From an uncultured Candidatus Saccharibacteria bacterium (lineage in GTDB: Bacteria; Patescibacteriota; Doudnabacteria; UBA920): a DNA stretch of 64,000 bases. A model generated the notes under the pieces. The model was not told the origin of the DNA. It did not search any database and saw nothing but the letters and a program-made list of their open reading frames with translations. How positions within the stretch are numbered: the stretch's first letter is position 1; every line of letters begins with the position of its first letter. Below, piece after piece: positions 1-64,000 of the stretch. The position numbers and the translations under genes were made by a program. Location: assembly GCA_964532425.1 (NCBI GenBank), contig CAZHIA010000001.1, forward strand, positions 124,951 to 188,950, in the 5' to 3' direction.

Positions 1-264
1 CACCGGCTGTACGGGTATAAGTAATTCAACGTAGCGTGCCGATTTATCGGCTTCCAATCCCATGAATGGGCACGCTACAATCTTATTGTTTCATTCCGGA
101 AGCCACGAGCCCAAAGGGCGAGGAACTGTCCGGAATCCATACACTCAAAAAGATTTGGACCTGAAAATCTCGGATCCAGCTCTTTGTTCCGGACCCAAAG
201 TCCGGGGCATGCAGTTTAAAAAAACCAGAGGAGGCAATTCAGTGATTGTTCGAAAGGAGGCTGT

Positions 265-1569
265 ATGGGCCTGGTAATTTCAAAAAAAGATCGGCCTATC
301 ATCAAGTCCCTTCTTGATACCGACTTCTATAAGGATACCATGGGAAAACTGATACAACGTCGGTTTCCCAAGGTTCCCGTGAAGTTCGCGTTCAAGAACC
401 GACACAAGCATGTCCGTCTAGCCGAATGCATAGACCAAGGCGAACTGCGCGAGCAGCTTGATCACTGCATGAAGCTTCGCTTCTGCCCTCAAGAAATCCA
501 TTATCTGCTGGGCACCTACGAATACAACCGGCCGATGTTCGGGCTGGACTACGGCAAGTTCATGCAGGACTTCCGACTGCCGGAATATCACCTGGAAACC
601 AGGGACGGGCAGCTACATTTGGAGTTTTTCGGTGAGTGGCAATATGTGACTCGCTGGGAGACTTTGGCGATGCAGATCGTTGCCGAGCTCTACGGACGGC
701 ATCAATTGCGTGGCTTGTCCCGGTTCGAGCGGGAAGTGGTATTTGCCGAAGGGCGGCGACGGTTGGCGAGGAAGATTAAAGTCCTTAAAGCCAATCCGAA
801 CATTGTATTCTCTGACTTTGGAACCCGCAGGCGGTTCAGTCGTAGGTGGCAGCAGTATGTGGTCTCGGTCCTTGCGCAGGAATTTCCCCGGCCGAGCGCG
901 TTCGTGGACCATCCACAGTTTCGCGGCACATCCAACACGTGGTTGGCCATGAAGTACGGGCTGACCCCCATGGGAACCAATGCCCACGAACTGCCCATGG
1001 TCTACTCCGCTATCTTCCGTAAGGAAGACAATGCGGCCCAGCGGCTCGTTTCCCAAATCAAGATGCTCGAAGACTGGGAAACGGAGTATGGCGAGGGTCT
1101 GTCGATCTTCCTGCCGGATACCTATGGCAGCGACTACTTCTTTAACAACATTCCGGTTGAAATGATTGCGCGCTGGAAAGGCTCGCGTCACGATTCCGGA
1201 CCGGCTATGGAATACGGCGACAAGCGAATCCCGATGTATCGCGACATGGGAGTCGATCCGGCCAAGAAGATTATCGTGTTTGCGGACGGACAGGATCCGT
1301 GGCAGGCTGACTCCATCGAGAAGTACTTCCGCGGTCGGATCATCCCGTCGTTCGGTATTGGTACCAACTTTACCAACGATTTGGGATTTACCTCGGAAGT
1401 TGATCTTAAAGCCCTGTCGATCGTTGTAAAAGTGATCGAAGCGTGTGGTCTCCCGGTGTGCAAGCTTTCCGATAATATCGAGAAGGCGATCGGCAACCCG
1501 GCAGAGATCGAGCGAATGAAACAGTTGGTTGGCTACGGCGTGACCTACGCCGAATCCTGCCGCTACTGA
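265..1569 (+). CDS. pncB: nicotinate phosphoribosyltransferase (NAPRTase)
   Basis: 434 aa. N-terminal LLDTDFYKDTM, DFGTRRRFS, GTSNTWLAMKYGLTPMGTNAHE, RHDSGP, SFGIGTNFTND and C-terminal KLSDNIEKAIG all match the PncB/NAPRTase family blocks in the same order as E. coli PncB. AAGGAGG RBS sits 5 nt upstream of the ATG. Confidence 0.85.
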   Translation: MGLVISKKDRPIIKSLLDTDFYKDTMGKLIQRRFPKVPVKFAFKNRHKHVRLAECIDQGELREQLDHCMKLRFCPQEIHYLLGTYEYNRPMFGLDYGKFMQDFRLPEYHLETRDGQLHLEFFGEWQYVTRWETLAMQIVAELYGRHQLRGLSRFEREVVFAEGRRRLARKIKVLKANPNIVFSDFGTRRRFSRRWQQYVVSVLAQEFPRPSAFVDHPQFRGTSNTWLAMKYGLTPMGTNAHELPMVYSAIFRKEDNAAQRLVSQIKMLEDWETEYGEGLSIFLPDTYGSDYFFNNIPVEMIARWKGSRHDSGPAMEYGDKRIPMYRDMGVDPAKKIIVFADGQDPWQADSIEKYFRGRIIPSFGIGTNFTNDLGFTSEVDLKALSIVVKVIEACGLPVCKLSDNIEKAIGNPAEIERMKQLVGYGVTYAESCRY

Positions 1570-1630
1570 CAATCACTGAAGTAAAAACCCGTGGTGGCTC
1601 GGCTTACCAGCCGCGCCACCACCCATTTCT

Positions 1631-1686
1631 GAAGCGCTCCATAATTATAGATTGGAGCGCTGCAGAGAGGGATATAAGGAGGATTA
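1631..1686 (+). promoter_or_regulatory. operator-like inverted repeat AGCGCTCCA-N11-TGGAGCGCT followed by GCAGAGAGGGA and RBS
   Basis: Perfect 9-bp inverted repeat at 1633-1641 / 1653-1661, directly upstream of the AAGGAGGA RBS of the 1687 gene. The same architecture recurs at 2211-2288. Confidence 0.5.
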
Positions 1687-2154
1687 ATGGTAGGAGTAAT
1701 TCTGATTTACCATAAGGGAGATCCGGAGATGAAGGGGTTAAGCCCTGATTGCAGGGTGTTGCAGTTCCCTGATGCTGATGAAGATAACCAGTATCAGGTG
1801 CCACAGCATATCCTGGAAGGGTCATGTGTTGTGGATTTTCAAGCCCAGGTCAAGGCATATATGTTGTGGAAGCATAACTTCCCAATGAGTGGGGACCGGC
1901 TGGTACATTTTGGGCCGAAAGCTACCACTCATTCAGAGCATGGTGTTGGCGTTGTGGTGTTTACATACCGCCTCACAGACGAAGAAGCTTCTCGTTTTGG
2001 TACTTTTGGTTCTGATGGTGCAAATGAGTCTGACCATCAGGTCGACACCTCAGCTCTCCCTCCGATGTTTTGCCGGATCAAGGCTGTGCTTGACGATCCG
2101 ATTACGACATTGGAGGCCCTTGGCGCAATCACGTATGGCCTGCTTCGATCTTAG
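1687..2154 (+). CDS. hypothetical small protein, member of a 5-paralog family in this block
   Basis: 155 aa. N-terminal beta-strand MVGVILIYHKG resembles the N-termini of the ORFs at 4107 and 4650 (GVVVIVYSPG / GSVVIIYVRGEP). Strong RBS. No catalytic motif recognised. Confidence 0.5.
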   Translation: MVGVILIYHKGDPEMKGLSPDCRVLQFPDADEDNQYQVPQHILEGSCVVDFQAQVKAYMLWKHNFPMSGDRLVHFGPKATTHSEHGVGVVVFTYRLTDEEASRFGTFGSDGANESDHQVDTSALPPMFCRIKAVLDDPITTLEALGAITYGLLRS

Positions 2155-2210
2155 GCCGGGCAAGCGGATCTGCATAAAACTAGCGGTCTCCCTTAGAGAG
2201 ACCGCCCCAT

Positions 2211-2288
2211 TCTCAAGCGCTCCACTCTGATGCTATCTAGTATCATAGTGTGCGGTGAAGCGCTGCAGAGAGGGAAAGAAGGAGGAAC
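2211..2288 (+). promoter_or_regulatory. second copy of operator-like inverted repeat (AGCGCTCCAC ... GTGAAGCGCT) + GCAGAGAGGGA + RBS
   Basis: Same motif order as 1631-1686, upstream of the 2289 gene. The spacer contains the extra palindrome CTATCTAGTATCATAG. Confidence 0.45.
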
Positions 2289-2639
2289 ATGACAGAAGTA
2301 GCCGTGGTAATCCACACTACCGCGTTTCATAAGAGCGGTGTGGAAGTTGTATTTGTACGCGAAAACGAGCGGGAAGTGTTGCCCGCATTCGCTACAGAGT
2401 CGGAGCAGCCGGAAGATCTCGTCCGTTTGGCGGTAGAAAGGATAAGAGAACTTACCGGTACGGAACTCGGAAGACAGTTCTTTTTGTCTCACCGATTGCC
2501 TCCGAACGCAAACTACAATCGGCGCACGGTGTTGTTTTTTGAAGGGCGCGTGCTGGATGCGGGAAGAGCACCGGTGGTCTACAAATCGGTGAGCGAAGTT
2601 CCCGCCGAAATCTGGCGGGCTATTGCCGAGATACGATAG
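2289..2639 (+). CDS. hypothetical small protein with degenerate Nudix-box-like segment
   Basis: 116 aa. VAVVIHTTAF...VVFVRENE beta-strands followed by LPAFATESEQPEDLVRLAVERIRELTG, which aligns to the Nudix box GX5EX7REUXEEXGU with several catalytic Glu replaced. Confidence 0.5.
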   Translation: MTEVAVVIHTTAFHKSGVEVVFVRENEREVLPAFATESEQPEDLVRLAVERIRELTGTELGRQFFLSHRLPPNANYNRRTVLFFEGRVLDAGRAPVVYKSVSEVPAEIWRAIAEIR

Positions 2640-2657
2640 ATCTTTCAGGAGGAAGCG

Positions 2658-3098
2658 ATGGAATTTTACGTGGTTGCCTTCCGGCGGCCTGAGCCCGGGG
2701 TCCAGCTTATTGATCCGGATACGGACATTCTGTTCGTGGCGATTGATGAAAGCAAATTCGAGTTGCCCTGCTACTCTGTGGGTGAACAGTTGGCCGATGA
2801 TGAGTTAAAAAGCGCTGCCGCCAAATATTTCGCCGAAAGTACCGGACTTGCCTTTGAACCGCATCGCTTTGAGTTCGTCTGGCGGCGGCTCAAAGAAAAC
2901 GACCGCGACATGATCGCCATTTGCTCGCTGGAACTGTCGGGTGGAGAAGGAACTGACGTTCAGCGCCTGATCGACGCGCCGGATTCCGCACGTGCATATT
3001 TTATCCCGTTTGCAAACTTTCTATATTTTGCGGGGTACGATATGCAGTCAGCGGGCATTATTACTACCGCCCTCGCGTATTTTCATACGCAGGGCTAA
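2658..3098 (+). CDS. hypothetical small protein with degenerate Nudix-box-like segment
   Basis: 146 aa. FYVVAFRRPEPG...ELPCYSVGEQLADDELKSAAAKYFAESTGL fits the Nudix fold topology and box spacing, but REUXEE is replaced by KYFAES. Confidence 0.5.
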   Translation: MEFYVVAFRRPEPGVQLIDPDTDILFVAIDESKFELPCYSVGEQLADDELKSAAAKYFAESTGLAFEPHRFEFVWRRLKENDRDMIAICSLELSGGEGTDVQRLIDAPDSARAYFIPFANFLYFAGYDMQSAGIITTALAYFHTQG

Positions 3099-3111
3099 TC
3101 CATGACAAACA

Positions 3112-3204
3112 GCGGCCTGGCGAAGTGCACCAGGCCCCCTTACCAGAATTCTTCATACTGCAATACTGCACCGTATTGCAGTATCGAGAATTGCGGTAAG
3201 GAGG
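3112..3204 (+). repeat. structured intercistronic element, copy A (GC hairpin - CCCCTTACCAGA - hairpin - GAGAATTGCGGTAAGGAG)
   Basis: Hairpin GGCCTGGCGAAGTGCACCAGGCC, then CCCCTTACCAGAATT, then hairpin ATACTGCAATAC/GTATTGCAGTAT, then GAGAATTGCGGTAAGGAG. Three further copies at 4505, 5037 and 6195. Confidence 0.7.
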
Positions 3205-3207
3205 GAA

Positions 3208-4064
3208 TGAAAATGACAGGAGGATTTCTAAGAGATTGGTTGTTGCATCTCATCTGGCACAACGAGATGCCGAGTGACTTGGTGCTCGTACGCCACGGCG
3301 AGAGCGAAGGCAACAAGACCAAAAACGAGCAGGAATGGTTTAACCACCCTGAGTTCGCCAAACGGCACAGTTCCGATTGGCGGCTGACCGACAAAGGCCG
3401 CTGGCAGCGGAACGAGGCTGGGTTGTGGATCCGCCAGAATATTCTACCGGTCATTCCCGGTAAGAAGTTCTACCGCCACTACACCTCCAACTATGTTCGC
3501 GCCATGGAAACAGCCGGCGGACTGGGGCTTAATGCCGAATGGTTTGTCCACTTCTTCCTGCGCGAGCGGGACTGGGGCTGGCTCGATGTGATGTCCAAGG
3601 AGCAGCGCCAAAAGTTGTTCCCACGGGAGTTGGAATGGATGAAAATAGGCGGGTTCCTGACCGCGCCGCCCAACGGCGAATCTTTGGCGGACTTGTGCAT
3701 CCGCGGGTATTTGATGAACAATACACTCGGTCGCGAGTGCGCCCGCAGGCCGGTCATAATGGTCAACCATGGCGAGTTCATGTGGGGCGAACGGGTACTG
3801 CTCGAACGGATCCCGCTCGACCGGTATCGGTTACTCGATGAATCGAAAGACCCCAAGGATCGTATCCATAATTGCCAGATTCTCTGGTACACTCGGCGCG
3901 ATCCGGTGTCCGGAAAGCTGGCTAAGTATTTCAAGTGGATGAAGTCGGTCTGTCCGTGGGACCTTTCGCTTTCTCATAACGAGTGGCGGGAAATTGAACG
4001 TCCGCGCTTCAGTGATGAAGAACTCTTAGCGCGGGCCGAAGCGATTCCACAGATCGTGAGTTAG
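3208..4064 (+). CDS. histidine phosphatase (phosphoglycerate-mutase-like) family protein
   Basis: LVLVRHGESEGN (codons 3291-3302) is the catalytic RHGE signature of the histidine phosphatase superfamily. Start moved to the ATG at 3208 (MKMTGG) just after the AAGGAGGG RBS. The listed ORF start at 3102 would read through the repeat element. Confidence 0.65.
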
Positions 4065-4106
4065 AGTCGCTATTCTGAAACGGGATAAAACTTGATCGGA
4101 GGTTGT

Positions 4107-4484
4107 ATGGAAGGTGTTGTTGTAATAGTCTATTCCCCCGGTAACACCCGGTATGGGCCAGGGCGAGATGCCGGTGAATGCGGAACGATGGTGTATTTGA
4201 ATCATCCTCCGGAACAGTTGTCTACCTTCGAAGCTGCATGCCTCGAAGAAGCGAGGGATCTCGCGGCGGAGATCGGCCGCACGTGCCTCCAGCGGGAATG
4301 CGGGATTCTCCCGTATACAGTCTATGATGCCACTATGTGGCTGTTCAGGATCGAGTTGGGTAACCAGGAGTTTGATCAGTTGCCTGACGAGGTCAAATGG
4401 AACTTTGTTTCGTTCAATCGCTTGCGAGCGATACCGGGCTTCGAGGCGGCATGGGATCATGTCCGTGCCGCGGTCGAAGACTAA
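4107..4484 (+). CDS. hypothetical small protein, paralog of the 4650 ORF
   Basis: Start set to the ATG at 4107 (MEGVVVIVYSPG), 7 nt after a GGAGG RBS. The ORF-track start at 4092 is TTG. TFEAACLEEARDLAAEIG parallels LFEAFSRQEAIERATQIG in the next paralog. Confidence 0.5.
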   Translation: MEGVVVIVYSPGNTRYGPGRDAGECGTMVYLNHPPEQLSTFEAACLEEARDLAAEIGRTCLQRECGILPYTVYDATMWLFRIELGNQEFDQLPDEVKWNFVSFNRLRAIPGFEAAWDHVRAAVED

Positions 4485-4504
4485 ACTCCAACCAATCGTA
4501 TACA

Positions 4505-4596
4505 AGCGGTGGCAACATGCTGCCACCGCCCCTTACCAGAATTGTTGATACTGCAGTACTGCACCGTACTGCAGTATGGAGAATTGCGGCAAGGAA
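4505..4596 (+). repeat. structured intercistronic element, copy B
   Basis: AAGCGGTGGCAACATGCTGCCACCGC hairpin, then CCCCTTACCAGAATT, then hairpin ATACTGCAGTAC/GTACTGCAGTAT (G:C where copy A has A:T at the same stem position), then GAGAATTGCGGCAAGGA. Confidence 0.7.
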
Positions 4597-4649
4597 AAGA
4601 GGTTTCTGCTTAATCATTTTTCCTTAAAGATGTTAGCGAAGGAGGATTT

Positions 4650-5018
4650 ATGATAGGGAGTGTAGTGATCATTTATGTGCGGGGGGAACCCCACCATTGT
4701 CGCCTCGGGTATGATGAGGTGGCAGGGGTCCTGCTGAACGGTCCTGAATGTCCAGTGGACCTGTTTGAAGCCTTTTCCCGGCAGGAAGCGATAGAGCGCG
4801 CGACCCAAATCGGCCGGCAGCGCCTCGGCGTTGAACCGCCAAGGCCGTATCTGATGGCTGATATGGAACGGTGGGCGTTCCGGATCGTTCTCGGGGACAG
4901 AGAGTTTAGCGCAATAGGCGAGGATGTACAGAGACAATTCGTCTCATATGACCATCCGCCTCAATGGCTGAGGACCAGCATCTGTTCAAAGCTGGTGCAA
5001 GAGGCCAGCGAAATGTAA
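4650..5018 (+). CDS. hypothetical small protein, paralog family
   Basis: 122 aa. AGGAGGA RBS. N-terminal MIGSVVIIYVRGEP. Similar to the 4107 ORF. Confidence 0.5.
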   Translation: MIGSVVIIYVRGEPHHCRLGYDEVAGVLLNGPECPVDLFEAFSRQEAIERATQIGRQRLGVEPPRPYLMADMERWAFRIVLGDREFSAIGEDVQRQFVSYDHPPQWLRTSICSKLVQEASEM

Positions 5019-5036
5019 CACTCACAACGAAGCGGT

Positions 5037-5127
5037 GGCAGCATGCTGTCACCGCCCCTTACCAGAGTTTTCCACTCTATTACACTCCCGTAATAGAGTA
5101 TGGAAAATTGCGGCAAGGAGAAATCCT
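5037..5127 (+). repeat. structured intercistronic element, copy C
   Basis: GAAGCGGTGGCAGCATGCTGTCACCGC, then CCCCTTACCAGAGTT, then a hairpin of entirely different sequence (CTCTATTAC / GTAATAGAG), then GGAAAATTGCGGCAAGGAG. Hairpin structure is kept while its sequence is replaced. Confidence 0.7.
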
Positions 5128-5173
5128 TGAAGAGTTTACAGAAGCTTGAAAATTTCCAAACAGGAGGAATAAG

Positions 5174-6154
5174 ATGTCGACAGATATCCTACCCGTACTG
5201 AACGGGAACGGCAAGCAGGCGATTGCTCACGGGAGTGGCCAGATGCGCGCCCAGAGCATTTCCATTCAGGTTTCCTCGCGCGTCCGCTGTAACGCGGGCT
5301 GCAAGTTTTGCATTTCGCGAACCACGCCGGACTGCGCAGAGGGTAGCGGGAAGGACCTTACATGGTGTGATCTTGAACGGCTGAGAGTGGGGCTGAATTA
5401 TGCCAGCCACATTGGGGCAACTCACGCGATACTGACCGGCCGTGCCGATCCGACACAAGAGACTTCGGAGTACCTGTGTGAGCTCGTCAAAGCGGCCCGG
5501 GAGCACGTGCCCTTTGTTGATATGCATACGAATGGATTTTTGCTTCTGCCGGGAAGTTCGAAAGCTGGCATGCTTGACGACCTGGCGGCTGCCGGGCTGA
5601 CCCATCTCACGCTTTCCATCGCTGCTATTGACCGGGCGAAGAATCGCGAGCTGATGCTGGTCCGGGATAGCGGGCTCTCTCTCATTCGCTATGCGGTAAA
5701 ACTCGGTTTACTCGTCCGCGCTTCGCTGGTTGTTAACAAAAGCGGGGTATGCGACGTGCCCAGCCTGATCGAATATATCTGGCAAGCCGGCGAATACGGG
5801 GCACATATGGTTGTGGTCCGCGAAGTCTGGGTTCCCGAAGTATACAGCCAGATCAACGAGGAAGTATATGCCTGGAACCGGGAAAACTACGTGGACATTA
5901 AGCCCCTGCAGGATGAATTCATGCGGCTGGCCGAGCAGCGCCGGCATGGCCTGCGACGGCTGAATGATCTACCCTGGGGGACACCGGTGTTTGCCATGGA
6001 GGGGATATTCGAGAGTGATCCCTCTCACGGAGTGAATGTAACGTTTGCCCGGTGTGACGAGGCCAATGTCGGGTCGGTCATGAAATCGATCGTCCACCGG
6101 CCGAACGGCCATGGCTATCGCAACTGGGACAGCATGGGCGACATCTTGTATTAA
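5174..6154 (+). CDS. radical SAM enzyme, subfamily unresolved
   Basis: 326 aa. CNAGCKFC gives the CX3CX2C cluster (Cys codons 5288, 5300, 5309). Downstream LTGRADPTQ (GGEP-like) and HTNGFLL (TNGxLL) fit the radical-SAM core. No SPASM or extra Cys cluster at the C-terminus. GGAGGA RBS. Confidence 0.75.
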   Translation: MSTDILPVLNGNGKQAIAHGSGQMRAQSISIQVSSRVRCNAGCKFCISRTTPDCAEGSGKDLTWCDLERLRVGLNYASHIGATHAILTGRADPTQETSEYLCELVKAAREHVPFVDMHTNGFLLLPGSSKAGMLDDLAAAGLTHLTLSIAAIDRAKNRELMLVRDSGLSLIRYAVKLGLLVRASLVVNKSGVCDVPSLIEYIWQAGEYGAHMVVVREVWVPEVYSQINEEVYAWNRENYVDIKPLQDEFMRLAEQRRHGLRRLNDLPWGTPVFAMEGIFESDPSHGVNVTFARCDEANVGSVMKSIVHRPNGHGYRNWDSMGDILY

Positions 6155-6194
6155 GATCTGTGTGGTAACTTGGCTCTGCCAAGTTATCCAATCA

Positions 6195-6395
6195 AGCGGT
6201 GGCAGCATGCTGCCACCGCCCCTTACCAGAGTTTTCAGTGAGTATGTCATTGCGAGTCAAAGAAATTTTTAGTAATAAATTTCTTCGACGAAGCAATCTT
6301 TCCTGTAACGGTACAAGATTGCCGCGGCCTCATATTGAATTCTAAAAATATGAAGCCTCGCAATGACGACGACATTGAAAATTGCGGTAAGGGAT
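6195..6395 (+). repeat. structured intercistronic element, copy D, with a ~120-bp nested insertion
   Basis: AAGCGGTGGCAGCATGCTGCCACCGC, then CCCCTTACCAGAGTTTTCAG, then [6246-6366 insert], then GACGACATTGAAAATTGCGGTAAGGGA. The short hairpin seen in copies A-C is replaced by a 121-bp structured insert. Confidence 0.65.
6246..6366. repeat. MITE-like structured element X (GTCATTGCGAG ... CTCGCAATGAC termini), second copy at 13569..13684
   Basis: 11-bp terminal inverted repeats GTCATTGCGAG/CTCGCAATGAC, an inner inverted repeat AAGCAATCT/AGATTGC, and internal AAAGAAATTT...AAATTTCTTT hairpins. The same termini and inner blocks occur at 13569-13684. Confidence 0.6.
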
Positions 6396-6453
6396 GATGC
6401 AGTAGGGAAGTAATCATTCCAGGCAGTTTAAAAATACGACAGGGGGAAATTAT

Positions 6454-7395
6454 ATGAGCATTATTCTGTTTGCTGCGCGCCAGGCGCAGAAAATGGCGCA
6501 GGAAATTATCGATATCGGCAGAGGATCTATTGTTCCTGGTACCATCAAATGGGACCGGTACGATGGCGTTTGGGCTAATACGGTCATCGAGAACGCCGAA
6601 TCTTTGCGTAACCGAGATGTGGCTTTCTTAGCCGCATACGAGACCATGGCAGATATTATCGAACAACAGTGGGCACTGAATACGCTCACGCGTCGGTACA
6701 AGGTTCGGTCCATGAAAATGTTGTTGCTCGATTACCCGACTGGCACCAAGGATCGCTGGGAAGAAGAGGGAGAAGTGGTAACGGCGTTCGAGCTGGCTGA
6801 CGGTATGGGCACTATTGCCCAGACGAAGTCTGGCCCGATCGATCTCGGCATATTTGACCTGCATGCACTGCAGGAGGAGAGCTACTTTCCTAAGAACTTC
6901 CGGCCGCCAGACCGCTTGAGCGCCATGCCGCTTTTGTGCGACATGATCGGCGGGTATGACGATATCAGTATTGTCTTTCCCGACGAGGGCGCATACAAGC
7001 GGTACGCTAAGCGCAACTTCAAGGGCTTCGACCAGGTTGTGTGCGAAAAGCGCCGCATCGGAAAAGATCGAATCGTCACCATAAAGGAAGGTGACCCGAA
7101 AGGTCGCCATTGCTACATAGTCGACGACCGTATTATTTCCGGGGTTACCGCCGTGAAGTGCAAGGATGCGTTATTCAGTGCGGGTGCTGCCGCGGTCAGC
7201 TTGTATGTGGGGCATGGCGCTTTCACGACCAACGCGCCGCAAAAGTTCATCGACTCGGGATTTTCGGAAGTCTGGTTTTCGGACTCGTGCCCGGCGATGG
7301 CGGAAAAACTTCGGGGTGTCGGGCAATTCAAGATCATGCCACTCGCCCACGAAGCTGCCAACTGGATTTTGGAAGATACTCGCCAGGCCGCCTAA
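6454..7395 (+). CDS. ribose-phosphate pyrophosphokinase (PRPP synthetase) family protein, divergent
   Basis: 313 aa. DLHALQEESYFP matches the Prs DLHAxQIQGFF block. IVFPDEGAYKR matches VVSPDIGG. YIVDDRIISGVT corresponds to the PRPP-binding loop VDDMIDTGGT, with TGGT replaced by SGVT. Length is typical for Prs. Confidence 0.65.
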   Translation: MSIILFAARQAQKMAQEIIDIGRGSIVPGTIKWDRYDGVWANTVIENAESLRNRDVAFLAAYETMADIIEQQWALNTLTRRYKVRSMKMLLLDYPTGTKDRWEEEGEVVTAFELADGMGTIAQTKSGPIDLGIFDLHALQEESYFPKNFRPPDRLSAMPLLCDMIGGYDDISIVFPDEGAYKRYAKRNFKGFDQVVCEKRRIGKDRIVTIKEGDPKGRHCYIVDDRIISGVTAVKCKDALFSAGAAAVSLYVGHGAFTTNAPQKFIDSGFSEVWFSDSCPAMAEKLRGVGQFKIMPLAHEAANWILEDTRQAA

Positions 7396-7422
7396 AAGCG
7401 CCGGAGAAACAGGAGAAAAATC

Positions 7423-9366
7423 ATGCCTGATTATGGATACATTCGCGTTGCGGCAGTGAGCCCGAAGGTGCACGTCAGCGATCCATATAAGAATATGGAA
7501 GAAATGCTTGCGTGGATCGGGCGGATCAGCAAGGAGAACGTACAGCTTGCGATATTTCCCGAGCTCGGGATGACCGGCTACACATGCAAGGACTTGTTCT
7601 TGCAAACGTGGCTGCAACAGGAGTCGCGAAAAGCCCTGGAGACGCTGGTGGCTGAAACTCGCGACTTGGACATGGTCATTCTGGTTGGTGCTCCGCTGAA
7701 GATCGACGACCAGCTATTCAACGTTGCGGTCGCCATTCAAGACGGACAGGTACTCGGGGTCGTCCCAAAGACGCATCTCCCCGGTTATAAGGAGTTTGAA
7801 GAACGCCGCTGGTTCGCGCCGGCGGCCCGCTTAAAGAGCAAAACCGTGCTTCTTGGCGGCAAGCGGGTTCCGGTCGGAACCAATTTGGTATTTGAGTCGG
7901 CGCAGGTCGAGGATTTCAAGTTCGCGATCGAGATCTGTGAAGATCTGTGGATGCCCATCCCGCCCAGCTCCCACCATTGCCTGCACGGCGCGACGGTGTT
8001 GTGCAATCTTTCGGCTTCAAACGAAGTCGTAGGAAAAGCCAGTTACCGCCGTAAGCTGGTGGAAAGCCAGTCGGCACGCTGTGTTGCGGGATATGTGTAC
8101 AGTTCCTGCGGCGATGGCGAATCAACCTCGGATGTCGTGTTTTCCGGGCACTGCATAGTTGCCGAGAATGGGAACATCATCATGGAGTCGGAGCGCTTCA
8201 AGCGCGGTGGCGACATGGTGATAACCGATCTCGATGTGGAGCGGCTCGTCCGCGAACGCATAATGACTGATAGCTTCGGAGATGCGATCGCGGCGGAAAC
8301 CGCGGAATACATCCACATCCCGTTTGATACCGTCAGACTCGATGTGGAAACGGATTTCCGCAGGACCATCAACCCGGACGTGTTCATTCCTTCTGATCCG
8401 CGTTTGCGCGATGAAGTGTGCCAAGAAGTTTTCAACATCGCGACAATGGGTCTGGGCCATCGGCTTGAAGAAGTGTTCGGCGGCAAGGATCCTAAAGTAA
8501 ACGTGGGTGAGTCGGGTGGTCTTGACTCGTTGCTTTCATTGTTCATTATCGACGAGACCTACGACCGCTGGGGATGGGACAAGAGCGGTATTAACGCTGT
8601 GACAATGCCCGGACCTGGAACGTCCGCCCGCACTCTGGGAAACGCCAAGGGGATTTGTGAAGCCTTGGGCATCGGCCTCAAGATTATCGACATCACCGAG
8701 GATGTGACCCGGCATCTCGAACACATCGGACATTCGCCTGCTTGCATGGACTGCCTGCAGTGCGAAAATGCCCAAGCCCGCGAACGGACCCAGATCTTGA
8801 TGGATTTGGGCTTTACCGTGGGTACGGGAGACCTGTCCGAGGGGTTCATTGGCTGGATGACGTATAACGGCGACCATATGAGCAACTACAACCCCAACTG
8901 CAGTATTCCGAAAACGTTGGTGAAGTATGTTGTTCTGTGGAAGGCTGACCAGTATGAAAAAGCCGGTAACCTTGCTGCGGCACAGAGAGCCCGGGATATC
9001 GCGGCGACGCCAATCTCCCCCGAACTGCGTAAGTTGGGAGAGGGGGGAGTCATCGCGCAAAAATCCGAAGAAGAAAATGGTCCGTATCGGGCTGTTGAAT
9101 TTTTCGGATCGAGCATGCTCCGCTACGGCATTCCGCCCGAAAAGATTTTCTTTTTGGCGCGGCAGGCCTTCAAGAACGACTACAACCGGGACGGGCTGTT
9201 GGCCTGGCTGAAAAAGTACATCTGGAAGTTCTTCCGCAACCAGTTCAAGCGTGATGCGGCGCCGGATGGGGCCAAGGTTGGTACGGTAGCCTTGTCGCAG
9301 CGCGGTGATCTGCGGCTGGCCTCGGATGTCAATCCGAAGCCTTGGGTAGATTCGCTTCCGGACTGA
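7423..9366 (+). CDS. nadE: glutamine-dependent NAD(+) synthetase
   Basis: 647 aa. N-terminal CN-hydrolase/nitrilase domain (IRVAAVSPKVHVSDPYKN...FPELGMTGYTCKDLF). C-terminal NAD-synthase domain with the ESGGLDS P-loop (codons 8509-8529). Confidence 0.9.
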   Translation: MPDYGYIRVAAVSPKVHVSDPYKNMEEMLAWIGRISKENVQLAIFPELGMTGYTCKDLFLQTWLQQESRKALETLVAETRDLDMVILVGAPLKIDDQLFNVAVAIQDGQVLGVVPKTHLPGYKEFEERRWFAPAARLKSKTVLLGGKRVPVGTNLVFESAQVEDFKFAIEICEDLWMPIPPSSHHCLHGATVLCNLSASNEVVGKASYRRKLVESQSARCVAGYVYSSCGDGESTSDVVFSGHCIVAENGNIIMESERFKRGGDMVITDLDVERLVRERIMTDSFGDAIAAETAEYIHIPFDTVRLDVETDFRRTINPDVFIPSDPRLRDEVCQEVFNIATMGLGHRLEEVFGGKDPKVNVGESGGLDSLLSLFIIDETYDRWGWDKSGINAVTMPGPGTSARTLGNAKGICEALGIGLKIIDITEDVTRHLEHIGHSPACMDCLQCENAQARERTQILMDLGFTVGTGDLSEGFIGWMTYNGDHMSNYNPNCSIPKTLVKYVVLWKADQYEKAGNLAAAQRARDIAATPISPELRKLGEGGVIAQKSEEENGPYRAVEFFGSSMLRYGIPPEKIFFLARQAFKNDYNRDGLLAWLKKYIWKFFRNQFKRDAAPDGAKVGTVALSQRGDLRLASDVNPKPWVDSLPD

Positions 9367-9406
9367 GAGAAACATTGAGAAAGGGGGATACGTAGGAGTA
9401 ACATCG

Positions 9407-9448
9407 ACCGCTCCGGTCGCCAGAAATGGCGGCTGGGGCGGTTTTTTT
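9407..9448 (+). terminator. rho-independent terminator after nadE
   Basis: GC-rich imperfect hairpin CCGCTCCGGTCGCC...GGCGGCTGGGGCGG followed by TTTTTTT (9442-9448). Confidence 0.5.
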
Positions 9449-9508
9449 ATGGCGGATAAAGGATTTAAGATTTAGGATTAAGGTTTTAGGTAGGGGGCTG
9501 TTTATCTG

Positions 9509-9537
9509 GTAGGGAACGGTGTCAAACCGTTCCCTAC
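9509..9537. repeat. conserved hairpin GTAGGGAACGGT-N4-ACCGTTCCCTAC, preceded by CTGG, copy 1
   Basis: Perfect 12-bp stem. A near-identical element, CTGGTAGGGAACGGTTTAAAACCGTCCCCTGCA, occurs at 15231-15263. Confidence 0.55.
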
Positions 9538-9564
9538 ATGGGGAGCAGAAGACAAAAAATTTTT

Positions 9565-9593
9565 TGACAACCCACTATCCTTTTTTTATACTA
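9565..9593 (+). promoter_or_regulatory. sigma70-type promoter (TTGACA-17-TATACT)
   Basis: Consensus -35 TTGACA (9565-9570), 17-bp spacer, -10 TATACT (9588-9593), about 30 bp upstream of the 9622 ORF. Confidence 0.55.
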
Positions 9594-9621
9594 CACCAAC
9601 CATCATTAATCAGGAGGAGTT

Positions 9622-10014
9622 ATGACCCAACTCCAGTTTATGGGTATTTTGGGTCTGATGAGTCTGTGCCTGTTCTGGTTTGTGGCAGGGTTCCGGCGCA
9701 TGCGCTTGCTGCGCATGGTTAACGGCCTAGTTATGGGCGATCCGGCAAGTTTGGTGGCATTGCTGCTCTCGGCGTATATGGTCAGTTCATCGGCGGCGAT
9801 GCTGTTGGCGTTCTGCAACGTGCAGAGCGAAGCGGCTAAATATGCCTACTTTTTCGGTTGGCTGCTTCTGGCTGCCTTTATCCTCGTGATACCGTTTTCC
9901 TTGGAACCGGCCCATGCAAAAAAGATCTTCACGCTGCGCGGATTGCTGATCGGCGCGGCCTGGGTATCGACCATTGGCCTGACTCACGTGATCCTCATGC
10001 TCAAAGCCGCTTAA
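9622..10014 (+). CDS. small integral membrane protein, hypothetical
   Basis: 130 aa with about four hydrophobic helices. AGGAGG RBS. Its own consensus promoter upstream and a terminator downstream. Confidence 0.5.
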   Translation: MTQLQFMGILGLMSLCLFWFVAGFRRMRLLRMVNGLVMGDPASLVALLLSAYMVSSSAAMLLAFCNVQSEAAKYAYFFGWLLLAAFILVIPFSLEPAHAKKIFTLRGLLIGAAWVSTIGLTHVILMLKAA

Positions 10015-10031
10015 TGCGGCACGGTTTGCTT

Positions 10032-10063
10032 CCCGCCCTCTGGCTACAGAGGGCGGGTTTTTG
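10032..10063 (+). terminator. rho-independent terminator
   Basis: CCCGCCCTCTG-GCTACA-GAGGGCGGG hairpin followed by TTTTTG. Confidence 0.7.
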
Positions 10064-10292
10064 TATCTATGTTACTTGAGTACCCTCATCTTTATCCTCT
10101 CCCATCCCAACTTCGCTCCGGCCTTCGCCAAGGCTACGGCGGACAAGGCAAGGCTTCGTCGGGTCTGCGAGATAGGGAGAGGAATACTGCAGCTATCTCC
10201 TCTCCTTGTCTAAGGAGAGGGGGGTGAGGTTATTGGGAAAACGGTAACTATTTCCCATTAATTACGTCAGTGTACCAACACTTATTCAAACT

Positions 10293-10934
10293 ATGAACTA
10301 TACAAAAGCTATCCTGATCGGTGTCATACTGATTATCTTATTGGCGGTTATAACCAGGATTATGAAACCAAAACCTCCTTTGGAGGCAACCAATGTACCT
10401 ATCAGAAAAGATGCCACGGTTGTCGCATTTGGCGACAGTTTGGTATGGGGGTTCGGATCCTCCGCCGGGAAAGATTTTGTTTCATTGCTTTCCAGTCGCC
10501 TCGGTGTCCCCATCATCAATGCCGGTAAGAATGGCGACACTACTGCCAGCGCCATGCAGCGGCTGGATGCCGATGTCTTGTCCAAACATCCGGATATTGT
10601 AATTGTGCTGCTCGGGGGAAACGACGCGCTTCAGCAGGTGCCTATTGACCAGACTTTTGCCAACCTGTCGGATATAATCGACCGTATTCAGGGTAGCGGA
10701 GCCAAGGTATTACTGCTCGGGGTGCGCGGTAGTTTGCTTGATGATGTCTACCGTACGAGGTTTGACCAACTGGCGAAAGATAAAAACGTGGCGTATGTAC
10801 CGGATATCCTACAAGGCCTGTTCGGGCATTCGGATACCATGTATGATTTTATCCATCCCAACGACAAAGGGTATGCCGAAATTGCCGATAGGGTAGAGCC
10901 GGTCTTGCGTACGCTGCTACGTTCAGGCCGCTGA
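10293..10934 (+). CDS. SGNH/GDSL hydrolase (arylesterase/lipase-like)
   Basis: N-terminal TM/signal, then VVAFGDSLVWGFG (GDSL block I), then GKNGDTT (block II), GGNDA (block III) and a distal DxxHP block (FIHPNDKGY). Confidence 0.8.
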   Translation: MNYTKAILIGVILIILLAVITRIMKPKPPLEATNVPIRKDATVVAFGDSLVWGFGSSAGKDFVSLLSSRLGVPIINAGKNGDTTASAMQRLDADVLSKHPDIVIVLLGGNDALQQVPIDQTFANLSDIIDRIQGSGAKVLLLGVRGSLLDDVYRTRFDQLAKDKNVAYVPDILQGLFGHSDTMYDFIHPNDKGYAEIADRVEPVLRTLLRSGR

Positions 10935-11039
10935 TGGGAACGCTGAAAGGACGCTGATGTATCGCTGAAGTAACGCAGAAACGTTTGTCAAAGTACGTAA
11001 GTAGTGGGATTTGTAAGAGCATAATACGCTGTTGAGTGG

Positions 11040-11068
11040 TTGACAAAAATACAAAATTATGCTAAAAT
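11040..11068 (+). promoter_or_regulatory. sigma70-type promoter (TTGACA-17-TAAAAT)
   Basis: TTGACA at 11040-11045, 17-bp spacer, TAAAAT at 11063-11068, upstream of the 11108 ORF. Confidence 0.5.
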
Positions 11069-11107
11069 AAGCGCAAATTCCAAAATAGTCCCTCAGGAGG
11101 AAAACCC

Positions 11108-11677
11108 ATGTTGAAGCATTTCGCGATCGTTTTGGCGTGTGCTCTCGCGCCCATGGTGGCGCAGGATCAAGCTACAAGTGAACCCAAAGACGGCAAAAAG
11201 AACTATGAGCAGTTCATGAAGGAATGGCATGCTGAAGAAAATCAACGTGCTATTGCTGCGGTGGTCAAAGGCCGAACCGAGTTGGAGCAGGAGCTCCGAC
11301 AGTACAAGGACCTGCTCGAGACGAGAAAAGATCTTACGGCCAAACTCCAGCGTGCGCTGGATGACGGGGATGAAACCCTGATTCAAGTCGCGGTGTCGGA
11401 TGTGAAGCTGAACACGATGGATCTCCAGTACCGCGCCAAGCAGGTGGTGGGTTGGTCCGGCGAGCGGCTGATGCAAGCCGCGAGGAATGCGTACAGTTCT
11501 TACGAACGCTTGATCACGGAAGAAGTGTATACCGGCCATCTCAAATTTTACCGGGAGGCCAAGAAGTTGACCGAAGAGCCGGCACCGAAGGAGTTGGTGG
11601 AACTTATCGCAAAGGCGAAGGTGAAGCTACCGGACTACTTCGCGATACTGGAACAACAAGGGTACAAGGTGTTGTAA
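11108..11677 (+). CDS. secreted hypothetical protein (signal peptide, coiled-coil rich)
   Basis: 189 aa. N-terminal hydrophobic signal-like segment (MLKHFAIVLACALAPMVAQDQA) and a charged helical remainder. GGAGGA RBS. Confidence 0.5.
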   Translation: MLKHFAIVLACALAPMVAQDQATSEPKDGKKNYEQFMKEWHAEENQRAIAAVVKGRTELEQELRQYKDLLETRKDLTAKLQRALDDGDETLIQVAVSDVKLNTMDLQYRAKQVVGWSGERLMQAARNAYSSYERLITEEVYTGHLKFYREAKKLTEEPAPKELVELIAKAKVKLPDYFAILEQQGYKVL

Positions 11678-11683
11678 GTCGCA

Positions 11684-11725
11684 GACGAGCGGAACCATTG
11701 CGGTTCCGCTCGTGTTTTTATTTTT
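11684..11725. terminator. bidirectional rho-independent terminator between convergent genes
   Basis: GACGAGCGGAACC-ATTG-CGGTTCCGCTCGT hairpin flanked by T-runs. It lies between the + gene ending 11677 and the - gene ending 11778. Confidence 0.7.
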
Positions 11726-11777
11726 GCAAGGGCGGCCAATGGCCGCCCCTACAACTGTAGAACTAATTTTTCAATTT

Positions 11778-13526
11778 TTAATTCCCAAACCCTCCCGCCT
11801 GGATCTCCCAGAGGTGGTGGTAAAAACCTTCCGTACTGACGAGCTCTTCGTGCCGGCCTTCTTCCACGACTTGTCCGTCTTGCAGGACCAGGATGCGGTC
11901 CATTTCCATGATTGTCGACAGGCGGTGGGCAATGACGATGACTGTCTTGTCATGCATGAGCTCGCGCAGCGCGTCTTGAATATGCCGTTCACTTTCGCTG
12001 TCCAAGGCCGAAGTGGCTTCGTCGAGCACGAGTATGGGAGCATTTTTAAGGAAGGCTCGGGCAATGGCAATGCGCTGGCGCTCTCCGCCAGAAAGCTTAA
12101 GGCCACGTTCGCCGACTAAAGAGTCGTAGGCATCAGGCAATTGTTTGATGAATTCGTGGCAGCGGGCGCGCTTAGCGGCTTCGACCGCCTCCTCGACCGA
12201 GGCTTCCGGTTTGGCATAGCGGATATTCTCCAGAATCGAGCGGTGGAAGAGTATGGGATCTTGCGGAACCAGGGCAATCTGCTGCCGGAGCGTTTCCTGG
12301 GTCACACCGGTAATGTCCTGTCCGTCAACATGGATGCTGCCGGAAGTCGGATCATAGAATCGGAACAGGAGTTTGATAATGGTGGATTTGCCGCCGCCGG
12401 AACTTCCCACAAACGCGACCTTTTCGCCGGGATGAATGTCCAGCGTAAAATTCTCAAAAACCCTTTTCCCATCAGGGTAGGCAAAAGCAACCCGGTCAAA
12501 GCTGATGGCGCCGTTGGTAATATTGATCGGTTGTGCATCTAGACTGTCTTCAATCTCATGCGGGGTGAGCAGTACTTCAGTCATCTCATTGGCATCGGCC
12601 AAACCGGAGAACAGGTCGCGGACATAACGGGACAGGCTCCAGAGCCGGGAAAAAACCTGGCCGAGGTATGACTGGATCAGTACGAAGTCGCCGATGGAAA
12701 AATTGCCCTTTTGCCAGCGGCCGACAGCCAAATAAAGGATCAAGGCTTCCATGCCCAGCATGAGCAAAGCCTGGACTGCGTCAGAACTTTCGGACAGCGA
12801 CCAGCTTTTCCAGCGGGCTTTAACCAACTGATCGGTCAGTCGGCTAAACACCCCGACCTCGGTTTTAATGCCGGAGAAAAGCTTGAGGTTGACGTTATTG
12901 GTGACCGTATCGGAAATGTGCGAAGCAATTTCGGTATCTGCCTTGGACTGCCGCAGGTCGTACTTGAGTTTGTAGCGCGAGAAAGAAATGGTAGTGACTG
13001 AGTACAGTGCGGTCCAGCCGAGCATAATAAGAGCAAAGGTCAGGTTTTCGCGCGAAAGAATGAGGATAATGAGCAGCAAGCGGAGCGCAGTCTGGCCGAT
13101 GTTCCAAAAGACCTGGCTCGTGACATTCTCAAAGGCACTGACGAAGCGATGCATTTTGCGCACCAGGCTGCCGGCAAAATTGTTGTTGAAGTAGTTATAC
13201 GAGTGTTGCTGCAGGTAGACATAGCAGGTTTGCAGCAGAGCGGCCATGCTCACATTCTGGAAATAGCTGCCGGAAAATGCGGCGAGGCGCCAGAAGAACC
13301 ACGCGACGGCATTCAGAGCGACATAGAGGACAAGCCAATGAAAAATGCCGGCGGTGTTGTTGGGGGAACCGCTTAAGATGTTAAAAAAGTTTTTGTAGAT
13401 GAGCGGGTTGTAGACTTCTACCGCCGCTGCGCCGGCAATACCAATGGTAAAGCCGGAAAGGGACCAAGGGTGCTGTTTCGCGTGCTGCCAAAAGATGAGC
13501 AACGTGTGTTTCGTGACGTTCTGCAC
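11778..13526 (-). CDS. ABC transporter, fused permease/ATP-binding protein (MsbA-like type I exporter)
   Basis: 582 aa. N-terminal 6-TM domain, Walker A GSSGGGKST, ABC signature LSGGERQRIAIARAF, Walker B ILVLDEATSALD. Confidence 0.9.
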   Translation of the reverse strand: MQNVTKHTLLIFWQHAKQHPWSLSGFTIGIAGAAAVEVYNPLIYKNFFNILSGSPNNTAGIFHWLVLYVALNAVAWFFWRLAAFSGSYFQNVSMAALLQTCYVYLQQHSYNYFNNNFAGSLVRKMHRFVSAFENVTSQVFWNIGQTALRLLLIILILSRENLTFALIMLGWTALYSVTTISFSRYKLKYDLRQSKADTEIASHISDTVTNNVNLKLFSGIKTEVGVFSRLTDQLVKARWKSWSLSESSDAVQALLMLGMEALILYLAVGRWQKGNFSIGDFVLIQSYLGQVFSRLWSLSRYVRDLFSGLADANEMTEVLLTPHEIEDSLDAQPINITNGAISFDRVAFAYPDGKRVFENFTLDIHPGEKVAFVGSSGGGKSTIIKLLFRFYDPTSGSIHVDGQDITGVTQETLRQQIALVPQDPILFHRSILENIRYAKPEASVEEAVEAAKRARCHEFIKQLPDAYDSLVGERGLKLSGGERQRIAIARAFLKNAPILVLDEATSALDSESERHIQDALRELMHDKTVIVIAHRLSTIMEMDRILVLQDGQVVEEGRHEELVSTEGFYHHLWEIQAGGFGN

Positions 13527-13568
13527 TGGTACTTTCCTCCGAAACTGGGGTAATAGCCGGTCGTGATT

Positions 13569-13684
13569 GTCATTGCGAGGAGGTAAGGGCCTTATCTTAC
13601 CGACGAAGCAATCTTAAATTTGACACGATTAGATTGCCTCGCCAAAGAAATTCATTGCTAAAAATTTCTTTGGCTCGCAATGAC
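13569..13684. repeat. MITE-like structured element Y (second copy of the 6246..6366 element)
   Basis: GTCATTGCGAG ... CGACGAAGCAATCT ... AGATTGCC ... CTCGCAATGAC in the same order as element X. Variable arms keep their hairpins (CCAAAGAAATT...AATTTCTTTGG). Confidence 0.6.
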
Positions 13685-13896
13685 AAAGCGCAAGCTTATT
13701 CTGAGTTTCTATCATTAAGTGATTTTTACTGGCCAATTGTAGCAAGGTTTAAAAAATTATTCTACAAACCTTTTCAAATTTTTTTGGTTCAGCTTACCAT
13801 TAAGCCGGAAAAAATTTTTTAAAATTGCTGATCATGGCATGGGTGCGGGCCCATCAAGAATCCAGGATTCCCTTTAAGGGGGCTTGTGGAGGCGGT

Positions 13897-13949
13897 CCTG
13901 CCTGCCGGTCATCGACTCCGAGATCGCTCAGACTCGAGGAGCAGGCAGG
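13897..13949. repeat. 53-nt GC-rich hairpin element (CCTGCCTGC...GCAGGCAGG), copy 1
   Basis: CCTGCCTGCCGGTCATCGACTCCGAGATCGCTCAGACTCGAGGAGCAGGCAGG. The reverse complement of 35488-35541 matches it with about 4 mismatches. Flanked by small CCCTTTAAGGG / CCCTTCAAGGG palindromes. Confidence 0.6.
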
Positions 13950-14066
13950 CGCGACCGCCCCCTACGAGTAATGAAGTCCCCGGAAGGTTCCCTTCAAGGG
14001 CGCTCGCGTGCTCGACGCAATTCCACTCTCGGGGTATACTAGGGGTGCATAATTACAAGGAATTGT

Positions 14067-14294
14067 ATGATCAAAAAGATTTTTAAAACCGGCCATAGCC
14101 TGGCGGTCACCCTGGCCTCCTCCCAGTTGAAGGAGCTTGGGCTTAAGATGGGGGATAGTGTCACGGTCGACCTGGACAAGGCCAGTGGTTGCATTGTAGT
14201 CCGTCCCGGAAATAAGCCGTCGCAGCTGGTGCTGGATTTAAAGACACGGCCGGTGTTGGGGCAAAGTAGAATTGAGCAAAATTTAAAAAATTGA
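14067..14294 (+). CDS. AbrB/MazE (SpoVT_AbrB) family small DNA-binding protein, orphan
   Basis: 75 aa. MIKKIFKTGHSLAVTL...LGLKMGDSVTVDL is the typical swapped-hairpin AbrB/MazE N-terminal domain. No toxin-like partner adjacent. Confidence 0.55.
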   Translation: MIKKIFKTGHSLAVTLASSQLKELGLKMGDSVTVDLDKASGCIVVRPGNKPSQLVLDLKTRPVLGQSRIEQNLKN

Positions 14295-14410
14295 CAGAAT
14301 TGACAAAATTACACTGCAGTATTCTCCTCCTTTTAGGAGGAGTACCTCGCAAAGCGAGGGGAAGTGGTAAAAATTTTGTCAATTTTGCTCAATTTTGTCA
14401 TTTTTGTCAA
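14291..14410. repeat. TTGACAAAA inverted-repeat array E1 (TTGACA[GA]AAT x2 - CTGCAG core - TTTTGTCA x4)
   Basis: Direct TTGACAGAATTGACAAAATT on the left, reverse-complement TTTTGTCAATTTTGCTCAATTTTGTCATTTTTGTCAA on the right. The centre contains CTGCAG and two small hairpins (CTCCTCC/GGAGGAG and CCTCGC/GCGAGG). Related arrays at 24476 and 25955. Confidence 0.6.
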
Positions 14411-14422
14411 TCTTTAAAGAAA

Positions 14423-15219
14423 TGGATTATCGCAAATTCCAAACCCTTATCTATTCCTATTATCACAAACATAAGAGAGCTCTGCCGTGGCGAAAGAGTA
14501 TGACGCCGTACCGCATATTGGTTTCGGAAATAATGCTCCAGCAAACACAGGTCAGCCGGGTAACTGAAAAGTTCCGGGCGTTTTTAAAACTGTTCCCGAA
14601 TTTTGAATCCCTGGCAGTGGCACCTGCCGGCGAGGTCATTAAAGCCTGGAGCGGACTCGGGTATAACCGTCGGGCGCTCTTTTTGCACCAGTCAGCTCAA
14701 ATGATCATGGTTGAGTACGGCGGTAGGCTGCCAAAGGATCAGCAGGAACTTACCAAGCTGCCAGGAGTTGGTTGGAATACTGCCGGCGCCGTGCTGGCGT
14801 ATGCGTATAATCTTCCGGCCGTATTTATCGAAACAAACATCCGGCGCGTCTTACTTCATCACTTCTTTCAGGATAAGGCAGGTATCTCCGATGCGCAGCT
14901 GTTGCCGCTTATTGAACAGACCGTGGACCGGAAGAATCCGCGCGAATGGTACTGGGCATTGATGGATTATGGTACATATTTGGCTGCAACAGTCGAGAAT
15001 CCCAATCGCCGCAGCCGGCATTACAACAAACAGTCTAAATTCGAAGGTTCCCGGCGGCAGGTGAGAGGGAAGATTTTGAAATTATTGATGGACAAGCCGT
15101 CGGTGGCAATCAGCCAATTGGAACAAAAGATCCAGGACCCCCGCGTCGCAGAGGTGGCTCACGAACTGGCTGAAGAGGGGTTTGTGGTGATTGTGAAGAA
15201 TCGGGTACGGTTGAAATAG
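14423..15219 (+). CDS. HhH-GPD superfamily base-excision DNA glycosylase (MutY/endonuclease III-like), apparently without Fe-S cluster
   Basis: ILVSEIMLQQTQV...AWSGLGYNRRA...LPGVGWNTAGAVLAYAY...FIETNIRRV is the HhH-GPD core. No CX6CX2CX5C cluster at the C-terminus. Start set to the ATG at 14423. The listed 14395 start is a TTG inside the repeat array. Confidence 0.75.
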
Positions 15220-15233
15220 AGATATACTTCCTG

Positions 15234-15262
15234 GTAGGGAACGGTTTAAAACCGTCCCCTGC
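15234..15262. repeat. conserved hairpin GTAGGGAACGGT-N4-ACCGTCCCCTGC, copy 2
   Basis: Immediately after the glycosylase stop. The CTGGTAGGGAACGGT left arm is shared with copy 1 at 9505. Confidence 0.5.
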
Positions 15263-15293
15263 ACATGCATTCAAAATAATTAATTAAAACTAT

Positions 15294-15764
15294 ATGGAAA
15301 TCAAAATCGGCAAAGCTGCCCCGGCTTTTTCGCTGCCGGACCAGGACGGTATCATTCATAAATTATCCGGCTATAAAGGCCAGTGGGTGCTGTTGTATTT
15401 TTATCCCAAAGACGATACGCCCGGCTGCACGACCGAGGCATGTACCCTGCGGGACAATCTGCCGAAATTTAAAAAGACTAAAGCGGTCGTGTTGGGGGTG
15501 AGCGTGGATTCGGTGAAGTCCCACAAGAAATTTGCCGACAAGTACGGCTTACCGTTTACGCTGCTCTCGGACGAAGGCAAGGAAGTGATGCAGAAGTACG
15601 GCGTCTGGGGTGAAAAGAAATTCATGGGGCGGACATTCATGGGCGTTCGCCGAACGTCGTTCCTGATTGACCCCAGCGGCAGAATTGCTAAAATATACGA
15701 GAACGTCAAACCGGCAGTCCATGCCGAGGAGGTGCTCCAAGATCTTAAAACATTAACCAAATAA
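15294..15764 (+). CDS. bcp: peroxiredoxin (thiol peroxidase, Bcp-type)
   Basis: 156 aa. LYFYPKDDTPGCTTEAC has the peroxidatic Cys in the PxDxTxGCT motif. It carries the AhpC/TSA-fold blocks KAVVLGVSVDS and FLIDPSG. Confidence 0.9.
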   Translation: MEIKIGKAAPAFSLPDQDGIIHKLSGYKGQWVLLYFYPKDDTPGCTTEACTLRDNLPKFKKTKAVVLGVSVDSVKSHKKFADKYGLPFTLLSDEGKEVMQKYGVWGEKKFMGRTFMGVRRTSFLIDPSGRIAKIYENVKPAVHAEEVLQDLKTLTK

Positions 15765-15798
15765 TCCCACTGTATTACTGTACAGTACGAATACCCGT

Positions 15799-16275
15799 AT
15801 GGAATTGAGAGAAATATCCAAAGCGACCAAGTCATTTACTGACGGCCACGAGGCCGGCAGCCTGTTTTTTGCCTGCTGCGATTTCCGCATGCGTCAGCAA
15901 GTCAACGAATTCAAGGACCAGCAGGACAATCCGCTGATCGATTCGTTCGTGTTCCCTGGCGGCATTATGCTGTTCGTCGGCGGCAAGCACGGCCATGCCG
16001 ACATGAGGGATGGCACGATGTATTGGGTCAAGGCCATGGTAGGCTTGCATCACGTCAAAAATATCAAGCTCATGATTCATAAACAGTGCGGGGCTTACAA
16101 GACCGCTCCTGCGCTTGCCGGGAAAACGCCGGAGGATATATTCACTATCCAGATGGCGGATGCCAAGGAAGCCAAATATCTTCTTCTGAGCCATCTGCCG
16201 GAAGTAACCGTGGACCTGTACTATTTAGACATTACGGATGCAAATGAGGTTGTGTTTAAAGAGATAGTGGAATAG
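15799..16275 (+). CDS. beta-carbonic-anhydrase-like protein (divergent)
   Basis: FFACCDFRMR resembles the beta-CA CxDxR zinc-ligand block. LMIHKQCGAYK resembles the HxxCG block (VVxGHxxCGA). Spacing is compatible with the beta-CA fold. Confidence 0.45.
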   Translation: MELREISKATKSFTDGHEAGSLFFACCDFRMRQQVNEFKDQQDNPLIDSFVFPGGIMLFVGGKHGHADMRDGTMYWVKAMVGLHHVKNIKLMIHKQCGAYKTAPALAGKTPEDIFTIQMADAKEAKYLLLSHLPEVTVDLYYLDITDANEVVFKEIVE

Positions 16276-16385
16276 TCTGGATAGATCCCCTTGCTGTAAA
16301 GCGGGGGATTTTAATTATTGACAACCTCCCTGTCTTCTGATAAAAAAAGGAAGTGCGTTTCGCGTGTTTTTTATCAGGAGGAATT

Positions 16386-16922
16386 ATGCAGGCATTATAC
16401 AGAGAGGCAGTAACGGTGGTTGATGTGCATGATTACACGGCCAAGCCTCACGGAGTCGTACTGGCGTTTCCGAAGCTCAAGAGTAAGCGGTTTGTCTGCG
16501 TGTCTTGCGGTGATGGCAATTACATGCCGGCATTGTTCGAATACTTGCAGCCATTCGTACCGTTTGGGGTCGACTATTTGGTCAGTCCCGGCGGGCCCCG
16601 GTCGTTGTACCGGGACCTGATGGATCCCAGCCGGGTCGGCGTGGGACTTAAAGATCTTGAGTTTTACATGACCCATAACGGGCCGCGGGAGGTCTTTCTG
16701 GTCGGCCACACTGGCTGCGGGAAATACCGGGTCAAGCATCCGGACCGCGCGCGACATATTCATGCGCTCGACGACCTGGTCATTGAACATCTGGTCAATC
16801 TGAAGAAGTTAGTGCTGCAATCCACGAGCGCCGATAAAGTTCACCTTCTGTTCATGACCGAAGACCAGCATTACAAGATCGACAACCCCGATCAGCGGCT
16901 GATCCGCGTGACCTCGCTGTAA
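16386..16922 (+). CDS. beta-carbonic-anhydrase-like paralog (more divergent)
   Basis: Start set to the ATG at 16386 after an AGGAGGA RBS. FLVGHTGCGKYR parallels the HxxCG block of the upstream paralog. SCGDGNY lies where CxDxR is expected, but the Arg is missing. Confidence 0.4.
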   Translation: MQALYREAVTVVDVHDYTAKPHGVVLAFPKLKSKRFVCVSCGDGNYMPALFEYLQPFVPFGVDYLVSPGGPRSLYRDLMDPSRVGVGLKDLEFYMTHNGPREVFLVGHTGCGKYRVKHPDRARHIHALDDLVIEHLVNLKKLVLQSTSADKVHLLFMTEDQHYKIDNPDQRLIRVTSL

Positions 16923-16934
16923 CCTTTGTATCAT

Positions 16935-16966
16935 CAGGAATCTTCTCCGGGAGATTCCTGTTTTTT
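16935..16966 (+). terminator. rho-independent terminator
   Basis: AGGAATCTCTCCGG/GAGATTCCT hairpin followed by TTTTTT. Confidence 0.7.
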
Positions 16967-16990
16967 ATCGCGGTCTGATAGAATAGTGGT

Positions 16991-17269
16991 ATGATCAAGG
17001 CTTTTCAGGTTACTATCTCCGGACACGTCCAAGGCGTGGGTTTCCGGTTTGCCGCCCAGGCAAAGGCAGAGGAACTGGGAGTGTTCGGCTGGGTCAGGAA
17101 TCTCGAGGATGGCCGGGTGGAAATTCATGGGGAAGGGGAAGAGACCGTGCTCGAACAATACATCCGCTGGTGCCGCAAAGGCCCGCTTTGGGCCAAGGTT
17201 ACCGCAGTAGATATCCAAGAAGTGCCGGTTACGGGAGTGGTGGCGTTTACGATTGCGGATAATATTTAA
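16991..17269 (+). CDS. acyP: acylphosphatase
   Basis: 92 aa. VTISGHVQGVGFRFAAQ...GVFGWVRNLEDGRVEI matches the acylphosphatase signatures (VxGxVQGVxFR and GWVxNxxxGxV). Confidence 0.85.
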   Translation: MIKAFQVTISGHVQGVGFRFAAQAKAEELGVFGWVRNLEDGRVEIHGEGEETVLEQYIRWCRKGPLWAKVTAVDIQEVPVTGVVAFTIADNI

Positions 17270-17277
17270 AATGATGC

Positions 17278-17306
17278 TTGACATATTTGTTTATTTATGC
17301 TATACT
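17278..17306 (+). promoter_or_regulatory. sigma70-type promoter (TTGACA-17-TATACT)
   Basis: TTGACA 17278-17283, 17-bp AT-rich spacer, TATACT 17301-17306. It is followed by ~250 nt with no ORF before the GNAT gene. Confidence 0.55.
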
Positions 17307-17559
17307 AGCGAGTTCTGTAACAAGGACAATATAAATAGCGTCTTAATTGCTATAATTCATCAAAGTATATGAAACGATTCTGCCTTAAGCCGAATATGTT
17401 CATTGCCTCCCAGGGTAACGTCTGGGCGGGTTTTGACTTGTCTGGCCAAGGTAGATGTCGTTCGTAATGTAACTGTATTCATTGCGTACCTCGGCTAGAT
17501 CGGCCGGGGTGTTTTTAATTTCGCGCCCGCTCTAGAATCCACATACTAAAGGATGAATT

Positions 17560-18147
17560 ATGGAAAACAATTGCGTACCGCTCACTATGCATGGTGTCTC
17601 CTTGCGCGTTCCGCGAAAATCCACGGACTTCGAAATTGTCCTGGCGGGCATGAACAACCCCGAAACCAAACAGTACCTGTTTGACGTTATGCCGTGTTAC
17701 GAAGATGAGGAACTGAAGTGGTTCGACGAGCAGAGCAAGCGCAAGCCGGAGAACGTCCTGTATGCCATTGATGTGTTAGAGGATAAACCGCGCTATGTTG
17801 GGAATATTGGTTTGCATCGCATAGACTGGATCAGCCGCGTGGCTACCACGGGTACGGCCATCTGGAGCCCGGAAGACTGGGGCAAGCGGATTGGCACGAA
17901 AGCCAAGATGATTCTGCTCAATTATGCCTTCAACGGGCTGAACTTGCGCAAGATCTGTTCCGGCGCCATTGCGTTCAATGAGCGCAGTATCAACTATAGC
18001 CTGGCCTGCGGGTACCAAATCGAAGGCCGCCTCAAGCAGCAGATGTTCCGCAACGGGAAGTATTACGACAAGGTTCTGCTCGCTATTTTCCGCGAGGACT
18101 TTGAGCCGCTGTGGGAGCGGTTTGTAGCGACCGGGTCGGTGAAGTAA
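17560..18147 (+). CDS. GNAT family N-acetyltransferase (RimJ/RimL-like)
   Basis: 195 aa. Typical GNAT layout: LRVPRKSTDFEIVL, NIGLHRIDWISRVATTGTAIW and RIGTKAKMILLNYAFNGLNLRKI (acetyl-CoA binding region). Confidence 0.7.
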   Translation: MENNCVPLTMHGVSLRVPRKSTDFEIVLAGMNNPETKQYLFDVMPCYEDEELKWFDEQSKRKPENVLYAIDVLEDKPRYVGNIGLHRIDWISRVATTGTAIWSPEDWGKRIGTKAKMILLNYAFNGLNLRKICSGAIAFNERSINYSLACGYQIEGRLKQQMFRNGKYYDKVLLAIFREDFEPLWERFVATGSVK

Positions 18148-18164
18148 AACCCGGTTCCGGACTG

Positions 18165-18202
18165 CAACGTTAATCGTTCGCGGCCGCGAACGATTAACGT
18201 TG
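18165..18202. repeat. perfect 38-bp palindrome CAACGTTAATCGTTCGCGGCCGCGAACGATTAACGTTG
   Basis: Perfect dyad symmetry with a GCGGCCGC core. No T-run. Lies between the GNAT gene and the Memo-like gene. Confidence 0.6.
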
Positions 18203-18345
18203 TACAGAACCATGGCCATGTGGTTCGGTTTTCGTGGTGACAGTGGCAGGGGCGGATTACAGACCCATCCCTGCAAAAACACAATGACCCGCTTTGATTA
18301 TCCGGAGCGGGTTTTAATGTTACAATAGAAAAGGCGAATACGTAT

Positions 18346-19866
18346 ATGTCAAAAAATCCAATTTTACTTTTCATCAGTCTGTTCTGTTTGGTAGTCGGTC
18401 TTGCGATCGCAGCCGTACATTTTGATCGAACGGGTCGATCCGCTGGCGATCGAAAATATCCGGAACCGGTCGTCCATTACTCTTTCTTTACCCAGGAAGA
18501 TCCGTATGAACAGGCGTATCGCGATGCTGCTGAACTTCCATCCAAAGAGGCATTGCAGGAATTTCCATCCGGCTTGTTAGTGAATCACCATTTGCTTGCT
18601 TCATCGTTCATCGCTGAAGCTTTTGATCGCGCGGCAACTGCGGTTCCGGTTACGGTGCTGCTTATTAGTCCGAATCATTTTTCAGCCGGGAAGGGAACGG
18701 TTATTCTTTCAGAATCGGTTTGGAGAACGCCATATGGAGACGTGCAGTCGGATCGGCAGCTGGCACGAGCCTTGGTTGGCCGCGGTCTGGCATCCGTAGA
18801 AGAAACCCCGTTTTCCCAGGAGCATGGTATATCCGGCATTGTGGCATTCATTAAAAAGTCCATGCCCGAAGCCAAGATTGTGCCGGTCATTGTCAATGAC
18901 CGCTTGCCGATCGACCAGGCGCGGACTGTAGCGGACCAGCTTCGATCGCTGCTTCCGCCCAACACGATCATTGTTGGCTCATTCGATTTTTCCCACTACT
19001 TGCCATCGCGTGCTGCAGATTTTCACGATTTATTCAGTTCTGCCGCAGTGCGGAATTTTGACTTTGGCAGTATCGAGCGGCTCGATATCGATTCCCATCC
19101 GGGTCTGGCGCTATTTTTAGGGTTGCTGCAGGGCCCGCAATTTCATCAGCTCGAACATTCCAATTCCGCCCGGCTCGTTCATGAGGATGTTCTGGAAACG
19201 ACGAGCTATGTGACCGGCTATTTTGACCATGCAGGCAGCGCCGCGATGTCTGCCGAAACGCTGTTGGCGCTCGGACCAATCCATATATCGCCACAAGTGC
19301 GGTCCGCCCTGCAGCGCAGAGATCCTGGCTATGCCTGGACCTACCTTGAACGGTTCATGACCGGGCAAGGAAAAACGGCATCATTCGTGACCGGCGGTGA
19401 CAGTACTGATGTCCGAGCCTTGTCGAGATATGGCATTGAGGCAGTGCTCGCGTCTCGTGCTTCGTATCAAGTGGGGTCATACACCGTTGTCATGCGGGAC
19501 TGTTCCAGCGCCGCGGCAGCCCGGCAGGAAATTGATGCCGGTGCGGTTGCGGTCTTATGCGAGGGGTCTAAAAGGAACAGCGTGGAATTGTATAAGAACA
19601 AACCCATCATTTTCACCCACGGAGACCTGTTAAGCAGTAGCGGCCTTGCAGGAAAAGAACAGAGCCTGGCAGTCGGCGTGGCTGCAACAAATGCAGGACT
19701 CTCTGCGTATCTGTTTCCGGTCGGTTTTGACGGCAAGGACCAAAAATTGCTTATTGGAAAGGAAAATGATAGTGTGTTAGAAGAGATGTCGAATCATTCG
19801 CCGGTATCTGAGACGGTGAAGTCTCAGATTAAAACCGGAGTCATCAATTTTAATTTCGCAAAATAA
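18346..19866 (+). CDS. Memo-like (AmmeMemoRadiSam protein B / class III extradiol dioxygenase fold) domain protein with N-terminal TM helix and ~230-aa C-terminal extension
   Basis: N-terminal hydrophobic helix. VNHHLLASSFIAEAF, LLISPNHF and EHGISGIVAFIKKSMPEAKIVPVIV match the Memo family conserved blocks (PHAGxxYSG, GPSHH, EHSxExQLPFL...KIVPIL). The C-terminal half is unassigned. Confidence 0.5.
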   Translation: MSKNPILLFISLFCLVVGLAIAAVHFDRTGRSAGDRKYPEPVVHYSFFTQEDPYEQAYRDAAELPSKEALQEFPSGLLVNHHLLASSFIAEAFDRAATAVPVTVLLISPNHFSAGKGTVILSESVWRTPYGDVQSDRQLARALVGRGLASVEETPFSQEHGISGIVAFIKKSMPEAKIVPVIVNDRLPIDQARTVADQLRSLLPPNTIIVGSFDFSHYLPSRAADFHDLFSSAAVRNFDFGSIERLDIDSHPGLALFLGLLQGPQFHQLEHSNSARLVHEDVLETTSYVTGYFDHAGSAAMSAETLLALGPIHISPQVRSALQRRDPGYAWTYLERFMTGQGKTASFVTGGDSTDVRALSRYGIEAVLASRASYQVGSYTVVMRDCSSAAAARQEIDAGAVAVLCEGSKRNSVELYKNKPIIFTHGDLLSSSGLAGKEQSLAVGVAATNAGLSAYLFPVGFDGKDQKLLIGKENDSVLEEMSNHSPVSETVKSQIKTGVINFNFAK

Positions 19867-21713
19867 TGACAGAACAAAATCCGGTTCCGGAGCAGCAAGT
19901 CCCGGACCAAGCCGGCCTTCCTGGCAAAAAGGCGTGGTACGCAGGCTGGAAAGTTTTGAGCGCGGTTGCAATCATCGTGATTCTGGGTGCCGCAGTCGGC
20001 TATGCAGTCTATAAAAAGCAGCAGACGCGGCTGGCCGGACAGCAAACTTCTACTGGCGGATATTCCAAGGACTCGTCCAATAATCCGGTCGTGGTCACTA
20101 CCAACCCGTACGAATTTCCCGCGCCGGTCGAATATAATCCGGCCAGTAGTACCCCGGTAGATTCCAACGATCCGTATTATGAGAGCCTGGCAGCCTCGCC
20201 GACTTTCTTTGATTGTACGTCGACGACCGTTTCCGGTAAAAAAGTCAGTGGTGAAATTGAATGGCAAAGGCCTGAGCCGGTAGCCAGTACGACGCTCTTT
20301 ACTTCCGGAAATCCGTTCTACGGCCAGCCGGTCTACTACAAACTCGGTCATTTCGCTGCCGGCGGTTATGTCGGGGCGGATCTGTATTTAGTTGATGTAC
20401 CCTGCGACGGTATGTGCCTTTCCGATACATTTTATTACCTGGTCAAGAAAGGTGACAAAATATCGCTGCTCGAAAAAGAATCGCCCGGCAGTTCCGCGTT
20501 CTATCCTTCAGCTCCGAGCGTTCCGGGGGTTGGTATAGACAGAAATTACAGCATTCAGGACCTCGTTTATCCCAATTCGGTCAAAGGGCCCCAGGGTCAG
20601 TCGATGAATTTGGCCTCGATGCGCGCGCCCAAAGCGTTCTGTGCCTATGGCAAGATCAAAGCCTTTACCGATCCGGAACTTGGTGATGTCTATACCGACC
20701 CGGTCGATAAAGCGATCGAAGGCAGATCCTCCAATTACGGATTTTATGTTGAGTCTCCGGATGGTATGGAAGTTGATTACACTATCGACATTCCGTTCAT
20801 GGGCGGCGATAACATTCCGAAAATCGTCTGGAATAGCGGGAAAAAGAACATGGATGATTATGTGTATACCGACCGCACCGGGTGTGGTAGTTTCAACTAT
20901 GTCTCCGTGATCACGCCTGATGTGGTCAATCCCGAAGCTGACCTACAGGTTTCCGGCAGTGGTATCGGGGGTGAGCAAATCCTGGAGTTTAAGAACCCCG
21001 GCAATCCGTATTTGAAAGATTTCTACGAGACTTATTATTATCCGATGGATGGCGGTGAAAAAATGCCGTATGCGGACTTCGTAAAAATCCATCCCTTGTT
21101 CTTCTGGAAAGATCCGTTTGGCAGGCTCATTAAATTCCAGAAAAACTCGCTGCTGCCGGTCGCTGAGTGCGGCAAGCCGGTTATTTACCTCTACCCCCAT
21201 CAAACTCAAAAAGTTTCGGTCAAGCTGAATCCGGTTGGCGGTTTTAGCTACACTGAACCGGCCTATGGCAGTGGATGGAACGTTATTGCTGATCCGCAGA
21301 GCAACATTACCAATCTGGCTGACGGGAAAACTTATCCATACCTGTTTTGGGAAGGCCGGGGCGGATTGTACCAAACGCCCAAGCAGGGGTTTGTGGTACA
21401 GCAGGCGGATGTCCATCAATTCCTGGTAACGAAACTGGGTGAACTTGGATTGAATGCGAAAGAATCCAAAGACTTCATGGACTTCTGGGAGCCAAAGATG
21501 CAGGGTAGTCCGTATTACTTCGTAGCGTTCCTTGGTAACCAGGCTATGGATAGTCTTGCCCCGCTTTCGGTCGATCCGAAGCCTGACACCGTCATTAGAG
21601 TCCTCATGGATTTTACACCACTTGACCATCCGATTGATGTACAAGGCTATACCATTCGTACTCCGGAACGCAAAGGGTTTACGGTCGTAGAATGGGGTGG
21701 AGTGATTAGGTAA
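19866..21713 (+). CDS. membrane-anchored hypothetical protein (N-terminal TM, large extracytoplasmic domain)
   Basis: 615 aa. WKVLSAVAIIVILGAAVGYAVY TM helix after a Pro/Gln-rich N-terminus. No recognisable catalytic motif. Confidence 0.5.
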   Translation: MTEQNPVPEQQVPDQAGLPGKKAWYAGWKVLSAVAIIVILGAAVGYAVYKKQQTRLAGQQTSTGGYSKDSSNNPVVVTTNPYEFPAPVEYNPASSTPVDSNDPYYESLAASPTFFDCTSTTVSGKKVSGEIEWQRPEPVASTTLFTSGNPFYGQPVYYKLGHFAAGGYVGADLYLVDVPCDGMCLSDTFYYLVKKGDKISLLEKESPGSSAFYPSAPSVPGVGIDRNYSIQDLVYPNSVKGPQGQSMNLASMRAPKAFCAYGKIKAFTDPELGDVYTDPVDKAIEGRSSNYGFYVESPDGMEVDYTIDIPFMGGDNIPKIVWNSGKKNMDDYVYTDRTGCGSFNYVSVITPDVVNPEADLQVSGSGIGGEQILEFKNPGNPYLKDFYETYYYPMDGGEKMPYADFVKIHPLFFWKDPFGRLIKFQKNSLLPVAECGKPVIYLYPHQTQKVSVKLNPVGGFSYTEPAYGSGWNVIADPQSNITNLADGKTYPYLFWEGRGGLYQTPKQGFVVQQADVHQFLVTKLGELGLNAKESKDFMDFWEPKMQGSPYYFVAFLGNQAMDSLAPLSVDPKPDTVIRVLMDFTPLDHPIDVQGYTIRTPERKGFTVVEWGGVIR

Positions 21714-21726
21714 GTGTTGGAAAAAC

Positions 21727-21764
21727 GTTAGTACAAAAGCCGCTTGGGTTTAAGACCCGGCGGT
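21727..21764 (+). terminator. putative rho-independent terminator
   Basis: AAGCCGCTTGGGTTTAAGACCCGGCGG hairpin followed by TTTTTATTT. Confidence 0.45.
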
Positions 21765-21885
21765 TTTTATTTGGATATTCAGAGGGAAAGGGGAGGGATC
21801 ATGATTAAATGATAAGACGAATAAGACGGATAGGATGGATAGGATAAATAAGAGTTGCCAAGAGGGGGTTTTGCACATAATTTTT

Positions 21886-21914
21886 TTGCCTATAGCGTAA
21901 AAAAATGGTATAAT
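21886..21914 (+). promoter_or_regulatory. sigma70-type promoter with extended -10 (TTGCCT-17-TGGTATAAT)
   Basis: TTGCCT 21886-21891, 17-bp spacer ending TGG, TATAAT 21909-21914, about 35 bp upstream of the pilin gene. Confidence 0.55.
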
Positions 21915-21947
21915 TTTTTATATTCCTGATCAATAGAAATCAAAAAA

Positions 21948-23750
21948 GTGACGAGAAAACAAAGAGGTTTCACCATCGTTGAGGTACTGGTCAGCGTGGC
22001 TATTTTTGCCATTTTACTGACCGGTATTTTAGGCGCGTATGCCGCCTTGTCGAAGACAGTAAAAGCGGCGCGCGAGAAAACTGTCCTGTCGTCCCTGGCC
22101 TCGTACTATGTCGAGACTATCCGCAATATGCCGTATAGCCAGGTAGGAACTGCAAGCGGCAACCCGCACGGCAATCTGCCCGATTACACCAATGCGATCA
22201 CTCAGAAGATCGAAGCTTTTACCTATAAAATTTATTACGAGGTTACGTACATCGACGACCCTTCCGACGGGACGATTCTTGCCGGGACTGATCCGGCCCC
22301 TGATGACTATAAGCAGGTCAAGATGGATATTTTAAACGTGGCAACAGGGCAGGTGACGTCATTTGTGACCAATGTGGTGCCGAAAGGGTTGGAGGGAACT
22401 ATCAATGCCGGTGCCTTGCTGATCAAGGTCATGAATGCGTCGGGTCAACCGGTAACTGATGCGACCATTCACATTCAATCGGTCGGCCTGACTCCGAGCG
22501 TTGTTTTAGACCGCGAGTCGGACAGTAACGGTCAATGGGCGGAAGTCGGTTTGCCGGTTGGGGTCAATGCGTACCATATTGTCGTAACCAAACCTGGGTA
22601 TTCTTCTGACCAGACGTATCCCATTACCGTGCAAAATCCCAATCCGACCAAACCCGATGCTACCATTGCGAACGGTCAGGTGACGCAGATTAGCTTCGCT
22701 ATTGATTACCTGTCGAACCTGAATATCAAGACTTTAGACAGCTTGTGCCAGCCCGTTTCCGGCGTGAATTTGAATGTACTCGGCGCGAAGTTGATTGGCA
22801 CGAGCCCGAAAGTCTATAAATTTAACCAGAACTTCACCTCGAATGCCGGACTGGTCGCACTGAACAATATTGAATGGGATACGTATACGCCGACCTTACT
22901 CACCGGACAGTCGTGGGTGGTTCGTGGGACCTCTCCTATTCAAAAGATTGATGTTTTGCCTGGCACCACCCAGACTTTTACCATGATCCTCGGCTCGAAT
23001 ACCACGGCCAACAGCCTCCTGGTGATTGTGAAAGACAAGACGACCGGAGTGGCACTCGAAGGAGCGAATGTCCACTTGCAGAAAGGCGGTAGCGTACCGC
23101 AGGATTACTACGCCATTACCGGCGGTAGCGTCTGGATTCAAAGCGATTGGAGCGGCGGCAGCGGAACCCAAATGTGGTCAGCTACCAGCAGCAAGGATCA
23201 TTACTATCAGGACGACGGGAATGTTGATTCCAACAGCTCGCCGACCGGGCTGCGCCTGAAAAAGACCTCGGGCAAGTATGCGCCTGCCGGATGGGCCGAG
23301 TCATCCACGTTCGACACCGGGACGAATGCGACTAATTTCACGACTATCTCATGGCAGCCGACATCGCAGGATCCGAACACAGAATTAAAATTCCAGATCG
23401 CGGCTAACACGGACAATGCGACCTGGAACTATGTCGGGCCCGATGGCACTGCCGGGTCATACTATGCGGTATCAGGGAGCAACATTAGCAGCACGCTGGA
23501 CAATAATCGGTATGTCCGCTACAAAGTCTACCTTTCTACAGCGCAGAATAATAAGACCCCAGTGTTGACCTCGGTCAATCTCAATTTTGTGACCGGCTGT
23601 TTTACTCCCGGACAGGTGTTTTTCCCGGACCTGACTGCTGGCAATAATTATTCTCTCGATGTTACCCTTGACGGCTATGCGACGAAAACGATCAATTCAG
23701 TCAATATCAACGGTAATCAACCGTTGGAAATATTGCTGACGCCGCAATAA
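21948..23750 (+). CDS. type IV pilin-like protein (prepilin N-terminal methylation domain) with large C-terminal domain
   Basis: 600 aa. GTG start. N-terminus MTRKQRGFTIVEVLVSVAIFAILLTGILGA is a class III signal with G|FTxxE cleavage/methylation motif. The remainder is rich in beta-type Thr/Ser/Asn repeats. Confidence 0.8.
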   Translation: MTRKQRGFTIVEVLVSVAIFAILLTGILGAYAALSKTVKAAREKTVLSSLASYYVETIRNMPYSQVGTASGNPHGNLPDYTNAITQKIEAFTYKIYYEVTYIDDPSDGTILAGTDPAPDDYKQVKMDILNVATGQVTSFVTNVVPKGLEGTINAGALLIKVMNASGQPVTDATIHIQSVGLTPSVVLDRESDSNGQWAEVGLPVGVNAYHIVVTKPGYSSDQTYPITVQNPNPTKPDATIANGQVTQISFAIDYLSNLNIKTLDSLCQPVSGVNLNVLGAKLIGTSPKVYKFNQNFTSNAGLVALNNIEWDTYTPTLLTGQSWVVRGTSPIQKIDVLPGTTQTFTMILGSNTTANSLLVIVKDKTTGVALEGANVHLQKGGSVPQDYYAITGGSVWIQSDWSGGSGTQMWSATSSKDHYYQDDGNVDSNSSPTGLRLKKTSGKYAPAGWAESSTFDTGTNATNFTTISWQPTSQDPNTELKFQIAANTDNATWNYVGPDGTAGSYYAVSGSNISSTLDNNRYVRYKVYLSTAQNNKTPVLTSVNLNFVTGCFTPGQVFFPDLTAGNNYSLDVTLDGYATKTINSVNINGNQPLEILLTPQ

Positions 23751-23783
23751 GGGCGGCGACATTTGACATGTAACATGTGACAT

Positions 23784-24473
23784 GTGACGATTCAAACATT
23801 TCAAACCTTTTCTTTGGCCAATAGCCATCCGTCGACGCTCAGGCTGTTGCGGACCGAAAAGCCAAGTGGGGGATACGGCTTCACTCTCATAGAGGTCATG
23901 ATCTCGGTGTTTGCATTTTGCCTGATCGCGTTCGGTCTTATAGCGTTGGTCTCTGGCATATTGACCAGTTCTTCCAAACAGAGCGGTATGCTGGCAGATA
24001 CTGATCAGGCCCGCAAGGTGGCGTTTCAAATTAGTACCGAATTACGCAATGCACAGGTGGGGGCCGACGGCTCGTATCCATTGAATGTCGCGGGAGCCCA
24101 ACAAATAATCTTCTTTACCAATGCGGATCGGGACAATACCGTCGAGCGGGTTCGCTACTTTATCCAGAATGGCGACCTCTGGAAGGGTGTAACCGAGTAC
24201 AACGGTTCTTCGTATAATACTTCGACGGAAAGCTCGTACGTGGTCCAGGACAATTTAGCGAACGGATCGAACCCCGTGTTTTACTATTATGACGGCAGTT
24301 TTACCGGTTCGTCCACACAAACCTCACTGTCACAGCCGGTCAACGTTACGGGAGTTAAATTCGTTAAAGTGGTCCTGACAGTTACAAACCGGGGCGGGGT
24401 GAAAAATACCAATACCTTTACCGTGACCGCAGGCGCTGCCGTACGGAATTTGAAGACAAATCTGGGACAATAA
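23784..24473 (+). CDS. type IV pseudopilin / minor pilin
   Basis: KPSGGYGFTLIEVMISVFAFCLIAFGLIALV contains the G|FTLIEV prepilin motif. The true start may be the in-frame TTG at 23847, which would give the usual ~11-aa leader. Confidence 0.65.
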   Translation: MTIQTFQTFSLANSHPSTLRLLRTEKPSGGYGFTLIEVMISVFAFCLIAFGLIALVSGILTSSSKQSGMLADTDQARKVAFQISTELRNAQVGADGSYPLNVAGAQQIIFFTNADRDNTVERVRYFIQNGDLWKGVTEYNGSSYNTSTESSYVVQDNLANGSNPVFYYYDGSFTGSSTQTSLSQPVNVTGVKFVKVVLTVTNRGGVKNTNTFTVTAGAAVRNLKTNLGQ

Positions 24474-24475
24474 CG

Positions 24476-24562
24476 CAAATGACAAAAATTAAAAAATTTA
24501 AAAAATTGACAAAAATGCTGCAGTCGAATTTTTTTAATTTTCGTCGTTTTTGTCATTTTTGT
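24476..24562. repeat. TTGACAAAA inverted-repeat array E2
   Basis: ATGACAAAAATT...AAAAAATTGACAAAAATG-CTGCAG-...TTTTCGTCGTTTTTGTCATTTTTGTTCATTTTC. It overlaps the 5' end of the next ORF. Confidence 0.55.
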
Positions 24563-25951
24563 TCATTTTCAGAATCCGGGTCCATCCTGATCTATAACAT
24601 CGTCATTATCTTCATCTTCACCCTGGTCATGCTGGGTGCGTTGGCGTATGCTACGATCCAGCTGCGCGTGGTTCGCTCCGTGGTCAACCGCGAACAGGCA
24701 TTCCAGATTGCGGAAGCCGGGGCAAATTACTACCAGTGGCATCTGGCGCATTTCGCCACCGATTATGCCGATGGCACGGGGCAGACGTGCAATCCGTGCG
24801 GGCCGTATGTGCATGATTACGTGGATAAGGACACAAACAATGTGATTGGCCGGTATTCGTTGATGGTTACTCCGCCGGTGACCGGTTCTACTATTGTGAC
24901 CATTACGTCTACCGGTTACACGCTGGCCAACCCTTTGCAAAAACGTACCGTGACAGCGCGTTACGGCATTCCGTCGCTGGCCCAATATGCTTTTTTGACG
25001 AACACGGACGCCTGGATTGGTTCGAATGAGACGGTTACCGGGCAATTCATGACCAATGGGGGAGTGCGTTTCGACGGGACCGGGAACGCGCCGATTATGT
25101 CGGCCAAACAAACATACCAATGCCAGAGCTGGTCAGGGAGCCCGTGCCCCGCGACCAAGCCGGGTATTTGGGGAGCAGCGACGCAGTCGACCCAGAATTT
25201 TTGGCAGTATCCCGTGCCGAACGTGGACTTTTCTTCAGTGACTTCCAATTTTGCGAGCATTAAGAGCTCGGCTCAGACCGGCGGCGTGTACCTGCCGCCT
25301 TCGAATCAATCGGGTTACTCGCTGGTTTTTAAATCGGACGGCACAGTGGACGTATACAAGGTAACGTCTCTGCGTGCGAATCCCACCGGATGGGACGTGG
25401 ATAATAAAGCGCACAACGAAGATCTTGATTATAATGCGCGAACATTCCTGTACAATACCCCCATTCCAAACAATGGCCTATTCTACGTTGAAGACCGGAC
25501 CTGGGTGGAGGGAACCGTAAAAGGCCGGGCCCTGGTGGCGGCCGCCAAACTCCCGTACAATGCCAATACAGCCCCAAGCATCCTGATTCCGAACAATATC
25601 GTCTATGCGGCCAAGGACGGGACAAATTCTTTGGGCTTGCTGGCTCAGGAAGACATCCTGCTGACATACTACTCTCCGAACAATCTGGAAATCGATGCGG
25701 CACTGTTTGCACAGAATGGCAGTGCACAGCATTACTACTGGCCGGGAGTGGTGAAAAATTCCATCACCATTTACGGCACAGTGGGCAGTTACGGCCTTTG
25801 GACGTGGAGCTGGGTGGATGGCGGGAATAACATAACCAGCGGGTATTCTTCCACCAATACAACCTATGATGCAAACTTGCTGTATGCACCGCCGCCAAGC
25901 TTTCCTCTGACCAGCGGCGGGTACCAGCAGATTAGCTGGAGCAGCAACTAA
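24515..25951 (+). CDS. PilX-like minor pilin (type IV pilus assembly)
   Basis: Hydrophobic helix ILIYNIVIIFIFTLVMLGALAYA followed by REQAFQIAEAGANYY, as in the PilX N-terminal domain (AFQAAEAGL). The start is uncertain: ATG at 24515, or 24479 inside the repeat array. No clean G|FxxxE motif. Confidence 0.5.
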   Translation: MLQSNFFNFRRFCHFCSFSESGSILIYNIVIIFIFTLVMLGALAYATIQLRVVRSVVNREQAFQIAEAGANYYQWHLAHFATDYADGTGQTCNPCGPYVHDYVDKDTNNVIGRYSLMVTPPVTGSTIVTITSTGYTLANPLQKRTVTARYGIPSLAQYAFLTNTDAWIGSNETVTGQFMTNGGVRFDGTGNAPIMSAKQTYQCQSWSGSPCPATKPGIWGAATQSTQNFWQYPVPNVDFSSVTSNFASIKSSAQTGGVYLPPSNQSGYSLVFKSDGTVDVYKVTSLRANPTGWDVDNKAHNEDLDYNARTFLYNTPIPNNGLFYVEDRTWVEGTVKGRALVAAAKLPYNANTAPSILIPNNIVYAAKDGTNSLGLLAQEDILLTYYSPNNLEIDAALFAQNGSAQHYYWPGVVKNSITIYGTVGSYGLWTWSWVDGGNNITSGYSSTNTTYDANLLYAPPPSFPLTSGGYQQISWSSN

Positions 25952-25954
25952 GTA

Positions 25955-26036
25955 ATTGACAAAATTTTAAAAATTGACAAAAATGACAAAAATTAACTGC
26001 AGTTTGGTTTCCTATTTTTGTCATTTTTGTCAATTA
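25955..26036. repeat. TTGACAAAA inverted-repeat array E3
   Basis: ATTGACAAAATTTTAAAAATTGACAAAAATGACAAAAATTAA-CTGCAG-TTTGGTTTCCTATTTTTGTCATTTTTGTCAATTAA. Confidence 0.55.
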
Positions 26037-26047
26037 ACTAATGTTTT

Positions 26048-26431
26048 ATGTCTAAACCTGCAAAATTTTTAATTATCCTTCTTTTCTCACTGTTCCTTTC
26101 TTGTCCTGCCCATGCTGCCCGCATGGCCCCTGGTTCCTCTAAGGGCGAGGTACCGCAGGTTCAGCCATTGCAACCGATAGACGGAGCGGTGGCGCCGAAC
26201 GTCGGACAGAATATTTTAGCCAAACCGGCACAAGACGATCCGGGACCGGACAATGAGCAGGACGGTCTCCAGGTACCGGCTTCATCTTCGAGCAGTGAAC
26301 CTGAGGCCCATGCGGGAGTGGTTGCGTCTCCCGAGGCTCCGCCGTCACGCCTGTTTAATTATGTGGTAGCGCTGTTGATGCTTGTCGGTGCGGGGTTGGT
26401 AGTGTATGCTGCTAAATCCCGGAAGCAGTAA
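26048..26431 (+). CDS. small secreted protein with signal peptide and C-terminal TM anchor + basic tail
   Basis: 127 aa. Signal peptide ...SCPAHA. Pro/Ser-rich middle. C-terminus PEAPPSRLFNYVVALLMLVGAGLVVYAAKSRKQ (PEA + TM + basic), reminiscent of PEP-CTERM-type sorting signals. Confidence 0.45.
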   Translation: MSKPAKFLIILLFSLFLSCPAHAARMAPGSSKGEVPQVQPLQPIDGAVAPNVGQNILAKPAQDDPGPDNEQDGLQVPASSSSSEPEAHAGVVASPEAPPSRLFNYVVALLMLVGAGLVVYAAKSRKQ

Positions 26432-26507
26432 CCGGTCAAATTAAAAATGCAAAATTCAAAGTTAAAAATTATGGAGCCTTCTTTTGGCGGATAAATTTAA
26501 ATAATGT

Positions 26508-27704
26508 ATGCCAGTATTCCCAAACAGTCAACACGAAACCTGCATATACTGCGGCAACAATCCGGTTCCGCACTTTTTCCATTGGTATTTTGAATCCGTG
26601 AATATCCTGTTCGCTCCGGTTCGGGAAGTGGTACTTTTCAATCCTGTAGCTTCCGCGACTAAACGGGCGATGCGGCGGATGCGGTTCGGCCAGCGGGCGC
26701 TGCGGACTATGCTTGCCTGCCGCGCGGTCAGTATGAACGACAAGCGCGAATTATGCACCAGCCCCCGGGCCAAAGTCCTCTGGGAAGAAGCCGAGCGGCG
26801 GGGCATAGACATGCGCGAGGTACAGATGTTCCGGAGAAATGTCGATACTTTCGTTGCTGAAAAGAACGGCCGGCAAGTGATCTTTTCCGGCTTGCCGAGG
26901 CCCGAAGGACACCATAACAGCATTTTGGATGTTATGGATGATAAAAAATACTTCAAGCACGCCATGCGGGAGGCGGGAATACCGGTGCCTGACGGGGGGA
27001 GTGCCTGGAATTTTATCCAGGCTCGCAATATCTTTCGGCGCGTCCAAAAACCAGTCATTGTGAAGCCTCGTACCGGTAGTCGCGGGCGCCATAGCACCAC
27101 GTATATTTATACTGAAGAGCAGCTCAAAAAAGCCTTCGATGTGGCTAAACAATTGTGCTTCTGGGTTATAGTGGAAGAGCACATTGAAGGGCCGGTGTAT
27201 CGTGGGACGGTGATCAATTACGAGTGCGAGGGTGTTCTGCGCGGCGATGCGCCGAGCGTGGTCGGGGACGGTGTTTCTTCTATAATGGAATTGGCAAAGG
27301 CGAGGAACGCTGCCTTGCCGGAAAATGTGAAGCCGACACCGCTGGATAGCAGGACCGAAATATTCCTGCACCGGCAAGCTTTGGGTTTGGCTTCCGTCCC
27401 GGAAGCCGGCAGGCGGGTTTACCTTTCGGAGAAAGTCGGCATTGGGTATGGCGGTTCTTCGTCCGAGGATTTCGATATCTGTCATCCGGAAAATAAGGAA
27501 TTGTGCGAGCGGGCTGCCCGGGCACTTCGTGAGCCTATTGTGGGTTTTGATTTCATTATTCCTGATATTACGAAGCCATATACCCAGCAGCGCGTCGGTT
27601 TCATTGAAGCGAATTCCATCCCATTTATCAACCTGCACCATCATCCACTGCTCGGCCAGCCGCGTAATGTCGCGGCTGCGGTGTGGGAGTTAGTGGGGTT
27701 CTAA
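26508..27704 (+). CDS. ATP-grasp ligase (cyanophycin-synthetase-N-domain / RimK-like)
   Basis: KPVIVKPRTGSRGRHSTTYI (ATP-grasp phosphate-binding strand), VIVEEHIEGPVYRGTVI, and APSVVGDGVSSIMELAKARN resembling CphA PAHVIGDGKSTIAELI. Start codon uncertain (no RBS at 26508). Confidence 0.55.
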   Translation: MPVFPNSQHETCIYCGNNPVPHFFHWYFESVNILFAPVREVVLFNPVASATKRAMRRMRFGQRALRTMLACRAVSMNDKRELCTSPRAKVLWEEAERRGIDMREVQMFRRNVDTFVAEKNGRQVIFSGLPRPEGHHNSILDVMDDKKYFKHAMREAGIPVPDGGSAWNFIQARNIFRRVQKPVIVKPRTGSRGRHSTTYIYTEEQLKKAFDVAKQLCFWVIVEEHIEGPVYRGTVINYECEGVLRGDAPSVVGDGVSSIMELAKARNAALPENVKPTPLDSRTEIFLHRQALGLASVPEAGRRVYLSEKVGIGYGGSSSEDFDICHPENKELCERAARALREPIVGFDFIIPDITKPYTQQRVGFIEANSIPFINLHHHPLLGQPRNVAAAVWELVGF

Positions 27705-27844
27705 TCCACAATATATCGAATCTACGAATAGAACGAATCAACGAATAACTACGAAATTTCGAATTCGTTGATTCGTAGTCCTTCGCAGATTCGTCAAATT
27801 CGCAGATTCGATATATTCATACGTTTGTCATTCTTATTTCTTAA

Positions 27845-28861
27845 ATGGACCATCATCCTTTCTACAAGCTATCCCATCGCATTGTCTCCGCATGGTCAGA
27901 CCGGCTGACGCGGCCTTTGACTGCGGAAAACATCGGTCCTAAAATTCTTCGTATCTGCGGAGCTACTTTGGATTTGCGCGATTATGACCGCGTGGTTGCG
28001 GTGTGGTGCGGCCGTCATCCCTGGGAAGAGTTTGCCACCCAGGTGGAAGCGGTTTTTGGGAAGGAGGGTATTCCTTTGTACGAGACAGCCACATCGACCC
28101 GGGTTGCGCAGCTGGCAGATGTCCTGCATGAGTTGGGGGAGGACGATGCGGTCGTATTTTTGCATGGCGGTAGTATGTACTGCCGCCCGGATGTACTTCA
28201 GGCGCTCTCCGCATTGAAGCATGCGGGTGCTTTACCGGCGGAACAGGACACGGTTCACAAGCATCTGGATGAATTCAGTGCTCCGGGACTGGCCTGCCTG
28301 GCGCAGCCTGCGGATTGCCTGGAGTTATGCTGGTCGCCGGCCGGTATCGGCTGTCCTTGTCCGAGTTGCCCTACAACAGCACGTGAGGCCCGTGAGGTTC
28401 TAGAATTTTATAACATTCCGGAGATGACCGGTAAGCCGTCATTCCGTCTCGAGCAGCGGAACGCCGAAAACACCAGGCGCGTTGTCTGTATAGACCAGGA
28501 TGAGATGGCACAACTGTTTAAGGACGCGGTTGAAGAATTCGGGTTGACTGTGCATGATGGACGTGGTAATGAAGTTCTGGGCGCCGGCGAGTACCCGGCA
28601 TATTGCTCGTTTGCTTTTTTAGAAGACCAGTCGCGGTTGAGATCTGTCCTTTCTCAGAATCCGGCCCGTACCCATTTGCTTCTCGTCTGGAACGAGCCTA
28701 CAGGCCGGCTTCGATATGTTGCGGCGCTTGCAGGCCACGCTATTCCGGCACAGACCGTACTTTCCGGATTCGATCAGGCTACATGGCAAGGTCCCGGCAT
28801 CTCTGCCGAAGCCGCAGGTTTTCTGAATGAACCGTTCGCGATTGTGGCGGCGTTATTTTAG
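27845..28861 (+). CDS. hypothetical protein (GC-richer than surroundings)
   Basis: 338-aa ORF with coding-like composition. No motif recognised. Immediately downstream of the ATP-grasp gene. Confidence 0.4.
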   Translation: MDHHPFYKLSHRIVSAWSDRLTRPLTAENIGPKILRICGATLDLRDYDRVVAVWCGRHPWEEFATQVEAVFGKEGIPLYETATSTRVAQLADVLHELGEDDAVVFLHGGSMYCRPDVLQALSALKHAGALPAEQDTVHKHLDEFSAPGLACLAQPADCLELCWSPAGIGCPCPSCPTTAREAREVLEFYNIPEMTGKPSFRLEQRNAENTRRVVCIDQDEMAQLFKDAVEEFGLTVHDGRGNEVLGAGEYPAYCSFAFLEDQSRLRSVLSQNPARTHLLLVWNEPTGRLRYVAALAGHAIPAQTVLSGFDQATWQGPGISAEAAGFLNEPFAIVAALF

Positions 28862-28889
28862 ACACGAGGGGTGATTTTATGATATAATT

Positions 28890-31800
28890 ATGGAAAGTTG
28901 GAGGTGTGTTTCGAAATCAAATACAAATCATATGGCCAAGCCAAAATTAACCCATAAGGGGAGAGGGCGTGCTCCTATGGAAAAAGTCACAATCAAGCGG
29001 GTAAAAAGAAATACTAAAAAGCCGACAACTAAAGAAAAAATCCTGGCAGGATTGGGTTTAGGCTCCACGCTGCTCGGCGGCATCGCCTCAGTCAGTCCAA
29101 AGCCTCAAACTACCCAATTTACCAGATCGCAAGGTGATGAAGCCAAGAACAGCGGCAGCAAGGTTAAAAACGTGCTGAACCAGATTTTTGGCGTACCGGT
29201 TGCCCAAGCTTCCACTGATTATAGCACTATGAGCAAGGATGAGCTCGCCCAGCTTGCGGCACAGTTGAACGTGCCGAACCAGACGCCGCAGCAACAAGCG
29301 GAGTACCAGGCCATTGTGAATGCATACTATGGCAGAACGCCCACAACGTCCACAAGTAGCTCGTCAACCTCTTCCTCCAGTACCGGGAACAGTGGTTCAA
29401 CGACTTCCGAGGGTTCTACGCAAGGTACCGCATCGGGAGTTCAGGCGTACCATAATGGACAGTGGGGTGCTCCGCAGTCAGGAGATAAATTCACGGACGG
29501 CGCCGGGGTCAACTATACATTCCAAGGTGGGCAGTGGGTTCCAGACGCGCGCGATACGTACAGTCTTCCGACGACAGGTAATAAAGTGGGGGATACCAAA
29601 GCGGTCGGACCGAATCAAGTCGTCAGGTGGAACGGTGTGGCTTGGGTCGATGCTGACATTGGTACGGCCTTTAGTGACAATAGCGGAAATACCTTTGTAA
29701 TGGATGCCAGCGGAAAATGGATCCAGGGTGTCTACATGACTAATCCGCAGGGGTATAACCAGATCACTGGTGAGTACAGCCAGATGAATCCCATCAGTTT
29801 CGCTACTTTAGAGGCGGCAAAAGGATATGCCCAGTTGCTCGGAGGAACAGTTGAGGCTGTCACCTATGACCAGGGGCCGTATCGATTGGCCCAGCCACAG
29901 TATGTTATACGCGTAGGGAATGCAGTCTTGAATGCCGGTCTCGTGGCTCAGACGTTGAATGCATTCCCGAACGGCATGCAGATGATCCAACAAGAGATCT
30001 CGAAGTATAATTCCGCCGGTGTATCCACAAATAGTATGACCAAAACCCTGGAGGAGCTGCATGCTATGTACCCGAGCATAAATGTTGACGTGCCAGCTGC
30101 GAACGTGAGCGGGAATACGTACACAGGCCTTGCTGGTCAAGGCTCTAATGCTGCTTTTTATGGCCAAACTGCAAACGCCGGCGCCGCAATTCCGGGTTCG
30201 GCACCGGTTTGGAATATTGGGAACACGGGAACCCAGACCGGGACAGCCACCGGTCAACTGACCGCCCAACAACAGCAATGGATCGCTCAGTCCGGCACAA
30301 CCACCCGCCAGGCATTGCAGGGACAGGCCGGAGCGGTGGAATTTTTAGACAGTTATTTCGCCAATCATCCGGAACGGCTGCCCCAGGCTTTTGCGCCCGG
30401 TAGCTATATTGCGTACGGCTTGAGTGTCGGTACTTCCACCAGCGCCAATGTTTCCAATTATAACTTCAATTTTGATACCGGTAAATACGAAAAAGGCGGG
30501 ACAGGAACAACCGTAACTCCGCGAACTGATGCTCCAAATCCTGCTGCAACGGTTAACTTTAATTCGCTGACAGACCAGCAAAAGCAGGATATGACCGCTT
30601 ACTATGGCGGCCATCCGGAACGGCTTCCTGATGCTTTTGCCCCCGGTAGCTTTATCGCTTTTGGGCTGGGACTGGGAGGCGGGGCGCCGGATCTTTCAGA
30701 TCCGACCACGGCCAATACCCTGCAGAAAGCCGGGTACACCTGGAACGGTACGGCTTACGTGAAGATTGGTTCGACTGCAGCCTCGCATACTCCGACCGGA
30801 CCGATTACGACAGGAGACTATTATACCGATGAGCAAATTAAGAACATGGCTAATGGGATCGTGTACGATCCGGTAAAAATTTCCGATGCCCAACTACTGA
30901 GAGTGCAGAGTGGTATTACCGTGCCTGACCGGGTCTTCCCTGGTACGGTGCTTGCATATATGCTGGGCCTGGGGGATGCCAAAACCCAAGCTACCCAAGC
31001 TACGCGCGTCGGAACTGACGGCAAAACCTACCAGTATTCCAGCGGCTGGTGGGTAGTCCAGCCCGGGACGACAACTCAGGGAGCGCATACCAACGTACCG
31101 AATCCGGCACAAACAACCCCACCGGCTACCACTACGAGTCCTGATACTACGGTCACTATCAAGAGTCCCGGGGCAACCAGCGGCTCCACAATTAATGTCT
31201 CAATCAGCCAGCGAGCGAATAATGTGGTGCATATCGAATTCGTCGATCCTAACACGAATCAGCTGGTCAGCAAGGATTTTTCTTCCCTTACCGAATTTAG
31301 CAAACTGTTGCAGAGTTACAATGTAGGCGGAAATGATACCGCTGCCAGGAATTCACAGGCAGTGTTTGCGGCATTGGGATCGATCGGGCAAAACTGGAAT
31401 AAGGTAGCTACCGGGACTGTCCTGCCGCTGCCTCAGACAGTAACCCAGTCATCGGTCAACAATTCGGTATGGACCGACCAGAACGGCAATAGGGCGGTGA
31501 CTGCGGGAGCGTTGGGCATTAACGAACCATTGGGAGTGTTGTTCTATGATGCCGGTACCAACACACTTTACCTTGACCATGGGAACGGACAGTTTGAGAC
31601 TTTAACCGGCAACCAGGCGTATAATCAAGCCCGCGTGATTGAATATACGAATTTGATCAAAGCTGCCACGGCTACGCCCGATCATACGGCTGCGAGCAAT
31701 GACACGCTCCTCAAAGCGCTCGGCCGCAACACGGCAACGGTGGATGCCCAGCACCCGCTCGGTACCGGAGCCCAGAGCACGGGTTCCGGAATGCTGCAGC

Positions 31801-33224
31801 AAGGGGCTTGGTATTCCTGGACCGATTCATCGGTAGTCAAGGATTATGGGAAAAATGCCAACGCCTTCAAGGCGGATTGGCAAACTGATGCGACCGGTAA
31901 AGTTACGAGCATTACCATTACAACTACGAATGCCCAGGGACAACAGGTGCTCAGAACATTCCCGAGTCCCCAGGCCTTAATGAACTTTTTAGACACAACT
32001 TCTGGTCAATGGGCAGGATTGAACCCAGACCAGCAGCAAAATGCCTTTGCTGGTTTGCCTGATAATGTCAAAGCCATGTATACAGCCGCTAATGCAGCGC
32101 GGTCGTATATCCCGAATTTCCCCAATATCCAGACCACGAACCGTGTTGTAACCCCGCCGGGAACAGCCCAGCTTATTTCCACGGTTCCTGGATCGACCGG
32201 TCAGGTGTTGTCAGGAATGAATCCGGAATACTTTACGACTCCCGACCAAGCCAATGCGGCGCTGGCGGCCATCAGACAATACCACCCGGATGCGAAGTTG
32301 GTGGATATGTCGGTCAATTCCAGCCCTGGCTGGTTCACGAGCTATGGAACTGATCCGCGCGTTGGTTGGATGATCGTATATAATATCGATAACGGCAGTA
32401 ACCGCGCCACCTATGTTGACCCGGCAGCCGTGCTCAAGCAAATCGGTACGAGCGGACAATTGGCCAAAGATATTCCCGGTACCCAGCAATCCTTTTTTGC
32501 TACCAATAACGGAATTAACGTGGTCTTTAACACTGCCGTACCGAAAGGGTCCATGGGCGCAGCAAATACTGGGGCGGGTACGGGGACGCCGGCCGGCAGT
32601 ACTGGACAAACATCGAGCGGAACGCCAGCTCTCGGCGCTGTGTTGGGTAAAAACCCTTTCCATAACAACGAGAATGTTATGGTCACAACGGTTAACACGT
32701 TAGACGGATCGCTGCGGCCAACCAATGGTGTACTTTCCGACGGCTCGACCATAGAGATTGGCGGATATAATTTGGACGGGGCGTATAACCATTTCAGCCT
32801 CATGATCGGTACCGCTGAAGTACCCATCGACCAAGCCGTTATTACTGCCAATAAGATAACGTTACATCCAGTTTTCCCCAGCAGTACCCCAAATGGTGCT
32901 ATAATAAGAATTAAGCTACTGAGCGCTAATCCGGCACTCGCCGCAGGCCAGCTTTCCGGCGTATCTTTTAGCTTTACCAGGACCCAGTCTAGTAGTTTAG
33001 ACCAGGTAGACACGGAAACACAGGATTTGGAGTCCTCAGACGCGAGCGGGACTAGTCAGTCTCAATCTACGTATGTGGTCCAACCGGGCGATACGCTGTG
33101 GTCAATAGCTCAAAAAGTTTATCAGAGCGGTACCCAATGGGACAAGATTCTTTCGGCCAATAGTGATACTCTTCATGGGCCCCAGGATCTGAGAGTCGGC
33201 ATGGTACTGCGCATTCCATCTTAA
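28890..33224 (+). CDS. large surface protein (1444 aa) with N-terminal TM anchor, Thr/Ser/Gly/Gln-rich body and C-terminal LysM domain
   Basis: ILAGLGLGSTLLGGIASV anchor. C-terminal YVVQPGDTLWSIAQKVYQSGTQWDKILSANSDTLHGPQDLRVGMVLRIP (33072-33221) is a canonical LysM peptidoglycan-binding motif. Start may be an internal Met (MAKPK at 28932 or MEKVT at 28977). Confidence 0.7.
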   Translation: MESWRCVSKSNTNHMAKPKLTHKGRGRAPMEKVTIKRVKRNTKKPTTKEKILAGLGLGSTLLGGIASVSPKPQTTQFTRSQGDEAKNSGSKVKNVLNQIFGVPVAQASTDYSTMSKDELAQLAAQLNVPNQTPQQQAEYQAIVNAYYGRTPTTSTSSSSTSSSSTGNSGSTTSEGSTQGTASGVQAYHNGQWGAPQSGDKFTDGAGVNYTFQGGQWVPDARDTYSLPTTGNKVGDTKAVGPNQVVRWNGVAWVDADIGTAFSDNSGNTFVMDASGKWIQGVYMTNPQGYNQITGEYSQMNPISFATLEAAKGYAQLLGGTVEAVTYDQGPYRLAQPQYVIRVGNAVLNAGLVAQTLNAFPNGMQMIQQEISKYNSAGVSTNSMTKTLEELHAMYPSINVDVPAANVSGNTYTGLAGQGSNAAFYGQTANAGAAIPGSAPVWNIGNTGTQTGTATGQLTAQQQQWIAQSGTTTRQALQGQAGAVEFLDSYFANHPERLPQAFAPGSYIAYGLSVGTSTSANVSNYNFNFDTGKYEKGGTGTTVTPRTDAPNPAATVNFNSLTDQQKQDMTAYYGGHPERLPDAFAPGSFIAFGLGLGGGAPDLSDPTTANTLQKAGYTWNGTAYVKIGSTAASHTPTGPITTGDYYTDEQIKNMANGIVYDPVKISDAQLLRVQSGITVPDRVFPGTVLAYMLGLGDAKTQATQATRVGTDGKTYQYSSGWWVVQPGTTTQGAHTNVPNPAQTTPPATTTSPDTTVTIKSPGATSGSTINVSISQRANNVVHIEFVDPNTNQLVSKDFSSLTEFSKLLQSYNVGGNDTAARNSQAVFAALGSIGQNWNKVATGTVLPLPQTVTQSSVNNSVWTDQNGNRAVTAGALGINEPLGVLFYDAGTNTLYLDHGNGQFETLTGNQAYNQARVIEYTNLIKAATATPDHTAASNDTLLKALGRNTATVDAQHPLGTGAQSTGSGMLQQGAWYSWTDSSVVKDYGKNANAFKADWQTDATGKVTSITITTTNAQGQQVLRTFPSPQALMNFLDTTSGQWAGLNPDQQQNAFAGLPDNVKAMYTAANAARSYIPNFPNIQTTNRVVTPPGTAQLISTVPGSTGQVLSGMNPEYFTTPDQANAALAAIRQYHPDAKLVDMSVNSSPGWFTSYGTDPRVGWMIVYNIDNGSNRATYVDPAAVLKQIGTSGQLAKDIPGTQQSFFATNNGINVVFNTAVPKGSMGAANTGAGTGTPAGSTGQTSSGTPALGAVLGKNPFHNNENVMVTTVNTLDGSLRPTNGVLSDGSTIEIGGYNLDGAYNHFSLMIGTAEVPIDQAVITANKITLHPVFPSSTPNGAIIRIKLLSANPALAAGQLSGVSFSFTRTQSSSLDQVDTETQDLESSDASGTSQSQSTYVVQPGDTLWSIAQKVYQSGTQWDKILSANSDTLHGPQDLRVGMVLRIPS

Positions 33225-33247
33225 AAGATAATTTATTATAAACACAA

Positions 33248-34063
33248 ATGACAGAACACACCCACCACCACACTCCGGCTACTCCGGATGATGCTGGGCA
33301 GACAGGATCTCCTTCCATGCAGGGCGGCAGCCAGGGCATGGTCGCCTTGAGCATTTTGCTCGGGGCAATCTTAGTAGCAGCAGCGATGTTTTATAACACC
33401 AACGTCCTGGTGAAGAAAATGGGCGGAACGGAATTGACAGCACAAAAGGGTACGGAACAGCAGGCGCAAGCCCAGCCACAACCTCAACCTCAGGCGCAAG
33501 CCCAGCCACAGCAGCCGTCCGGGCCGGTGAGTGTCACGGATCGCGGTGACCAGCCGACTATTGGAAAGTCAAATGCCAAGGTGACCATTTACGAATTCTC
33601 AGATTTCCAGTGCCCATTCTGCCAACGGTTTGAACAGGGAGCTTATGCGCAGATTAAAACCAATTATATCGACACCGGCAAGGCCAAACTCGTATACCGC
33701 CACTATCCGCTGCCTTTCCACGTGAATGCCCAAAAGGCCGCAGAAGCAGGGGAGTGCGCGAATCGTCAAGGTAAGTTTGAGGCTTACCATGATATGCTCT
33801 TCGCCAAAGGCCAAGCTGACGGAACAGGGTTAGCTCCTGCTGATCTCAAGCAGTATGCTTCCCAGGTCGGTCTGGATACCGGCAAGTTCAACAAGTGTCT
33901 GGATAACGGCGAGACTGCCCAGGTGATCAAAGATGATACGGCTGCAGGAACGGCTGCCGGCATCAACGGCACTCCGAGCTTCGTAATCGGCGGTAAGCTG
34001 ATTGTCGGAGCCCAGGACTACAGCCAATTCCAGGCTGCGATCGATGAGGCGCTGAAGAAATAG
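33248..34063 (+). CDS. DsbA-like thiol:disulfide oxidoreductase (thioredoxin fold)
   Basis: TM anchor, (QPQ/AQ)n linker, then FSDFQCPFCQRF with a CPFC active site (33611-33622) and the DsbA-family pattern GTPSFVIGGKLIVGAQ. Confidence 0.85.
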   Translation: MTEHTHHHTPATPDDAGQTGSPSMQGGSQGMVALSILLGAILVAAAMFYNTNVLVKKMGGTELTAQKGTEQQAQAQPQPQPQAQAQPQQPSGPVSVTDRGDQPTIGKSNAKVTIYEFSDFQCPFCQRFEQGAYAQIKTNYIDTGKAKLVYRHYPLPFHVNAQKAAEAGECANRQGKFEAYHDMLFAKGQADGTGLAPADLKQYASQVGLDTGKFNKCLDNGETAQVIKDDTAAGTAAGINGTPSFVIGGKLIVGAQDYSQFQAAIDEALKK

Positions 34064-34107
34064 ATTCGAGAGCAGAGTTGGTAGTGAGTAGTTTATAGTT
34101 TATAGTA

Positions 34108-34147
34108 AACACCGCCTGACTGTATGGTCAGGCGGTGTTTTGGTTTT
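34108..34147 (+). terminator. rho-independent terminator
   Basis: AACACCGCCTGAC-TGTATG-GTCAGGCGGTGTT hairpin followed by TTGGTTTTG. Confidence 0.7.
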
Positions 34148-34149
34148 GA

Positions 34150-35690
34150 ATGCCCTTTGCGCAAAAATCGACGCTCAAATTTGCCATTAGAAAGGAGTTT
34201 TTATGGGTCTTGGTAGATTGAGTAGCTCCTTAAATTATCGTTTGAGGGCAGTAAGTTTGGCGGTAGGCATACATGTTGTTCTGTTTGCGGTAGGACAAGG
34301 GGAGATTTGGTTTGCTGATGCATATTCGTATAATGAAATGAACATCGCTGTCCTTGCTCGCAAGATTTGTAGATTGAACAGACTTACCTGAAATTCGTCG
34401 TGGCCGGAGTGCAAAAATCACAGCCGATAATTAAATTTTATACTTGCAAATGTATAGGGGAATGGAAGGCGAGTGTACAGTGCTGGTGTGACTGAGGTAA
34501 ATATTTTGTTAACACTATTGAACAGAGTGCCAGGTGAATCCCTCTCCTATCTTTCAGGTGGGTGCGTTGCGTAAAGCACGTAAGGAGAGAAATCTTGCTG
34601 AGTAGATTTCAGTCTTCGTCTGAGAGAGTAGAAAGATATCCGCTGGGGGCAAATATTATTACATAATCGGAACGGTTCAATTGTAACCCAACTTTTGCAT
34701 TTGTAAATATTTATTATTTGAGATATGGGCAAGAGGACGTTGCATCATCTGATGATGTATGAATAAATTTCGTCCCTACAAAACACATCCCGACAACTGT
34801 CCGAGGATTCTGTGCAGGAGCAAGCGACAGCTGCCCGCTCCCATTCTGATTGTTAAATTTTTGCGGGCGGATCCAACCTTCGCATGAACCTTCCTTCTTC
34901 GCTTAAGCTATGGAGGACAAGTCGGCGGACACGGTAAGTCCATGCACCATCCGATGGTGCATGGATAAATCTCCCCCCTGTACATATGACGGTGATCGCG
35001 CATGTGTCTCTTGCTCCCTGTAGGGACGAGCGATGGCTGTCCGATTAACCTACAGTGTAACTGTGATGGGCTGATTAATGCGGCCCCTCTATAAACAAAT
35101 TACTGATCACTCCAGTGCAGGAGAGTATTTTTTCCCCGCCATGGCTTTCCCGTCCGACAAAGCTTTTTGACCGTCAGTAGTTTTAACGGAGGAGGGTAGC
35201 GATGATAGGAAGCGACGGTGGGAGTCGCCCTCTAACAGCTTTACATCGGATCCGTTACGGGCGCATGAATGCGGCCTCTACAGAATACATACCGATGATC
35301 GTAAAGATGTTCCTTGTTCCTTGTAGGGGCAAGCGGCAGCTGCCCGTCCCGTTGGAGTTGATACCATGGTGATACGGGCGGGTCTAGTCACGAGCGGATG
35401 AATCCTGCCCTGCTGACTACATATTGATAACCCCTGAAGTGTAGGGGTGTGCTTTCTTGTCTACCAAGACTTTTTGACTGTCCATAGCCCTGCCTGCTCC
35501 TCGAGTCTGAGCAACCTCGGAGTCGAAGACCGGCAGGCAGGTTCATGCGAAGGGTATTGCGACGGGGCGGGAGCTGTCCGCACTCATCATGTATCAGGTG
35601 CTATAACCGGGCGGACTTATTAAATCCATACAACATCTAATGGTTGATGGATAAACCTCACCCCTACGCTGTGAGTAGTTCCTCCTTTTT
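34150..35690. other. 1.5-kb non-coding region with degenerate ~40-bp direct repeats and multiple hairpins; candidate ncRNA(s)/regulatory array
   Basis: No ORF over 65 aa. Repeats at 34814-34842, 35008-35043 and 35311-35351 (consensus TCTTGYTCCYTGTAGGGRCAAGCGRCAGCTGCCCGTCCC). AATGCGGCCYCTCTAYA motif at 35076 and 35263. Hairpins CATGCACCATCCGATGGTGCATG (34941-34963), GCATCATCTGATGATG (34743-34758) and ATCCATACAACATCTAATGGTTGATGGAT (35625-35653). Confidence 0.5.
35488..35541. repeat. 53-nt GC-rich hairpin element, copy 2 (inverted relative to 13897..13949)
   Basis: CCTGCCTGCTCCTCGAGTCTGAGCAACCTCGGAGTCGAAGACCGGCAGGCAGG. Its reverse complement differs from copy 1 at about 4 positions. Confidence 0.6.
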
Positions 35691-36400
35691 TGATTTGCAA
35701 GTTACCTAAATTTTCAGTCTAAAAAATGGAAAAAATTTGTGGATAACAGCAATTATAACATGCAAAATTTGAGGGTCGTAAGAAGGCATTTCAAGAGAGA
35801 TTAGGGAGTAGTATAAATAGTTAAAGATAAAAAAGCCTAACAAACATGAGACCTCAGAGTGGCGTGTAACATATGAAATTGAGAATTGCTCTTTCACTGA
35901 GAAGTAAAGCTTGAAACAAGAACTATCGTGCTTTATTTAAAGAATCTAAGTTTAAAATTAAAAGTATAATGAATCTAAATTCTATAAAATACTGAGGAAA
36001 ATATTTTTGTGGTAACACAGTTGTAACGAAGTTTCATAATGTAGCAAGTACTACCATTCCGGTGTCATTCATTTTATGAACTGCGACAATATACCTAAAA
36101 AACGTATTTAAAAAATCACACATTAATCTCTCTTATGAGATTGTTGGGGATTTTTAGATCTTTTCTGATCAAAAAATCAGCACGGGTTATGGCTAGATGA
36201 AACAGCATTTTTAACTCTCAAATCGCTGTTATTTTGCAATTCAATTTTGAAAGGAAAAATTGTTCATATTTTTGTCCAATAATTTTCTTAACGGTATAAT
36301 TTAAATATGAATATCGGGTATCCGAGAAATGCGAAAAAGACCTATAAACATAATGTATTTTAAAAGGCCAGTAGTTCAGAGACAGACAGGAAACTAACAC
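35690..36400 (+). promoter_or_regulatory. ~700-bp strongly AT-rich leader upstream of the giant gene, with a candidate promoter TTGTCC-17-TATAAT at 36271..36299
   Basis: Composition shifts sharply from ~50% GC to AT-rich. TTGTCC (36271-36276), 17-bp spacer ending CGG, TATAAT (36294-36299), about 105 nt upstream of the GTG start. Confidence 0.45.
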
Positions 36401-36405
36401 CTCAC

Positions 36406-36590
36406 GTGAGCCAAGAAATCAACGAAAATTTGGAAGGAATTGTCTCCCTCGCGGAAGCCAGCAAGGTAACCGGCTACAACCAAGATTACCTTGGCTTTTT
36501 ATGTCGTACCGGTAAACTGCAGGGTTTCAAGCTTGGCCGTAACTGGGTGACGAGCAAACAGGCCCTGGATGATCTCATGCGCCAAGAGGC
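36406..36590 (+). other. domain: excisionase/MerR-type helix-turn-helix at N-terminus of giant protein
   Basis: SLAEASKVTGYNQDYLGFLCRTGKLQGFKLGRNWVTSKQALDDLM fits the excisionase-family HTH pattern (hydrophobic-S/T-x-xEAAxxLGVSxxTVxRLxxxGxLPxxKIGRxWRI). Confidence 0.55.
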
Positions 36591-39500
36591 GGGGCAGCGG
36601 GTACCTGTGCACGTACAATCTACAACCGTTGAAACAGTCAGACCAATTGAACCACAATCCGGGAACCCGCTCGGAACTCAAGTACCACCTGCTATGGGAT
36701 TGGCAGTGTCACAAATTGAACAGCAGCGGACGGAACAAATGAATACTGTTCCTGCCGTGGTGTCTTTGGAGCGTGCTGCTGCCGAAGAGCTTGAGCTTGC
36801 CAAACTAAAGAACGAAGTTGTGGTCGGTGATCTTTCAAAAAAGATTGCCACTCTTACAGAGACGCTCAGCACGACAGTAACAAAGTTACAGGCCCCGGCG
36901 CTCTCACTCAAAGACCAGGTGAACTGGATTAAATCTTTTACTACGCAGAAAACGTCTGCATGGAAATATGTTCTTTCGGGAGGCGCCGCGATGGCGGTAG
37001 TCGCGTTGCTGTCGTGGGGTCTGTGGTTCAATATGCGGATGACGAGAGAATTGGTGGCACAACCGAAAGATTCGCGCGTCGTCTACCAGAACAATTACAA
37101 CAACAACTACAACTACTACAACAACGGAGAGAAGACAAGCGGCACGCCGGTGAGCATGAACGGCACGAGCGGAACTCAGAGTCCCATAGCGGCTGGCAAA
37201 GGGAATGTTCTTTTCCCGAGCGCTCTCGATTACAACTCGCTCATTGATACTCGCATCGAGTCGTATATCGCGAGTGGAAAATTGAAAGGCGAAAAAGGCG
37301 ACAAAGGTGAGAAGGGTGATCGAGGTGACAATGGTCTCGATGGCTTTAGCACAAATGTGGGTACGGGATTGCAGCAGTCATACATTCCGGTTACATACGT
37401 GCAGCCGGTGAATCAACCGGCAAGCGGCGTGACGGGTTCTATGTCCGGCGCTACGCATTTTGCGGTTGCTGACCTCATTGCTGACAAAGCGGTCATCGGC
37501 AGCGGCGGGTTGACCATCAACGGACCGGTGACCTTCAGCAGTCCGCTGACGGTGTCTGATATCAATTTAAATTTCACACCGGGCAGCATCGTGTTCATGG
37601 GACCGAAAGGCCTTGCACAGAACAACGGTAAATTATTCTGGGATAATCTGACCTACCGCTTGGGCCTGAACACGACGACTCCGGAAGCCATGCTCAGCCT
37701 GGTTCAGAACGGCGGCGAAACCATGATCAAAGGTTTCGTAAATTCTACAAACACCCCGCAAGGAGAATTCATCTCTTTGGGGTATTCGGATACGGCTACG
37801 GAAATTTATTCGGTGGACACCAGGGGTAACATTAAAACTTCCGGTACGTTGACCTTGTCAGCCATGACGACCGGCAGTATTCCGTTCGTGGTTACGGGCG
37901 GCACGCTAGCGCAGGATACTTCTAATTTTTATTGGGACAATACCAACAAGCGCTTTGCGGTCGGCACGACCACCGTACCGGCAACGTTCGCTTTAGCCCA
38001 GACAAACAATGGCGATACCATCATTCAAGCAAGCCGCGCGACGGACAACGCGCCAGCCGGTGACTTTATCGCATACAAAGACGCTGCAGGTAATACGCTG
38101 TTCCGCGTCAATAATAACGGCAGCCTTACGGCCCCGGGTGTGACGAGTACGGGAGAACTGGCTGTCGTGGGCACTTCAACTTTAGCAACAACAACTATAA
38201 GCAGTCTGTCGTTGTCACAACCATTGTCATTGTCCTCGGGCGGTCTGGGCTTTGACGGCTCGAGCGTGACCAAAGGAAGTCTGATTGCCGGAACTGGGAA
38301 TGGTTCTTTGGGTGTCCAATCCGTAGGATCGGACGGGTTGTGCTTGACCGCCTCATCTTCAGCCGCTTCAGGAATAGCGTGGACGTCCTGTTCAGCCGCA
38401 GCCGGCGGTATTCAGAGCTTAAACGGCTTGGTTGCAGTCAATCAGTCACTCGCAACAAATACCACGGCTACCGGTTTAGTCCAGACCATCACATCTGCCG
38501 GTGGAACCCATACCTTCAACCTCTCGCTTAATCCCAGCTATACTATCCCGCTGATTGCTTCCACGACCAATTGGAACTTAACGTATGACACAGTCAATGC
38601 GGGTAGCGCCAACTGGACGAGCACTTACGGTATCGTTAACGCTTCGTCTTCGCTTTGGACTGCTGCTACGAATCTTGTGAATGCCAATAGTACCAATTGG
38701 ACCGCGGCTTACAATACCGTTAATGCCTCCTCGACGTATTGGGATAGTGCGTATGCCAATCGCATCACTTCTGCAGCTGCCCCGCTTCAGATAAGCAGCA
38801 ACCAGCTATCTATCCAGGCCGGGTATAGTATTCCGCTTAGTGCCTCTAGTACTAACTGGAACACCTTCTACAATACTCCGTCCACGCAAATTACCGCTGG
38901 TACCGGTATGACGTGGTCAGGCAATACGTTGAACTCAGTGTGGACGCAATCCGGCAGTGACATCTCCAATCTCACCATGGGCAACGTCGGCATTGGCAGT
39001 GCAAGTCCGGTTGCCAAACTCGATGTGGCTGGCGCGGTTCGCCTGGGTGATGCCGGGGCTAATAATCTTTTGAATACTTCAGCCGCAGCAGGTACCGCGA
39101 GCGGTCCCTTGTATTGGGGTAGCAAGCCTTTGGCATATTCGCTGTCTGTCCAGCAGAGCGATGGTAACAGCCTGGTCAACGGCGTGGAATATATTCAGTT
39201 TGACCAGGGTACCGGATTGCACGTGACCGACTTGGGTAATAAGAGCGTCAAGATCAGCATCGGCAGTCACTGGAAGGATCTCTATATTAATGGAGTAAAG
39301 AATTTGACGCCGACCGGCGAAGAACCGCTGAACTTCAACACCGATGCAAATTTGTTGCTGACTGCCAGCTCGAGCACGGTCCCACAATCTTTGAATTTTG
39401 CATTAAGCCCTAACATCCAGGTGACCTCTGTTACTGCTGCGAATGCTTCCACGACGCATTTCACCTCGACCGGTAATGCTTATTTGAATAATCTGGTGTT

Positions 39501-42500
39501 TGCTAACGCCACCGGATCCGCACTAAGCTTGGCCAGTACCTTGGCTGTAGGCGGTGCGTTGAATGTATCCGGAAATTCCAATGTCTCCAATATCATCGTG
39601 ACCGGTAACAGCACCACAACCGGTAATAGCATTTTTGTCGGCAATGTCGGTATTGGCGGAGGTTTGAATTTCAGCAATGCGACCGGTACAAATCTCTATT
39701 TGTCGGGATCGCTTGCCGCATCCAACTTGACCGGCACCAATACCGGCGATGTGACGCTGGCCGGAGAAAATTATGTATCGATCAGCGGCCAGCAAATTAC
39801 CGCCAATGCCATCAACCTAGCTACGACCAATGTTACGGGTATTCTGCCGGTAGCCAAGGGCGGCACTGGATCTTCCACGTTGAATACGAGCGTGGTGCCG
39901 GAAGGGTTGAACCTTTACTATACCGACGCGCGTTCCCGCGCGGCCTTGTCGTCTTCCGCCACCGGACTTTCATACGACAACATCACCGGCATCTTTAATT
40001 TATCCGCAGGCTACAATATTCCTCTGACTGCTTCCACTACTGAATGGTCTTCCGCCTATGCCAATCGCATCACCTCTGCTACCGCACCGCTGGCGATCAC
40101 CAATAACGTTTTGGGTTTGCAGGCTGGCTATTCAATTCCATTGACTGCGTCGACTACGAATTGGAACACGGCCTACAATATCGTGACAGCTTCTTCCACG
40201 TACTGGGATGCCGCGTACGCCAATCGGATCACTTCCGCCCTGGCACCGCTCCAGATTAGCAACAACCAGTTATCACTGGATTCGAATTACACTATCCCGC
40301 TGACCGCGTCTACCACCAATTGGAATAATTTTTATAACACGCCGTCCACCAGAATCACCGCCGGCACTAATTTGTCTTGGTCTGGTAACACCTTAAACGG
40401 TCCGGCTGATTCCTACATCCGCGGACTGCTCTCATCTGCCGCAACTGGGCTGACTTACAATTCCGGTACTGGTGCTTTGAGCGTAACTGCTGGCTACAAC
40501 ATTCCGCTCGCTGCGTCCACCACCAACTGGAATACCTTCTACAATACTCCATCCACCCAGATCACTGCGGGTACTGGTTTGTCGTGGTCGGGCAACACTT
40601 TAAATGCCACCAACAGCTTCACCGGTTCCGGTACGAATAACTACGTTGCCCGCTGGACGGGTACGAGCTCTCTGGGCACTGGAGTGTTGTTCGACAATGG
40701 AACGAGCGTTGGTGTTGGTACGACGTCACCCATAGCCAAACTTGATGTTTGGGGCAACTTAAACGTAGGTACTTCCTCGACTCCAACCCTTTCTGTTAAT
40801 ACAGCAACTAATCAGGTAGGTATTGGCAGAGTACCGGTTAGTCATGCTCTGGAAATTGGCGCTGATCAGACCATTTGGTCCAATTCTGCCCTGACATTGA
40901 TGACTGCAAATTCCGGTAATATGAATTTTAATAGCACCGGAAACATAGTATTAAATCCCTACACCGGTGGAGATGTAACCTTCCCGGGTTTGGGGATATG
41001 GAAAAATAGTGGCAACGTTGGTATCGGAACTACGACTCCTGGGCAGAAGTTGGTTGTTAATGGTAGCGAGTATGTCACCGGAGCGAGGTTGGACAGCAAT
41101 GCCTCGGCGGGAACTTCCGGTTACCTTTTGCAAACCACTGGCACTGGCACGCAGTGGGTGGCAACTTCTTCACTCGGCATCATTGGCGGTATCCAGTCCC
41201 TTAATGGATTGAATTCTCTCAACCAAACCTTCGCCACCGGCACTGCTACCGGGATCGGTTTGAACATTACCTCGGTCGGTTCGACTCATACCTTCACGCC
41301 GACCGTGGCCTCTGGCTATTCAATTCCGCTGACCGCCTCCACGACCGAATGGGCTACGGCCTATACCAATCGCATCACCTCTGCTACTGCGCCGCTTCAG
41401 ATTAATAGTAATACACTCTCGGTCCAGGCTGGTTATAATATTCCATTAACCGCGTCCACTACAAATTGGAATGGCTTTTACGATGTACCCTCAACCCGCA
41501 TCGCTGCTGGCACTAATATGTCCTGGTCTGGCAATACTTTAAATGGTCCGGCTGATTCTTACATCCGTGGATTACTCTCATCTTCTGCCACTGGCTTGTC
41601 GTACAACTCCGGTACTGGCGTGTTCTCTTTGACTGCTGGTTATAACATTCCACTCACGGCCTCGACCACCAACTGGAACACGGCCTACAACACCGTGAAC
41701 GCTTCTTCCACGTACTGGGACAGCGCTTATGCCAATCGCATAACTTCTGCTGTTGCTCCGTTGCAGATAAGTAGCAACCAGTTGTCACTGGATCCCAACT
41801 ATATCATTCCGCTGACTGCGTCCACCACCAATTGGAATAATTTTTATAATGCGCCGTCGACCAGAATCTCTGCAGGCTCTGGCCTAGCCTGGTCTGGTAA
41901 TACGCTGAATTCAGTGTGGAGTGTCAACGGCAATAACATCTATAATAACAACTTGTCCAATGTCGGGATTGGGACGACGAGTCCTGTCTTTGCGCTCGAC
42001 GTGAATGGCCAGGTCAATGCGCAATCAGGTTTGTGCATTGCTGGTGACTGCAAGGCTTCGTGGTCTGCGGTGAGTGCGGCCGGGTACTGGACGCAGAGTG
42101 GCGGCAATTTGTATCCCTCTACGATCGGCAACAATGTCGGAATCGGCTCCTCCAATCCGCAGGCGAAATTGGACGTGGTCGGTAATGTGCGCGTGGCTGG
42201 AAACATCATGCCGGAAATGACCGGCGCGACCGGAAATATTTCCACGCGTAGCATTGGGGATGCTAACAACCGCTTTGCGGATGTCTGGGCCAACGACGTG
42301 CATGTCGGCGCCAGCTCTTTGTACGTAAACGGCAAGAAGGTCATTACCGATGTGTCCAATGTCATGAATTTTACGACTGACGTGGATCAGTCATTGGTTG
42401 TTAAGACTTCCGGCATTGGCAGCATGGGATTGCAGACCGATGCAGGTTCGCTGCTGTTGAATTCCAACAGTCTCATTTCCGCGACCGGCAAGGGTGGCAT

Positions 42501-45500
42501 TAATTTGACGGTGCCGATTGACACACCGTCCATGAATTTGAATCTCACGAATAATTCCTTAAACGGCAACATCACCTTTACCGCAACGGGCAATAACTCC
42601 CAAGTGCTAGCCAGCGCCGTGCAAAAGATTGCTTTGACCTCTCCGAGTATTGAATTGAACGGGACGGTGACCAGCGGCACTTGGAATGGCACCAAGATCG
42701 GTGTGCCGTACGGCGGTACCGGTGTCTCGTACATTACTCCGAACGCGGTTGTTTACGGCAACGGATCCGGAGCGATAGCAACAACGTCCGCACCGTCTGC
42801 CGGTCAAGTGCTCATCGGCAACGGCAGCAACGTTCCGACCTTTGCTTCCATTAGCGGTGATGCTGCATTGAATGGTTCCGGCGCGTTAACTTTGAATTCG
42901 GTCAATTCCAACATTGGCACCTTTAACAATGTTACGGTCAATGCGAAAGGTTTAGTCACTGCAGCTTCCAATGTGTCTTACCTGACCGGCAACCAGACCA
43001 TTACACTTTCCGGTGATGTGAGCGGTAGCGGAACTACGGCTATCAATACCACGCTGGCGACAGTGAATGCCAACACCGGTTCGTTTGGTTCCGCTTCCGC
43101 GGTGCCTACCTTTACGGTCAATGGCAAAGGATTGATTACTGCTGCCGGTTCTGCCCCGATCGCTATTAATGGCAACCAGATTACTTCCGGCACGGTGGCC
43201 CCGACCTACGGCGGCTTAGGATTTAATGCTTCCACGATCGCCAAGGGCGGCCTGCTCACGGGTACCGGATCTGGCAGCTTTGGTATTCAAACTGCGGGAA
43301 CCGATGGCCTGTGCCTGACGGCTTCTTCTACCTCAGCTTCCGGCGTAGCTTGGACTTCCTGTTCCTCCGGTTCCATTACCTCCTTAAATGGTCTGACTGC
43401 TTCTGTCCAAACCTTTGCTACCGGCACGGCAACCAGTATTGGTCTGAATATTACCTCAAACGGTTCAACTCATACTTTTACACCGACAGTCACATCCGGG
43501 TACAGTATCCCTCTGACTGCTTCCACCACGGAATGGGCTACGGCGTACAGCAACCGCATCACTTCGGCTACTTCGCCGCTCCAGATTAGCAATAACCAGC
43601 TTTCGATTGCTGCCGGCTACAACATTCCACTCACAGCTTCCACTACTAACTGGAACACGGCTTACAATACCGTCACTGCATCCTCGACCTACTGGGACAG
43701 TGCGTACACTAACCGCATTACCTCGGCTACGGCTCCTTTGCAAATCTCCAGTAATCAACTTTCTGTCCAGGCTGGTTACAATATTCCTTTGAACGCTTCC
43801 ACTACTAACTGGAATGGCTTCTACAATGTGCCATCATCCAGAATCACTGCCGGTACCGGTCTGTCCTGGAATGGCAATACTTTAAACTCCACCATGCAGG
43901 CTTATGCCACGACCACCATTAACGGTGCAGCTGGTCCGACCTTTGCCTTTGCTGCCGGAACTGATACCAACCTCGGCCTGACCATTGCCACTTCCACCAA
44001 CACGGTGACCTTCACTCCAACCTGGTCAGGGACCCTGGCTGCCGGCAGATTGAACAGCAACGTGGTGCAGGGAATTACCAATGACACCAACATCACCGGC
44101 TCCATCTCTGCCCAGAACCTGACCTTAGGCTGGTCTGGTCAGCTTTCAGTTGCCCGCGGCGGCACTGGCGCTAATAGCTTGACTGGTGTGCTGAAAGGCA
44201 ACGGTGCCTCTGCCTTCACTGCCATGACCGGCACTGCCAACTACGTCACGCGCTGGACCGATGCCAATACCCTCGGGACAGGCACACTCTATGACAATGG
44301 TACTAACGTGGGGATTGGGACAACGAATACTAATGCCACTTTGCAAGTTTATAATTCTTCCGCTACAACGAAATATATAAAAATCGGCAATGTCGCAAAT
44401 CCGACAACAACTGCAGGGGCAGGAGGTATGGTTGTTGATGTCAATGGGGGCGGTGGAATTTACATGGGTGATTCGGTTGCCGGAGTCTATGGGAAATATG
44501 AAGCCTATAGCGGACAATTGGGTGTTGGTACCATGTCTAACCATCCGGTTGGGTTCTGGAGCAACAACATAGAACGTGTCCGTATTTCAAGTGATGGAAG
44601 CGTCGGTATTAATACCACCACTCCGGGTCAAACCTTGGTCGTAAACGGCACCATGCAAATCACAGGCGGCGCCCCCGGAGCCGGCAAGATTCTCCAGAGC
44701 GACGCTAATGGTGTAGCCTCCTGGGTTTCCACCTCTACCATGGTTGGTGGTAACGCCATTGTTTCCTTAAATGGACTGACCGCTTCCTCGCAGACGTTTG
44801 CCACCGGTACTGCTACTGGCATCGGTTTGAATATCACTTCAATCGGCTCAACTCACACCTTTACCCCGACCGTGGCCTCTGGCTATTCAATTCCGCTGAC
44901 CGCCTCCACGACCGAATGGGCTACGGCCTATACCAATCGCATCACCTCTGCTACTGCACCGCTGGCGATTACGAATAACGTTTTGGGTTTGCAGGCTGGT
45001 TACAGCATCCCGCTCACGGCTTCGACCACCAACTGGAACACGGCCTACAACACCGTAAACGCTTCCTCAACCTACTGGGACAGTGCCTATCAAAACAGAA
45101 TCACATCTGCCTCTGCACCGCTGCAGATTTCTAATAATCAATTATCCATACAAGCTGGGTACACTATTCCATTAACTGCTTCTTCTTCAGAGTGGTCCAG
45201 TTTCTACAATACGCCATCGACACGCATCGCAGCTGGAACCAATTTATCTTGGAATGGTAATACCTTAAATGGTCCGGCTGATTCTTACATTCGTGGATTA
45301 CTCTCATCTTCTGCCACTGGCTTGTCTTACAACAACACGAACGGCGTGTTTTCTCTCGCTGCTGGCTACAATATCCCGCTTACAGCGTCTACTACGAATT
45401 GGAATACGGCTTACAACACAGTTACAGCTTCTTCTACTTATTGGGATAGTGCGTACACCAGTCGTATTACATCCGCCGTTGCCCCGCTTCAGATCAGTAA

Positions 45501-48500
45501 TAATCAGTTGTCGGTCCAGGCTGGCTACAACATTCCGCTCAATGCTTCGACTACCAATTGGAATACCTTCTACAACACTCCGTCCACTCAGATAACTGCT
45601 GGTACTGGTTTGTCATGGTCGGGTAATACTTTGAATGCCACCAACAGCTTCACCGGTTCCGGTACGAATAACTATGTCGCACGCTGGACGGGTACCAGCT
45701 CTTTGGGTACTGGTGTACTGTTTGATAATGGTACGAATGTGGGCATTGGTACCACAGGCCCGAGCAAACTGTTTGATGTTGCTGGAGGAAAATTCACGGT
45801 TGACGTGAATGGGTATACAACGGGAACCGGTTACATTACTTTAAATGCGCCAACGTATGCACCGGCATTTGAATGGAATCGCCAGGATAATTTTTCTACG
45901 GACAGAAATGTTGGAGCGTTAACCTCGAAAGCCAACACCTCTGCCGGAGCAGCGGCACAACTTTCGCAAATAATTTTCGGCCAATCTGCAGATTATAACG
46001 GTTATATAACATTCAATACGAACAATGGTGCGTCTTTGGCAGAAAGAATGAGAATAAACAAAGATGGTAATGTCGGTATCAATACTACAACCCCCGGTCA
46101 GACCCTGGTAGTCAACGGCACCATGCAGATCACCGGTGGTACACCTGGAATCGGTAAAGTGTTATCGAGCGATGCCAATGGCATTGCTTCCTGGGTAGCA
46201 ACTTCTACGCTCGCTGTCTCTCCATCTGGTGCTGCTTCCGGCGACCTCTCTGGCAATTACCCCAATCCGACCGTGGCCAAGATCAACGGCGTAGCTCTGG
46301 GTTCGACCACGGCTACGGCTGGTAATCTCCTGATTGGTTCTGGTTCCCAGTGGGTCTCCACGGCCATGAGTGGTGATGCGACTATTAACAGTTCCGGTGC
46401 TCTCACCTTAAAGAACACCGGCACGGCCGGTACCTATGGCTCTGCCACCCAGGTCCCGGTTTTGACTACTGATGCCCAGGGGAGAGTTACCGGTGTTACC
46501 AATACCACTATCTCTGGTGTAGCTCCGGGCGGTTCAGCCGGTGGTGATCTAACCGGTACTTACCCGAACCCCACAGTCAATGGTATTAAGGGTGCAGCCG
46601 TGCCAGCCCTCTCTGCCGGCTTCCTCAAGTACAATGGATCAGCCTGGGCTTTTGATTCTTCGACCTACCTTACCGGTAACCAGACCATTACCTTGTCAGG
46701 TGATATCTCTGGCTCAGGTACTACGGCTATTACAACTGCTATTGGTGCTGGCAAGGTTACCAACACCATGTTAGCTGGATCGATCGATCTAACCACCAAG
46801 GTCACCGGGATCCTGCCCGTTGCCAATGGCGGTACTGGCGCCAACACCTTAACCGGAGTCCTCAAGGGTAACGGCACGTCTGCCTTTACTGCCATGACCG
46901 GTACGCAGAATTACATTACCAAGTGGACTGATGCCAACACGATTGGTAATTCGATAATGTTAGACAATGGTACGAATGTTGGTATTGGGACAAATAATCC
47001 CACAGCCAAACTGCATATCCATGGGGATTACAATAATGCTCTCGGCGGTGGTTTTATGCTGGATGCAACCGACAATACTGATCCAAATAAATACTCTCTG
47101 CGTATTAATCCGTTTGTGATAGGCGCTTACAAAGTTGGATACCAGTTTATTACCACGAGCGCTACCGGCGGTACCAGCACGCCGTTGGTCTTTGACAATG
47201 CCGGCAATGTTGGTATTAACTCCACGGGCCCTGGCTACAAACTCGATGTGGTTGGCACCGGCCATTTTACCGGAGCGTTAACGTTAGATACTGACCTTAC
47301 TGTCCCGTATGGCGGTACCGGCGTCTCTACCTTTACTACCAATGGCGTACTCTATGGCAATGGTGCCAATGCTTTGAATGTGACCACTGCCGGTACAGCT
47401 GGCCAGATCCTGATGGCCAACGGTTCAGCAGTGCCCACCTTTACCACTATGAGCGGCGATGCCACCATTAGTGGCACGGGTGTTATTAGCCTAAAGAACA
47501 CCGGTACTGCCGGTACTTATGGCTCTGCCACCCAAGTACCCGTCTTAACCACCGATGCCCAAGGCAGAGTGACTGGGGTGACTAATACGGCCATCTCAGG
47601 AGTAGCTCCTGGCGGTTCTGCGGGTGGTGATCTAACGGGCACCTACCCAAACCCGACGGTGAACGGCATCAAGGGTGCAGCCGTGCCAGCTTTGTCTGCT
47701 GGTCTTCTCAAATATAATGGATCAGCCTGGGCTTTTGACTCGTCGACTTATTTGACCTCAGCCATCACTTCCATAAACAGCCAGACCGGGCCTTCGCTGA
47801 CCATTGCTTCAGGCACAGCTGGTAACATCTTTAACATCACTTCCGCGGGTAATACCATTACCTTAAACCTACCCTTTGCCTCCGGCTCGAATTCTGGCCA
47901 ACTGTCTGCTACTGATTGGACCACCTTTAACAACAAGCAAGCTGCCGGCAACTATATTACTGCCTTAACCGGGGATGTGACCGCTGCGGGGCCGGGGAGT
48001 GCTGCAGCAACTGTTGCTAAAATCAACGGCGTGGCGCTTGGTTCAACGACTGCTACCGCTGGCAACCTCCTCATTGGCTCTGGTTCCCAGTGGGTCTCCA
48101 CGGCCATGTCCGGTGATGTCACCATCAACTCTTCCGGCGTCTCTGCCATTGGTGCTCTCAAAGTCACCAACGCCATGATTGCCAACTCTACGATCGATCT
48201 GACTACGAAGGTCACGGGTATTCTGCCCATTGCCAATGGTGGTACTAATTCCAACGCTACCCCTACTTCCGGTGGAGTGGGGTATGGTACTGGGTCTGCC
48301 CATGCCTACACCACTGCTGGCTCTGTGGGCCAGATCCTCATGAGCAATGGTGCCTCGGCTCCTTCCTGGATTGCCACTTCTACTATCTTTGGTGGTTCCC
48401 AAGTTACCGGCAGCGGTACTTCTAACTACGTCGCACGCTGGACTGGTACCAACGCGTTGGGAACCGGCGTGCTGACCGATACTGGTACGAATGTAGGAAT

Positions 48501-51500
48501 CGGCACCGCTAACCCGACTGCTAAATTTGCAATTGGGAATGATGGTGGTGCGAGCATTGCTGGTTCCTGGATTCCGGGCAGTCAGGCCGTGGCTTACATG
48601 GGATACAGCAGTGATTTTGTAGCGATCGGTTTGAAGAACGATGGTCCGGATAATCAGAATCCATACATCACGTGGGGCGATGATGGTGCACCACTGACCT
48701 TCTCTCATTACCACTACATGACTGGCACTACTACTATTATGACTTTATTGGCTGGTGGCAACGTCGGTATCGGCTCAGCTGCTCCGGGTGCCAATCTCGA
48801 TGTGGTCGGCACGGGTAGATTTAGTTCAACCCTCACTGCCTCCAACGGCTTCACCGTCTCAGCCGGTTCAGTGACCTTGCCTAACAATTCTATTGCCAAT
48901 GCAGCGCTCCAGGGTAATGGTGCATTGACTGTGACTGCTGGCACAGGCCTCTCGGGCGGCGGCTCAGTCGCACTTGGTTCATCGGTGACCTTGTCACTGC
49001 CGAACACCGGCACGGCCGGCACCTATGGCTCTGCGACCCAAGTTCCGGTCTTAACTACCGATGCCCAGGGGAGAGTGACGGGTGTTACTAATACCACTAT
49101 CTCTGGCGTAGCTCCTGGCGGTTCTGCCGGTGGTGACCTTTCTGGCACTTACCCGAATCCCACCGTGAACGGCATCAAGGGTGCAGCCGTGCCTGCCTTG
49201 TCTGCTGGGTTCCTCAAATACAATGGGTCAGCCTGGACGTTTGATTCTTCTACTTACTTAACGGGTAATCAGACCATTACCTTGTCTGGTGACATTACTG
49301 GCAGCGGTACTACGGCTATTACAACTGCTATTGGTGCTGGCAAGGTTACCAACACCATGTTAGCTGGATCGATCGATCTAACCACCAAAGTCACCGGCAT
49401 CCTGCCAGTTTCTAATGGTGGTTCGGGTGCCAACACTTTGACTGGAGTCTTAAAGGGGAACGGCACGTCTGCCTTTACCGCGATGACCGGCACGCAGAAT
49501 TATGTTACTCGCTGGACTGATGCCAACACGCTCGGAACCGGAGTGTTGTTTGATAATGCCACGAATGTCGGTATTGGAAATTCTGGGCCGAACGAAAAAT
49601 TGGAAGTGAGCGGAACCATTCGTTCCAATTACGATTACACTTCTTCAGTGGTATTTACGGATGGTTGGGCCGCCAATGATTATCAAAACTTTGTGCAAGT
49701 AACTCCGGGTTCGGCCGGTGCTTCAGGCTTGTACGAAATTACTATTGATTCGACTCGCGGCAATTTGGCCGAATCATCCACTTATATGGCTGCGGTTGAC
49801 CATTCTAACGCCAATGTCTGGAGGGAAGCGGGTGTTATAAATGATAATGCGTACGTCAATAACACCAGATGTTTTACTGTTGATGTTAACGGAAATTACG
49901 GCGCAGTCCAGTTCCGCGTCCGCGCTTTGAAGGCGAGTGCTTCCTGCGGGATCACTGGAAATCTGACAGTGAACGTCAAAGTACGATCGGTAGGTAGGAA
50001 CACCGCTTGGAGCGCGTTGTCTAGCGGAGGAAGTGGGGGGACGGTAACCGGTTTTCAGTCCATGACTGGACTGTCTTGGAATTTGTATACGGGAAATCCT
50101 TACAGCGGAGCTGGTAATTTAGCCATAAGTGCCGCAAGCTCAGGCAACGTCGGTATTGGGACGACGAGTCCGGAACAAAAGCTGCAAGTGCAGGGTAATA
50201 TTGCCTTGGGGTATAACGTAATAGGCGGCGGTTTGGGTTACGGCGGTGTTGGGGCATCGTCGGGCAGTACCATAAAACTCCAGGATAACTCTACTGGGGA
50301 CATGGTTTTTACCTCCAACTATCGGTACATGTTTAACAGTTTGTATAACAGCAATACCAGTTTAGCTATAACAAGAGAAGGTAATGTCGGCATTGGAACC
50401 ACAACTCCTAATCAAACCTTGGAAGTTGTCGGTAGCTTTGGTATAAGCAATGGGAATAGCAATACCCGGGTTGTTATGACACCAGTATTCGCTAACACGT
50501 TGCAATTCAGCTATGGCGGGACAGGGGCTAACATCGGCAGTTTGACCAATGGTTCCTACTTATTATTAGGCCCGTCTGGCAGTACCACCACCCCGGTATA
50601 TGCATTCACCAATGACGCCAATACCGGCATTGGCACTGCAGGGAACAGCAGCGACACCATCAGTTTGATTACCGCCGGCTCCAGTAGGATGTTTATTGAT
50701 GCTAATGGAAATGTGGGTGTTGGTTCTACAGTACCAGGTTATGCTTTGGATGTTTCGTCAGGGACAATAAATGGAAATTCTTATAGAGTTGCTGGCGATG
50801 CGTTGGCGCAATCGAACGGCACAACGATAGCAATTGGTTCTGCTGCTTCGCGAAATCTGTCGTTCTATGCCGGAGCAGTGGATAGGATGTTCATTACAAA
50901 TCAAGGTAATGTTGGCATTGGCACCACCACTCCGCAAGCGACCTTGGACGTCAACGGTTCCTTCAATGTATACGGCGGGGCAATCAACTACAATACGACT
51001 ACGGCTTTAACCACGATCGACAACTTGCAATTGGGTAGCATGAGCTTTGACAGCAATGCCGGTCAGGTTACCTGGATGGATATGCCCGTGACCTCTGCGG
51101 CTACGGTTGGCACCATTGAATCTTATACCGCACAAATTGATGGTACTCCGCTGCTCACGGTTTATTCTGAATCCAACGGTTCAGGTGGTATCCAAAATGG
51201 CCGGATTGGCGTAGGTACGACCACTCCGACCCAGACCCTAGTAGTCAACGGCACCATGCAGATTACGGGCGGTGCACCTGGAATCGGTAAAGTGTTATCG
51301 AGTGATGCCAATGGCATTGCTTCCTGGGTGGCAACTTCTACGCTCGCTGTCTCTCCGTCTGGCGCTGCTTCCGGCGATCTCTCCGGCACTTACCCGAACC
51401 CGACGGTGGCCAAGATCAACGGCGTGGCGCTAGGTTCGACCACGGCTACGGCTGGTAACCTCCTGATTGGTTCTGGTTCCCAGTGGGTCTCTACTGCCTT

Positions 51501-54500
51501 GAGCGGGGATGCCACCATCAACAGTTCTGGTGCCTTAACCTTAAAGAACACTGGCACGGCCGGTACCTACGGCTCAGCCTCCCAAGTCCCGGTTTTGACT
51601 ACCGATGCCCAGGGGAGAGTGACCGGCGTAACGAACACATCAATCGCGATTGGTGGAGCAGCCATCACGTCCGGCGTGGTTGGCACAACTTACGGTGGCA
51701 CGGGCCAGAACTCTTCTGCTTGGAACGGCATGGTTAAAACCGTCGGTGGTACTTGGTCAGCCGTGCAGGGTACGACCGGCTACAATGCCTACTGGTCAGA
51801 TGCCAATACCATTGCAGCTGAACAGTATACCGCTGTGACCCGCGGTGGTACCGGCGCTGGTACCTTAACCGGTGTACTGAAAGGCAACGGCACCTCAGCC
51901 TTTACTGCGATGACTGGCACCCAGAATTACATCACCAAGTGGACTGACGCCAACACCATTGGTAATTCGATAATGTTAGACAATGGTACGAATGTGGGTA
52001 TTGGGAGTGCGAGTCCTGGATACAAGCTGGATGTAGTTGGTACAGGAAAATTCAGTAACACATTGACCTTAGGTGACAGCAGTCCGACTATCTTACAGTC
52101 GAGCAGAGGAGCTACCAACGGCAGCCAAATCATTTTGGGTCAGACATATGTACCGACTTTTGGTGGTAGATATTCTGGGGCAGAGGCATTTATGGCCAGC
52201 AACGCGTACCAAACAACCGATAACGTTGATGCTTGGGCAAAAGGAGCGGGTACATATGGCTCAACTATCGCCTTGTTGGGTATTAGTTCTACAGTAACAA
52301 ACCCTGCTTTCCAGATAAAATATTCTCCCGGCAACACAGCTTCTGCCGGACTCGGCTCCTTCTTTACCTCGGACCTGCTTACTGTATTGGGTAATGGCAA
52401 TGTAGGTATTGGAACGTCAGTGCCGGGGTATAAACTGCATGTAAATGGTGATACATTAATCAATGCCAACCTTTACCTGGCAACAGCGGGTGCGAGATTG
52501 GGCAGCGATGGATCTGGCAGTATAGATTTTAATTACAACACTGGCTCGACTAATTCTTGGAATTGGTATGGCGGTGGTACGACCAAATTGGTCACCATGA
52601 CCAATGGTGGCAATGTTGGTATTGGAACGAGTAATCCAGTAGCTAAGCTGCACATTCATGGTAATTACAACAATACCGGTAGCGGCGGTTTCCTGTTAGA
52701 CGCGACTGATACCTCTGATCCGAACACCTATTCGTTGCGCATTAATCCCTACGTTGTGGGTGCTGCGAAAGTTGGATACCAGTTCGTTACCACAAGCGCT
52801 ACCGGCGGTACCAGCACGCCGTTGACTTTTGACAATGCCGGCAACGTGGGCATTGGTTCTACATTGCCTGGCTACAAACTCGATGTGGTTGGCACCGGCC
52901 ACTTCACTGGCGCATTGACCTTGGATACTGATCTCACCGTAGCTAACGGCGGTACCGGCGTCTCTACCTTTACTACCAATGGCGTACTCTATGGCAATGG
53001 TGCCAATGCCCTGAATGTGACGACTGCCGGTACGGCTGGCCAGATCCTTATGGCTAACGGTTCAGCAGTGCCCACCTTTACCACCATGAGCGGCGATGCC
53101 ACCATTAGTGGCACGGGTGTCATTAGCCTAAAGAACACCGGCACGGCCGGCACCTATGGCTCTGCTACCCAAGTGCCAGTCCTGACCACCGATGCACAGG
53201 GAAGAGTTACCGGTGTTACCAATACCACTATCTCAGGAGTAGCTCCAGGCGGTTCAGCCGGTGGTGATCTAACGGGTACCTACCCGAACCCCACCGTGAA
53301 CGGCATCAAGGGTGCAGCCGTGCCTGCCTTGTCTGCTGGGTTCCTCAAATACAATGGGTCAGCTTGGACCTTTGATTCTTCTACTTATTTAACCGGTAAC
53401 CAGACCATAACTCTCTCCGGCGATGTCTCTGGTTCAGGTACTACAGCTATTACCACCGCTATCGGTGCTGGTAAAGTTACCAACATCATGCTCGCTGGCA
53501 GTATTGCTGCCTCCAAGCTCGTTGGCACTGATATTACCACCGTGGGAGCCTTAACCTCCGGTTCCATTGCTTCAGGCTTTGGCACCATTGCTACGGCTAA
53601 CACCATTACTGGTACGACCATTAATGGTACTACCGGTATTAACACCGGTGCGGGTGCCGGTACCCAGCGCATCGATGCCTCCGGCAACCTCGTGAATATC
53701 GGCACTATTACCTCAGGGTTAATTAACGGCCAGACCATTTCTGCGGCTGCTAACTTTACGGGCACTGTAAATGTGGCAACGAGTATTACTACTGGAGGGT
53801 ACCATAATTTAGGTAATGACAATTTCCTGTATAACGGTGATTTTGAAACAGGGAATTCAGCTGGTTGGAGCGGGGTGACCTCAGTTGTTACTGGCGGTTA
53901 TTCCGGAAAATATACTTCGCAAATTACCGGCCCGAGCTACCTCGTCAGCGATGATTATATTCCGGTAAATCCGGTGACTGACGTATTCCAGTTGGAAGCC
54001 TGGGTAAAAAAGACTGTTGCTGGCGGGACGCCGGGAATCCTGTATTTCGGTTATTACGCGTATGATGCTAACAAAACGGTGATAACTTCTTCTCCATGTG
54101 GAAGCTATTGTTACTTTGCTACTTCGGGCTGGACAGTTCCTGTAGATGGAAATTGGCATAAAGTCAGCGCTACGACTTATGGTGAAAGTACAAATGCCCC
54201 AAGCTTCCCGGTCGGGACTAAATTTATTCAGGTCTTGGGCTTAGTCAACTACTCAGCTTCGGGAGATGCAGTTACCCAAATAGACCACATCACCCTAAAG
54301 CGCATAAACAATGGACCCTTGTTCGTTGGCAATAATTTTACCAGCACCAATTTGGTTGACCAAACTCAGGTTACGCAGCTATATACCACCTCGGGAAATA
54401 ATTTCGTTATAACTCCTCCGGGATCCGGTAATGTCGGTATTGGCTCGGCTTCACCCAGCTACAAACTCGATGTGGTTGGCACCGGCCACTTCACTGGCGC

Positions 54501-57500
54501 ATTGACCTTGGATACTGATCTCACGGTAGCTAACGGCGGTACCGGCGTCTCTACCTTTACTACTAACGGCGTACTCTATGGCAATGGTGCCAATGCTTTG
54601 AATGTGACCACTGCTGGTACGGCTGGCCAGCTCCTGATGGCCAATGGTTCAGCAGTGCCCACCTTTACCACCATGAGTGGCGATGCCACCATCAATGGGA
54701 CTGGTGTGATTGCCTTAAAGAACACTGGTACGGCCGGCACCTATGGCTCAGCGACCCAAGTTCCAGTCTTAACTACCGATGCCCAGGGGAGAGTCACCGG
54801 TGTTACCAATACGACCATCTCAGGAGTAGCCCCAGGCGGTTCAGCCGGTGGTGACCTCTCTGGTACCTACCCCAATCCCACGGTAGCTAAGATCAACGGC
54901 GTGGCGCTTGGTTCAACGACTGCTACGGCTGGCAACCTCCTCATTGGCTCTGGTTCCCAGTGGGTCTCGACTGCCATGTCTGGTGATGTCACGATCAATT
55001 CTTCCGGCGTCTCTGCCATTGGCGCACTCAAAGTTACCAATGCCATGATTGCCAATTCCACCATTGACCTGACTACGAAGGTGACTGGAATCTTGCCGGT
55101 TGCCAACGGCGGTTCCAGTGCTAATACCTTAACTGGTGTCTTAAAAGGTAACGGCACCTCGGCTTTTACGGCTATGACCGGTACGCAGAACTATGTCGCG
55201 AGGTGGACGGATGCCAATACGATCGGTACTGGGGTGCTGTTTGATAACGGTACGAACGTTGGTGTTGGTACTTCCAACCCTGCCGGAGCAAAATTACAGG
55301 TGGCAGGTGCTATAGCAGCAAACAACGATATTGGTGGCGGTGGTACTACGGGTACTGCTGGCACCGGCGGCAACACGTGGACCTTACATGGTGCGGGCAA
55401 TGGCTGGTTGTATTTGAATAATGGTAACAACAGCGCATATCATGGTCTTGCTGTCGGGCAGTTATGGGTTTCCGACATTGCTTACTTAACTAGCAATGTT
55501 AACATTCGCGGTACATTGGCAAATGACACTGGAGCAACCTTAACTGTTGGAGGTGGTACCAGCGGCTATACCAACTTTACTGGCAATGTGGGTATTGGCA
55601 GTGCAAGTCCTGGTGTAAAATTGGATGTCGCTGGAGATGTACGCTTGACCGGAACGCTATTTGGTGATATCGATAGTGGAAGGAATCTTGTTGCGGACAA
55701 TGTATATAATTCTGCCGTAACAGGTTATCAGTATACGCATGGACGCGTTTTGGTAAGCGGGAATTTGAACAGAATTGTGTTTTCGAGAGAAAGCGACTAC
55801 ACAACCAATAAAGCCAGGGTGTTGACCCCTGGGTATTACTCGGTTTCTTTCTGGTACAAAGTGGAAAATTTTGTTTCCGGTACTACCATTTATCCGAATT
55901 TAAATGACCAAGGCCTGCCAACTTTTGATGTGTCTGCAAACAAGGGCTGGACATTCTATTCCGGGACTTTGAATGTAACTCAGACTTCTTATGGTTTCTT
56001 GGATATGGAAGGAACCTTTAACTCGACTATTACCGTTTCGGATATTGTCATAGTCCGTTCTCCTAAACCTGCCCAGCAATATATGTTAGCTCCAGAAGAT
56101 ATAGTCCAATATTATGAAAACGGTAATGTTGGCATTGGTTCCATTATTCCTGGAGCCAACCTTGATGTGGTCGGTACCGGCCGCTTCTCCTCTACGCTCA
56201 CTGCTTCCAACGGCTTGACGGTCTCGGCTGGTTCGGTATCCTTGCCGAGCAACTCTATTGCTAACGCAGCCCTCCAGGGTAATGGTGCCTTGACCGTGAC
56301 TGCGGGTACTGGCCTTTCTGGTGGTGGATCAGTGGCCCTGGGTTCATCAGTAACGCTGTCACTTCCAAACGTCGGTACCGCATCCACCTATGGCTCAGCG
56401 ACTCAAGTTCCAGTCTTTACCACCGATGCCCAAGGCCGAGTCACTAGTGTGACTAACACCACCATCTCGGGTGTGGCTCCGGGCGGCTCTGCTGGCGGGG
56501 ACTTAACCGGTACTTATCCGAACCCGACCATTGCCACCGGTGCGGTGACCGGCACGAAGATCGCTGACAACACCATTACCGCTGCAGACCTGCAGGCAGG
56601 AGATTTCTCTTCGAAGATTAATTCCGGAACTTACTCTATTAATATTTCCGGAAACGCGAACTATGTAAATTCCGTTGACACCAGAAATACGAATGATGTC
56701 CCGCAGGATTTTGGATCGCTTGTGAAGTTTGATTTTAAAGCCAATGCCACCAATGGCTTGTCCGACGGAGGCGGGTATAACGGCGTCATGACCTGGAGAA
56801 GGTATGGTTCTGGAACCGACATGTCCGGCGGCTATCCGCAGCAAATTGCATACAGCGATAATAACAATTTGTGGCACCGCATCGGCACCGGAAACACGAC
56901 CTGGGGTTCTTGGGTCAAAGTTTGGGACGCAAACAACCTGACCAACTTGAATCAGTTATCCAACGGGCCGGGATATTTAACTTCCGTTAACAACAGCAAC
57001 TGGTCAGGCACCCAGCTCTCCGTGTCCAACGGCGGTACCGGTGCCACATCTCTGACAGGCGTGCTGAAAGGAAATGGCACTTCCGCATTTACAGCCATGA
57101 CTGGCACTGCTAATTATGTCGCCAGGTGGACTGATGCCAATACCATTGGCACGGGTGTATTGGTAGACAACGCTACCAACGTGGGTATTGGCAGCGCTAG
57201 CCCCGGAGTAAAGCTGGATGTTGCAGGAGCAATTGCTGCCACGGGCGCACCGAATAAGGGATATAATATGAATGCCGGCTCTTATGGTGGTAATACGTAC
57301 TATGCCTATGACAGCTTCTGTGCGGGTGAAAGCAATGGTAATTGCCAGGGAACAGGCGGTGTAATTATTGGCCGCGCCAACACTTCCGCGTATACCAATT
57401 TCCCGAATAGCGGTAGCAGCTTTATCGGCGGCAACCTTGGCCTCGGTGCAGTTGCGCCGGCAGCAAAGCTGGAAATAGATACCGCCAGTTCCGCATCAAC

Positions 57501-60500
57501 TGTAGAGGGCATGAGACTGCTTAACCCGAACACCGGTGCGGGTGGGGTACAAATGCGATTGGGGCAGTATACCACCGGCTACGCGGCAAGCATAGAAACG
57601 GTTGGAAATCCGGTTTCCTATTATGGATCAAGCCTGTGGCTGCGGCCTGGACTGCGTTCCGGCGCAAATACGCTCGGCAACGGTGTCTTTATAGACACGT
57701 ATGATAACGTAGGTGTTGGGACAACAAATCCTACCTATAAGTTGGAAGTGCAAGGGAATTTTAGGGCGTTTACCGCTTCCGGAGCAAATTCCATGGGTGT
57801 ATCTGCTGCAAACGGTAGTCAGTCGGAAATTTTCATCGATCAAAACGGCGTTAGGGCATGGCATTTGCAGAACTTGGCCACGAGCGGGGATTTGCTGCTT
57901 AGCGATGGTGGTGTCAATAATATGTATTGGCAAAAAGCCACGGGTAATGTTGGCATTGGTTCAACAGCTCCGGGCTACAAGTTGGATGTTCAAGGCGATG
58001 CCAGGGTCACGAGCAAATTGTGGCTCGACGCGGCAGAAGGCTTGGGTGTATATGGAATTCGCGGCCGCAATACGAATGAACAGGTGGAAATGTATCAAAA
58101 AGTGTCGATAGGCTATCCAGCCGGTTGGGGTAGTTTCCCGCAAGCTCCAGCGTACGGTTTGTATACATATGGCGGCGCGGTCCTTGCCGGTAATCAAGGC
58201 AATGTCGGTATTGGTAGCGCTAGTCCCGGATATAAATTAGTGGTCTCAGGAGATTCTCAGACAACCGGGTTGTTCTATGACAACCAGGGTTTTGTAGAGC
58301 AACAGAATTCTTACGAATGGAATTGGCATGGCCGCCGCTGGGCTTCGGGTTATGACGGCAGTGTTAGGACCAAGCTATTTGCGGATTTCTATGACAATAC
58401 CACGACTCCGGCTCAGGAAAAATGGATCCATACCAATACATTGGATGCAAACACCCGGCTGGACGGCAGTACTGTTTGGGGCGATGTCCACGCATACATT
58501 GCTATGTGGACTACGTATATTTATGTCCAGCGGCCGTTTACGGTCACTAACGTCACATTAAACGGCGACGATCCGTATGCCCTCTATATTAATGGTGCAT
58601 ACGTGACTGGCGCTGACTCCTGCTGCAGCGGTACAGTGTATTCCTACACATTCAACACCGGCTGGTACCGCCTGGACATGATCTATTCCGAGTCCGGCGG
58701 CGGTCACTATGTCTCGCTCGGTTGGAACCCCAAAGACTACACAGCCTATATTGCTACTATGACCCCATACGGTCCGCAGGATGCCATTTTTACCAAGGAT
58801 GGCAACGTCGGTATTGGGACGAGCTCACCAAGCAAGACATTGGCTGTGCAGGGCGACATTAACTTCACTGGCAACCTCTACCAAAATGGCTCACTATTCA
58901 CCAGTGGTGGTGGCGGTAATTCAGCGTGGACTATTGGCAGTGGTAAGATATATAACGCCACCTCTACGGACAACGTGGGTATCGGTACCTCGAATCCGAC
59001 CGATTTATTGACTGTTGGCAATGGCTCGATTAATCCTATCATCACCCTCAATGCCAATAGCTGGGGCCAGCTCGGTACCACCAAGACTTTAACCTTAGAA
59101 GGCGGCACGGGTATTAATCTCAAGACTAACGGCACCTCGCGCATGTACGTTGATTCGTCAAGCGGCAACATCGGCATTGGCACGACCAATACCAGTGCTA
59201 CCTTAGACGTGGTCTCATCGGTATCTGCCAGTAGCGGGTACGGGTATGCGACCAAGATTTCTCCCACCTTGAACGCTACGGCTAATAATGACACCATGGC
59301 GGCCTTAAGAATCTCTCCTTTAGTGGGAGGCAGCTATACCGGCCTTAAGTATATGGGCTTAATGGTCAACGATGTCTCGTCCGGCGGTAATGCCCAAACG
59401 CATTATGGCGTGTACAGCTCCCTGGTCCCCAACTATGGGGCGGGAGGCGTTGGTTATGGGTTATATGCCACGAACATTGCTACAGCATTTCAGAATACGT
59501 ATTACGGCGTCTATTCCGACGTCAACCAATCGTCCGGAACTGCATATGCCGGTGCCTTTATGGGCGGCAATGTGGGTATCGGCACGGCTAGTCCCACTGA
59601 AACTCTGCACCTGTACGGGACTAATCCTAATTTGCTCCTTAACAGCAACAACGGCTCGTACGCGGATTTAGACTTTGCTACCTATAATTTGGGAGGAACC
59701 GCGCCGACTGCCCGCATCAGGGCTTTAGACAACAACTATTCATCAGATTTGCAGTTCATGACCAAAAACCCCGGGGCGGCCGGCAATATTTTAGCCGAAA
59801 GAATGCGTCTGACCAATTACGGCAATTTTGGTATCGGCACCTCTACGCCCAATTACAAGCTGGTAGTGGCAGACGGTTCCGGCAACGGGGTCTTTAGTGT
59901 CGATAATTCCGCCACGGCTTCCAACGCTGGCATGGACATCACGGCTGGCCCGTCCCAATCCGGCAACCTCTTGAACTTCCTCTCGTCCGGCGGCACGCTG
60001 TTGACCTCGGTCTCGCAGTACGGCGGCCTGATGGTCAACATTTCCTCCTCGACTGCCTTCCAGGTGGCTAATGGTTCAGGTACCAGTGTCCTCAATGTGA
60101 ATACCGTCTCAACGAACGTCGGTATTGGCACTGTGTCACCGGACTACAAGTTGCGGGTAGAAGGCAGCCTGTTCGTCAATAATTCCTTGACGGACAAGCT
60201 TTCCAACACTTCCTGGACTAACCCGTCCGATATTCGCTTAAAGGATGTCCAGGGCACTTTCGACTCGGGCATGAACGAGCTGCTCCAGCTGCAGCCCATC
60301 CGCTATACCTTTAAGAACAATAATCCGTTCGGAGCTGATCCGGCCGCGCCGCATATCGGCTTTGTCGCTCAAGAAGTCCAGCAGGTCCTGCCTGAGGCGG
60401 TCACCGTCGGACAGGACGGGTATCTCCGCTTTACGGCTGATGCGGTCCTCTGGACCATGCTCAACTCTATTAAGCAGGTTGGCCAATCTATTACTCTGCC

Positions 60501-62610
60501 GACAACCACTCCGACACGGGCTGCAATCGTTATCGACACTGCCGGGAATGCGACCATTGCCCGGGACTTGAACGTTGTCGGTAACTTGCACCTATCCACT
60601 TCTTCAGCAGCTTCACTTTTGTCGCTCCTGCAAGGCACCTCTACCGCTGACTCGACATTTACAGCCACTTCGGCTGACATTACTACTTTATCGACTCGCG
60701 CCATCACGGCTTCCTCTGCTGACCTAAGTGTCTTTACAGCACAGTCCGCTTCCGTTGCCGATTTGCTGGCTGGCCAAGCCACACTTTCCTCATTGACTGT
60801 TTCCGGTTCCACTCAGCTGGCGGCATTGAATGCCGGTCTGACTACGATCACTTCCGCGACCATCGCGAACTTGAATGTCAGCGGCGCGTCGAATCTGTCC
60901 AGCTTGTCTATCGAGTCAGGTTTGACCGTGTCGGGTGCGACGCAGTTGTCTGCCTTAAAAGCTAACACCGGCACGTTTGCTGCACTCAATGGTGATGCTG
61001 CATACCTGCACACTATTCAACTCGACGGCGCCCTCAATGGATTGTCCGCCAATGCTTACCTGAACAACCTGACTCTTGCTGGTAATCTACTGGCCACTTC
61101 CAGCCATGCCTCGTTTAACAGCCTGACTTTATTCGGGAATGTCGGAGTCGGTCTGGATACCCCGGGCAGCAAGCTCGACATTTACGATTCCACTTCCAGC
61201 TCGACTACGCCGGTGGACCTGTTCCGCCTTATGTCGGACGTGGACGGCTCACACTCCGTCAAGTTCCGTGTGGACACCAATGGCGACATTTATACCGAAG
61301 GTACACTGCATGCTTCCAGTACTACGGAAGTAGCCCAAGTGTATATGGCTTTTGAACAGGATTTTTTGCCGGGCGATGTGGTTGCCTTGGTGGCAACGAC
61401 TACAAGTGTGTATGCCACGGGCACAGATGGCTCAGTAGTCCAGACCGGGACGAGCACTGTTGCCGGGATTGCCAAAACCAGCTCTTTGAATTCTGCTGTC
61501 TTCGGAGTCATCTCCACGAGGCCAGGATTATTGTTCGGCCAGCAGACTGCCAGTTCAGTGCCGGTAACGTTGTCCGGCGAAGCCCCGGTCAAAGTCACTG
61601 ACGAGAACGGCCCTGTGTTGGCCGGCGACTACCTGGTGCCGTCCAAACAGTTCCCAGGGTATGCCATGAAAGCTACTGAATCCGGCCAGGTCATTGGTGT
61701 TGCTATGGAGGGATTTGGTACCACCACCCAGCCTCAAATCAGGCCGGTGTCCGAGAATCCGGTTGGCGGCGTCATTCGCGTAACCGTCAAGCCTGGTTAC
61801 CAGATGATCAACAGCACTATTGTTCTGGAAGACAAGCCGGTACAGCAGACCGACCAGGTCGGCCAGCTGCCCACCTCCTCGCCGTCGTCATTCGTAATCA
61901 ACCAGAAAGGAAGCGGTGCCTTGCTCCAGCTCCAGCAGAACAATGTCAATCGCTTCCTGATCAACAACAACGGATCCATGGAACTCCTTGCCAATACCAG
62001 TGGCAACTCGCCGGTCCTGACTGTGAGCAATGGGTCTTCCACGCTCTTCACTATCAATTCCGTCGGAGACGTGGCTATAAAGGGTAAGCTGACCGTGGGC
62101 CGCGATACAGCAGGGACAGCCAAGATTACCGCTGGCAACAACCAGACTACGATTACCTTCGATACTGCGTATCCATACGTACCCAAGATAGTGGTAACGG
62201 TCAACGGCGTGCCGAATTTCTTCTACGGCGTCATTAATAAGAGCCAGACCGGGTTCACCATTGCGGCCAACCAGCCCATGACCGAGGATGTGACCTTTGA
62301 CTGGGTTGCGGTAGCCCAGCCGGACAATACCGGTTCGGTGTCCAGCTATAATATCCAAGTCTTGTCCGCCCCAGCCACAGCGCCGACTGAGGTGGTTGGG
62401 CCGACTTTGCCGGCTGACATGACTGCGGGAACCGGAACTTCCAGTGGCGTTTCTACGACCACTACCACCAGCCCGTCGATCGTGAATGATACGACCGTCG
62501 CGCCGCAGCCGGCAACAGGGGAGACAACACCGGCCGACACGACGAGTGCTGCGCCTTCGGCTGATACCACAGTCAGCCAATCAACCGGCACCGGTACGGC
62601 AACGCCATAA
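36406..62610 (+). CDS. giant (8734 aa) membrane-anchored fibre/adhesin-like protein with N-terminal excisionase-type HTH, tail-fibre-like repeat modules, CBM-like and PA14-like domains and an internal intramolecular-chaperone (peptidase S74-like) domain
   Basis: Single uninterrupted 26,205-nt ORF (GTG start). aa ~10-60 HTH (AEASKVTGYNQDYLGFLCRTGKLQGFKLGRNWVTSKQAL). TM helix WKYVLSGGAAMAVVALLSWGLWF. (GKLKGEKGDKGEKGDRGDNGLDG) collagen-like triplets. ~37-aa repeats YNIPLTASTTNWNTAYNTV..SSTYWDSAY.NRITSA.APLQIS. Many ~180-aa modules containing ...TITLSGD.SGSGTTAITTAIGAGKVTNTMLAGSIDLTTKVTGILPVANGGTGANTLTGVLKGNGTSAFTAMTGT.NY..WTDANT.G...DNGTNVGIGT.... NGDFETGNSAGW... (CBM4_9-like). ...YALYINGAYV...WYRLDMIYSESGGGHYVSLGWNP (PA14-like). 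SDIRLKDVQ...LQPIRYTFKNN...HIGFVAQEVQQVLPEAV...DGYLRFTADAVLWTMLNSIKQ (S74/CIMCD-like). Thr-rich C-terminus. Antisense ORFs inside are rejected. Confidence 0.9.
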   Translation: MSQEINENLEGIVSLAEASKVTGYNQDYLGFLCRTGKLQGFKLGRNWVTSKQALDDLMRQEAGQRVPVHVQSTTVETVRPIEPQSGNPLGTQVPPAMGLAVSQIEQQRTEQMNTVPAVVSLERAAAEELELAKLKNEVVVGDLSKKIATLTETLSTTVTKLQAPALSLKDQVNWIKSFTTQKTSAWKYVLSGGAAMAVVALLSWGLWFNMRMTRELVAQPKDSRVVYQNNYNNNYNYYNNGEKTSGTPVSMNGTSGTQSPIAAGKGNVLFPSALDYNSLIDTRIESYIASGKLKGEKGDKGEKGDRGDNGLDGFSTNVGTGLQQSYIPVTYVQPVNQPASGVTGSMSGATHFAVADLIADKAVIGSGGLTINGPVTFSSPLTVSDINLNFTPGSIVFMGPKGLAQNNGKLFWDNLTYRLGLNTTTPEAMLSLVQNGGETMIKGFVNSTNTPQGEFISLGYSDTATEIYSVDTRGNIKTSGTLTLSAMTTGSIPFVVTGGTLAQDTSNFYWDNTNKRFAVGTTTVPATFALAQTNNGDTIIQASRATDNAPAGDFIAYKDAAGNTLFRVNNNGSLTAPGVTSTGELAVVGTSTLATTTISSLSLSQPLSLSSGGLGFDGSSVTKGSLIAGTGNGSLGVQSVGSDGLCLTASSSAASGIAWTSCSAAAGGIQSLNGLVAVNQSLATNTTATGLVQTITSAGGTHTFNLSLNPSYTIPLIASTTNWNLTYDTVNAGSANWTSTYGIVNASSSLWTAATNLVNANSTNWTAAYNTVNASSTYWDSAYANRITSAAAPLQISSNQLSIQAGYSIPLSASSTNWNTFYNTPSTQITAGTGMTWSGNTLNSVWTQSGSDISNLTMGNVGIGSASPVAKLDVAGAVRLGDAGANNLLNTSAAAGTASGPLYWGSKPLAYSLSVQQSDGNSLVNGVEYIQFDQGTGLHVTDLGNKSVKISIGSHWKDLYINGVKNLTPTGEEPLNFNTDANLLLTASSSTVPQSLNFALSPNIQVTSVTAANASTTHFTSTGNAYLNNLVFANATGSALSLASTLAVGGALNVSGNSNVSNIIVTGNSTTTGNSIFVGNVGIGGGLNFSNATGTNLYLSGSLAASNLTGTNTGDVTLAGENYVSISGQQITANAINLATTNVTGILPVAKGGTGSSTLNTSVVPEGLNLYYTDARSRAALSSSATGLSYDNITGIFNLSAGYNIPLTASTTEWSSAYANRITSATAPLAITNNVLGLQAGYSIPLTASTTNWNTAYNIVTASSTYWDAAYANRITSALAPLQISNNQLSLDSNYTIPLTASTTNWNNFYNTPSTRITAGTNLSWSGNTLNGPADSYIRGLLSSAATGLTYNSGTGALSVTAGYNIPLAASTTNWNTFYNTPSTQITAGTGLSWSGNTLNATNSFTGSGTNNYVARWTGTSSLGTGVLFDNGTSVGVGTTSPIAKLDVWGNLNVGTSSTPTLSVNTATNQVGIGRVPVSHALEIGADQTIWSNSALTLMTANSGNMNFNSTGNIVLNPYTGGDVTFPGLGIWKNSGNVGIGTTTPGQKLVVNGSEYVTGARLDSNASAGTSGYLLQTTGTGTQWVATSSLGIIGGIQSLNGLNSLNQTFATGTATGIGLNITSVGSTHTFTPTVASGYSIPLTASTTEWATAYTNRITSATAPLQINSNTLSVQAGYNIPLTASTTNWNGFYDVPSTRIAAGTNMSWSGNTLNGPADSYIRGLLSSSATGLSYNSGTGVFSLTAGYNIPLTASTTNWNTAYNTVNASSTYWDSAYANRITSAVAPLQISSNQLSLDPNYIIPLTASTTNWNNFYNAPSTRISAGSGLAWSGNTLNSVWSVNGNNIYNNNLSNVGIGTTSPVFALDVNGQVNAQSGLCIAGDCKASWSAVSAAGYWTQSGGNLYPSTIGNNVGIGSSNPQAKLDVVGNVRVAGNIMPEMTGATGNISTRSIGDANNRFADVWANDVHVGASSLYVNGKKVITDVSNVMNFTTDVDQSLVVKTSGIGSMGLQTDAGSLLLNSNSLISATGKGGINLTVPIDTPSMNLNLTNNSLNGNITFTATGNNSQVLASAVQKIALTSPSIELNGTVTSGTWNGTKIGVPYGGTGVSYITPNAVVYGNGSGAIATTSAPSAGQVLIGNGSNVPTFASISGDAALNGSGALTLNSVNSNIGTFNNVTVNAKGLVTAASNVSYLTGNQTITLSGDVSGSGTTAINTTLATVNANTGSFGSASAVPTFTVNGKGLITAAGSAPIAINGNQITSGTVAPTYGGLGFNASTIAKGGLLTGTGSGSFGIQTAGTDGLCLTASSTSASGVAWTSCSSGSITSLNGLTASVQTFATGTATSIGLNITSNGSTHTFTPTVTSGYSIPLTASTTEWATAYSNRITSATSPLQISNNQLSIAAGYNIPLTASTTNWNTAYNTVTASSTYWDSAYTNRITSATAPLQISSNQLSVQAGYNIPLNASTTNWNGFYNVPSSRITAGTGLSWNGNTLNSTMQAYATTTINGAAGPTFAFAAGTDTNLGLTIATSTNTVTFTPTWSGTLAAGRLNSNVVQGITNDTNITGSISAQNLTLGWSGQLSVARGGTGANSLTGVLKGNGASAFTAMTGTANYVTRWTDANTLGTGTLYDNGTNVGIGTTNTNATLQVYNSSATTKYIKIGNVANPTTTAGAGGMVVDVNGGGGIYMGDSVAGVYGKYEAYSGQLGVGTMSNHPVGFWSNNIERVRISSDGSVGINTTTPGQTLVVNGTMQITGGAPGAGKILQSDANGVASWVSTSTMVGGNAIVSLNGLTASSQTFATGTATGIGLNITSIGSTHTFTPTVASGYSIPLTASTTEWATAYTNRITSATAPLAITNNVLGLQAGYSIPLTASTTNWNTAYNTVNASSTYWDSAYQNRITSASAPLQISNNQLSIQAGYTIPLTASSSEWSSFYNTPSTRIAAGTNLSWNGNTLNGPADSYIRGLLSSSATGLSYNNTNGVFSLAAGYNIPLTASTTNWNTAYNTVTASSTYWDSAYTSRITSAVAPLQISNNQLSVQAGYNIPLNASTTNWNTFYNTPSTQITAGTGLSWSGNTLNATNSFTGSGTNNYVARWTGTSSLGTGVLFDNGTNVGIGTTGPSKLFDVAGGKFTVDVNGYTTGTGYITLNAPTYAPAFEWNRQDNFSTDRNVGALTSKANTSAGAAAQLSQIIFGQSADYNGYITFNTNNGASLAERMRINKDGNVGINTTTPGQTLVVNGTMQITGGTPGIGKVLSSDANGIASWVATSTLAVSPSGAASGDLSGNYPNPTVAKINGVALGSTTATAGNLLIGSGSQWVSTAMSGDATINSSGALTLKNTGTAGTYGSATQVPVLTTDAQGRVTGVTNTTISGVAPGGSAGGDLTGTYPNPTVNGIKGAAVPALSAGFLKYNGSAWAFDSSTYLTGNQTITLSGDISGSGTTAITTAIGAGKVTNTMLAGSIDLTTKVTGILPVANGGTGANTLTGVLKGNGTSAFTAMTGTQNYITKWTDANTIGNSIMLDNGTNVGIGTNNPTAKLHIHGDYNNALGGGFMLDATDNTDPNKYSLRINPFVIGAYKVGYQFITTSATGGTSTPLVFDNAGNVGINSTGPGYKLDVVGTGHFTGALTLDTDLTVPYGGTGVSTFTTNGVLYGNGANALNVTTAGTAGQILMANGSAVPTFTTMSGDATISGTGVISLKNTGTAGTYGSATQVPVLTTDAQGRVTGVTNTAISGVAPGGSAGGDLTGTYPNPTVNGIKGAAVPALSAGLLKYNGSAWAFDSSTYLTSAITSINSQTGPSLTIASGTAGNIFNITSAGNTITLNLPFASGSNSGQLSATDWTTFNNKQAAGNYITALTGDVTAAGPGSAAATVAKINGVALGSTTATAGNLLIGSGSQWVSTAMSGDVTINSSGVSAIGALKVTNAMIANSTIDLTTKVTGILPIANGGTNSNATPTSGGVGYGTGSAHAYTTAGSVGQILMSNGASAPSWIATSTIFGGSQVTGSGTSNYVARWTGTNALGTGVLTDTGTNVGIGTANPTAKFAIGNDGGASIAGSWIPGSQAVAYMGYSSDFVAIGLKNDGPDNQNPYITWGDDGAPLTFSHYHYMTGTTTIMTLLAGGNVGIGSAAPGANLDVVGTGRFSSTLTASNGFTVSAGSVTLPNNSIANAALQGNGALTVTAGTGLSGGGSVALGSSVTLSLPNTGTAGTYGSATQVPVLTTDAQGRVTGVTNTTISGVAPGGSAGGDLSGTYPNPTVNGIKGAAVPALSAGFLKYNGSAWTFDSSTYLTGNQTITLSGDITGSGTTAITTAIGAGKVTNTMLAGSIDLTTKVTGILPVSNGGSGANTLTGVLKGNGTSAFTAMTGTQNYVTRWTDANTLGTGVLFDNATNVGIGNSGPNEKLEVSGTIRSNYDYTSSVVFTDGWAANDYQNFVQVTPGSAGASGLYEITIDSTRGNLAESSTYMAAVDHSNANVWREAGVINDNAYVNNTRCFTVDVNGNYGAVQFRVRALKASASCGITGNLTVNVKVRSVGRNTAWSALSSGGSGGTVTGFQSMTGLSWNLYTGNPYSGAGNLAISAASSGNVGIGTTSPEQKLQVQGNIALGYNVIGGGLGYGGVGASSGSTIKLQDNSTGDMVFTSNYRYMFNSLYNSNTSLAITREGNVGIGTTTPNQTLEVVGSFGISNGNSNTRVVMTPVFANTLQFSYGGTGANIGSLTNGSYLLLGPSGSTTTPVYAFTNDANTGIGTAGNSSDTISLITAGSSRMFIDANGNVGVGSTVPGYALDVSSGTINGNSYRVAGDALAQSNGTTIAIGSAASRNLSFYAGAVDRMFITNQGNVGIGTTTPQATLDVNGSFNVYGGAINYNTTTALTTIDNLQLGSMSFDSNAGQVTWMDMPVTSAATVGTIESYTAQIDGTPLLTVYSESNGSGGIQNGRIGVGTTTPTQTLVVNGTMQITGGAPGIGKVLSSDANGIASWVATSTLAVSPSGAASGDLSGTYPNPTVAKINGVALGSTTATAGNLLIGSGSQWVSTALSGDATINSSGALTLKNTGTAGTYGSASQVPVLTTDAQGRVTGVTNTSIAIGGAAITSGVVGTTYGGTGQNSSAWNGMVKTVGGTWSAVQGTTGYNAYWSDANTIAAEQYTAVTRGGTGAGTLTGVLKGNGTSAFTAMTGTQNYITKWTDANTIGNSIMLDNGTNVGIGSASPGYKLDVVGTGKFSNTLTLGDSSPTILQSSRGATNGSQIILGQTYVPTFGGRYSGAEAFMASNAYQTTDNVDAWAKGAGTYGSTIALLGISSTVTNPAFQIKYSPGNTASAGLGSFFTSDLLTVLGNGNVGIGTSVPGYKLHVNGDTLINANLYLATAGARLGSDGSGSIDFNYNTGSTNSWNWYGGGTTKLVTMTNGGNVGIGTSNPVAKLHIHGNYNNTGSGGFLLDATDTSDPNTYSLRINPYVVGAAKVGYQFVTTSATGGTSTPLTFDNAGNVGIGSTLPGYKLDVVGTGHFTGALTLDTDLTVANGGTGVSTFTTNGVLYGNGANALNVTTAGTAGQILMANGSAVPTFTTMSGDATISGTGVISLKNTGTAGTYGSATQVPVLTTDAQGRVTGVTNTTISGVAPGGSAGGDLTGTYPNPTVNGIKGAAVPALSAGFLKYNGSAWTFDSSTYLTGNQTITLSGDVSGSGTTAITTAIGAGKVTNIMLAGSIAASKLVGTDITTVGALTSGSIASGFGTIATANTITGTTINGTTGINTGAGAGTQRIDASGNLVNIGTITSGLINGQTISAAANFTGTVNVATSITTGGYHNLGNDNFLYNGDFETGNSAGWSGVTSVVTGGYSGKYTSQITGPSYLVSDDYIPVNPVTDVFQLEAWVKKTVAGGTPGILYFGYYAYDANKTVITSSPCGSYCYFATSGWTVPVDGNWHKVSATTYGESTNAPSFPVGTKFIQVLGLVNYSASGDAVTQIDHITLKRINNGPLFVGNNFTSTNLVDQTQVTQLYTTSGNNFVITPPGSGNVGIGSASPSYKLDVVGTGHFTGALTLDTDLTVANGGTGVSTFTTNGVLYGNGANALNVTTAGTAGQLLMANGSAVPTFTTMSGDATINGTGVIALKNTGTAGTYGSATQVPVLTTDAQGRVTGVTNTTISGVAPGGSAGGDLSGTYPNPTVAKINGVALGSTTATAGNLLIGSGSQWVSTAMSGDVTINSSGVSAIGALKVTNAMIANSTIDLTTKVTGILPVANGGSSANTLTGVLKGNGTSAFTAMTGTQNYVARWTDANTIGTGVLFDNGTNVGVGTSNPAGAKLQVAGAIAANNDIGGGGTTGTAGTGGNTWTLHGAGNGWLYLNNGNNSAYHGLAVGQLWVSDIAYLTSNVNIRGTLANDTGATLTVGGGTSGYTNFTGNVGIGSASPGVKLDVAGDVRLTGTLFGDIDSGRNLVADNVYNSAVTGYQYTHGRVLVSGNLNRIVFSRESDYTTNKARVLTPGYYSVSFWYKVENFVSGTTIYPNLNDQGLPTFDVSANKGWTFYSGTLNVTQTSYGFLDMEGTFNSTITVSDIVIVRSPKPAQQYMLAPEDIVQYYENGNVGIGSIIPGANLDVVGTGRFSSTLTASNGLTVSAGSVSLPSNSIANAALQGNGALTVTAGTGLSGGGSVALGSSVTLSLPNVGTASTYGSATQVPVFTTDAQGRVTSVTNTTISGVAPGGSAGGDLTGTYPNPTIATGAVTGTKIADNTITAADLQAGDFSSKINSGTYSINISGNANYVNSVDTRNTNDVPQDFGSLVKFDFKANATNGLSDGGGYNGVMTWRRYGSGTDMSGGYPQQIAYSDNNNLWHRIGTGNTTWGSWVKVWDANNLTNLNQLSNGPGYLTSVNNSNWSGTQLSVSNGGTGATSLTGVLKGNGTSAFTAMTGTANYVARWTDANTIGTGVLVDNATNVGIGSASPGVKLDVAGAIAATGAPNKGYNMNAGSYGGNTYYAYDSFCAGESNGNCQGTGGVIIGRANTSAYTNFPNSGSSFIGGNLGLGAVAPAAKLEIDTASSASTVEGMRLLNPNTGAGGVQMRLGQYTTGYAASIETVGNPVSYYGSSLWLRPGLRSGANTLGNGVFIDTYDNVGVGTTNPTYKLEVQGNFRAFTASGANSMGVSAANGSQSEIFIDQNGVRAWHLQNLATSGDLLLSDGGVNNMYWQKATGNVGIGSTAPGYKLDVQGDARVTSKLWLDAAEGLGVYGIRGRNTNEQVEMYQKVSIGYPAGWGSFPQAPAYGLYTYGGAVLAGNQGNVGIGSASPGYKLVVSGDSQTTGLFYDNQGFVEQQNSYEWNWHGRRWASGYDGSVRTKLFADFYDNTTTPAQEKWIHTNTLDANTRLDGSTVWGDVHAYIAMWTTYIYVQRPFTVTNVTLNGDDPYALYINGAYVTGADSCCSGTVYSYTFNTGWYRLDMIYSESGGGHYVSLGWNPKDYTAYIATMTPYGPQDAIFTKDGNVGIGTSSPSKTLAVQGDINFTGNLYQNGSLFTSGGGGNSAWTIGSGKIYNATSTDNVGIGTSNPTDLLTVGNGSINPIITLNANSWGQLGTTKTLTLEGGTGINLKTNGTSRMYVDSSSGNIGIGTTNTSATLDVVSSVSASSGYGYATKISPTLNATANNDTMAALRISPLVGGSYTGLKYMGLMVNDVSSGGNAQTHYGVYSSLVPNYGAGGVGYGLYATNIATAFQNTYYGVYSDVNQSSGTAYAGAFMGGNVGIGTASPTETLHLYGTNPNLLLNSNNGSYADLDFATYNLGGTAPTARIRALDNNYSSDLQFMTKNPGAAGNILAERMRLTNYGNFGIGTSTPNYKLVVADGSGNGVFSVDNSATASNAGMDITAGPSQSGNLLNFLSSGGTLLTSVSQYGGLMVNISSSTAFQVANGSGTSVLNVNTVSTNVGIGTVSPDYKLRVEGSLFVNNSLTDKLSNTSWTNPSDIRLKDVQGTFDSGMNELLQLQPIRYTFKNNNPFGADPAAPHIGFVAQEVQQVLPEAVTVGQDGYLRFTADAVLWTMLNSIKQVGQSITLPTTTPTRAAIVIDTAGNATIARDLNVVGNLHLSTSSAASLLSLLQGTSTADSTFTATSADITTLSTRAITASSADLSVFTAQSASVADLLAGQATLSSLTVSGSTQLAALNAGLTTITSATIANLNVSGASNLSSLSIESGLTVSGATQLSALKANTGTFAALNGDAAYLHTIQLDGALNGLSANAYLNNLTLAGNLLATSSHASFNSLTLFGNVGVGLDTPGSKLDIYDSTSSSTTPVDLFRLMSDVDGSHSVKFRVDTNGDIYTEGTLHASSTTEVAQVYMAFEQDFLPGDVVALVATTTSVYATGTDGSVVQTGTSTVAGIAKTSSLNSAVFGVISTRPGLLFGQQTASSVPVTLSGEAPVKVTDENGPVLAGDYLVPSKQFPGYAMKATESGQVIGVAMEGFGTTTQPQIRPVSENPVGGVIRVTVKPGYQMINSTIVLEDKPVQQTDQVGQLPTSSPSSFVINQKGSGALLQLQQNNVNRFLINNNGSMELLANTSGNSPVLTVSNGSSTLFTINSVGDVAIKGKLTVGRDTAGTAKITAGNNQTTITFDTAYPYVPKIVVTVNGVPNFFYGVINKSQTGFTIAANQPMTEDVTFDWVAVAQPDNTGSVSSYNIQVLSAPATAPTEVVGPTLPADMTAGTGTSSGVSTTTTTSPSIVNDTTVAPQPATGETTPADTTSAAPSADTTVSQSTGTGTATP
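53833..54310 (+). other. domain: CBM4_9-like carbohydrate-binding module within giant protein
   Basis: NGDFETGNSAGWSGVT...YTSQITGPSY...FQLEAWVKK begins with the NGxFExGxxxGW signature of CBM_4_9-type beta-sandwich modules. Confidence 0.45.
58440..58740 (+). other. domain: PA14-like module within giant protein
   Basis: VTLNGDDPYALYINGAYVTGADSCCSGTVYSYTFNTGWYRLDMIYSESGGGHYVSLGWNPKDY resembles the PA14 pattern (DDGxxLxIDGxLVIDxWG...YxIxVEYxExGGxAxLxLxW). Confidence 0.5.
60226..60485 (+). other. domain: phage tail-fibre/endosialidase-type C-terminal intramolecular chaperone (peptidase S74-like), here internal
   Basis: SDIRLKDVQGTFDSGMNELLQLQPIRYTFKNNNPFGADPAAPHIGFVAQEVQQVLPEAVTVGQDGYLRFTADAVLWTMLNSIKQV matches the CIMCD consensus (SDxRLKxNI...LxPVxYxWK....HIGFIAQEVEEVxPELV...YxxLxxLLIxAIQEL), including the autocleavage Ser at its first residue. 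Confidence 0.7.
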
Positions 62611-62699
62611 TACCCATGGTGCACTTATTGCCTTCTAACCGCAGTACGTCTTATAACCTCCGTAATAATCAACCGTGATCCGGAGGGTAAGTTAAAAAA

Positions 62700-62728
62700 C
62701 ACCCCACTTGCCGCGGGGTGTTTTTTTT
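62700..62728 (+). terminator. rho-independent terminator after giant gene
   Basis: CACCCCACTTGCCGCGGGGTG hairpin followed by TTTTTTTT. Confidence 0.75.
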
Positions 62729-62878
62729 GTTGAAATTCAGGCCGTAATATCTTTGGTTTTCAACGATATGATTTCGAATTATTTCGTGTTTATGCTAAAA
62801 TAAATGTAAAGTCAGATACTTATGAGATAAAAATTATACCCTTATTGCGGAAATAATAGGGGAGAAATATAAACCATC

Positions 62879-64000
62879 ATGTCGCTGAGGCGAGTATTTT
62901 TTGCGATAGCGGCCCTGGCTCTTTTGGCTCCGGTCGCGCAGGCATTGACCTTTGGGGAAATCCGGCAATCCAGCCTGACTCAACCCCAAGTCTTGGGTGT
63001 CAGCTCGTACCCGAGCATAACTGTGACTTCATCAACAAACAAGAGCTTAACAGTCACGGCTACGCCTGTTTCGTTCGATGGAACATATTGGCAATACCAG
63101 TTCAGCTGGACGCGCGCCAAGAATGCCGTTGGTTCTTTGTATGTCAGTCAAAAAGGCGGCAGCCAGAGCATGGTCGTCAGTATTGACAGTGCGGCCAAAC
63201 AGGGGAACGTGACCGGCAACCTGTTGCCATCTACTGCTTACCGTGTCGAATTTTACGGCCAGGCCAGTGGGGCTGGCACTTTATTGTTAAGAAAGACCTT
63301 GACTGCCCGGGCAGTAGAAGCTGCTACGGCAGGAAGCGTCTCTTTTTCTTTTCCAGGCAATTCGGCGGTTAGCAACGGCACAACTGCGGGATCTGCTGGC
63401 GGCTCAAATTGCGGCACTCCTGGGCTGACATGTGAAAGTTTGGCCGATATGATTTCAAAGACATATGGGATAAAGTGGAATACTTCCAATTTGCCGATAG
63501 ACCAGACTCCGTATGCCAGCACGAATCCATATTCACCCGACACTTATTACGGCACCCCTTCGGTGCAGGTTGGTTTAAAAAAGCTGACGGAATTGGGAGA
63601 TGGTAAAACCAGTGTAGTCTGGGTTGGTCGCTGGAACTTTTTTGACGGCAAGGATTGTTACCAAGCGGACCTGACGAATGGTACTCTGAAGGAAACCAAA
63701 ATCCAGTGTTATGCCAACCACCCATTGCCTACGCTGGCGCACGGCCAGAAACCTCCCCTGAATGACACTACGTACCCGTGGGCCCTGGCCAATGCAGATT
63801 GCTATTACACGTACGGAGACAAAAGCACGGTCATTAATGGCGTGAGGGTCGAAAATCCTGCCTGGCAAATGGGCAGTTCCCGCGACGCATCGTGCATAGC
63901 GGTCGGCTTGCCTGATATGACTTCGCCGGTGAATTTGAGCGGTGCGAATCCTGTGTCTTACAACGGGCTACCGGTAGATGATGGTACCTTCCCTGACAGT
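62879..64000 (+). CDS. secreted hypothetical protein, 3'-partial (runs off window end)
   Basis: ATG at 62879, then signal peptide MSLRRVFFAIAALALLAPVAQA. My manual translation of this frame is open to position 64000 with no stop. It is absent from the ORF track, presumably because no in-window stop exists. Cys-rich, Thr/Ser-rich mature region. Confidence 0.55.
   Translation, partial: MSLRRVFFAIAALALLAPVAQALTFGEIRQSSLTQPQVLGVSSYPSITVTSSTNKSLTVTATPVSFDGTYWQYQFSWTRAKNAVGSLYVSQKGGSQSMVVSIDSAAKQGNVTGNLLPSTAYRVEFYGQASGAGTLLLRKTLTARAVEAATAGSVSFSFPGNSAVSNGTTAGSAGGSNCGTPGLTCESLADMISKTYGIKWNTSNLPIDQTPYASTNPYSPDTYYGTPSVQVGLKKLTELGDGKTSVVWVGRWNFFDGKDCYQADLTNGTLKETKIQCYANHPLPTLAHGQKPPLNDTTYPWALANADCYYTYGDKSTVINGVRVENPAWQMGSSRDASCIAVGLPDMTSPVNLSGANPVSYNGLPVDDGTFPDS

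Follow-up and report, generated by a model that had tools for sequence, protein, structure and literature searches.

The NrtR family comprises Nudix-related regulators whose regulons contain pncA, pncB, nadD, nadE, prs and Nudix genes. Among RNA elements, the phage T7-type hairpins processed by RNase III and the hairpins sequestering Shine-Dalgarno (SD) sequences lie between cistrons. Phage NAD+ reconstitution by NARP1 combines Adps, a PRPS-like ADP-ribose pyrophosphokinase, with Namat, a PRTase-like ligase (bioRxiv 10.1101/2024.02.11.579819; PMC13586617). Here we analyse an operon located on a 64,000-nucleotide stretch of DNA (the window), which comes from a Patescibacteria (Uhrbacteria-like) chromosome. 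The operon is of a known type, but some of its conserved members are undescribed and others of its genes are lineage-specific insertions. We favour, with moderate confidence, the interpretation that a conserved Patescibacterial operon for Preiss-Handler NAD salvage and ADP-ribose recycling has been elaborated in a lineage-specific manner.

Gene content of the operon

Seven co-directional genes on the forward strand fill the interval between pncB and a Prs-like gene followed by nadE, and the ORF coordinates agree in this with the original prediction. The genes and the signals at the operon end are as follows (positions in the window):

265-1569, forward strand: pncB, nicotinate phosphoribosyltransferase, upstream of the block (Pfam NAPRTase, 1.8e-41)
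1687-2154, forward strand: A155, orphan small protein (SD present, best coding frame, singleton cluster)
2289-2639, forward strand: B116, orphan small protein with the string ERIRELTG (singleton, without family match)
2658-3098, forward strand: C146, orphan small protein with the string KYFAES (self-hit only)
3207-4064, forward strand: histidine phosphatase (His_Phos_1, branch 1; Pfam His_Phos_1, 6.4e-19)
4107-4484, forward strand: D125, orphan small protein, paralog of E122 (BLASTP)
4650-5018, forward strand: E122, orphan small protein, paralog of D125 (BLASTP)
5174-6154, forward strand: radical SAM enzyme; family uncharacterised and restricted to Patescibacteria (one [4Fe-4S] motif, C39-x3-C43-x2-C46)
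6454-7395, forward strand: Prs-like, divergent ribose-phosphate diphosphokinase homolog (profile matches)
7423-9366, forward strand: NadE, glutamine-dependent NAD synthetase at the operon end (NF002730, score 713.8 vs cutoff 473)
9406-9443, forward strand: intrinsic terminator at the operon end (17-bp stem, T-run directly after)
9564-9592: promoter-like site (match at 11 of 12 positions), 3' of the terminator

The pncB product passed two NCBIfam cutoffs (NF003704, score 397 vs 379; TIGR01514, score 306 vs 269). The Prs-like protein stayed under that of its family (TIGR01251, score 86.9 vs 113), with matches to phrog_619 (6.9e-21) and to PRPP synthetases in the PDB (5e-12). The genes from pncB to nadE lie in one transcription unit with a transcript of roughly 9 kb, ending at the terminator at 9406-9443. 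This was by far the strongest forward-strand candidate within positions 1-9600 and the only one there to combine a long stem with an immediate T-run.

Two gene starts were corrected. The start of D125 was moved from TTG 4092 to ATG 4107, in line with gene calls. For the phosphatase, the ORF start at 3102 gave way to ATG 3207 or 3213, which a strong SD precedes; the first 105 nt of the ORF read from 3102 are one of the repeat elements.

Conservation in related loci

Synteny was assessed by tblastn of the window proteins on 24 genome loci with a homolog of the radical SAM enzyme. All 24 loci fetched had NAD genes at a distance of at most 10 kb from this homolog, namely NrtR, pncA, nadD/nadK, Nudix, pncB, Prs, ADP-ribosylglycohydrolase or nadE, and further contigs showed a consistent NAD-gene context. 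The gene pncB was found upstream of the radical SAM homolog in 16 of the 24 loci (a 17th carried another type of NAPRTase), and nadE downstream of it in 15. Most loci also carry NrtR, PncA, NadD/NadK and a Nudix protein of roughly 190 aa, and the layout outside the window reads NrtR, PncA, NadD/NadK, Nudix, PncB, (histidine phosphatase), radical SAM, (ADP-ribosylglycohydrolase or Prs), NadE. In three loci (L022, L023 and L028) NrtR and the radical SAM gene are divergently transcribed. It should be added that the NrtR gene is located outside the window, and the copy of the operon studied here may be regulated by NrtR.

The histidine phosphatase gene was immediately upstream of the radical SAM gene in 9 of 24 loci, and in two of them (L008 and L021) the two genes share a 4-nt overlap. 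The phosphatase and the radical SAM enzyme are thus regular members of the Patescibacterial NrtR-associated NAD salvage supercluster, and in several lineages their genes are tightly paired. This conserved context supports and sharpens the broad initial reading of the block as an NAD- or ADP-ribose-related module outside described pathways. Within the block, conservation of the gene neighbourhood covers these two enzymes only: none of the 28 related loci with DNA contained the five small ORFs, which are therefore not ingredients of the conserved module. Three of them (A155, B116 and C146) are situated between pncB and the phosphatase gene; the other two, D125 and E122, separate the phosphatase gene from the radical SAM gene. 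All five are lineage-specific insertions at operon junctions.

The histidine phosphatase and the radical SAM enzyme

Both enzymes had been recognised correctly from the sequence. In the phosphatase, the Pfam match is accompanied by catalytic residues (RHG, second Arg, ER pair and distal His) that are invariant among 8 homologs, and the homologs in related loci show 31-51% identity in tblastn. Its scores were far below the NCBIfam equivalog cutoffs for both CobC and dPGM.

The radical SAM enzyme, the notable part of the block, scored 32.9 bits in Pfam against a gathering cutoff of 29.5. Identity within its family was 46-65%, and C39, C43 and C46 were invariant in 29 homologs. These homologs showed no conserved cysteines beyond CX3CX2C; the enzyme therefore has no auxiliary cluster. 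The AF2 model was confident (pLDDT 89.9). The fold is of the MoaA/viperin/BlsE type, and the enzyme has one Fe-S cluster only. None of the curated families fitted the protein. It is not a member of the viperin family, with zero matches to PADLOC pVip and a profile-to-PDB E-value of 4e-3 for viperin vs 1e-5 for MoaA. Our literature search found no link between a radical SAM enzyme and NAD salvage, including NrtR and radical SAM together.

Five orphan small ORFs

The small ORFs encode proteins of 155 (A155), 116 (B116), 146 (C146), 125 (D125) and 122 (E122) aa, and billion-sequence searches returned no homologs for any of the five. C146 matched only itself among 5.8 billion proteins, a D125/E122 profile recovered only these two from 1.84 billion representatives, and A155 had no match in Pfam, PHROG, NCBIfam or PADLOC. 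Such orphan status, together with a pLDDT of 31.8 in single-sequence AF2, would suit the view that some or all of them are non-functional spacers or decaying remnants, open by chance. The GC3 of the small ORFs is lower than that of core genes, with A155 atypical (0.49 vs 0.65-0.70 in core genes), and the frame score of B116 is ambiguous, one reverse-strand frame being slightly higher. Against this, all five ORFs are preceded by an SD at canonical spacing, the annotated frame is clearly the best of six in the other four, and the five uninterrupted ORFs occupy nearly all of the gaps between conserved genes. They also show no similarity to the genes holding the same slots elsewhere, and the divergence between D125 and E122 (below) speaks for constraint. 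We therefore consider chance or decaying reading frames to be quite unlikely. All seven genes of the block, the small ORFs included, are real genes, and the SDs, codon statistics and one paralog pair suggest that the small ORFs are expressed as proteins. Our best guess is that they are small proteins with a ligand-binding or accessory role, expressed together with NAD salvage.

The five had been predicted to be paralogs, which could be demonstrated only for D125 and E122 (38% identity over 103 aa, E 4e-14 in BLASTP, 4e-12 in phmmer); A155, B116 and C146 showed no significant similarity to one another or to this pair in BLASTP and hhalign. Codon differences between D125 and E122 amount to 0.48, 0.43 and 0.63 per position, and 22 of the 45 residues shared by the two are encoded by different codons. 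Identity of 38% with an excess of third-position change and synonymous differences indicates selection on the protein. The pair arose by tandem duplication of an ORF-plus-element unit of about 530 bp, followed by protein-level constraint. From the N-terminal VVVIxYxxG strand ascribed to all five, an aliphatic run in residues 2-10 stands in 4 of 5 (vs about 1% of 245 context ORFs), and common paralogy does not.

The strings KYFAES and ERIRELTG, interpreted originally as Nudix boxes with replaced Glu residues, are present, but the similarity to Nudix proteins was not significant. No significant Nudix signal was obtained for the five small ORFs in Pfam, NCBIfam, PHROGs, hhalign or the shuffle test: Pfam NUDIX matched 0 of 5 at E<=1, and hhalign probabilities stayed below 4%, none surviving multiple-test correction. 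For B116, Nudix profiles were not significant in either hhalign or the shuffle test. In two independent profiles, hhalign aligned residues 44-73 of C146 with the Nudix box (P 0.012 in one, 0.36 in the other). Against the NrtR-Nudix HMM, 6 of 500 shuffles scored as high as C146, a result without significance once 15 tests are allowed for. These alignments give the weakest of hints at a Nudix-box-like helix in C146, and C146 and B116 are possibly Nudix-derived.

These results bear on the proposal that five catalytically dead, paralogous Nudix-fold nucleotide binders act with a viperin-like radical SAM enzyme and the phosphatase in a modified-nucleotide pathway resembling ddh-nucleotide synthesis. 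D125 and E122 are the sole paralogs, similarity to Nudix proteins lacks significance, related loci conserve the two enzyme genes without the small ORFs, and MoaA, GDGT-MAS and SkfB match the radical SAM enzyme as well as or better than viperin, with no pVip match in PADLOC. Such a pathway is hence unlikely, and the elaborated NAD salvage operon remains our preferred interpretation.

Two-hairpin intercistronic elements

Repeated structured elements between the cistrons, noted at the outset, were confirmed as six copies with low fold z-scores (-3.4 to -8.3). All six lie within 5 kb, with none in the other 59 kb of the window:

1590-1671, forward strand: element T2a (fold -53.4 kcal/mol, z -6.7; CM R1 E 0.03)
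2183-2274, forward strand: element T2b (fold z -3.4; CM R1 E 0.008)
3114-3201, forward strand: element T1a (fold -51 kcal/mol, z -6.8; CM R1 104.8 bits)
4506-4594, forward strand: element T1b (fold z -6.1; CM R1 115.8 bits)
5032-5118, forward strand: element T1c, upstream of the radical SAM gene (fold and CM R1)
6196-6393, forward strand: element T1d, with an insertion of about 110 nt in the tip of hairpin 2

In hairpin 2, a 7-bp base and a 2x2 internal loop are conserved, the tip is variable in length (about 30 to 140 nt), and the 3' strand GGYAAGGAG is or mimics an SD. T2a consists of a GC-rich hairpin 1 and a hairpin 2, the 3' strand of which extends into the SD of A155; it has AGCGCTCC...GCGCTGCAGAGAGGGA in common with T2b. 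In T1a, the 3' strand GGTAAGGAGG provides the SD for the phosphatase gene, with which the base of hairpin 2 overlaps. The T1d region (6186-6460) folds at -104 kcal/mol (z -8.0), CCUUACC pairing with GGUAAGG across 170 nt. None of the six elements scored as a forward-strand terminator.

The elements had no Rfam match and form a new sequence family. The search beyond the window recovered only three related elements, with E-values of 3e-4 to 4e-3 under a rough calibration. An ortholog of T1c is present at the equivalent position upstream of the radical SAM gene in one relative (L026, positions 40-117); CCTTACC...GGCAAGGAGAAATCCTTGA is common to both, and hairpin 1 differs in sequence with its pairing kept. 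In L026, elements of like architecture flank the radical SAM gene, and in L019 one lies after pncB; the stems differ in sequence from those in the window and still pair.

The alternation of ORF and element, with D125 plus T1b and E122 plus T1c as tandem repeats of about 530 bp, may recall cassette-like mobile units with foldable sites similar to integron attC, accumulated by site-specific recombination. Elements about 85% identical beside ORFs only 38% identical, the conserved paired base, internal loop and variable tip of hairpin 2, and the low GC3 of the small ORFs would all fit. However, the elements also flank the core phosphatase, radical SAM and Prs-like genes, as well as the radical SAM gene in L026; a GTTRRRY-type core site is not visible, and the subset of window ORFs scanned contained no integrase. 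The 3' strand coincides with the SD, which points to a role at the RNA level, and the sole match in JGI metagenomes is a chance one. Recombination cassettes are thus very unlikely, and we retain the interpretation of an elaborated salvage operon with RNA-level elements.

Proposed mechanism

On the basis of gene context, the 5'-deoxyadenosyl radical of the radical SAM enzyme could act by hydrogen abstraction on the ribose in a ribonucleotide or ribose phosphate of the NAD pathway, candidate substrates being NaMN, NaAD/NAD, ADP-ribose and PRPP/R5P. The histidine phosphatase would remove a phosphate before or after this step. Together they may form an auxiliary branch feeding or repairing the pool of pyridine nucleotides or ribose phosphates. 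The canonical PncA, PncB, NadD, NadE and NadK steps are already covered by other genes, and the additional step could therefore be regulatory or protective rather than biosynthetic. Since the 3' strand of hairpin 2 is or mimics an SD, the elements probably gate ribosome access and also serve as processing or stability sites inside the transcript, as their structure suggests. This would permit segment-specific expression levels along the operon.

Comparison with known systems

Among characterised radical SAM enzymes, MoaA (GTP 3',8-cyclase), which acts on a nucleotide ribose, is similar in the cluster motif CN..C.[FY]C and was both the best PDB profile match and the top Foldseek match (TM 0.63). 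Unlike MoaA, the enzyme reaches only 31-36 bits with NCBIfam MoaA models (cutoffs 284-325), lacks the second conserved cysteine set for an auxiliary cluster, and has NAD genes rather than Moco genes as neighbours. From viperin and pVips it differs in the weak profile match, in matching no PADLOC defence model and in its context, a housekeeping NAD operon and not a defence island.

With NARP1 the locus shares the pairing of a PRTase-family gene with a divergent Prs-like gene, below the Prs cutoff, in an NAD-rebuilding context. In contrast to NARP1, pncB passes NAPRTase equivalog cutoffs, nadE is present as in ordinary Preiss-Handler salvage, and the Prs-like protein is only about 26% identical to its phage counterparts. 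The elements resemble T7-type and SD-sequestering hairpins in that they recur at cistron junctions along a single long transcript, have a conserved internal loop and carry the SD on the 3' strand. They differ from these hairpins in the extra GC-rich upstream hairpin of each element and in their new sequence family.

The gene set is that of NrtR operons: the window has pncB, Prs-like and nadE, and the homologous loci have NrtR, pncA, nadD/nadK and Nudix, with NrtR divergent to or upstream of the cluster. Unlike the NrtR operons described, those considered here include a radical SAM enzyme, in many cases together with a histidine phosphatase. Five orphan genes and six structured elements between the cistrons come on top of this in the window.

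Operon organisation and host

The seven-gene block is framed by pncB on one side and by a Prs-like gene and nadE on the other, and the ORF listing and the gene calls on the identical public contig concurred on the following order (the number in the name of a small ORF is its length in amino acids):

265-1569, + strand: pncB, passing the NCBIfam equivalog/subfamily cutoff
1687-2154, + strand: A155, orphan small ORF
2289-2639, + strand: B116, orphan small ORF
2658-3098, + strand: C146, orphan small ORF
3207/3213-4064, + strand: histidine phosphatase, His_Phos_1
4107-4484, + strand: D125, orphan small ORF, paralog of E122
4650-5018, + strand: E122, orphan small ORF, paralog of D125
5174-6154, + strand: radical SAM enzyme, C39-x3-C43-x2-C46
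6454-7395, + strand: Prs-like gene, below the NCBIfam cutoff
7423-9366, + strand: nadE, passing the NCBIfam equivalog/subfamily cutoff

The start of D125 needs correction, to 4107. By far the strongest intrinsic terminator candidate of the + strand within positions 1-9600 was located at 9406-9443, directly 3' of nadE, and was followed by a near-consensus promoter; the ten genes therefore make up a single transcription unit, which begins with pncB at the latest. With pncB, the Prs-like gene and nadE present in the window, and NrtR adjoining the cluster in homologous loci, the operon belongs to the NrtR-type NAD salvage operons; the NrtR gene for this copy would be expected upstream of the window. 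The operon is preceded by a strongly structured non-coding pncB leader of ~245 nt (20-264, + strand), the several long hairpins of which fold at -89.4 kcal/mol (z -4.5) and which has no Rfam match. This leader could serve the operon as a regulatory or operator region.

Homologs of the radical SAM enzyme originate from Uhrbacteria, Falkowbacteria, Komeilibacteria, Buchananbacteria and other Parcubacteria, and the window, as judged by its sequence, is a piece of Patescibacteria chromosome. A phage origin, suspected at first, was dismissed, the radical SAM enzyme having no phage match in tblastn and pilins, an ABC transporter and DsbA being present in the window. The remaining window genes encode type IV pilin-like proteins, the ABC transporter, DsbA, a LysM protein and an ORF of 8734 aa. 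The pilin-like gene cluster (21948-25951, + strand) comprises a 600-aa protein with the N-terminal methylation motif and CarboxypepD_reg domains and a 490-aa PilX_N protein; it is followed at its 3' side by an ATP-grasp-like gene and the LysM protein of 1444 aa. In the 8734-aa single ORF (36406-62610, + strand), Pfam revealed only Peptidase_S74, the endosialidase intramolecular chaperone, near residue 7940, the first 4400 aa being free of matches; the product resembles a giant Patescibacterium protein of the surface or fibre type.

Radical SAM enzyme and phosphatase in NAD operons of relatives

Alignment of 29 radical SAM homologs provided 24 loci from species-representative genomes for synteny analysis. 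NAD genes were found within 10 kb of the radical SAM gene in all 24 of them, and additional metagenomic contigs concurred with this context. The gene had pncB upstream in 16 loci (and another NAPRTase type in a 17th) and nadE downstream in 15, while the phosphatase gene was immediately 5' of it in nine, with the two genes overlapping by 4 nt in loci L008 and L021. The second pass added NrtR (NUDIX + NrtR_WHD), PncA, a NadD-NadK fusion and a Nudix protein of the A5 set, ~190 aa and ADP-ribose-pyrophosphatase-like, in most loci; other genes filling these slots coded for ADP-ribosylglycohydrolase, IU nucleoside hydrolase, a deoxyribosyltransferase-Nudix fusion, an NAD-kinase-like protein and canonical Prs. 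In three loci (L022, L023 and L028) the radical SAM gene was divergent from NrtR, with pncB and nadE elsewhere. A separate conserved set lies between NrtR and the NAD genes in three related contigs (L027 624-5285, L029 1071-5732 and L028 2068-6868) and consists of a PP2C phosphatase, a protein of 623-639 aa that weakly matches protein kinases and two proteins lacking Pfam matches.

The predicted NAD/ADP-ribose module with undescribed members has held up in outline and not in its details: the phosphatase and the radical SAM enzyme are kept in related NAD operons, the five small ORFs are absent there, and neither five Nudix paralogs nor a viperin-like pathway could be upheld.

Identity of the radical SAM enzyme

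As predicted, the enzyme belongs to the radical SAM superfamily: it matches the Radical_SAM profile, its CX3CX2C motif (C39-x3-C43-x2-C46) is invariant and its fold is a partial TIM barrel. The AF2 model was confident (pLDDT 89.9, pTM 0.87), and Foldseek ranked MoaA (TM 0.63), SkfB, viperin (TM <=0.67 on target) and BlsE as its relatives, in this order. The profile of 29 sequences, searched against PDB, gave MoaA at 1e-5 and viperin at 4e-3. Identity with MoaA was rejected on the NCBIfam equivalog scores, which amount to about a tenth of the cutoffs (TIGR02666, 31.1 vs 284; TIGR02668, 36.4 vs 325), and because the homolog alignment has no second conserved cysteine set for an auxiliary [4Fe-4S] cluster, one further cysteine, C294, being nearly invariant. 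The viperin-like pathway of the original prediction likewise found no support: PADLOC defence/pVip models gave no match at E<=0.1, so the enzyme is not a pVip, the PDB match to viperin stayed at 4e-3 and the genomic context is that of NAD genes in all 24 genome loci.

Histidine phosphatase

The histidine phosphatase, predicted from its RHGE motif, proved to be a sound member of superfamily branch 1 (PF00300, 6.4e-19, 68.8 bits vs cutoff 21.7) with an intact catalytic set, R27, H28, G29, R96, E118, R119 and H186 being invariant in eight homologs. Neither CobC alpha-ribazole phosphatase (TIGR03162, 27.2 vs cutoff 162.9) nor dPGM (NF002339, 31.7 vs cutoff 316) came into consideration. The 320-aa ORF starting at 3102 opens within a repeat element; its true start codon is the ATG at 3207 or 3213, behind GGTAAGGAGG. 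An N-terminal extension of ~18-20 aa (3207-3266) is absent in homologs, which begin with MTMPxDL; it apparently arose when the intercistronic element T1a supplied a new Shine-Dalgarno (SD) sequence and start codon.

Five small orphan ORFs

All five small ORFs are preceded by a Shine-Dalgarno sequence, and the annotated frame is the best of six in four of them. The exception is B116, the frame of which is ambiguous because one reverse-strand frame scores marginally higher (0.066 vs 0.011). With GC3 values of 0.49-0.61 they fall below the core genes (0.65-0.70). An aliphatic strand right after the initiator Met occurs in four of the five vs ~1% of 245 context ORFs, a background probably underestimated, since the starts of the context ORFs were called mechanically.

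The five proteins had been taken for one paralogous family, of which only the pair D125/E122 remains (38% identity, E 4e-14 in BLASTP and 4e-12 in phmmer); all other pairs gave BLASTP E>0.3, and the D/E profile, compared by hhalign with A155, B116 and C146, yielded P of 0.05-0.4, none significant. Differences between D125 and E122 per codon position are 0.48, 0.43 and 0.63, and different codons are used for 22 of the 45 identical residues, a pattern that looks like protein-level selection after duplication.

Each small ORF is a singleton at 90% identity among ~15 billion proteins; C146 matches only itself among 5.8 billion proteins, and the D/E profile, run with HMMER over 1.84 billion representatives in full, only D and E. 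None of the five was detectable in any of 28 related loci, and no similarity was seen to the genes occupying these slots elsewhere (NDT-Nudix, NAD-kinase-like, IU nucleoside hydrolase), of which they might have been remnants. Since pncB, the phosphatase and the radical SAM gene are elsewhere adjacent or one annotated NAD-related gene apart, the small ORFs are insertions into a conserved operon.

The five proteins had also been predicted to be Nudix-like, two of them with altered Nudix boxes, which the profile searches did not substantiate. Pfam NUDIX (PF00293 or related) matched none of them at E<=1, nor did any Pfam, PHROG, NCBIfam or PADLOC family. The Nudix box consensus is GX5EX7REUXEEXGU; in the strings read from B116 (AVERIRELTG) and C146 (AAKYFAESTG) the REUXEE core is lost and one Glu is kept in each, which is compatible with a degenerate, non-catalytic Nudix box and not diagnostic of it. 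Two Nudix profiles were built from homologous operons, one of the NrtR set (A4) and one of the A5 set. In hhalign, residues 44-73 of C146 fell on the Nudix box of both (P 0.012 and 0.36, probabilities <4%), and A155, B116, D125 and E122 aligned with neither (probabilities <4%). The best result of the shuffle test (15-sequence HMMs, 500 shuffles, 15 tests), C146 vs NrtR-Nudix, was matched by 6 of 500 shuffles, which over 15 tests falls short of significance. For the alpha/beta/alpha sandwich of the Nudix fold, the five proteins were concatenated and modelled with AF2 from the single sequence, there being no homologs to align; the model had a mean pLDDT of 31.8 and no residue >50. Nudix identity may serve as a lead for C146, perhaps for B116, and finds no support for A155, D125 and E122.

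Two-hairpin intercistronic elements

Six elements sit after pncB, A155, C146, D125, E122 and the radical SAM gene, each consisting of a GC-rich hairpin 1 directly 3' of the stop codon and, after it, a long hairpin 2. The four T1 copies have the sequence CCCTTACCAGARTT...GARAATTGCGGYAAGG in common, which is confined to the block within the 64 kb (chance expectation <=0.06); the two T2 copies are alike in architecture and unlike T1 in sequence. All six fold far better than shuffles (z -3.4 to -8.3). Between copies, hairpin 1 varies in sequence in its stems and hairpin 2 in its tip, with pairing retained, and T1d keeps the base pairing despite an insertion of ~110 nt in the tip. The T1 elements are ~85% identical vs 38% for the adjacent D/E proteins and so are either under much stronger constraint or being homogenised.

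A covariance model trained on three copies matched both sides of the radical SAM gene in locus L026, the enzyme of which is 65% identical (E 3e-4 and 4e-3), and the region 3' of pncB in L019 (E 4e-3); these elements fold like those of the window. Moreover, 20 bases 3' of hairpin 2, GGCAAGGAGAAATCCTTGAA, are identical in the window and L026, next to an enzyme only 65% identical. Neither an element family nor an NAD riboswitch was found in Rfam, at gathering thresholds or at E<=10, and a metagenome scan with the T1 pattern returned one match, to an unrelated GC-rich sequence without upstream hairpin, judged to be chance.

Hairpin 1 is not an intrinsic terminator, as no T-run follows it and none was scored on the + strand. 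The palindromic tips of hairpin 2 were considered as a shared protein operator, which is refuted by sequences that differ among copies while pairing persists. The phosphatase gene has the 3' strand of hairpin 2 as its SD; in other T1 copies this strand is SD-like and able to pair with a downstream segment, e.g. CAAGGAGAAAUCCUUG, giving two mutually exclusive structures. Segments of such alternative pairing are:

5103-5140, window
4579-4640, window
6377-6430, window
100-125, L026

The alternative pairing 3' of T1 hairpin 2 looks like a switch, and we infer that the elements may be sites of mRNA processing or stability which also gate translation.

Proposed function

Several of the nearest structural relatives of the radical SAM enzyme remove a hydrogen from the sugar of a nucleotide or nucleoside, and by this analogy the enzyme may act on the ribose of an NAD-pathway metabolite. 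Since the other genes of the supercluster cover all canonical Preiss-Handler steps, the radical SAM enzyme and the phosphatase would constitute an auxiliary branch. One possible step is an O2-independent change to the ribose of NaMN, NaAD or ADP-ribose. Alternatively, the pair could supply a pyridine or ribose-phosphate precursor by a different route. The reading as a whole is tentative, and we would sooner doubt than assert it: the pair would perform an undescribed, Patescibacteria-characteristic radical step of NAD/ADP-ribose metabolism, in an operon here also colonised by orphan, possibly Nudix-derived binding proteins, the expression of which would be set by a new class of two-hairpin intercistronic RNA switch.

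The NAD salvage pathway counts as completely mapped, and we know of no radical SAM enzyme participating in it; full-text searches brought up no paper that ties a radical SAM enzyme to NrtR, to Preiss-Handler salvage or to the NAD metabolism of Patescibacteria. The main value of these data lies in how strictly an uncharacterised radical SAM enzyme, often accompanied by a histidine phosphatase, is associated with NAD salvage operons across Patescibacteria. Often located beside the regulator NrtR and often coupled in translation to the phosphatase, this enzyme gives a concrete lead, open to testing, to a reaction missing so far in organisms host-dependent for cofactors, and two proteins with a few candidate substrates suffice as a starting point for the search. 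The orphan genes and the RNA elements form a lineage-specific layer on top of the NAD salvage operon and show how a core operon of a reduced genome gains genes and internal RNA control points.

Comparison with NARP1

Prs-like proteins come in two kinds in the NAD operons of these bacteria: one is canonical and has Pribosyltran_N, the other is divergent and, as found in the window, scores below the family cutoff (86.9 bits vs NCBIfam cutoff 113). The genes compared were:

6454-7395, window
12335-13246, L008
11046-12002, L011

In NARP1 (Adps/Namat), Adps is a Prs-like enzyme specific for ADP-ribose, and the divergent Prs-like protein of the window might conceivably be an ADP-ribose pyrophosphokinase of the phage Adps kind. 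The phosphoribosyltransferase of NARP1 uses ADPR-PP; the pncB product of the window instead passes the NAPRTase cutoffs.

Follow-up and report, generated by a model that had tools for sequence, protein, structure and literature searches.

What are the structured elements that recur between the genes of a single operon in the window, the 64-kb stretch of DNA from an uncultured Patescibacteria (CPR) bacterium analysed here, and do they act as RNA or as DNA? A sequence-only reading had described four copies of an intercistronic element (A to D), each with a GC-rich hairpin followed by a long closed hairpin of variable interior. The roles proposed for it were a processing or stability element, a translational control element or an attC-like recombination site.

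All four copies are present in the window and their arms are exact. The arm CCCCTTACCAGARTT occurs exactly four times, always on the + strand (3136, 4529, 5055 and 6219), and GARAATTGCGGYAAGG likewise occurs exactly four times (3186, 4579, 5103 and 6377). The only further matches of either arm are to its own partner at three mismatches, i.e. the inverted repeat itself. The start of copy C, formerly placed at 5037, is corrected to 5032. Two modules upstream of A to D had been overlooked, E1 (1591–1671) and E2 (2183–2274), which have the same architecture in another sequence and bring the total to six. The arms of A, B, C and D constitute family 1 and those of E1 and E2 family 2. The parts are the following (H1, hairpin 1; H2, hairpin 2; SD, Shine-Dalgarno sequence).

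1591–1622, + strand: H1 of E1, GTGGTGGC...GCCACCAC, dG −25.4, starting 21 nt past the NAPRTase stop codon
1623–1671, + strand: H2 of E1, family 2, CCCATTTCTG-A-AGCGCT(apex)AGCGCT-GC-AGAGAGGG, repeat families D7 and D11; the true SD AAGGAGG lies 5 nt downstream
2183–2205, + strand: H1 of E2, GCGGTCTC CCTTAGA GAGACCGC
2206–2274, + strand: H2 of E2, family 2, arms as in E1, apex different
3114–3136, + strand: H1 of A, GGCCTGG...CCAGGCC
3138–3201, + strand: H2 of A, family 1, CCTTACC-AG-AATT..(apex)..AATT-GC-GGTAAGG; its 3' arm overlaps the SD AAGGAGG (3198–3204) of the histidine-phosphatase gene, which starts at 3207 or 3213
4506–4529, + strand: H1 of B, GCGGTGGCAACATGCTGCCACCGC, repeat family D1
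4531–4594, + strand: H2 of B, family 1, sharing 91% identity with A across 67 nt, repeat family D2; the true SD follows after about 45 nt
5032–5055, + strand: H1 of C
5057–5118, + strand: H2 of C, family 1, with an unrelated apex stem, CTCTATTAC/GTAATAGAG
5114–5129, + strand: small hairpin CAAGGA-GAAA-TCCTTG, which overlaps the 3' arm of C and therefore competes with the base of its H2
6196–6219, + strand: H1 of D, with an extra hairpin just upstream (6164–6188)
6221–6393, + strand: H2 of D, family 1 arms, apex holding a foreign insert
6246–6367, + strand: nested four-way-junction repeat, GTCATTGCGAG ... CTCGCAATGAC, outside the module proper
9406–9450, + strand: canonical operon-final terminator (17-bp stem and T-run) without a second hairpin, the end of the module-bearing operon

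The "variable hairpin" of D, 143 nt long, is a nested copy (6246–6367) of a separate 122-nt four-way-junction repeat, which is unrelated to the modules and has a second copy at 13569–13684.

Each module consists of two parts, a GC-rich H1 and an adjoining H2. H1 starts 13–41 nt past the stop codon in the window, and the family median of 13 nt is within the range of ordinary terminators in these genomes. H2 pairs a pyrimidine tract with an SD-like purine tract beneath a variable apex, forming a duplex of 19–30 bp with small internal loops; in many relatives it comprises about 17–19 bp with mismatches. The two-hairpin fold was reproduced in each copy with the closing pair CCUUACC/GGYAAGG. The minimum free energy lay between −46 and −51 kcal/mol in A–C, with z-scores from −7.1 to −7.8, and was −96 kcal/mol in D (z-score −11.9), unmatched by any shuffle. 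The closing stem forms in all copies, although in B and C it contains an A·C mismatch (GGCAAGG). Of the compensatory changes reported among A, B and C, the A-to-B exchange of A-U for G-C and the unrelated stem of C are present, but the change from AAUUC to AAUUG between A and B breaks a pair. Covariation within the window is weaker than claimed and amounts to one compensated pair and one replaced stem. The + and − strands fold about equally well, and the wobble count is 47 G·U cells versus 47 A·C cells; sense-strand RNA is favoured over a DNA hairpin solely by the orientation-dependent features of the modules.

All six modules are located in spacers of one NAD-metabolism operon on the + strand (265–9366), and none occurs in the other 54 kb. 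Within the window, canonical promoters and T-run terminators were found outside this operon only. The modules are always co-directional with the genes and keep a fixed order of stop codon, H1, pyrimidine tract, purine tract and SD. The core genes, all of one NAD pathway, recur in 16–20 loci; gene order varies between loci, and five small ORFs are unique to the window genome. Families common to the operon loci are enzymes and NrtR-like DNA-binding regulators, and no conserved recognisable RNA-binding protein was found in the NAD operons compared. A Pfam scan of the 29 larger ORFs of the window and the first 2000 aa of its giant ORF yielded no integrase, recombinase or transposase.

The orthologous NAD operons of about 20 other CPR genomes contain three to seven modules each. 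The series H1, pyrimidine tract, H2 and purine tract was found at orthologous spacers of L048, L049, L051 and about 15 more CPR genomes; the carriers are Uhrbacteria, Falkowbacteria, Komeilibacteria and related groups. Three loci (L054, L057 and L060) have five modules each at matching positions. A covariance model built from the relatives' H2 hairpins gave 87 matches, representing about 57 distinct sites (3–7 per operon) on the operon strand in every case, and no match in 486 kb of unrelated DNA. No module copies outside the NAD operon were obtained in a metagenome scan, and in L058, as in the window, the modules are confined to this operon.

Covariation in H2 is strong. Of the H2 cells, 73.9% were paired versus 57.0 ± 1.3 in shuffles (0/500 reached the observed value) and 39–54% in slid registers, and double changes were observed in 17 of 19 pairs. 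H2 with its loops and spacer is 91–100% identical between species, versus 0.47–0.62 (47–62%, near saturation) at codon third positions, and is more conserved than the enzymes of the genes on either side. A 20-nt stretch at the small hairpin beside C (5114–5129), GGCAAGGAGAAATCCTTGAA, recurs unchanged in the orthologous spacer of L048, with a codon third-position identity between the window and L048 of 0.39. H1 and the spacer before it share 43–55% identity between the same species; H1 is conserved in shape only, and in all 33 curated modules it is present and ends −2 to +3 nt from the pyrimidine tract. All modules of one genome have the same arms in common, whereas the apices differ between paralogous modules, and no unpaired nucleotides are conserved across lineages. 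Rfam, including NAD+ riboswitch classes I and II, gave no match at gathering score for the window and eight related loci, and chance-level matches only (E 0.23–5) at a permissive threshold. The matching intercistronic positions in distant relatives, the covariation and a conservation far above that of synonymous sites agree with the earlier view of selected structured elements that are neither coding nor a simple operator. That view had been set against recent duplication of one sequence with identical flanks. Since H1 changes rapidly from species to species, its near-identity in B, C and D indicates that it was copied recently, or homogenised by gene conversion, in the window genome; the flanks, however, are not identical.

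H1 is followed by at least five T in 8 nt in 42 of 62 modules and by at least seven pyrimidines in 8 nt in 58 of 62. The H1 hairpins of the window have just two to four T in the next 8 nt and were not called by the terminator scan. The operon-final terminators of L058 and L053 have perfect T-runs and lack H2. In copy A and in roughly half of the family, the purine tract of H2 is, or abuts, the real ribosome-binding site (RBS) of the next gene. Predicted SD accessibility had medians of 0.19 in compact and 0.26 in extended modules versus 0.32 in other genes (p 0.01 and 0.05), and in the compact modules of relatives the downstream SD is predicted to pair with the U/pyrimidine stretch. In window modules B, C, D, E1 and E2 the true SDs are outside H2 and are not predicted to be less accessible than those of control genes; SD masking in the window hence explains copy A at most.

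The explanation we prefer, although tentatively, is that the modules serve as cis-acting RNA punctuation in the polycistronic NAD mRNA and may give each gene a separate expression setting. The structure of the modules, their conservation and covariation, their orientation and their limitation to the operon are shown; action in RNA, attenuation or stabilisation, and a modulation of translation are what we infer. H1 would represent an intrinsic-terminator-type hairpin followed by a pyrimidine tract. In most relatives it has a U-tract, and there it probably ends a fraction of the transcripts and protects the upstream segment at its 3' end; in the window this tract has decayed to CCCCUUACC, and H1 is therefore probably mainly a stabiliser or barrier there. 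H2 would stack on H1 and pair the pyrimidine tract, which resembles an anti-Shine-Dalgarno sequence, with the SD-like purine tract. Where the latter coincides with the real RBS, read-through transcripts would begin the next cistron structured and partly masked. As a net effect, each cistron would obtain its own setting of transcript abundance and translation.

Among the roles proposed earlier, the processing/stability element and the translational control element thus stay the best readings. The attC-like role is not supported: the arms CCCCTTACCAGARTT/GARAATTGCGGYAAGG lack RYYYAAC/GTTRRRY cores, GTTRRRY is absent from either boundary, the genes around them belong to a single, conserved metabolic pathway and no IntI-like tyrosine recombinase was found among the scanned ORFs.

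A generic role in stability or tuning does not explain the restriction to one operon or the 91–100% identity of H2, and a constraint on H2 as high as this suggests recognition by a specific factor. A serious rival to punctuation, although on balance unlikely, casts H2 as the operator for a trans-acting regulator dedicated to the NAD operon, which would control each of its cistrons in response to an NAD-pathway signal; this regulator could be an RNA-binding protein or, with lower likelihood, a small ligand. Operator and factor would co-evolve, and the arms would therefore differ between lineages. This reading agrees with the limitation of the modules to the NAD operon in the window and L058, with arms common to all modules of a genome, with an H2 and spacer far more conserved than third positions or than H1 and its preceding spacer, and with the identity of the 20-nt stretch in L048 despite the low third-position identity there. 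It fits less well with the dissimilar apices of paralogous modules, the missing Rfam match, and operons whose shared families include no recognisable RNA-binding protein; the lack of unpaired nucleotides conserved across lineages argues against a metabolite aptamer. Rather doubtful is a broader version, in which the modules are a new multi-copy class of riboregulators for CPR NAD homeostasis. H2 would be bound by a lineage-co-evolving factor reporting NAD-pathway status, forming a second layer beneath NrtR-type transcriptional control. Either a protein or a ligand bound through tertiary contacts could play this part, and each cistron could be gated individually at the RNA level.

Alternatively, H2 may be an RNase III-type processing site that cuts the polycistronic RNA into units, which we consider improbable. 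Cleavage would leave H1 as 3' protector of the upstream unit and free the purine/SD region at the downstream 5' end. The duplex of H2 with its small internal loops, its place between cistrons and its stacking on a second hairpin are consistent with such a site, as is an H1 constrained in structure only. In B, C and D, where no start codon follows it, the SD-like purine tract is reminiscent of the 5' stabilisers known from T7 early RNA processing and the Bacillus STAB-SD elements. Nevertheless, H2 is short and mismatched in many relatives, an alternative hairpin after cleavage is unsupported across the family (median z 0.08; p ≤ 0.05 in 6/28), and the confinement to one operon is left unexplained. 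With still less probability, the modules are DNA-level repeats (MITE/REP-like or recombination sites) that spread through the operon or recombine in it and thereby shuffle genes in a cassette-like manner, their RNA structure being incidental. The arms resemble terminal inverted repeats around a variable interior, both strands fold equally, H1 is near-identical in B, C and D despite its fast evolution, and the apex of D has taken up another repeat. Moreover, B and C flank the paralogous genes hyp125 and hyp122, gene order near the radical-SAM gene varies between genomes with modules at the junctions, and the module-rich part of the operon contains lineage-specific small ORFs, most with a module on at least one side. 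In contrast, no copies were found outside the operon in the 64 kb, the 486 kb of unrelated DNA or the metagenome scan, neither transposase nor integrase was detected in the scanned ORFs, L054, L057 and L060 agree in their module positions, and the modules keep their gene-co-directional orientation and fixed order. A Correia-like MITE is likewise not supported; inverted arms are present, but duplicated flanks (target-site duplications) were not seen at B, C and D and no dispersed copies were found in the DNA scanned. Very improbably, finally, the modules are ordinary gene-end terminators with fortuitous hairpins, relics of separate transcription units in which H2 is now functionless. The stop-to-H1 spacing and the terminator-like T tracts in 42/62 modules would fit such relics, but neutrality of H2 is ruled out by its covariation and its conservation far above synonymous sites.

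To our knowledge, post-transcriptional control is almost wholly uncharted in the uncultured CPR/Patescibacteria with their tiny genomes. Here, a conserved, covarying RNA module absent from Rfam occurs three to seven times within one metabolic operon across several CPR groups. If it acts in tuning only, it is a clear natural case of operon punctuation that combines a terminator tail with an SD mimic; if a specific factor recognises it, it would add a new layer of control over NAD metabolism, in bacteria believed to rely on hosts for their cofactors. In either case it is a concrete, testable RNA of about 45–65 nt with clear designs for compensatory mutations.

Several known systems share single traits with the modules. 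Similar to integron attC sites, they are imperfect inverted repeats with a centre variable in sequence and length, situated after successive co-oriented ORFs; unlike these, they lack the cores and an IntI in the scanned ORFs, and they are tied to stop codon and SD in one orientation, which speaks for RNA. The enterobacterial REP/BIME elements of malE-malF and the puf hairpins of Rhodobacter are also stable hairpins soon after a stop codon within a co-transcribed operon, and share a first hairpin constrained in structure alone. However, they do not have the obligatory second hairpin that pairs the pyrimidine tract with the SD-like tract under strong sequence constraint. REP elements occur in hundreds of copies genome-wide together with RAYT transposases, whereas the modules are confined to one operon; REPIN-like dispersal was not observed in the 64 kb (6/6 copies in one operon), and no RAYT (IS200/IS605-like) transposase was found among the scanned ORFs of the window. 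The RNase III sites of the T7 early genes resemble the modules as several intercistronic repeats per transcript, each of them a long duplex that contains internal loops and whose lower stem is conserved. The modules differ in the separate upstream GC hairpin that is always present and in their host, a CPR bacterium rather than a phage.

The pyr attenuators of Bacillus, controlled by PyrR, are likewise a regulatory RNA unit with a terminator hairpin repeated in one biosynthetic operon. There the protein-binding and antiterminator structures are 5' of the terminator, whereas the conserved H2 is 3' of the terminator-type H1 and thus cannot compete with terminator folding; a PyrR-like protein was not identified. 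Like fourU-type elements, the compact modules and copy A pair a U-rich or pyrimidine stretch with a GGAG-type SD just before the start codon. In the modules, however, this stretch also serves as the tail of the terminator-type hairpin, and most window modules pair a decoy SD-like tract, not the real SD. The NAD+ riboswitches (nadA motif, class I; pnuC motif, class II) also accompany NAD biosynthesis genes, and class I consists of tandem stem-loops. The modules have neither a covariance-model match to them nor unpaired nucleotides conserved across lineages, and whereas the riboswitches occur once, in the 5' leader, the modules are located between every gene.

The left arm of the element occurs exactly four times in the window, at 3136, 4529, 5055 and 6219, and the right arm likewise exactly four times, at 3186, 4579, 5103 and 6377, all on the + strand. 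Each of the four modules so delimited (A, B, C and D) folds as a GC-rich hairpin (H1) followed directly by a long second hairpin (H2). In H2, the CCUUACC/GGYAAGG closing stem is separated by an internal 2x2 loop (AG/GC) from an AAUU stem, above which lies the variable apex. The minimum free energies range from -46 to -51 kcal/mol in A to C (z -7.1 to -7.8) and reach -96 kcal/mol in D (z -11.9). The four copies described in the sequence-only reading were thereby confirmed. The replacement of A-U in A by G-C in B and the unrelated apex stem of C, both described there, are real; the general pattern of compensatory change that it reported holds for these two cases but not for all differences among the copies, and the H2 closing stem has an A.C mismatch in B and C. 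Covariation inside the window is in any case weaker evidence than the cross-genome alignment described below. Folding of every spacer of the region revealed two further modules that this reading had overlooked:

1591-1671 (+): module E1
2183-2274 (+): module E2

Both have the architecture of A to D but a different sequence, in which H1 is followed by CCCAUUYCUS-A-AGCGCU[apex]AGCGCU-GC-AGAGAGGG. With their addition the window holds six modules of two sequence families. The 'variable hairpin' of D, an apex insert of 143 nt, proved to contain a separate repeat of 122 nt, present twice:

6246-6367: copy nested within the apex of D
13569-13684: second copy, oppositely oriented, its side hairpins covarying

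The ends of this repeat are GTCATTGCGAG/CTCGCAATGAC and its centre is a GAAGCAATCT...AGATTGCC hairpin; it folds into a four-way junction (z -6 to -7) and has no match in Rfam. The apex of H2 hence tolerates a foreign insertion. A partial copy of the repeat lies in the related locus L054 (666-697, - strand).

All six modules lie within spacers of a single gene string on the + strand (265-9366), in the order NAPRTase, E1, 155-aa ORF, E2, 116-aa and 146-aa ORFs, A, histidine phosphatase and 125-aa ORF, B, 122-aa ORF, C, radical-SAM protein, D, PRPP-synthase-like protein and NAD synthase. The features of the operon and its downstream border are:

1687-2154 (+): small ORF, 155 aa, strong Shine-Dalgarno (SD) site
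2289-2639 (+): small ORF, 116 aa, strong SD site
2658-3098 (+): small ORF, 146 aa, strong SD site
4107-4484 (+): small ORF, 125 aa (hyp125), strong SD site
4650-5018 (+): small ORF, 122 aa (hyp122), strong SD site
5174-6154 (+): radical-SAM protein, role unassigned
9406-9443 plus T-run: canonical terminator ending the gene string
9564: near-consensus promoter of the next gene, TTGACA-17-TATACT

Inside the gene string no comparable promoter or T-run terminator was found; strong sigma-70 matches lie solely outside the operon, and none of the candidate internal promoters in its spacers was convincing. The two-hairpin arrangement is absent from all other spacers of the 64 kb. The five small ORFs have no Pfam match and no homologue among 27 related loci, and most of them are bordered by a module on one or both sides. 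The last two, hyp125 and hyp122, are paralogues of 38% identity flanked by B and C. The radical-SAM protein has homologues in the related loci L048 to L075, within NAD salvage or biosynthesis operons of many CPR lineages. They are accompanied by NAPRTase, NMNAT/NAD kinase, NAD synthase, PRPP-synthase-like protein, histidine phosphatase, ADP-ribosylglycohydrolase and Nudix/NrtR, and this location suggests an undescribed step of NAD metabolism. Since the homologues are annotated as Uhrbacteria, Komeilibacteria, Falkowbacteria, Buchananbacteria and Parcubacteria, the source of the window is a CPR/Patescibacteria bacterium and not a phage.

Nearly every gene of the operon has a strong GGAGG-type SD, with the exception of the PRPP-synthase-like gene, whose unusual AGGGGGAA is kept in the orthologous leader of L048, the closest relative. 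Many genes outside the operon (at 10293, 15294, 15799, 18346, 26508, 27845 and 33248) show no recognisable SD. The genes for NAPRTase and the PRPP-synthase-like protein have a 32-mer in common in their 5' leaders (208-239 and 6420-6451), 81% identical (GCAGTTTAAAAA..A.AGG.GG.AATT). Elsewhere in the window, three long palindromes occupy other spacers (25952-26047, 27705-27844 and 18163-18204): one with perfect 22-nt arms (AATTGACAAAAATGACAAAAAT), one of about 110 nt and one hairpin with a 19-bp stem. No ORF of at least 80 aa was present in 13527-14394 (868 nt, holding the second repeat copy) and 34064-36405 (2342 nt), and a single ORF of 8734 aa extends over 36406-62610 (+), its first 2000 residues without a Pfam match.

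The same module occupies the same places in related genomes. In L048 the radical-SAM protein is 65% identical to that of the window, identity at codon third positions is 39% and the GC content is 41% against 52%. Both spacers around the L048 radical-SAM gene consist of H1 followed by CCUUACC...GGYAAGG, with a block GGCAAGGAGAAATCCTTGAA identical to copy C. The succession of H1, pyrimidine tract, H2 and purine tract was also found in L049, L051 and most of the 24 loci L052 to L075, with lineage-specific arms such as CUUUCCACGAG...CUCGUGCCAAAGGAG, CUUUUCUCGAGC...GCUCAAGGAAAG and CUUUUCUCCAC...GUGAAGG. A CCUUAC-type and a CUUUCC-type module coexist within one operon of L053, which links the variants. 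The 11-gene NAD operon of L058 contains six modules and ends in a terminator that has a perfect T-run and lacks an H2. Two other elements were noticed in these loci. A GC-rich palindromic insert (GGTAGCCGCGGGCTTTAGCC...GGCTAAAGCCTGCGGCTACC) adjoins modules in two operon spacers of L049 (4035-4272 and 7015-7185) and is another small repeat targeting module spacers. A motif GTGTATAT(W)(M)TACAGTAAG, common to L049 (1526-1719) and L053 (2298-2457), precedes the first gene of the operon; it adjoins an NrtR-like gene in L049 and is a candidate NrtR operator, distinct from the modules.

When 27 H2 hairpins, drawn from 16 loci, were aligned by MAFFT on sequence alone, a hairpin of 19 pairs was supported. 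Paired cells amounted to 73.9%, compared with 57.0 ± 1.3% in shuffles (0/500) and 39-54% in slid registers; double changes occurred at 17 of the 19 pairs, and the covariation score was 0.485 against 0.214 for the control. As a first generic detector of hairpin pairs was too noisy in GC-rich loci, curated module sets and a covariance model of the relatives' H2 hairpins were used instead. This model gave 87 matches in 497 kb of related loci, corresponding to about 57 distinct sites, 3-7 per operon and always on the operon strand, and none in 486 kb of unrelated DNA. It misses all six modules of the window, whose arms are too different, so that the link between the window and its relatives rests on architecture, position and the intermediates L048 and L053 with CCTTACC/GGYAAGG arms. 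The exact arms of the window are private to the source genome, since all 16 matches of the two-arm pattern in metagenome contigs lacked the hairpin architecture and were attributed to chance. In viral contigs the two-arm pattern had no match, and the 46 single matches of the left arm, none with a right arm, were likewise ascribed to chance. A phage genome collection showed no similarity to the window. Rfam, at gathering and permissive thresholds, returned nothing for the window and its relatives, a tRNA/tmRNA search returned none, and no description of the element was found in the literature searched. The modules are a real, selected and previously undescribed family of intercistronic RNA elements, specific to the operons for NAD metabolism of a CPR clade. 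The window contributes six copies to this family, which belong to two local sequence variants.

The anatomy was surveyed on 62 modules. The spacing between stop codon and H1 has a median of 13 nt and falls within 6-17 nt in 30/47, the same range as in ordinary terminators of these genomes. At least five T within 8 nt follow H1 in 42 of the 62 modules and at least seven pyrimidines out of eight in 58; the window copies have just 2-4 T in these 8 nt. In a compact class (n=29), H2 ends at most 18 nt before the start codon and its purine arm coincides with the SD or adjoins it. In an extended class (n=32), with a distance of 22-65 nt, the purine arm resembles an SD but is a decoy, the real SD lying further 3'. 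Predicted SD accessibility was 0.19 in the compact (p=0.01) and 0.26 in the extended class (p=0.05), compared with 0.32 for other genes. Within the window only copy A overlaps an SD, and predicted SD accessibilities are indistinguishable from controls.

Both hairpins evolve differently, as a direct comparison of L054, L055, L057 and L060 revealed. Among these loci the radical-SAM proteins are 67-86% identical and codon third positions 47-62%, and the stretch from H2 through the start codon is 91-96% identical. Between L055 and L060, the module and spacer 3' of the radical-SAM gene are 100% identical over 78 nt, with NAD synthase third positions at 59%. H1 is only 43-50% identical, except for an identical H1 in L054 and L055, and the 60 nt 5' of H1 are 44-55% identical. 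H1 is nevertheless always a hairpin, ending at -2 to +3 nt from the pyrimidine tract in 33/33 curated modules. To judge from these alignments, H1 is constrained in shape only, like terminators, and H2 in both sequence and shape. In contrast, H1 is almost identical in B, C and D of the window, and the H2 of A and B are 91% identical. Given the fast change of H1 between species, the near-identity among B, C and D indicates recent copying or gene conversion of modules within the source genome. This homogenisation coincides with the five small ORFs lacking homologues in related loci.

The best-supported reading is that the modules are cis-acting RNA punctuation, with a mechanism that we infer as follows. 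H1 is a terminator-type hairpin that would serve as a leaky terminator and/or a 3' protector of the upstream segment. H2 pairs the anti-SD-like terminator tail with the SD-like tract and would thus structure the initiation region of the next cistron, in many cases masking it. Action in RNA is deduced from the order of stop codon, H1, pyrimidine tract, purine tract and SD on the gene strand in every module; both strands fold about equally well, and wobble counts (47 G.U versus 47 A.C) are uninformative as to strand or RNA versus DNA. Processing by RNase III at H2 would fit the duplex geometry. The alternative hairpin to be expected after cleavage, CAAGGA-GAAA-UCCUUG, is conserved between the window and L048 in the module upstream of the radical-SAM gene, but it is unsupported across the family. 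A relay, in which the purine arm would exchange its partner for a pyrimidine box further downstream and so unmask the SD, was not supported for the family (median z 0.08, 6/28 significant); such re-pairing may occur only in B, C and D of the window and in L048.

The punctuation reading does not explain the restriction to one operon and the extreme constraint on H2, loops and spacers included, which point to a putative specific trans-acting partner. A metabolite aptamer is argued against by the lack of unpaired nucleotides conserved across lineages and of any Rfam match. Likewise, H2 as a protein operator is disfavoured because the operons contain no conserved RNA-binding protein, their shared families being enzymes and NrtR-like regulators. 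Mobility or recombination of the modules as DNA would agree with their homogenisation within the genome, the differences in gene order and the presence of lineage-specific ORFs between them. It is opposed by the strict operon and orientation specificity, the stability of orthologous positions, and the absence of target duplications and of a recombinase among the window ORFs scanned. Of the roles proposed in the sequence-only reading, a functional structured element for processing, stability or translation was supported. The attC-like site was not: of the features that define attC, the modules lack the core sites, and no integrase was found among the window ORFs scanned.

Among known systems, T7 RNase III sites resemble the modules in their repetition along one transcript, and pyr attenuators in their repetition within a biosynthetic operon. 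In pyr, however, the conserved hairpin lies 5' of the terminator hairpin, whereas in the modules it lies 3', and a terminator/antiterminator switch is excluded on these geometric grounds. REP elements are dispersed genome-wide; the modules, confined to one operon in the 64-kb window, do not belong to this family. In function the modules most resemble intercistronic hairpins of the REP/BIME or puf type combined with an SD-masking hairpin. The kind of element, a terminator hairpin with an SD-pairing hairpin, is already known; what is new is the combination of an obligatory pairing of the terminator tail, the use of multiple copies in one operon and an H2 conserved above the level of the flanking enzymes.

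Follow-up and report, generated by a model that had tools for sequence, protein, structure and literature searches.

A dispersed hairpin repeat, probably of the REP kind, occurs as two inverted dimers in a 64-kb bacterial sequence

In the 64-kb stretch of DNA analyzed here (the whole stretch is called the window below), the tip of a long hairpin between two genes of an NAD-related operon is occupied by a structured element of about 120 bp, a second copy of which lies near an ABC-transporter gene. A sequence-only reading of the window had called both copies MITE-like and had proposed that they represent either a small non-autonomous mobile element that targets hairpin loops or a modular RNA that can be grafted into a leader structure. 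The locus raises the question of what kind of element this is and how it came to lie inside another repeat.

The sequence GTCATTGCGAG has four exact sites in the 64-kb window, which form two inverted pairs: 6246-6256 with 6357-6367 in the copy inside the operon (element A), and 13569-13579 with 13674-13684 in the other copy (element B). Both elements are real, and the 11-bp terminal inverted repeats that had been ascribed to them are exact. Because the second site of the first pair lies at 6357-6367, element A spans 6246-6367 (122 bp) and ends at 6367, not at 6366 as had been proposed; the coordinates given for element B (13569-13684, 116 bp) were right. A search of the window that allowed one mismatch returned the same four sites only (1.02 expected from shuffled sequences), and with up to two mismatches no further degenerate head with a neighboring inner core was found in the 64 kb, so that the local sample consists of two copies. 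The inner inverted repeat was also correctly recognized: CGACGAAGCAATCT occurs in the window at 6286 and 13601 only, both inside the elements, and its partner AGATTGC follows 16 nt further on, at 6316-6322 in A and at 13631-13637 in B. The similarity of the two elements is not confined to low-complexity sequence. Their immediate flanks read agtat/gacga (A) and tgatt/aaagc (B).

For both elements, the predicted fold is a four-way junction in which the 11-bp terminal stem meets two hairpin arms and a central arm formed by GCAATCT and AGATTGC. The same junction is predicted on both strands and with RNA and DNA parameters alike, and the fold z-scores range from -6.9 to -8.8, with none of 200 shuffled sequences folding equally well. 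The hairpin arms had been said to differ between the copies, which holds only in part, since arm 1 of A (6257-6288) matches arm 2 of B (13642-13673) in reverse complement, with identity at 26 of 28 bases. The window arms are AT-rich (19 to 50% GC versus 51% for the window). Because their sequences have no match in the other fetched loci of the family, they are apparently lineage specific.

The anatomy of the family was drawn from 592 units among the matches listed, each half of an element being taken as one unit. A unit consists, in this order, of a (C/T)GTC tag, ATTGC, GAG, a variable hairpin, CG(AA or YG), GCAAT, and a C(C/T)N tail. The base preceding GTCATT is C in 143 of 188 units (76%) and T in 34 (18%); GCAAT is followed by a CCA tail in 118 of the 188 units (63%), with CTC, CCC, CTT, and CTA coming next; and the inner core has CGYG as its second common form. 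Variable hairpins range from a 5-nt C(GNA)G and an 11-nt GAGC(GNA)GCGA to a longer GA-stem-loop-stem-GA and perfect hairpins of up to about 65 nt, with GA-stem-loop-stem-GA being the commonest arm form (142 cases among the arms that stand before CGAA and measure 10 nt or more). The arms are free in sequence and keep their hairpin pairing: positions 3 and 9 of the 11-nt arms pair as GC in 22, AT in 7, CG in 5, and GT in 2 of 43 distinct sequences, and arm folding energies lie below those of shuffled sequences. Head-to-head dimers prevail (201, compared with 11 tail-to-tail-like pairs and 32 tandem neighbors), and single units and tandem heads also occur.

Elements A and B are head-to-head inverted dimers of this REP-type stem-loop unit, with the tags outside. 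What had been described as variable arms are the units' own hairpins, and the 11-bp terminal inverted repeats are the heads of two inverted units. The four-way junction would correspond to pairing between the heads of the two inverted units and between their inner cores, as far as the predicted folds go.

In element A, unit 1 (6245-6299, plus strand) is made up of TGTC (6245-6248), ATTGC (6249-6253), GAG (6254-6256), a variable hairpin (6257-6288) with a 12-bp stem, one mismatch, and 19% GC, CGAA (6289-6292), GCAAT (6293-6297), and a CT tail (6298-6299), as judged from the sequence, motif matches, and the fold of the unit (z-score, -3.1). The inter-unit spacer at 6300-6315 forms the loop of the central arm and resembles nothing elsewhere in the window or in the fetched loci. 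Unit 2 (6316-6368, minus strand) was recognized by the sequence and by motif matches and folds on its own as a tagged stem-loop (z-score, -3.6); it comprises CGTC (6368-6365), ATTGC (6364-6360), GAG (6359-6357), a variable hairpin on the minus strand (6356-6327), CGCG (6326-6323), GCAAT (6322-6318), and a CT tail (6317-6316).

Unit 1 of element B (13568-13614, plus strand), identified by the sequence, motif matches, and the unit fold, contains TGTC (13568-13571), ATTGC-GAG (13572-13579), the hairpin GA-GGTAAG...CTTACC-GA on the plus strand (13580-13603), CGAA (13604-13607), GCAAT (13608-13612), and a CT tail (13613-13614). A spacer at 13615-13630, again the loop of the central arm, separates it from unit 2 (13631-13685, minus strand), for which the sequence, the arm match, and the unit fold (z-score, -4.6) were used. 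The parts of unit 2 are TGTC (13685-13682), ATTGC-GAG (13681-13674), a hairpin on the minus strand (13673-13642), CGAG (13641-13638), GCAAT (13637-13633), and a CT tail (13632-13631); its hairpin is of the same subtype as that of A unit 1, the match noted above being with 6258-6285 in reverse complement.

Folded alone, each of the four window units leaves its tag unpaired, while ATTGC and GCAAT form a 5-bp stem that an internal loop separates from a long hairpin. As tags, the units carry TGTC, CGTC, TGTC, and TGTC (three of four TGTC), and their tails are CTT or CTA. Both elements are heterodimers built from at least three unit subtypes, one of which stands on the left in A and on the right in B; units have been shuffled between A and B. 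Each element carries four ATTGC/GCAAT half-sites in a symmetric layout. Promoter and terminator scans around A and B were uninformative.

The surroundings of element A are those of a repeat in their own right. The sequence CCCCTTACCAGA occurs four times (at 3136, 4529, 5055, and 6219; 0.35 expected) and is the mark of four intergenic repeats within a same-strand gene cluster, which encodes a nicotinate phosphoribosyltransferase, a histidine phosphatase, a radical-SAM protein, a phosphoribosyl-pyrophosphate (PRPP)-synthetase-like protein, and an NAD synthase. The NAD synthase is 52% identical to its best relative, which places the host among uncultured, deep-branching bacteria. Each repeat consists of a GC-rich hairpin and then a long CCTTACC...GGTAAGG hairpin with a variable tip. 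The apical hairpin is intact in the first (3113-3202), second (4507-4594), and third (5032-5118) repeats, all on the plus strand, and has a different sequence in the third; the 3' strand of the first repeat carries a Shine-Dalgarno-like GGTAAGGAGG 10 nt ahead of the ATG at 3213. In the fourth repeat, the 5' half (6196-6244, plus strand) comprises the hairpin GCGGTGGCAGCATGCTGCCACCGC (6196-6219) and the 5' strand of the long stem (CCCTTACCAGAGTTTTCAGTG...). The 3' strand of the long stem (...CATTGAAAATTGCGGTAAGG; 6369-6393, plus strand), which was aligned with the other three repeats and with two copies from orthologs, pairs with 6220-6241 and encloses A. Element A stands here instead of the apical hairpin, the part that varies among the other three repeats. 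The alignment and the fold of 6196-6396, in which A is nested inside the host hairpin (-96 kcal/mol; z-score, -11.7), uphold the earlier statement that A replaces this hairpin.

Element A sits inside the operon, between the radical-SAM gene and the PRPP-synthetase-like gene, and B is located 43 nt ahead of the ABC-transporter gene's start. At the locus with the closest relative of the PRPP-synthetase-like gene (locus L122; 68% protein identity), the same two genes flank a CCTTACC...GGTAAGG hairpin (TCCTTACCAAAGTATTTAATGAATTAAAAATTTTGGTAAGG) that has a short loop and no element. This locus can be regarded as an empty site for A and is weak evidence of insertion, because the relative is distant and a loss there is possible. 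No element was found in 25 kb of the loci of the two nearest relatives. After its insertion, the element is probably carried passively. By its predicted fold, A would add a very stable structure to the intercistronic part of the operon transcript, and through their positions in the hairpin of the NAD-related operon and near the ABC-transporter gene, A and B may affect expression.

Our genome search shows that the element is spread across phyla. The pattern GTCATTGCGAG-N5-35-GAAGCAATC-N5-35-GATTGC retrieved at least 120 loci from species-representative genomes of more than 10 phyla and at least 120 loci from IMG/VR contigs; since the retrieval patterns were exact, these samples are biased toward well-preserved copies. 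Thus, there is indeed a dispersed, non-coding, non-autonomous family with conserved termini, as had been suggested from the window. Common to all is a two-part core, YGTC-ATTGC-GAG...CG(AA/YG)-GCAAT-C. Hosts among the matches listed include many Bradyrhizobium and sphingomonads, other Alphaproteobacteria, Micavibrio, and Rickettsiales, as well as Gamma- and Deltaproteobacteria, Chloroflexi, Patescibacteria, Bacteroidota, Planctomycetota, Nostoc, Ignavibacteriota, Omnitrophota, Zixibacteria, and a spirochaete. A megaplasmid of Novosphingobium resinovorum has at least 40 copies, all unannotated. In IMG/VR, a frequent location of the elements is between the portal, capsid, and tail genes of prophage-like contigs; a search of cultured-phage records gave no match. 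Full elements measure 70 to 139 bp among the matches listed, and the simplest ones are perfect long hairpins of the form GTCATTGCGAGCGAAGCGAAGCAATCCAG...CTGGATTGCTTCGCTTCGCTCGCAATGAC.

We consider it likely that the element is a REP/REPIN-like DNA repeat and not a gene for an RNA, a MITE of the classical type, or a binding site of the host. CGTC-tagged REPs were defined by Di Nocera, De Gregorio & Rocco (2013), with families CGTC-1 to CGTC-4, and include Neisseria dRS3 and Rickettsia RPE-4/RPE-6 (PMC3733652). Their terminal tag is CGTC, often TGTC or CCTC; their stems are of 8 to 9 bp and start with A-T, T-A, with loops of 4 to 5 nt (Table 1 of the article); and their tail is of 3 nt, mostly CCA (PMC3733652). 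They are mostly head-to-head dimers with the tags outside, often heterodimers, are predominantly alphaproteobacterial yet found in five phyla, and lack a dedicated transposase, unlike GTAG REPs with their RAYT (PMC3733652). Our element shares most of these traits. It has an outer CGTC/TGTC tag that is unpaired when the unit folds alone, a stem that begins with AT in every unit (ATTGC...GCAAT), and a CCA tail in the majority of the family, the window units with CTT and CTA being minority forms. It occurs mostly as head-to-head dimers, among them heterodimers such as the two window elements, and no transposase gene flanked by its repeats was found in the loci examined. It is also intergenic, mainly between same-direction and convergent genes, and its hosts likewise include Bradyrhizobium, sphingomonads, Micavibrio, and Rickettsiales next to other phyla.

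The architecture of the unit is nonetheless different. Its stem has 5 Watson-Crick pairs in place of a continuous 8 to 9 bp, and even the shortest units reach nine "pairs" only when two G-A oppositions are counted. Where CGTC REPs have a loop of 4 to 5 nt, our element carries a conserved internal loop, GAG / CG(AA or YG), and then a hairpin whose length varies from 5 to about 65 nt (24 to 32 nt in the window units). Loops that differ in length are mentioned for Bradyrhizobium CGTC-1 (PMC3733652). Judged by encoded peptides, the core sequence also appears to differ: VIPAKAGI, SFPRKRES, VIAGLDPAI, DGRVKPGHD, and VIPWLDHGI are listed for CGTC-1, CGTC-3, and CGTC-4 (PMC3733652) and imply sequences other than that of our element. 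Six short strings of the family's translations had no relevant match in the supplements of that article, and a full-text literature search with sequence strings of the element returned unrelated primer matches only. The host range, with more than 10 phyla plus IMG/VR contigs, is much wider as well. Because tag, stem start, tail, and dimers match while stem and loop sizes do not, the element is best treated as a separate CGTC REP variant; by its sequence features it may constitute a further, architecturally distinct branch of the CGTC-tagged kind, outside the four described families as judged by stem size, loop size, and encoded peptides.

Similar likenesses and differences emerge from a comparison with REPINs and their RAYTs. 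In both cases, two inverted units with a short spacer can be folded as one long or two separate hairpins, the repeat is non-autonomous and without target duplication, and a conserved unpaired tetranucleotide, which in GTAG REPs is the cleavage site, lies beside the stem. On the other hand, the tag of our element is YGTC and not GTAG, and no RAYT-like gene flanked by units was found in the window, in the fetched loci, or in the literature consulted. Furthermore, REPIN-RAYT systems are mostly lineage specific and vertically inherited, whereas the core of our element is identical across phyla. Integron attC sites offer a functional analogy only: they too are imperfect palindromes and function in the folded single-stranded state; their conserved core sites are short, and their terminal structure is variable and may branch. 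The element has no cassette array or nearby integrase and a much longer conserved sequence, and an attC assignment was rejected because RYYYAAC/GTTRRRY cores are absent. A hammerhead or kink-turn was also considered and rejected on reading the sequence: a helix does lie between GAG and CGAA, but there is no CUGAUGA, and four additional bases are present in the non-bulged strand.

The label MITE-like, as given to the element from the window, would in its classical sense mean an insertion sequence with an internal deletion and 11-bp terminal inverted repeats, mobilized by a DDE transposase that binds GTCATTGCGAG. Like Correia elements and Nezha, our element is small, structured, and dispersed in many copies, has perfect terminal inverted repeats, and can lie in transcription units; its presence and absence at orthologous sites would also fit. 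However, target-site duplications are absent in 87 of 94 elements among the matches listed, a result equal to that for shuffled flanks, and neither a parental insertion sequence (a longer element with GTCATTGCGAG ends) in about 2 Mb of fetched loci nor an adjoining transposase in about 290 loci was found. Moreover, the interior of the element is as conserved as its ends, and it is built of two exchangeable units that recombine as modules and also occur singly or as tandem heads. The classical sense of the label therefore does not apply, and we regard such an origin as extremely unlikely.

The search for an enzyme gave the same picture. The sequence-only reading had suggested looking for a transposase or tyrosine recombinase that recognizes GTCATTGCGAG, and none was seen in the scanned window ORFs or beside the elements in about 290 loci. 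The scan of the window ORFs, which for a giant ORF of 8,734 aa covered the first 2,000 aa, detected no transposase or recombinase domain. The nearest ORFs of the roughly 290 loci contain no recurrent protein family and include phage portal, capsid, and tail proteins. All-against-all clustering of the ORFs of 120 genome loci yielded no families other than SDR and ABC, and in a Pfam scan of 114 nearest ORFs no family had more than two members, with no transposase among those shown. The supposed targeting of hairpin loops fared somewhat better. Strongly complementary flanks, as at A, were found for 13% of the elements and 6% of the controls (p = 0.02), which indicates that nesting in other hairpins is above chance, yet not the rule; this amounts to weak support.

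Whether selection acts on sequence or on pairing was examined with one part of the element used for retrieval and the other part scored, which avoids circularity. When the inner core alone was used for retrieval, exact 11-mer heads were present on both sides in 89 of 121 elements, and each head position was conserved to at least 96%; changes in the conserved helices were uncompensated in 39 cases and compensated in 1. When the heads alone were used, 8 of 10 inner-core positions were conserved to at least 97%, and the other two were dimorphic (AA or YG). The 11-nt head and the 10-nt inner core are thus strictly conserved in sequence. Since the sequence is conserved and the changes are uncompensated, this conservation argues for sequence-specific recognition or a very recent spread and not for an RNA helix selected for pairing.

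These data bear directly on the proposal of a modular RNA grafted into a leader, in which the four-way junction would act in cis on transcripts (on stability, processing, or translation) and would be selected at the RNA level. The very stable predicted folds and the arms that retain a hairpin shape despite sequence change are what such a module would be expected to show. The gene contexts (87 same-direction and 31 convergent versus 22 divergent, with another 39 elements inside crude ORF calls) could be added, because the corresponding pattern was taken as a sign of REP transcription in PMC3733652. A further argument is that heterodimers have G-U instead of A-C oppositions on one strand. However, this G-U strand is sense in 11 and antisense in 15 same-direction contexts, which is no bias, and in A itself this strand runs antisense to the operon. 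Both the terminal and the central stem keep their sequence, with the 39 to 1 ratio given above, and the near-palindromic element folds equally on both strands, also with DNA parameters. The short arms contain GCGNAGC, a DNA mini-hairpin of unusual stability, which is a lead toward a structure at the DNA level. Rfam had no match at the gathering score for the whole window and 18 family loci, and chance-level matches only at E values of up to 10 around A. Taken together, the conserved core sequence, the uncompensated changes, and the lack of strand bias favor a REPIN-like DNA element over a dedicated RNA; we find the RNA module improbable, and the idea of a graft into the leader is not sustained.

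Sequence-specific recognition could also mean that the element is a DNA site recruited by the host, whose ATTGC/GCAAT core binds a widespread protein (of the nucleoid, a topoisomerase, or a repair protein) and is kept for a chromosomal function. A comparable protein-site role has been proposed for E. coli REP/BIME. The conservation of the primary sequence across phyla with no linked transposase and the symmetric set of four half-sites per element would agree with such a role, for which we know of no candidate protein. Against it, copy number and presence vary among relatives, as seen from the absence of the element in 25 kb of the loci of the two nearest relatives and at the orthologous site, and elements exist on IMG/VR contigs and on a megaplasmid. 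In addition, a 50-fold variation in family size was argued to exclude a general chromosomal role for REPs in PMC3733652. A host-recruited site thus seems to us an improbable explanation, and a REP/REPIN-like repeat remains the preferred one.

How would such a repeat move? In GTAG REPs, the single strand is folded when RAYT binds it, and the cut is made at the tag (summarized in PMC3733652). By analogy, a sequence-specific enzyme whose gene lies elsewhere would recognize the units of our element in the form of folded single-stranded DNA. Such an enzyme would cut at or beside the YGTC tag and insert the element without target duplication, the target at times being the single-stranded tip of a hairpin already in place. 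In this way, a non-autonomous, non-coding, REPIN-like family could multiply within genomes and pass between them. We put forward the trans-acting enzyme that handles the units as single-stranded hairpins at the YGTC tag only tentatively, as possible and short of an even chance; the single-stranded-DNA step might, by the same analogy, be of the HUH type.

Alternatively, the element with GTCATTGCGAG and CG(AA or YG)GCAATC may represent a class of hairpin DNA repeat in its own right that has not been described so far, with a two-part 21-nt core kept identical in more than ten phyla and on prophage-like contigs through recognition by one widespread, non-adjacent enzyme. This is doubtful in our view. 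If it were true, the enzyme could be, for example, a housekeeping single-strand DNA nuclease or recombinase, or it could be phage borne, and the exchangeable hairpins and the nesting would record insertion that is directed by structure and uses single strands. In either case, a transposase-less repeat that keeps a 21-nt core identical across phyla is a puzzle. CGTC-type REPs are a long-known class of bacterial repeats without a known means of movement, and the 11-nt head with the 10-nt inner core provides a sharply defined substrate for seeking the missing enzyme.

Recognition of the element is also of practical use, as it avoids miscalls as an RNA gene, a MITE, or a spurious small ORF. Crude ORF calls over the element give translations like VIASEAKQS... 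and ...LLRHFVPRND.

The host is an uncultured, deep-branching bacterium, and the best relative of its NAD synthase is 52% identical. Its NAD-related gene cluster contains four intercistronic repeats (window positions 3113-3202, 4507-4594, 5032-5118, and 6196-6393, the fourth enclosing dimer copy A at its tip), each made up of two hairpins, first a GC-rich one and then a long one, CCTTACC...GGTAAGG(AG). At L122, the locus with a 68%-identical ortholog of the PRPP-synthetase-like gene, this kind of hairpin recurs (40-135 and 1118-1215), including at the equivalent intergenic position. Stem sequences vary among the repeat copies and tips vary more widely, E1 and E2 differing in a single tip pair (A-T versus G-C). 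Furthermore, the 3' strand of the first repeat carries a Shine-Dalgarno-like AAGGAGG, 10 nt upstream of the ATG at 3213. This arrangement suggests a cis-acting RNA element, which would either occlude the ribosome-binding site or direct processing. None of the intercistronic repeats matched an Rfam family.

In the REP-type units of the wider family (loci L001 to L305), the short arms take the form C(GNA)G or GAGC(GNA)GCGA; thus, these arms contain GCGNAGC. GCGNAGC is a DNA mini-hairpin of unusual stability, with a sheared G-A pair. The unit folds were computed by nearest-neighbour folding, which leaves this mini-hairpin out of its model. In one family member (L085, positions 2729-2849), four partly degenerate copies of the unit head lie in tandem (GTCATTGCGAGCTTTCTC GTCATTGCGAATTTCGC GTCATTGCGACACGCC GTCATTGCGAGG) and are followed by a normal dimer. 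They may be a trace of repeated cutting and joining, or of slippage, at the head.

In related prophage-like contigs from IMG/VR (e.g., L125, L132, L148, L157, and L170), the element adjoins portal-like and capsid-like genes and is therefore carried within a conserved structural module. A search of cultured-phage records for the element gave no matches. In the window, copy B has a GC-rich inverted repeat (GGTCCTGCCTGCC...GGCAGGCAGGCGCGACC, 13880-13960) at a distance of roughly 200 nt. This inverted repeat is preceded by an AT-rich stretch and sits in the region separating the divergent ABC-transporter and HhH-GPD glycosylase-family genes.

Downstream of the Memo-like gene, the genes at 21948-25951 encode an N-terminal methylation motif and show a weak PilX-N match, under Pfam's cut-off, suggesting that their products may be type IV pilin-like proteins. 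A single uninterrupted reading frame of 8,734 codons (36406-62610, + strand) encodes a strongly repetitive giant protein, rich in Ser, Thr, Gly, and Asn, in which motifs including GYNIPLTASTTNWNT and NVGIGT are repeated all along the sequence; its first 2,000 residues gave no Pfam matches. Together, the putative pilin-like genes and the giant surface protein suggest a neighbourhood of cell-surface genes. The giant ORF is preceded by an ORF-poor stretch of 2.3 kb (34064-36405) in which no tRNA and no Rfam family at gathering score were detected. Its longest ORF has at most 63 codons, and the window reaches its GC minimum here (0.445, for 34001-36000).
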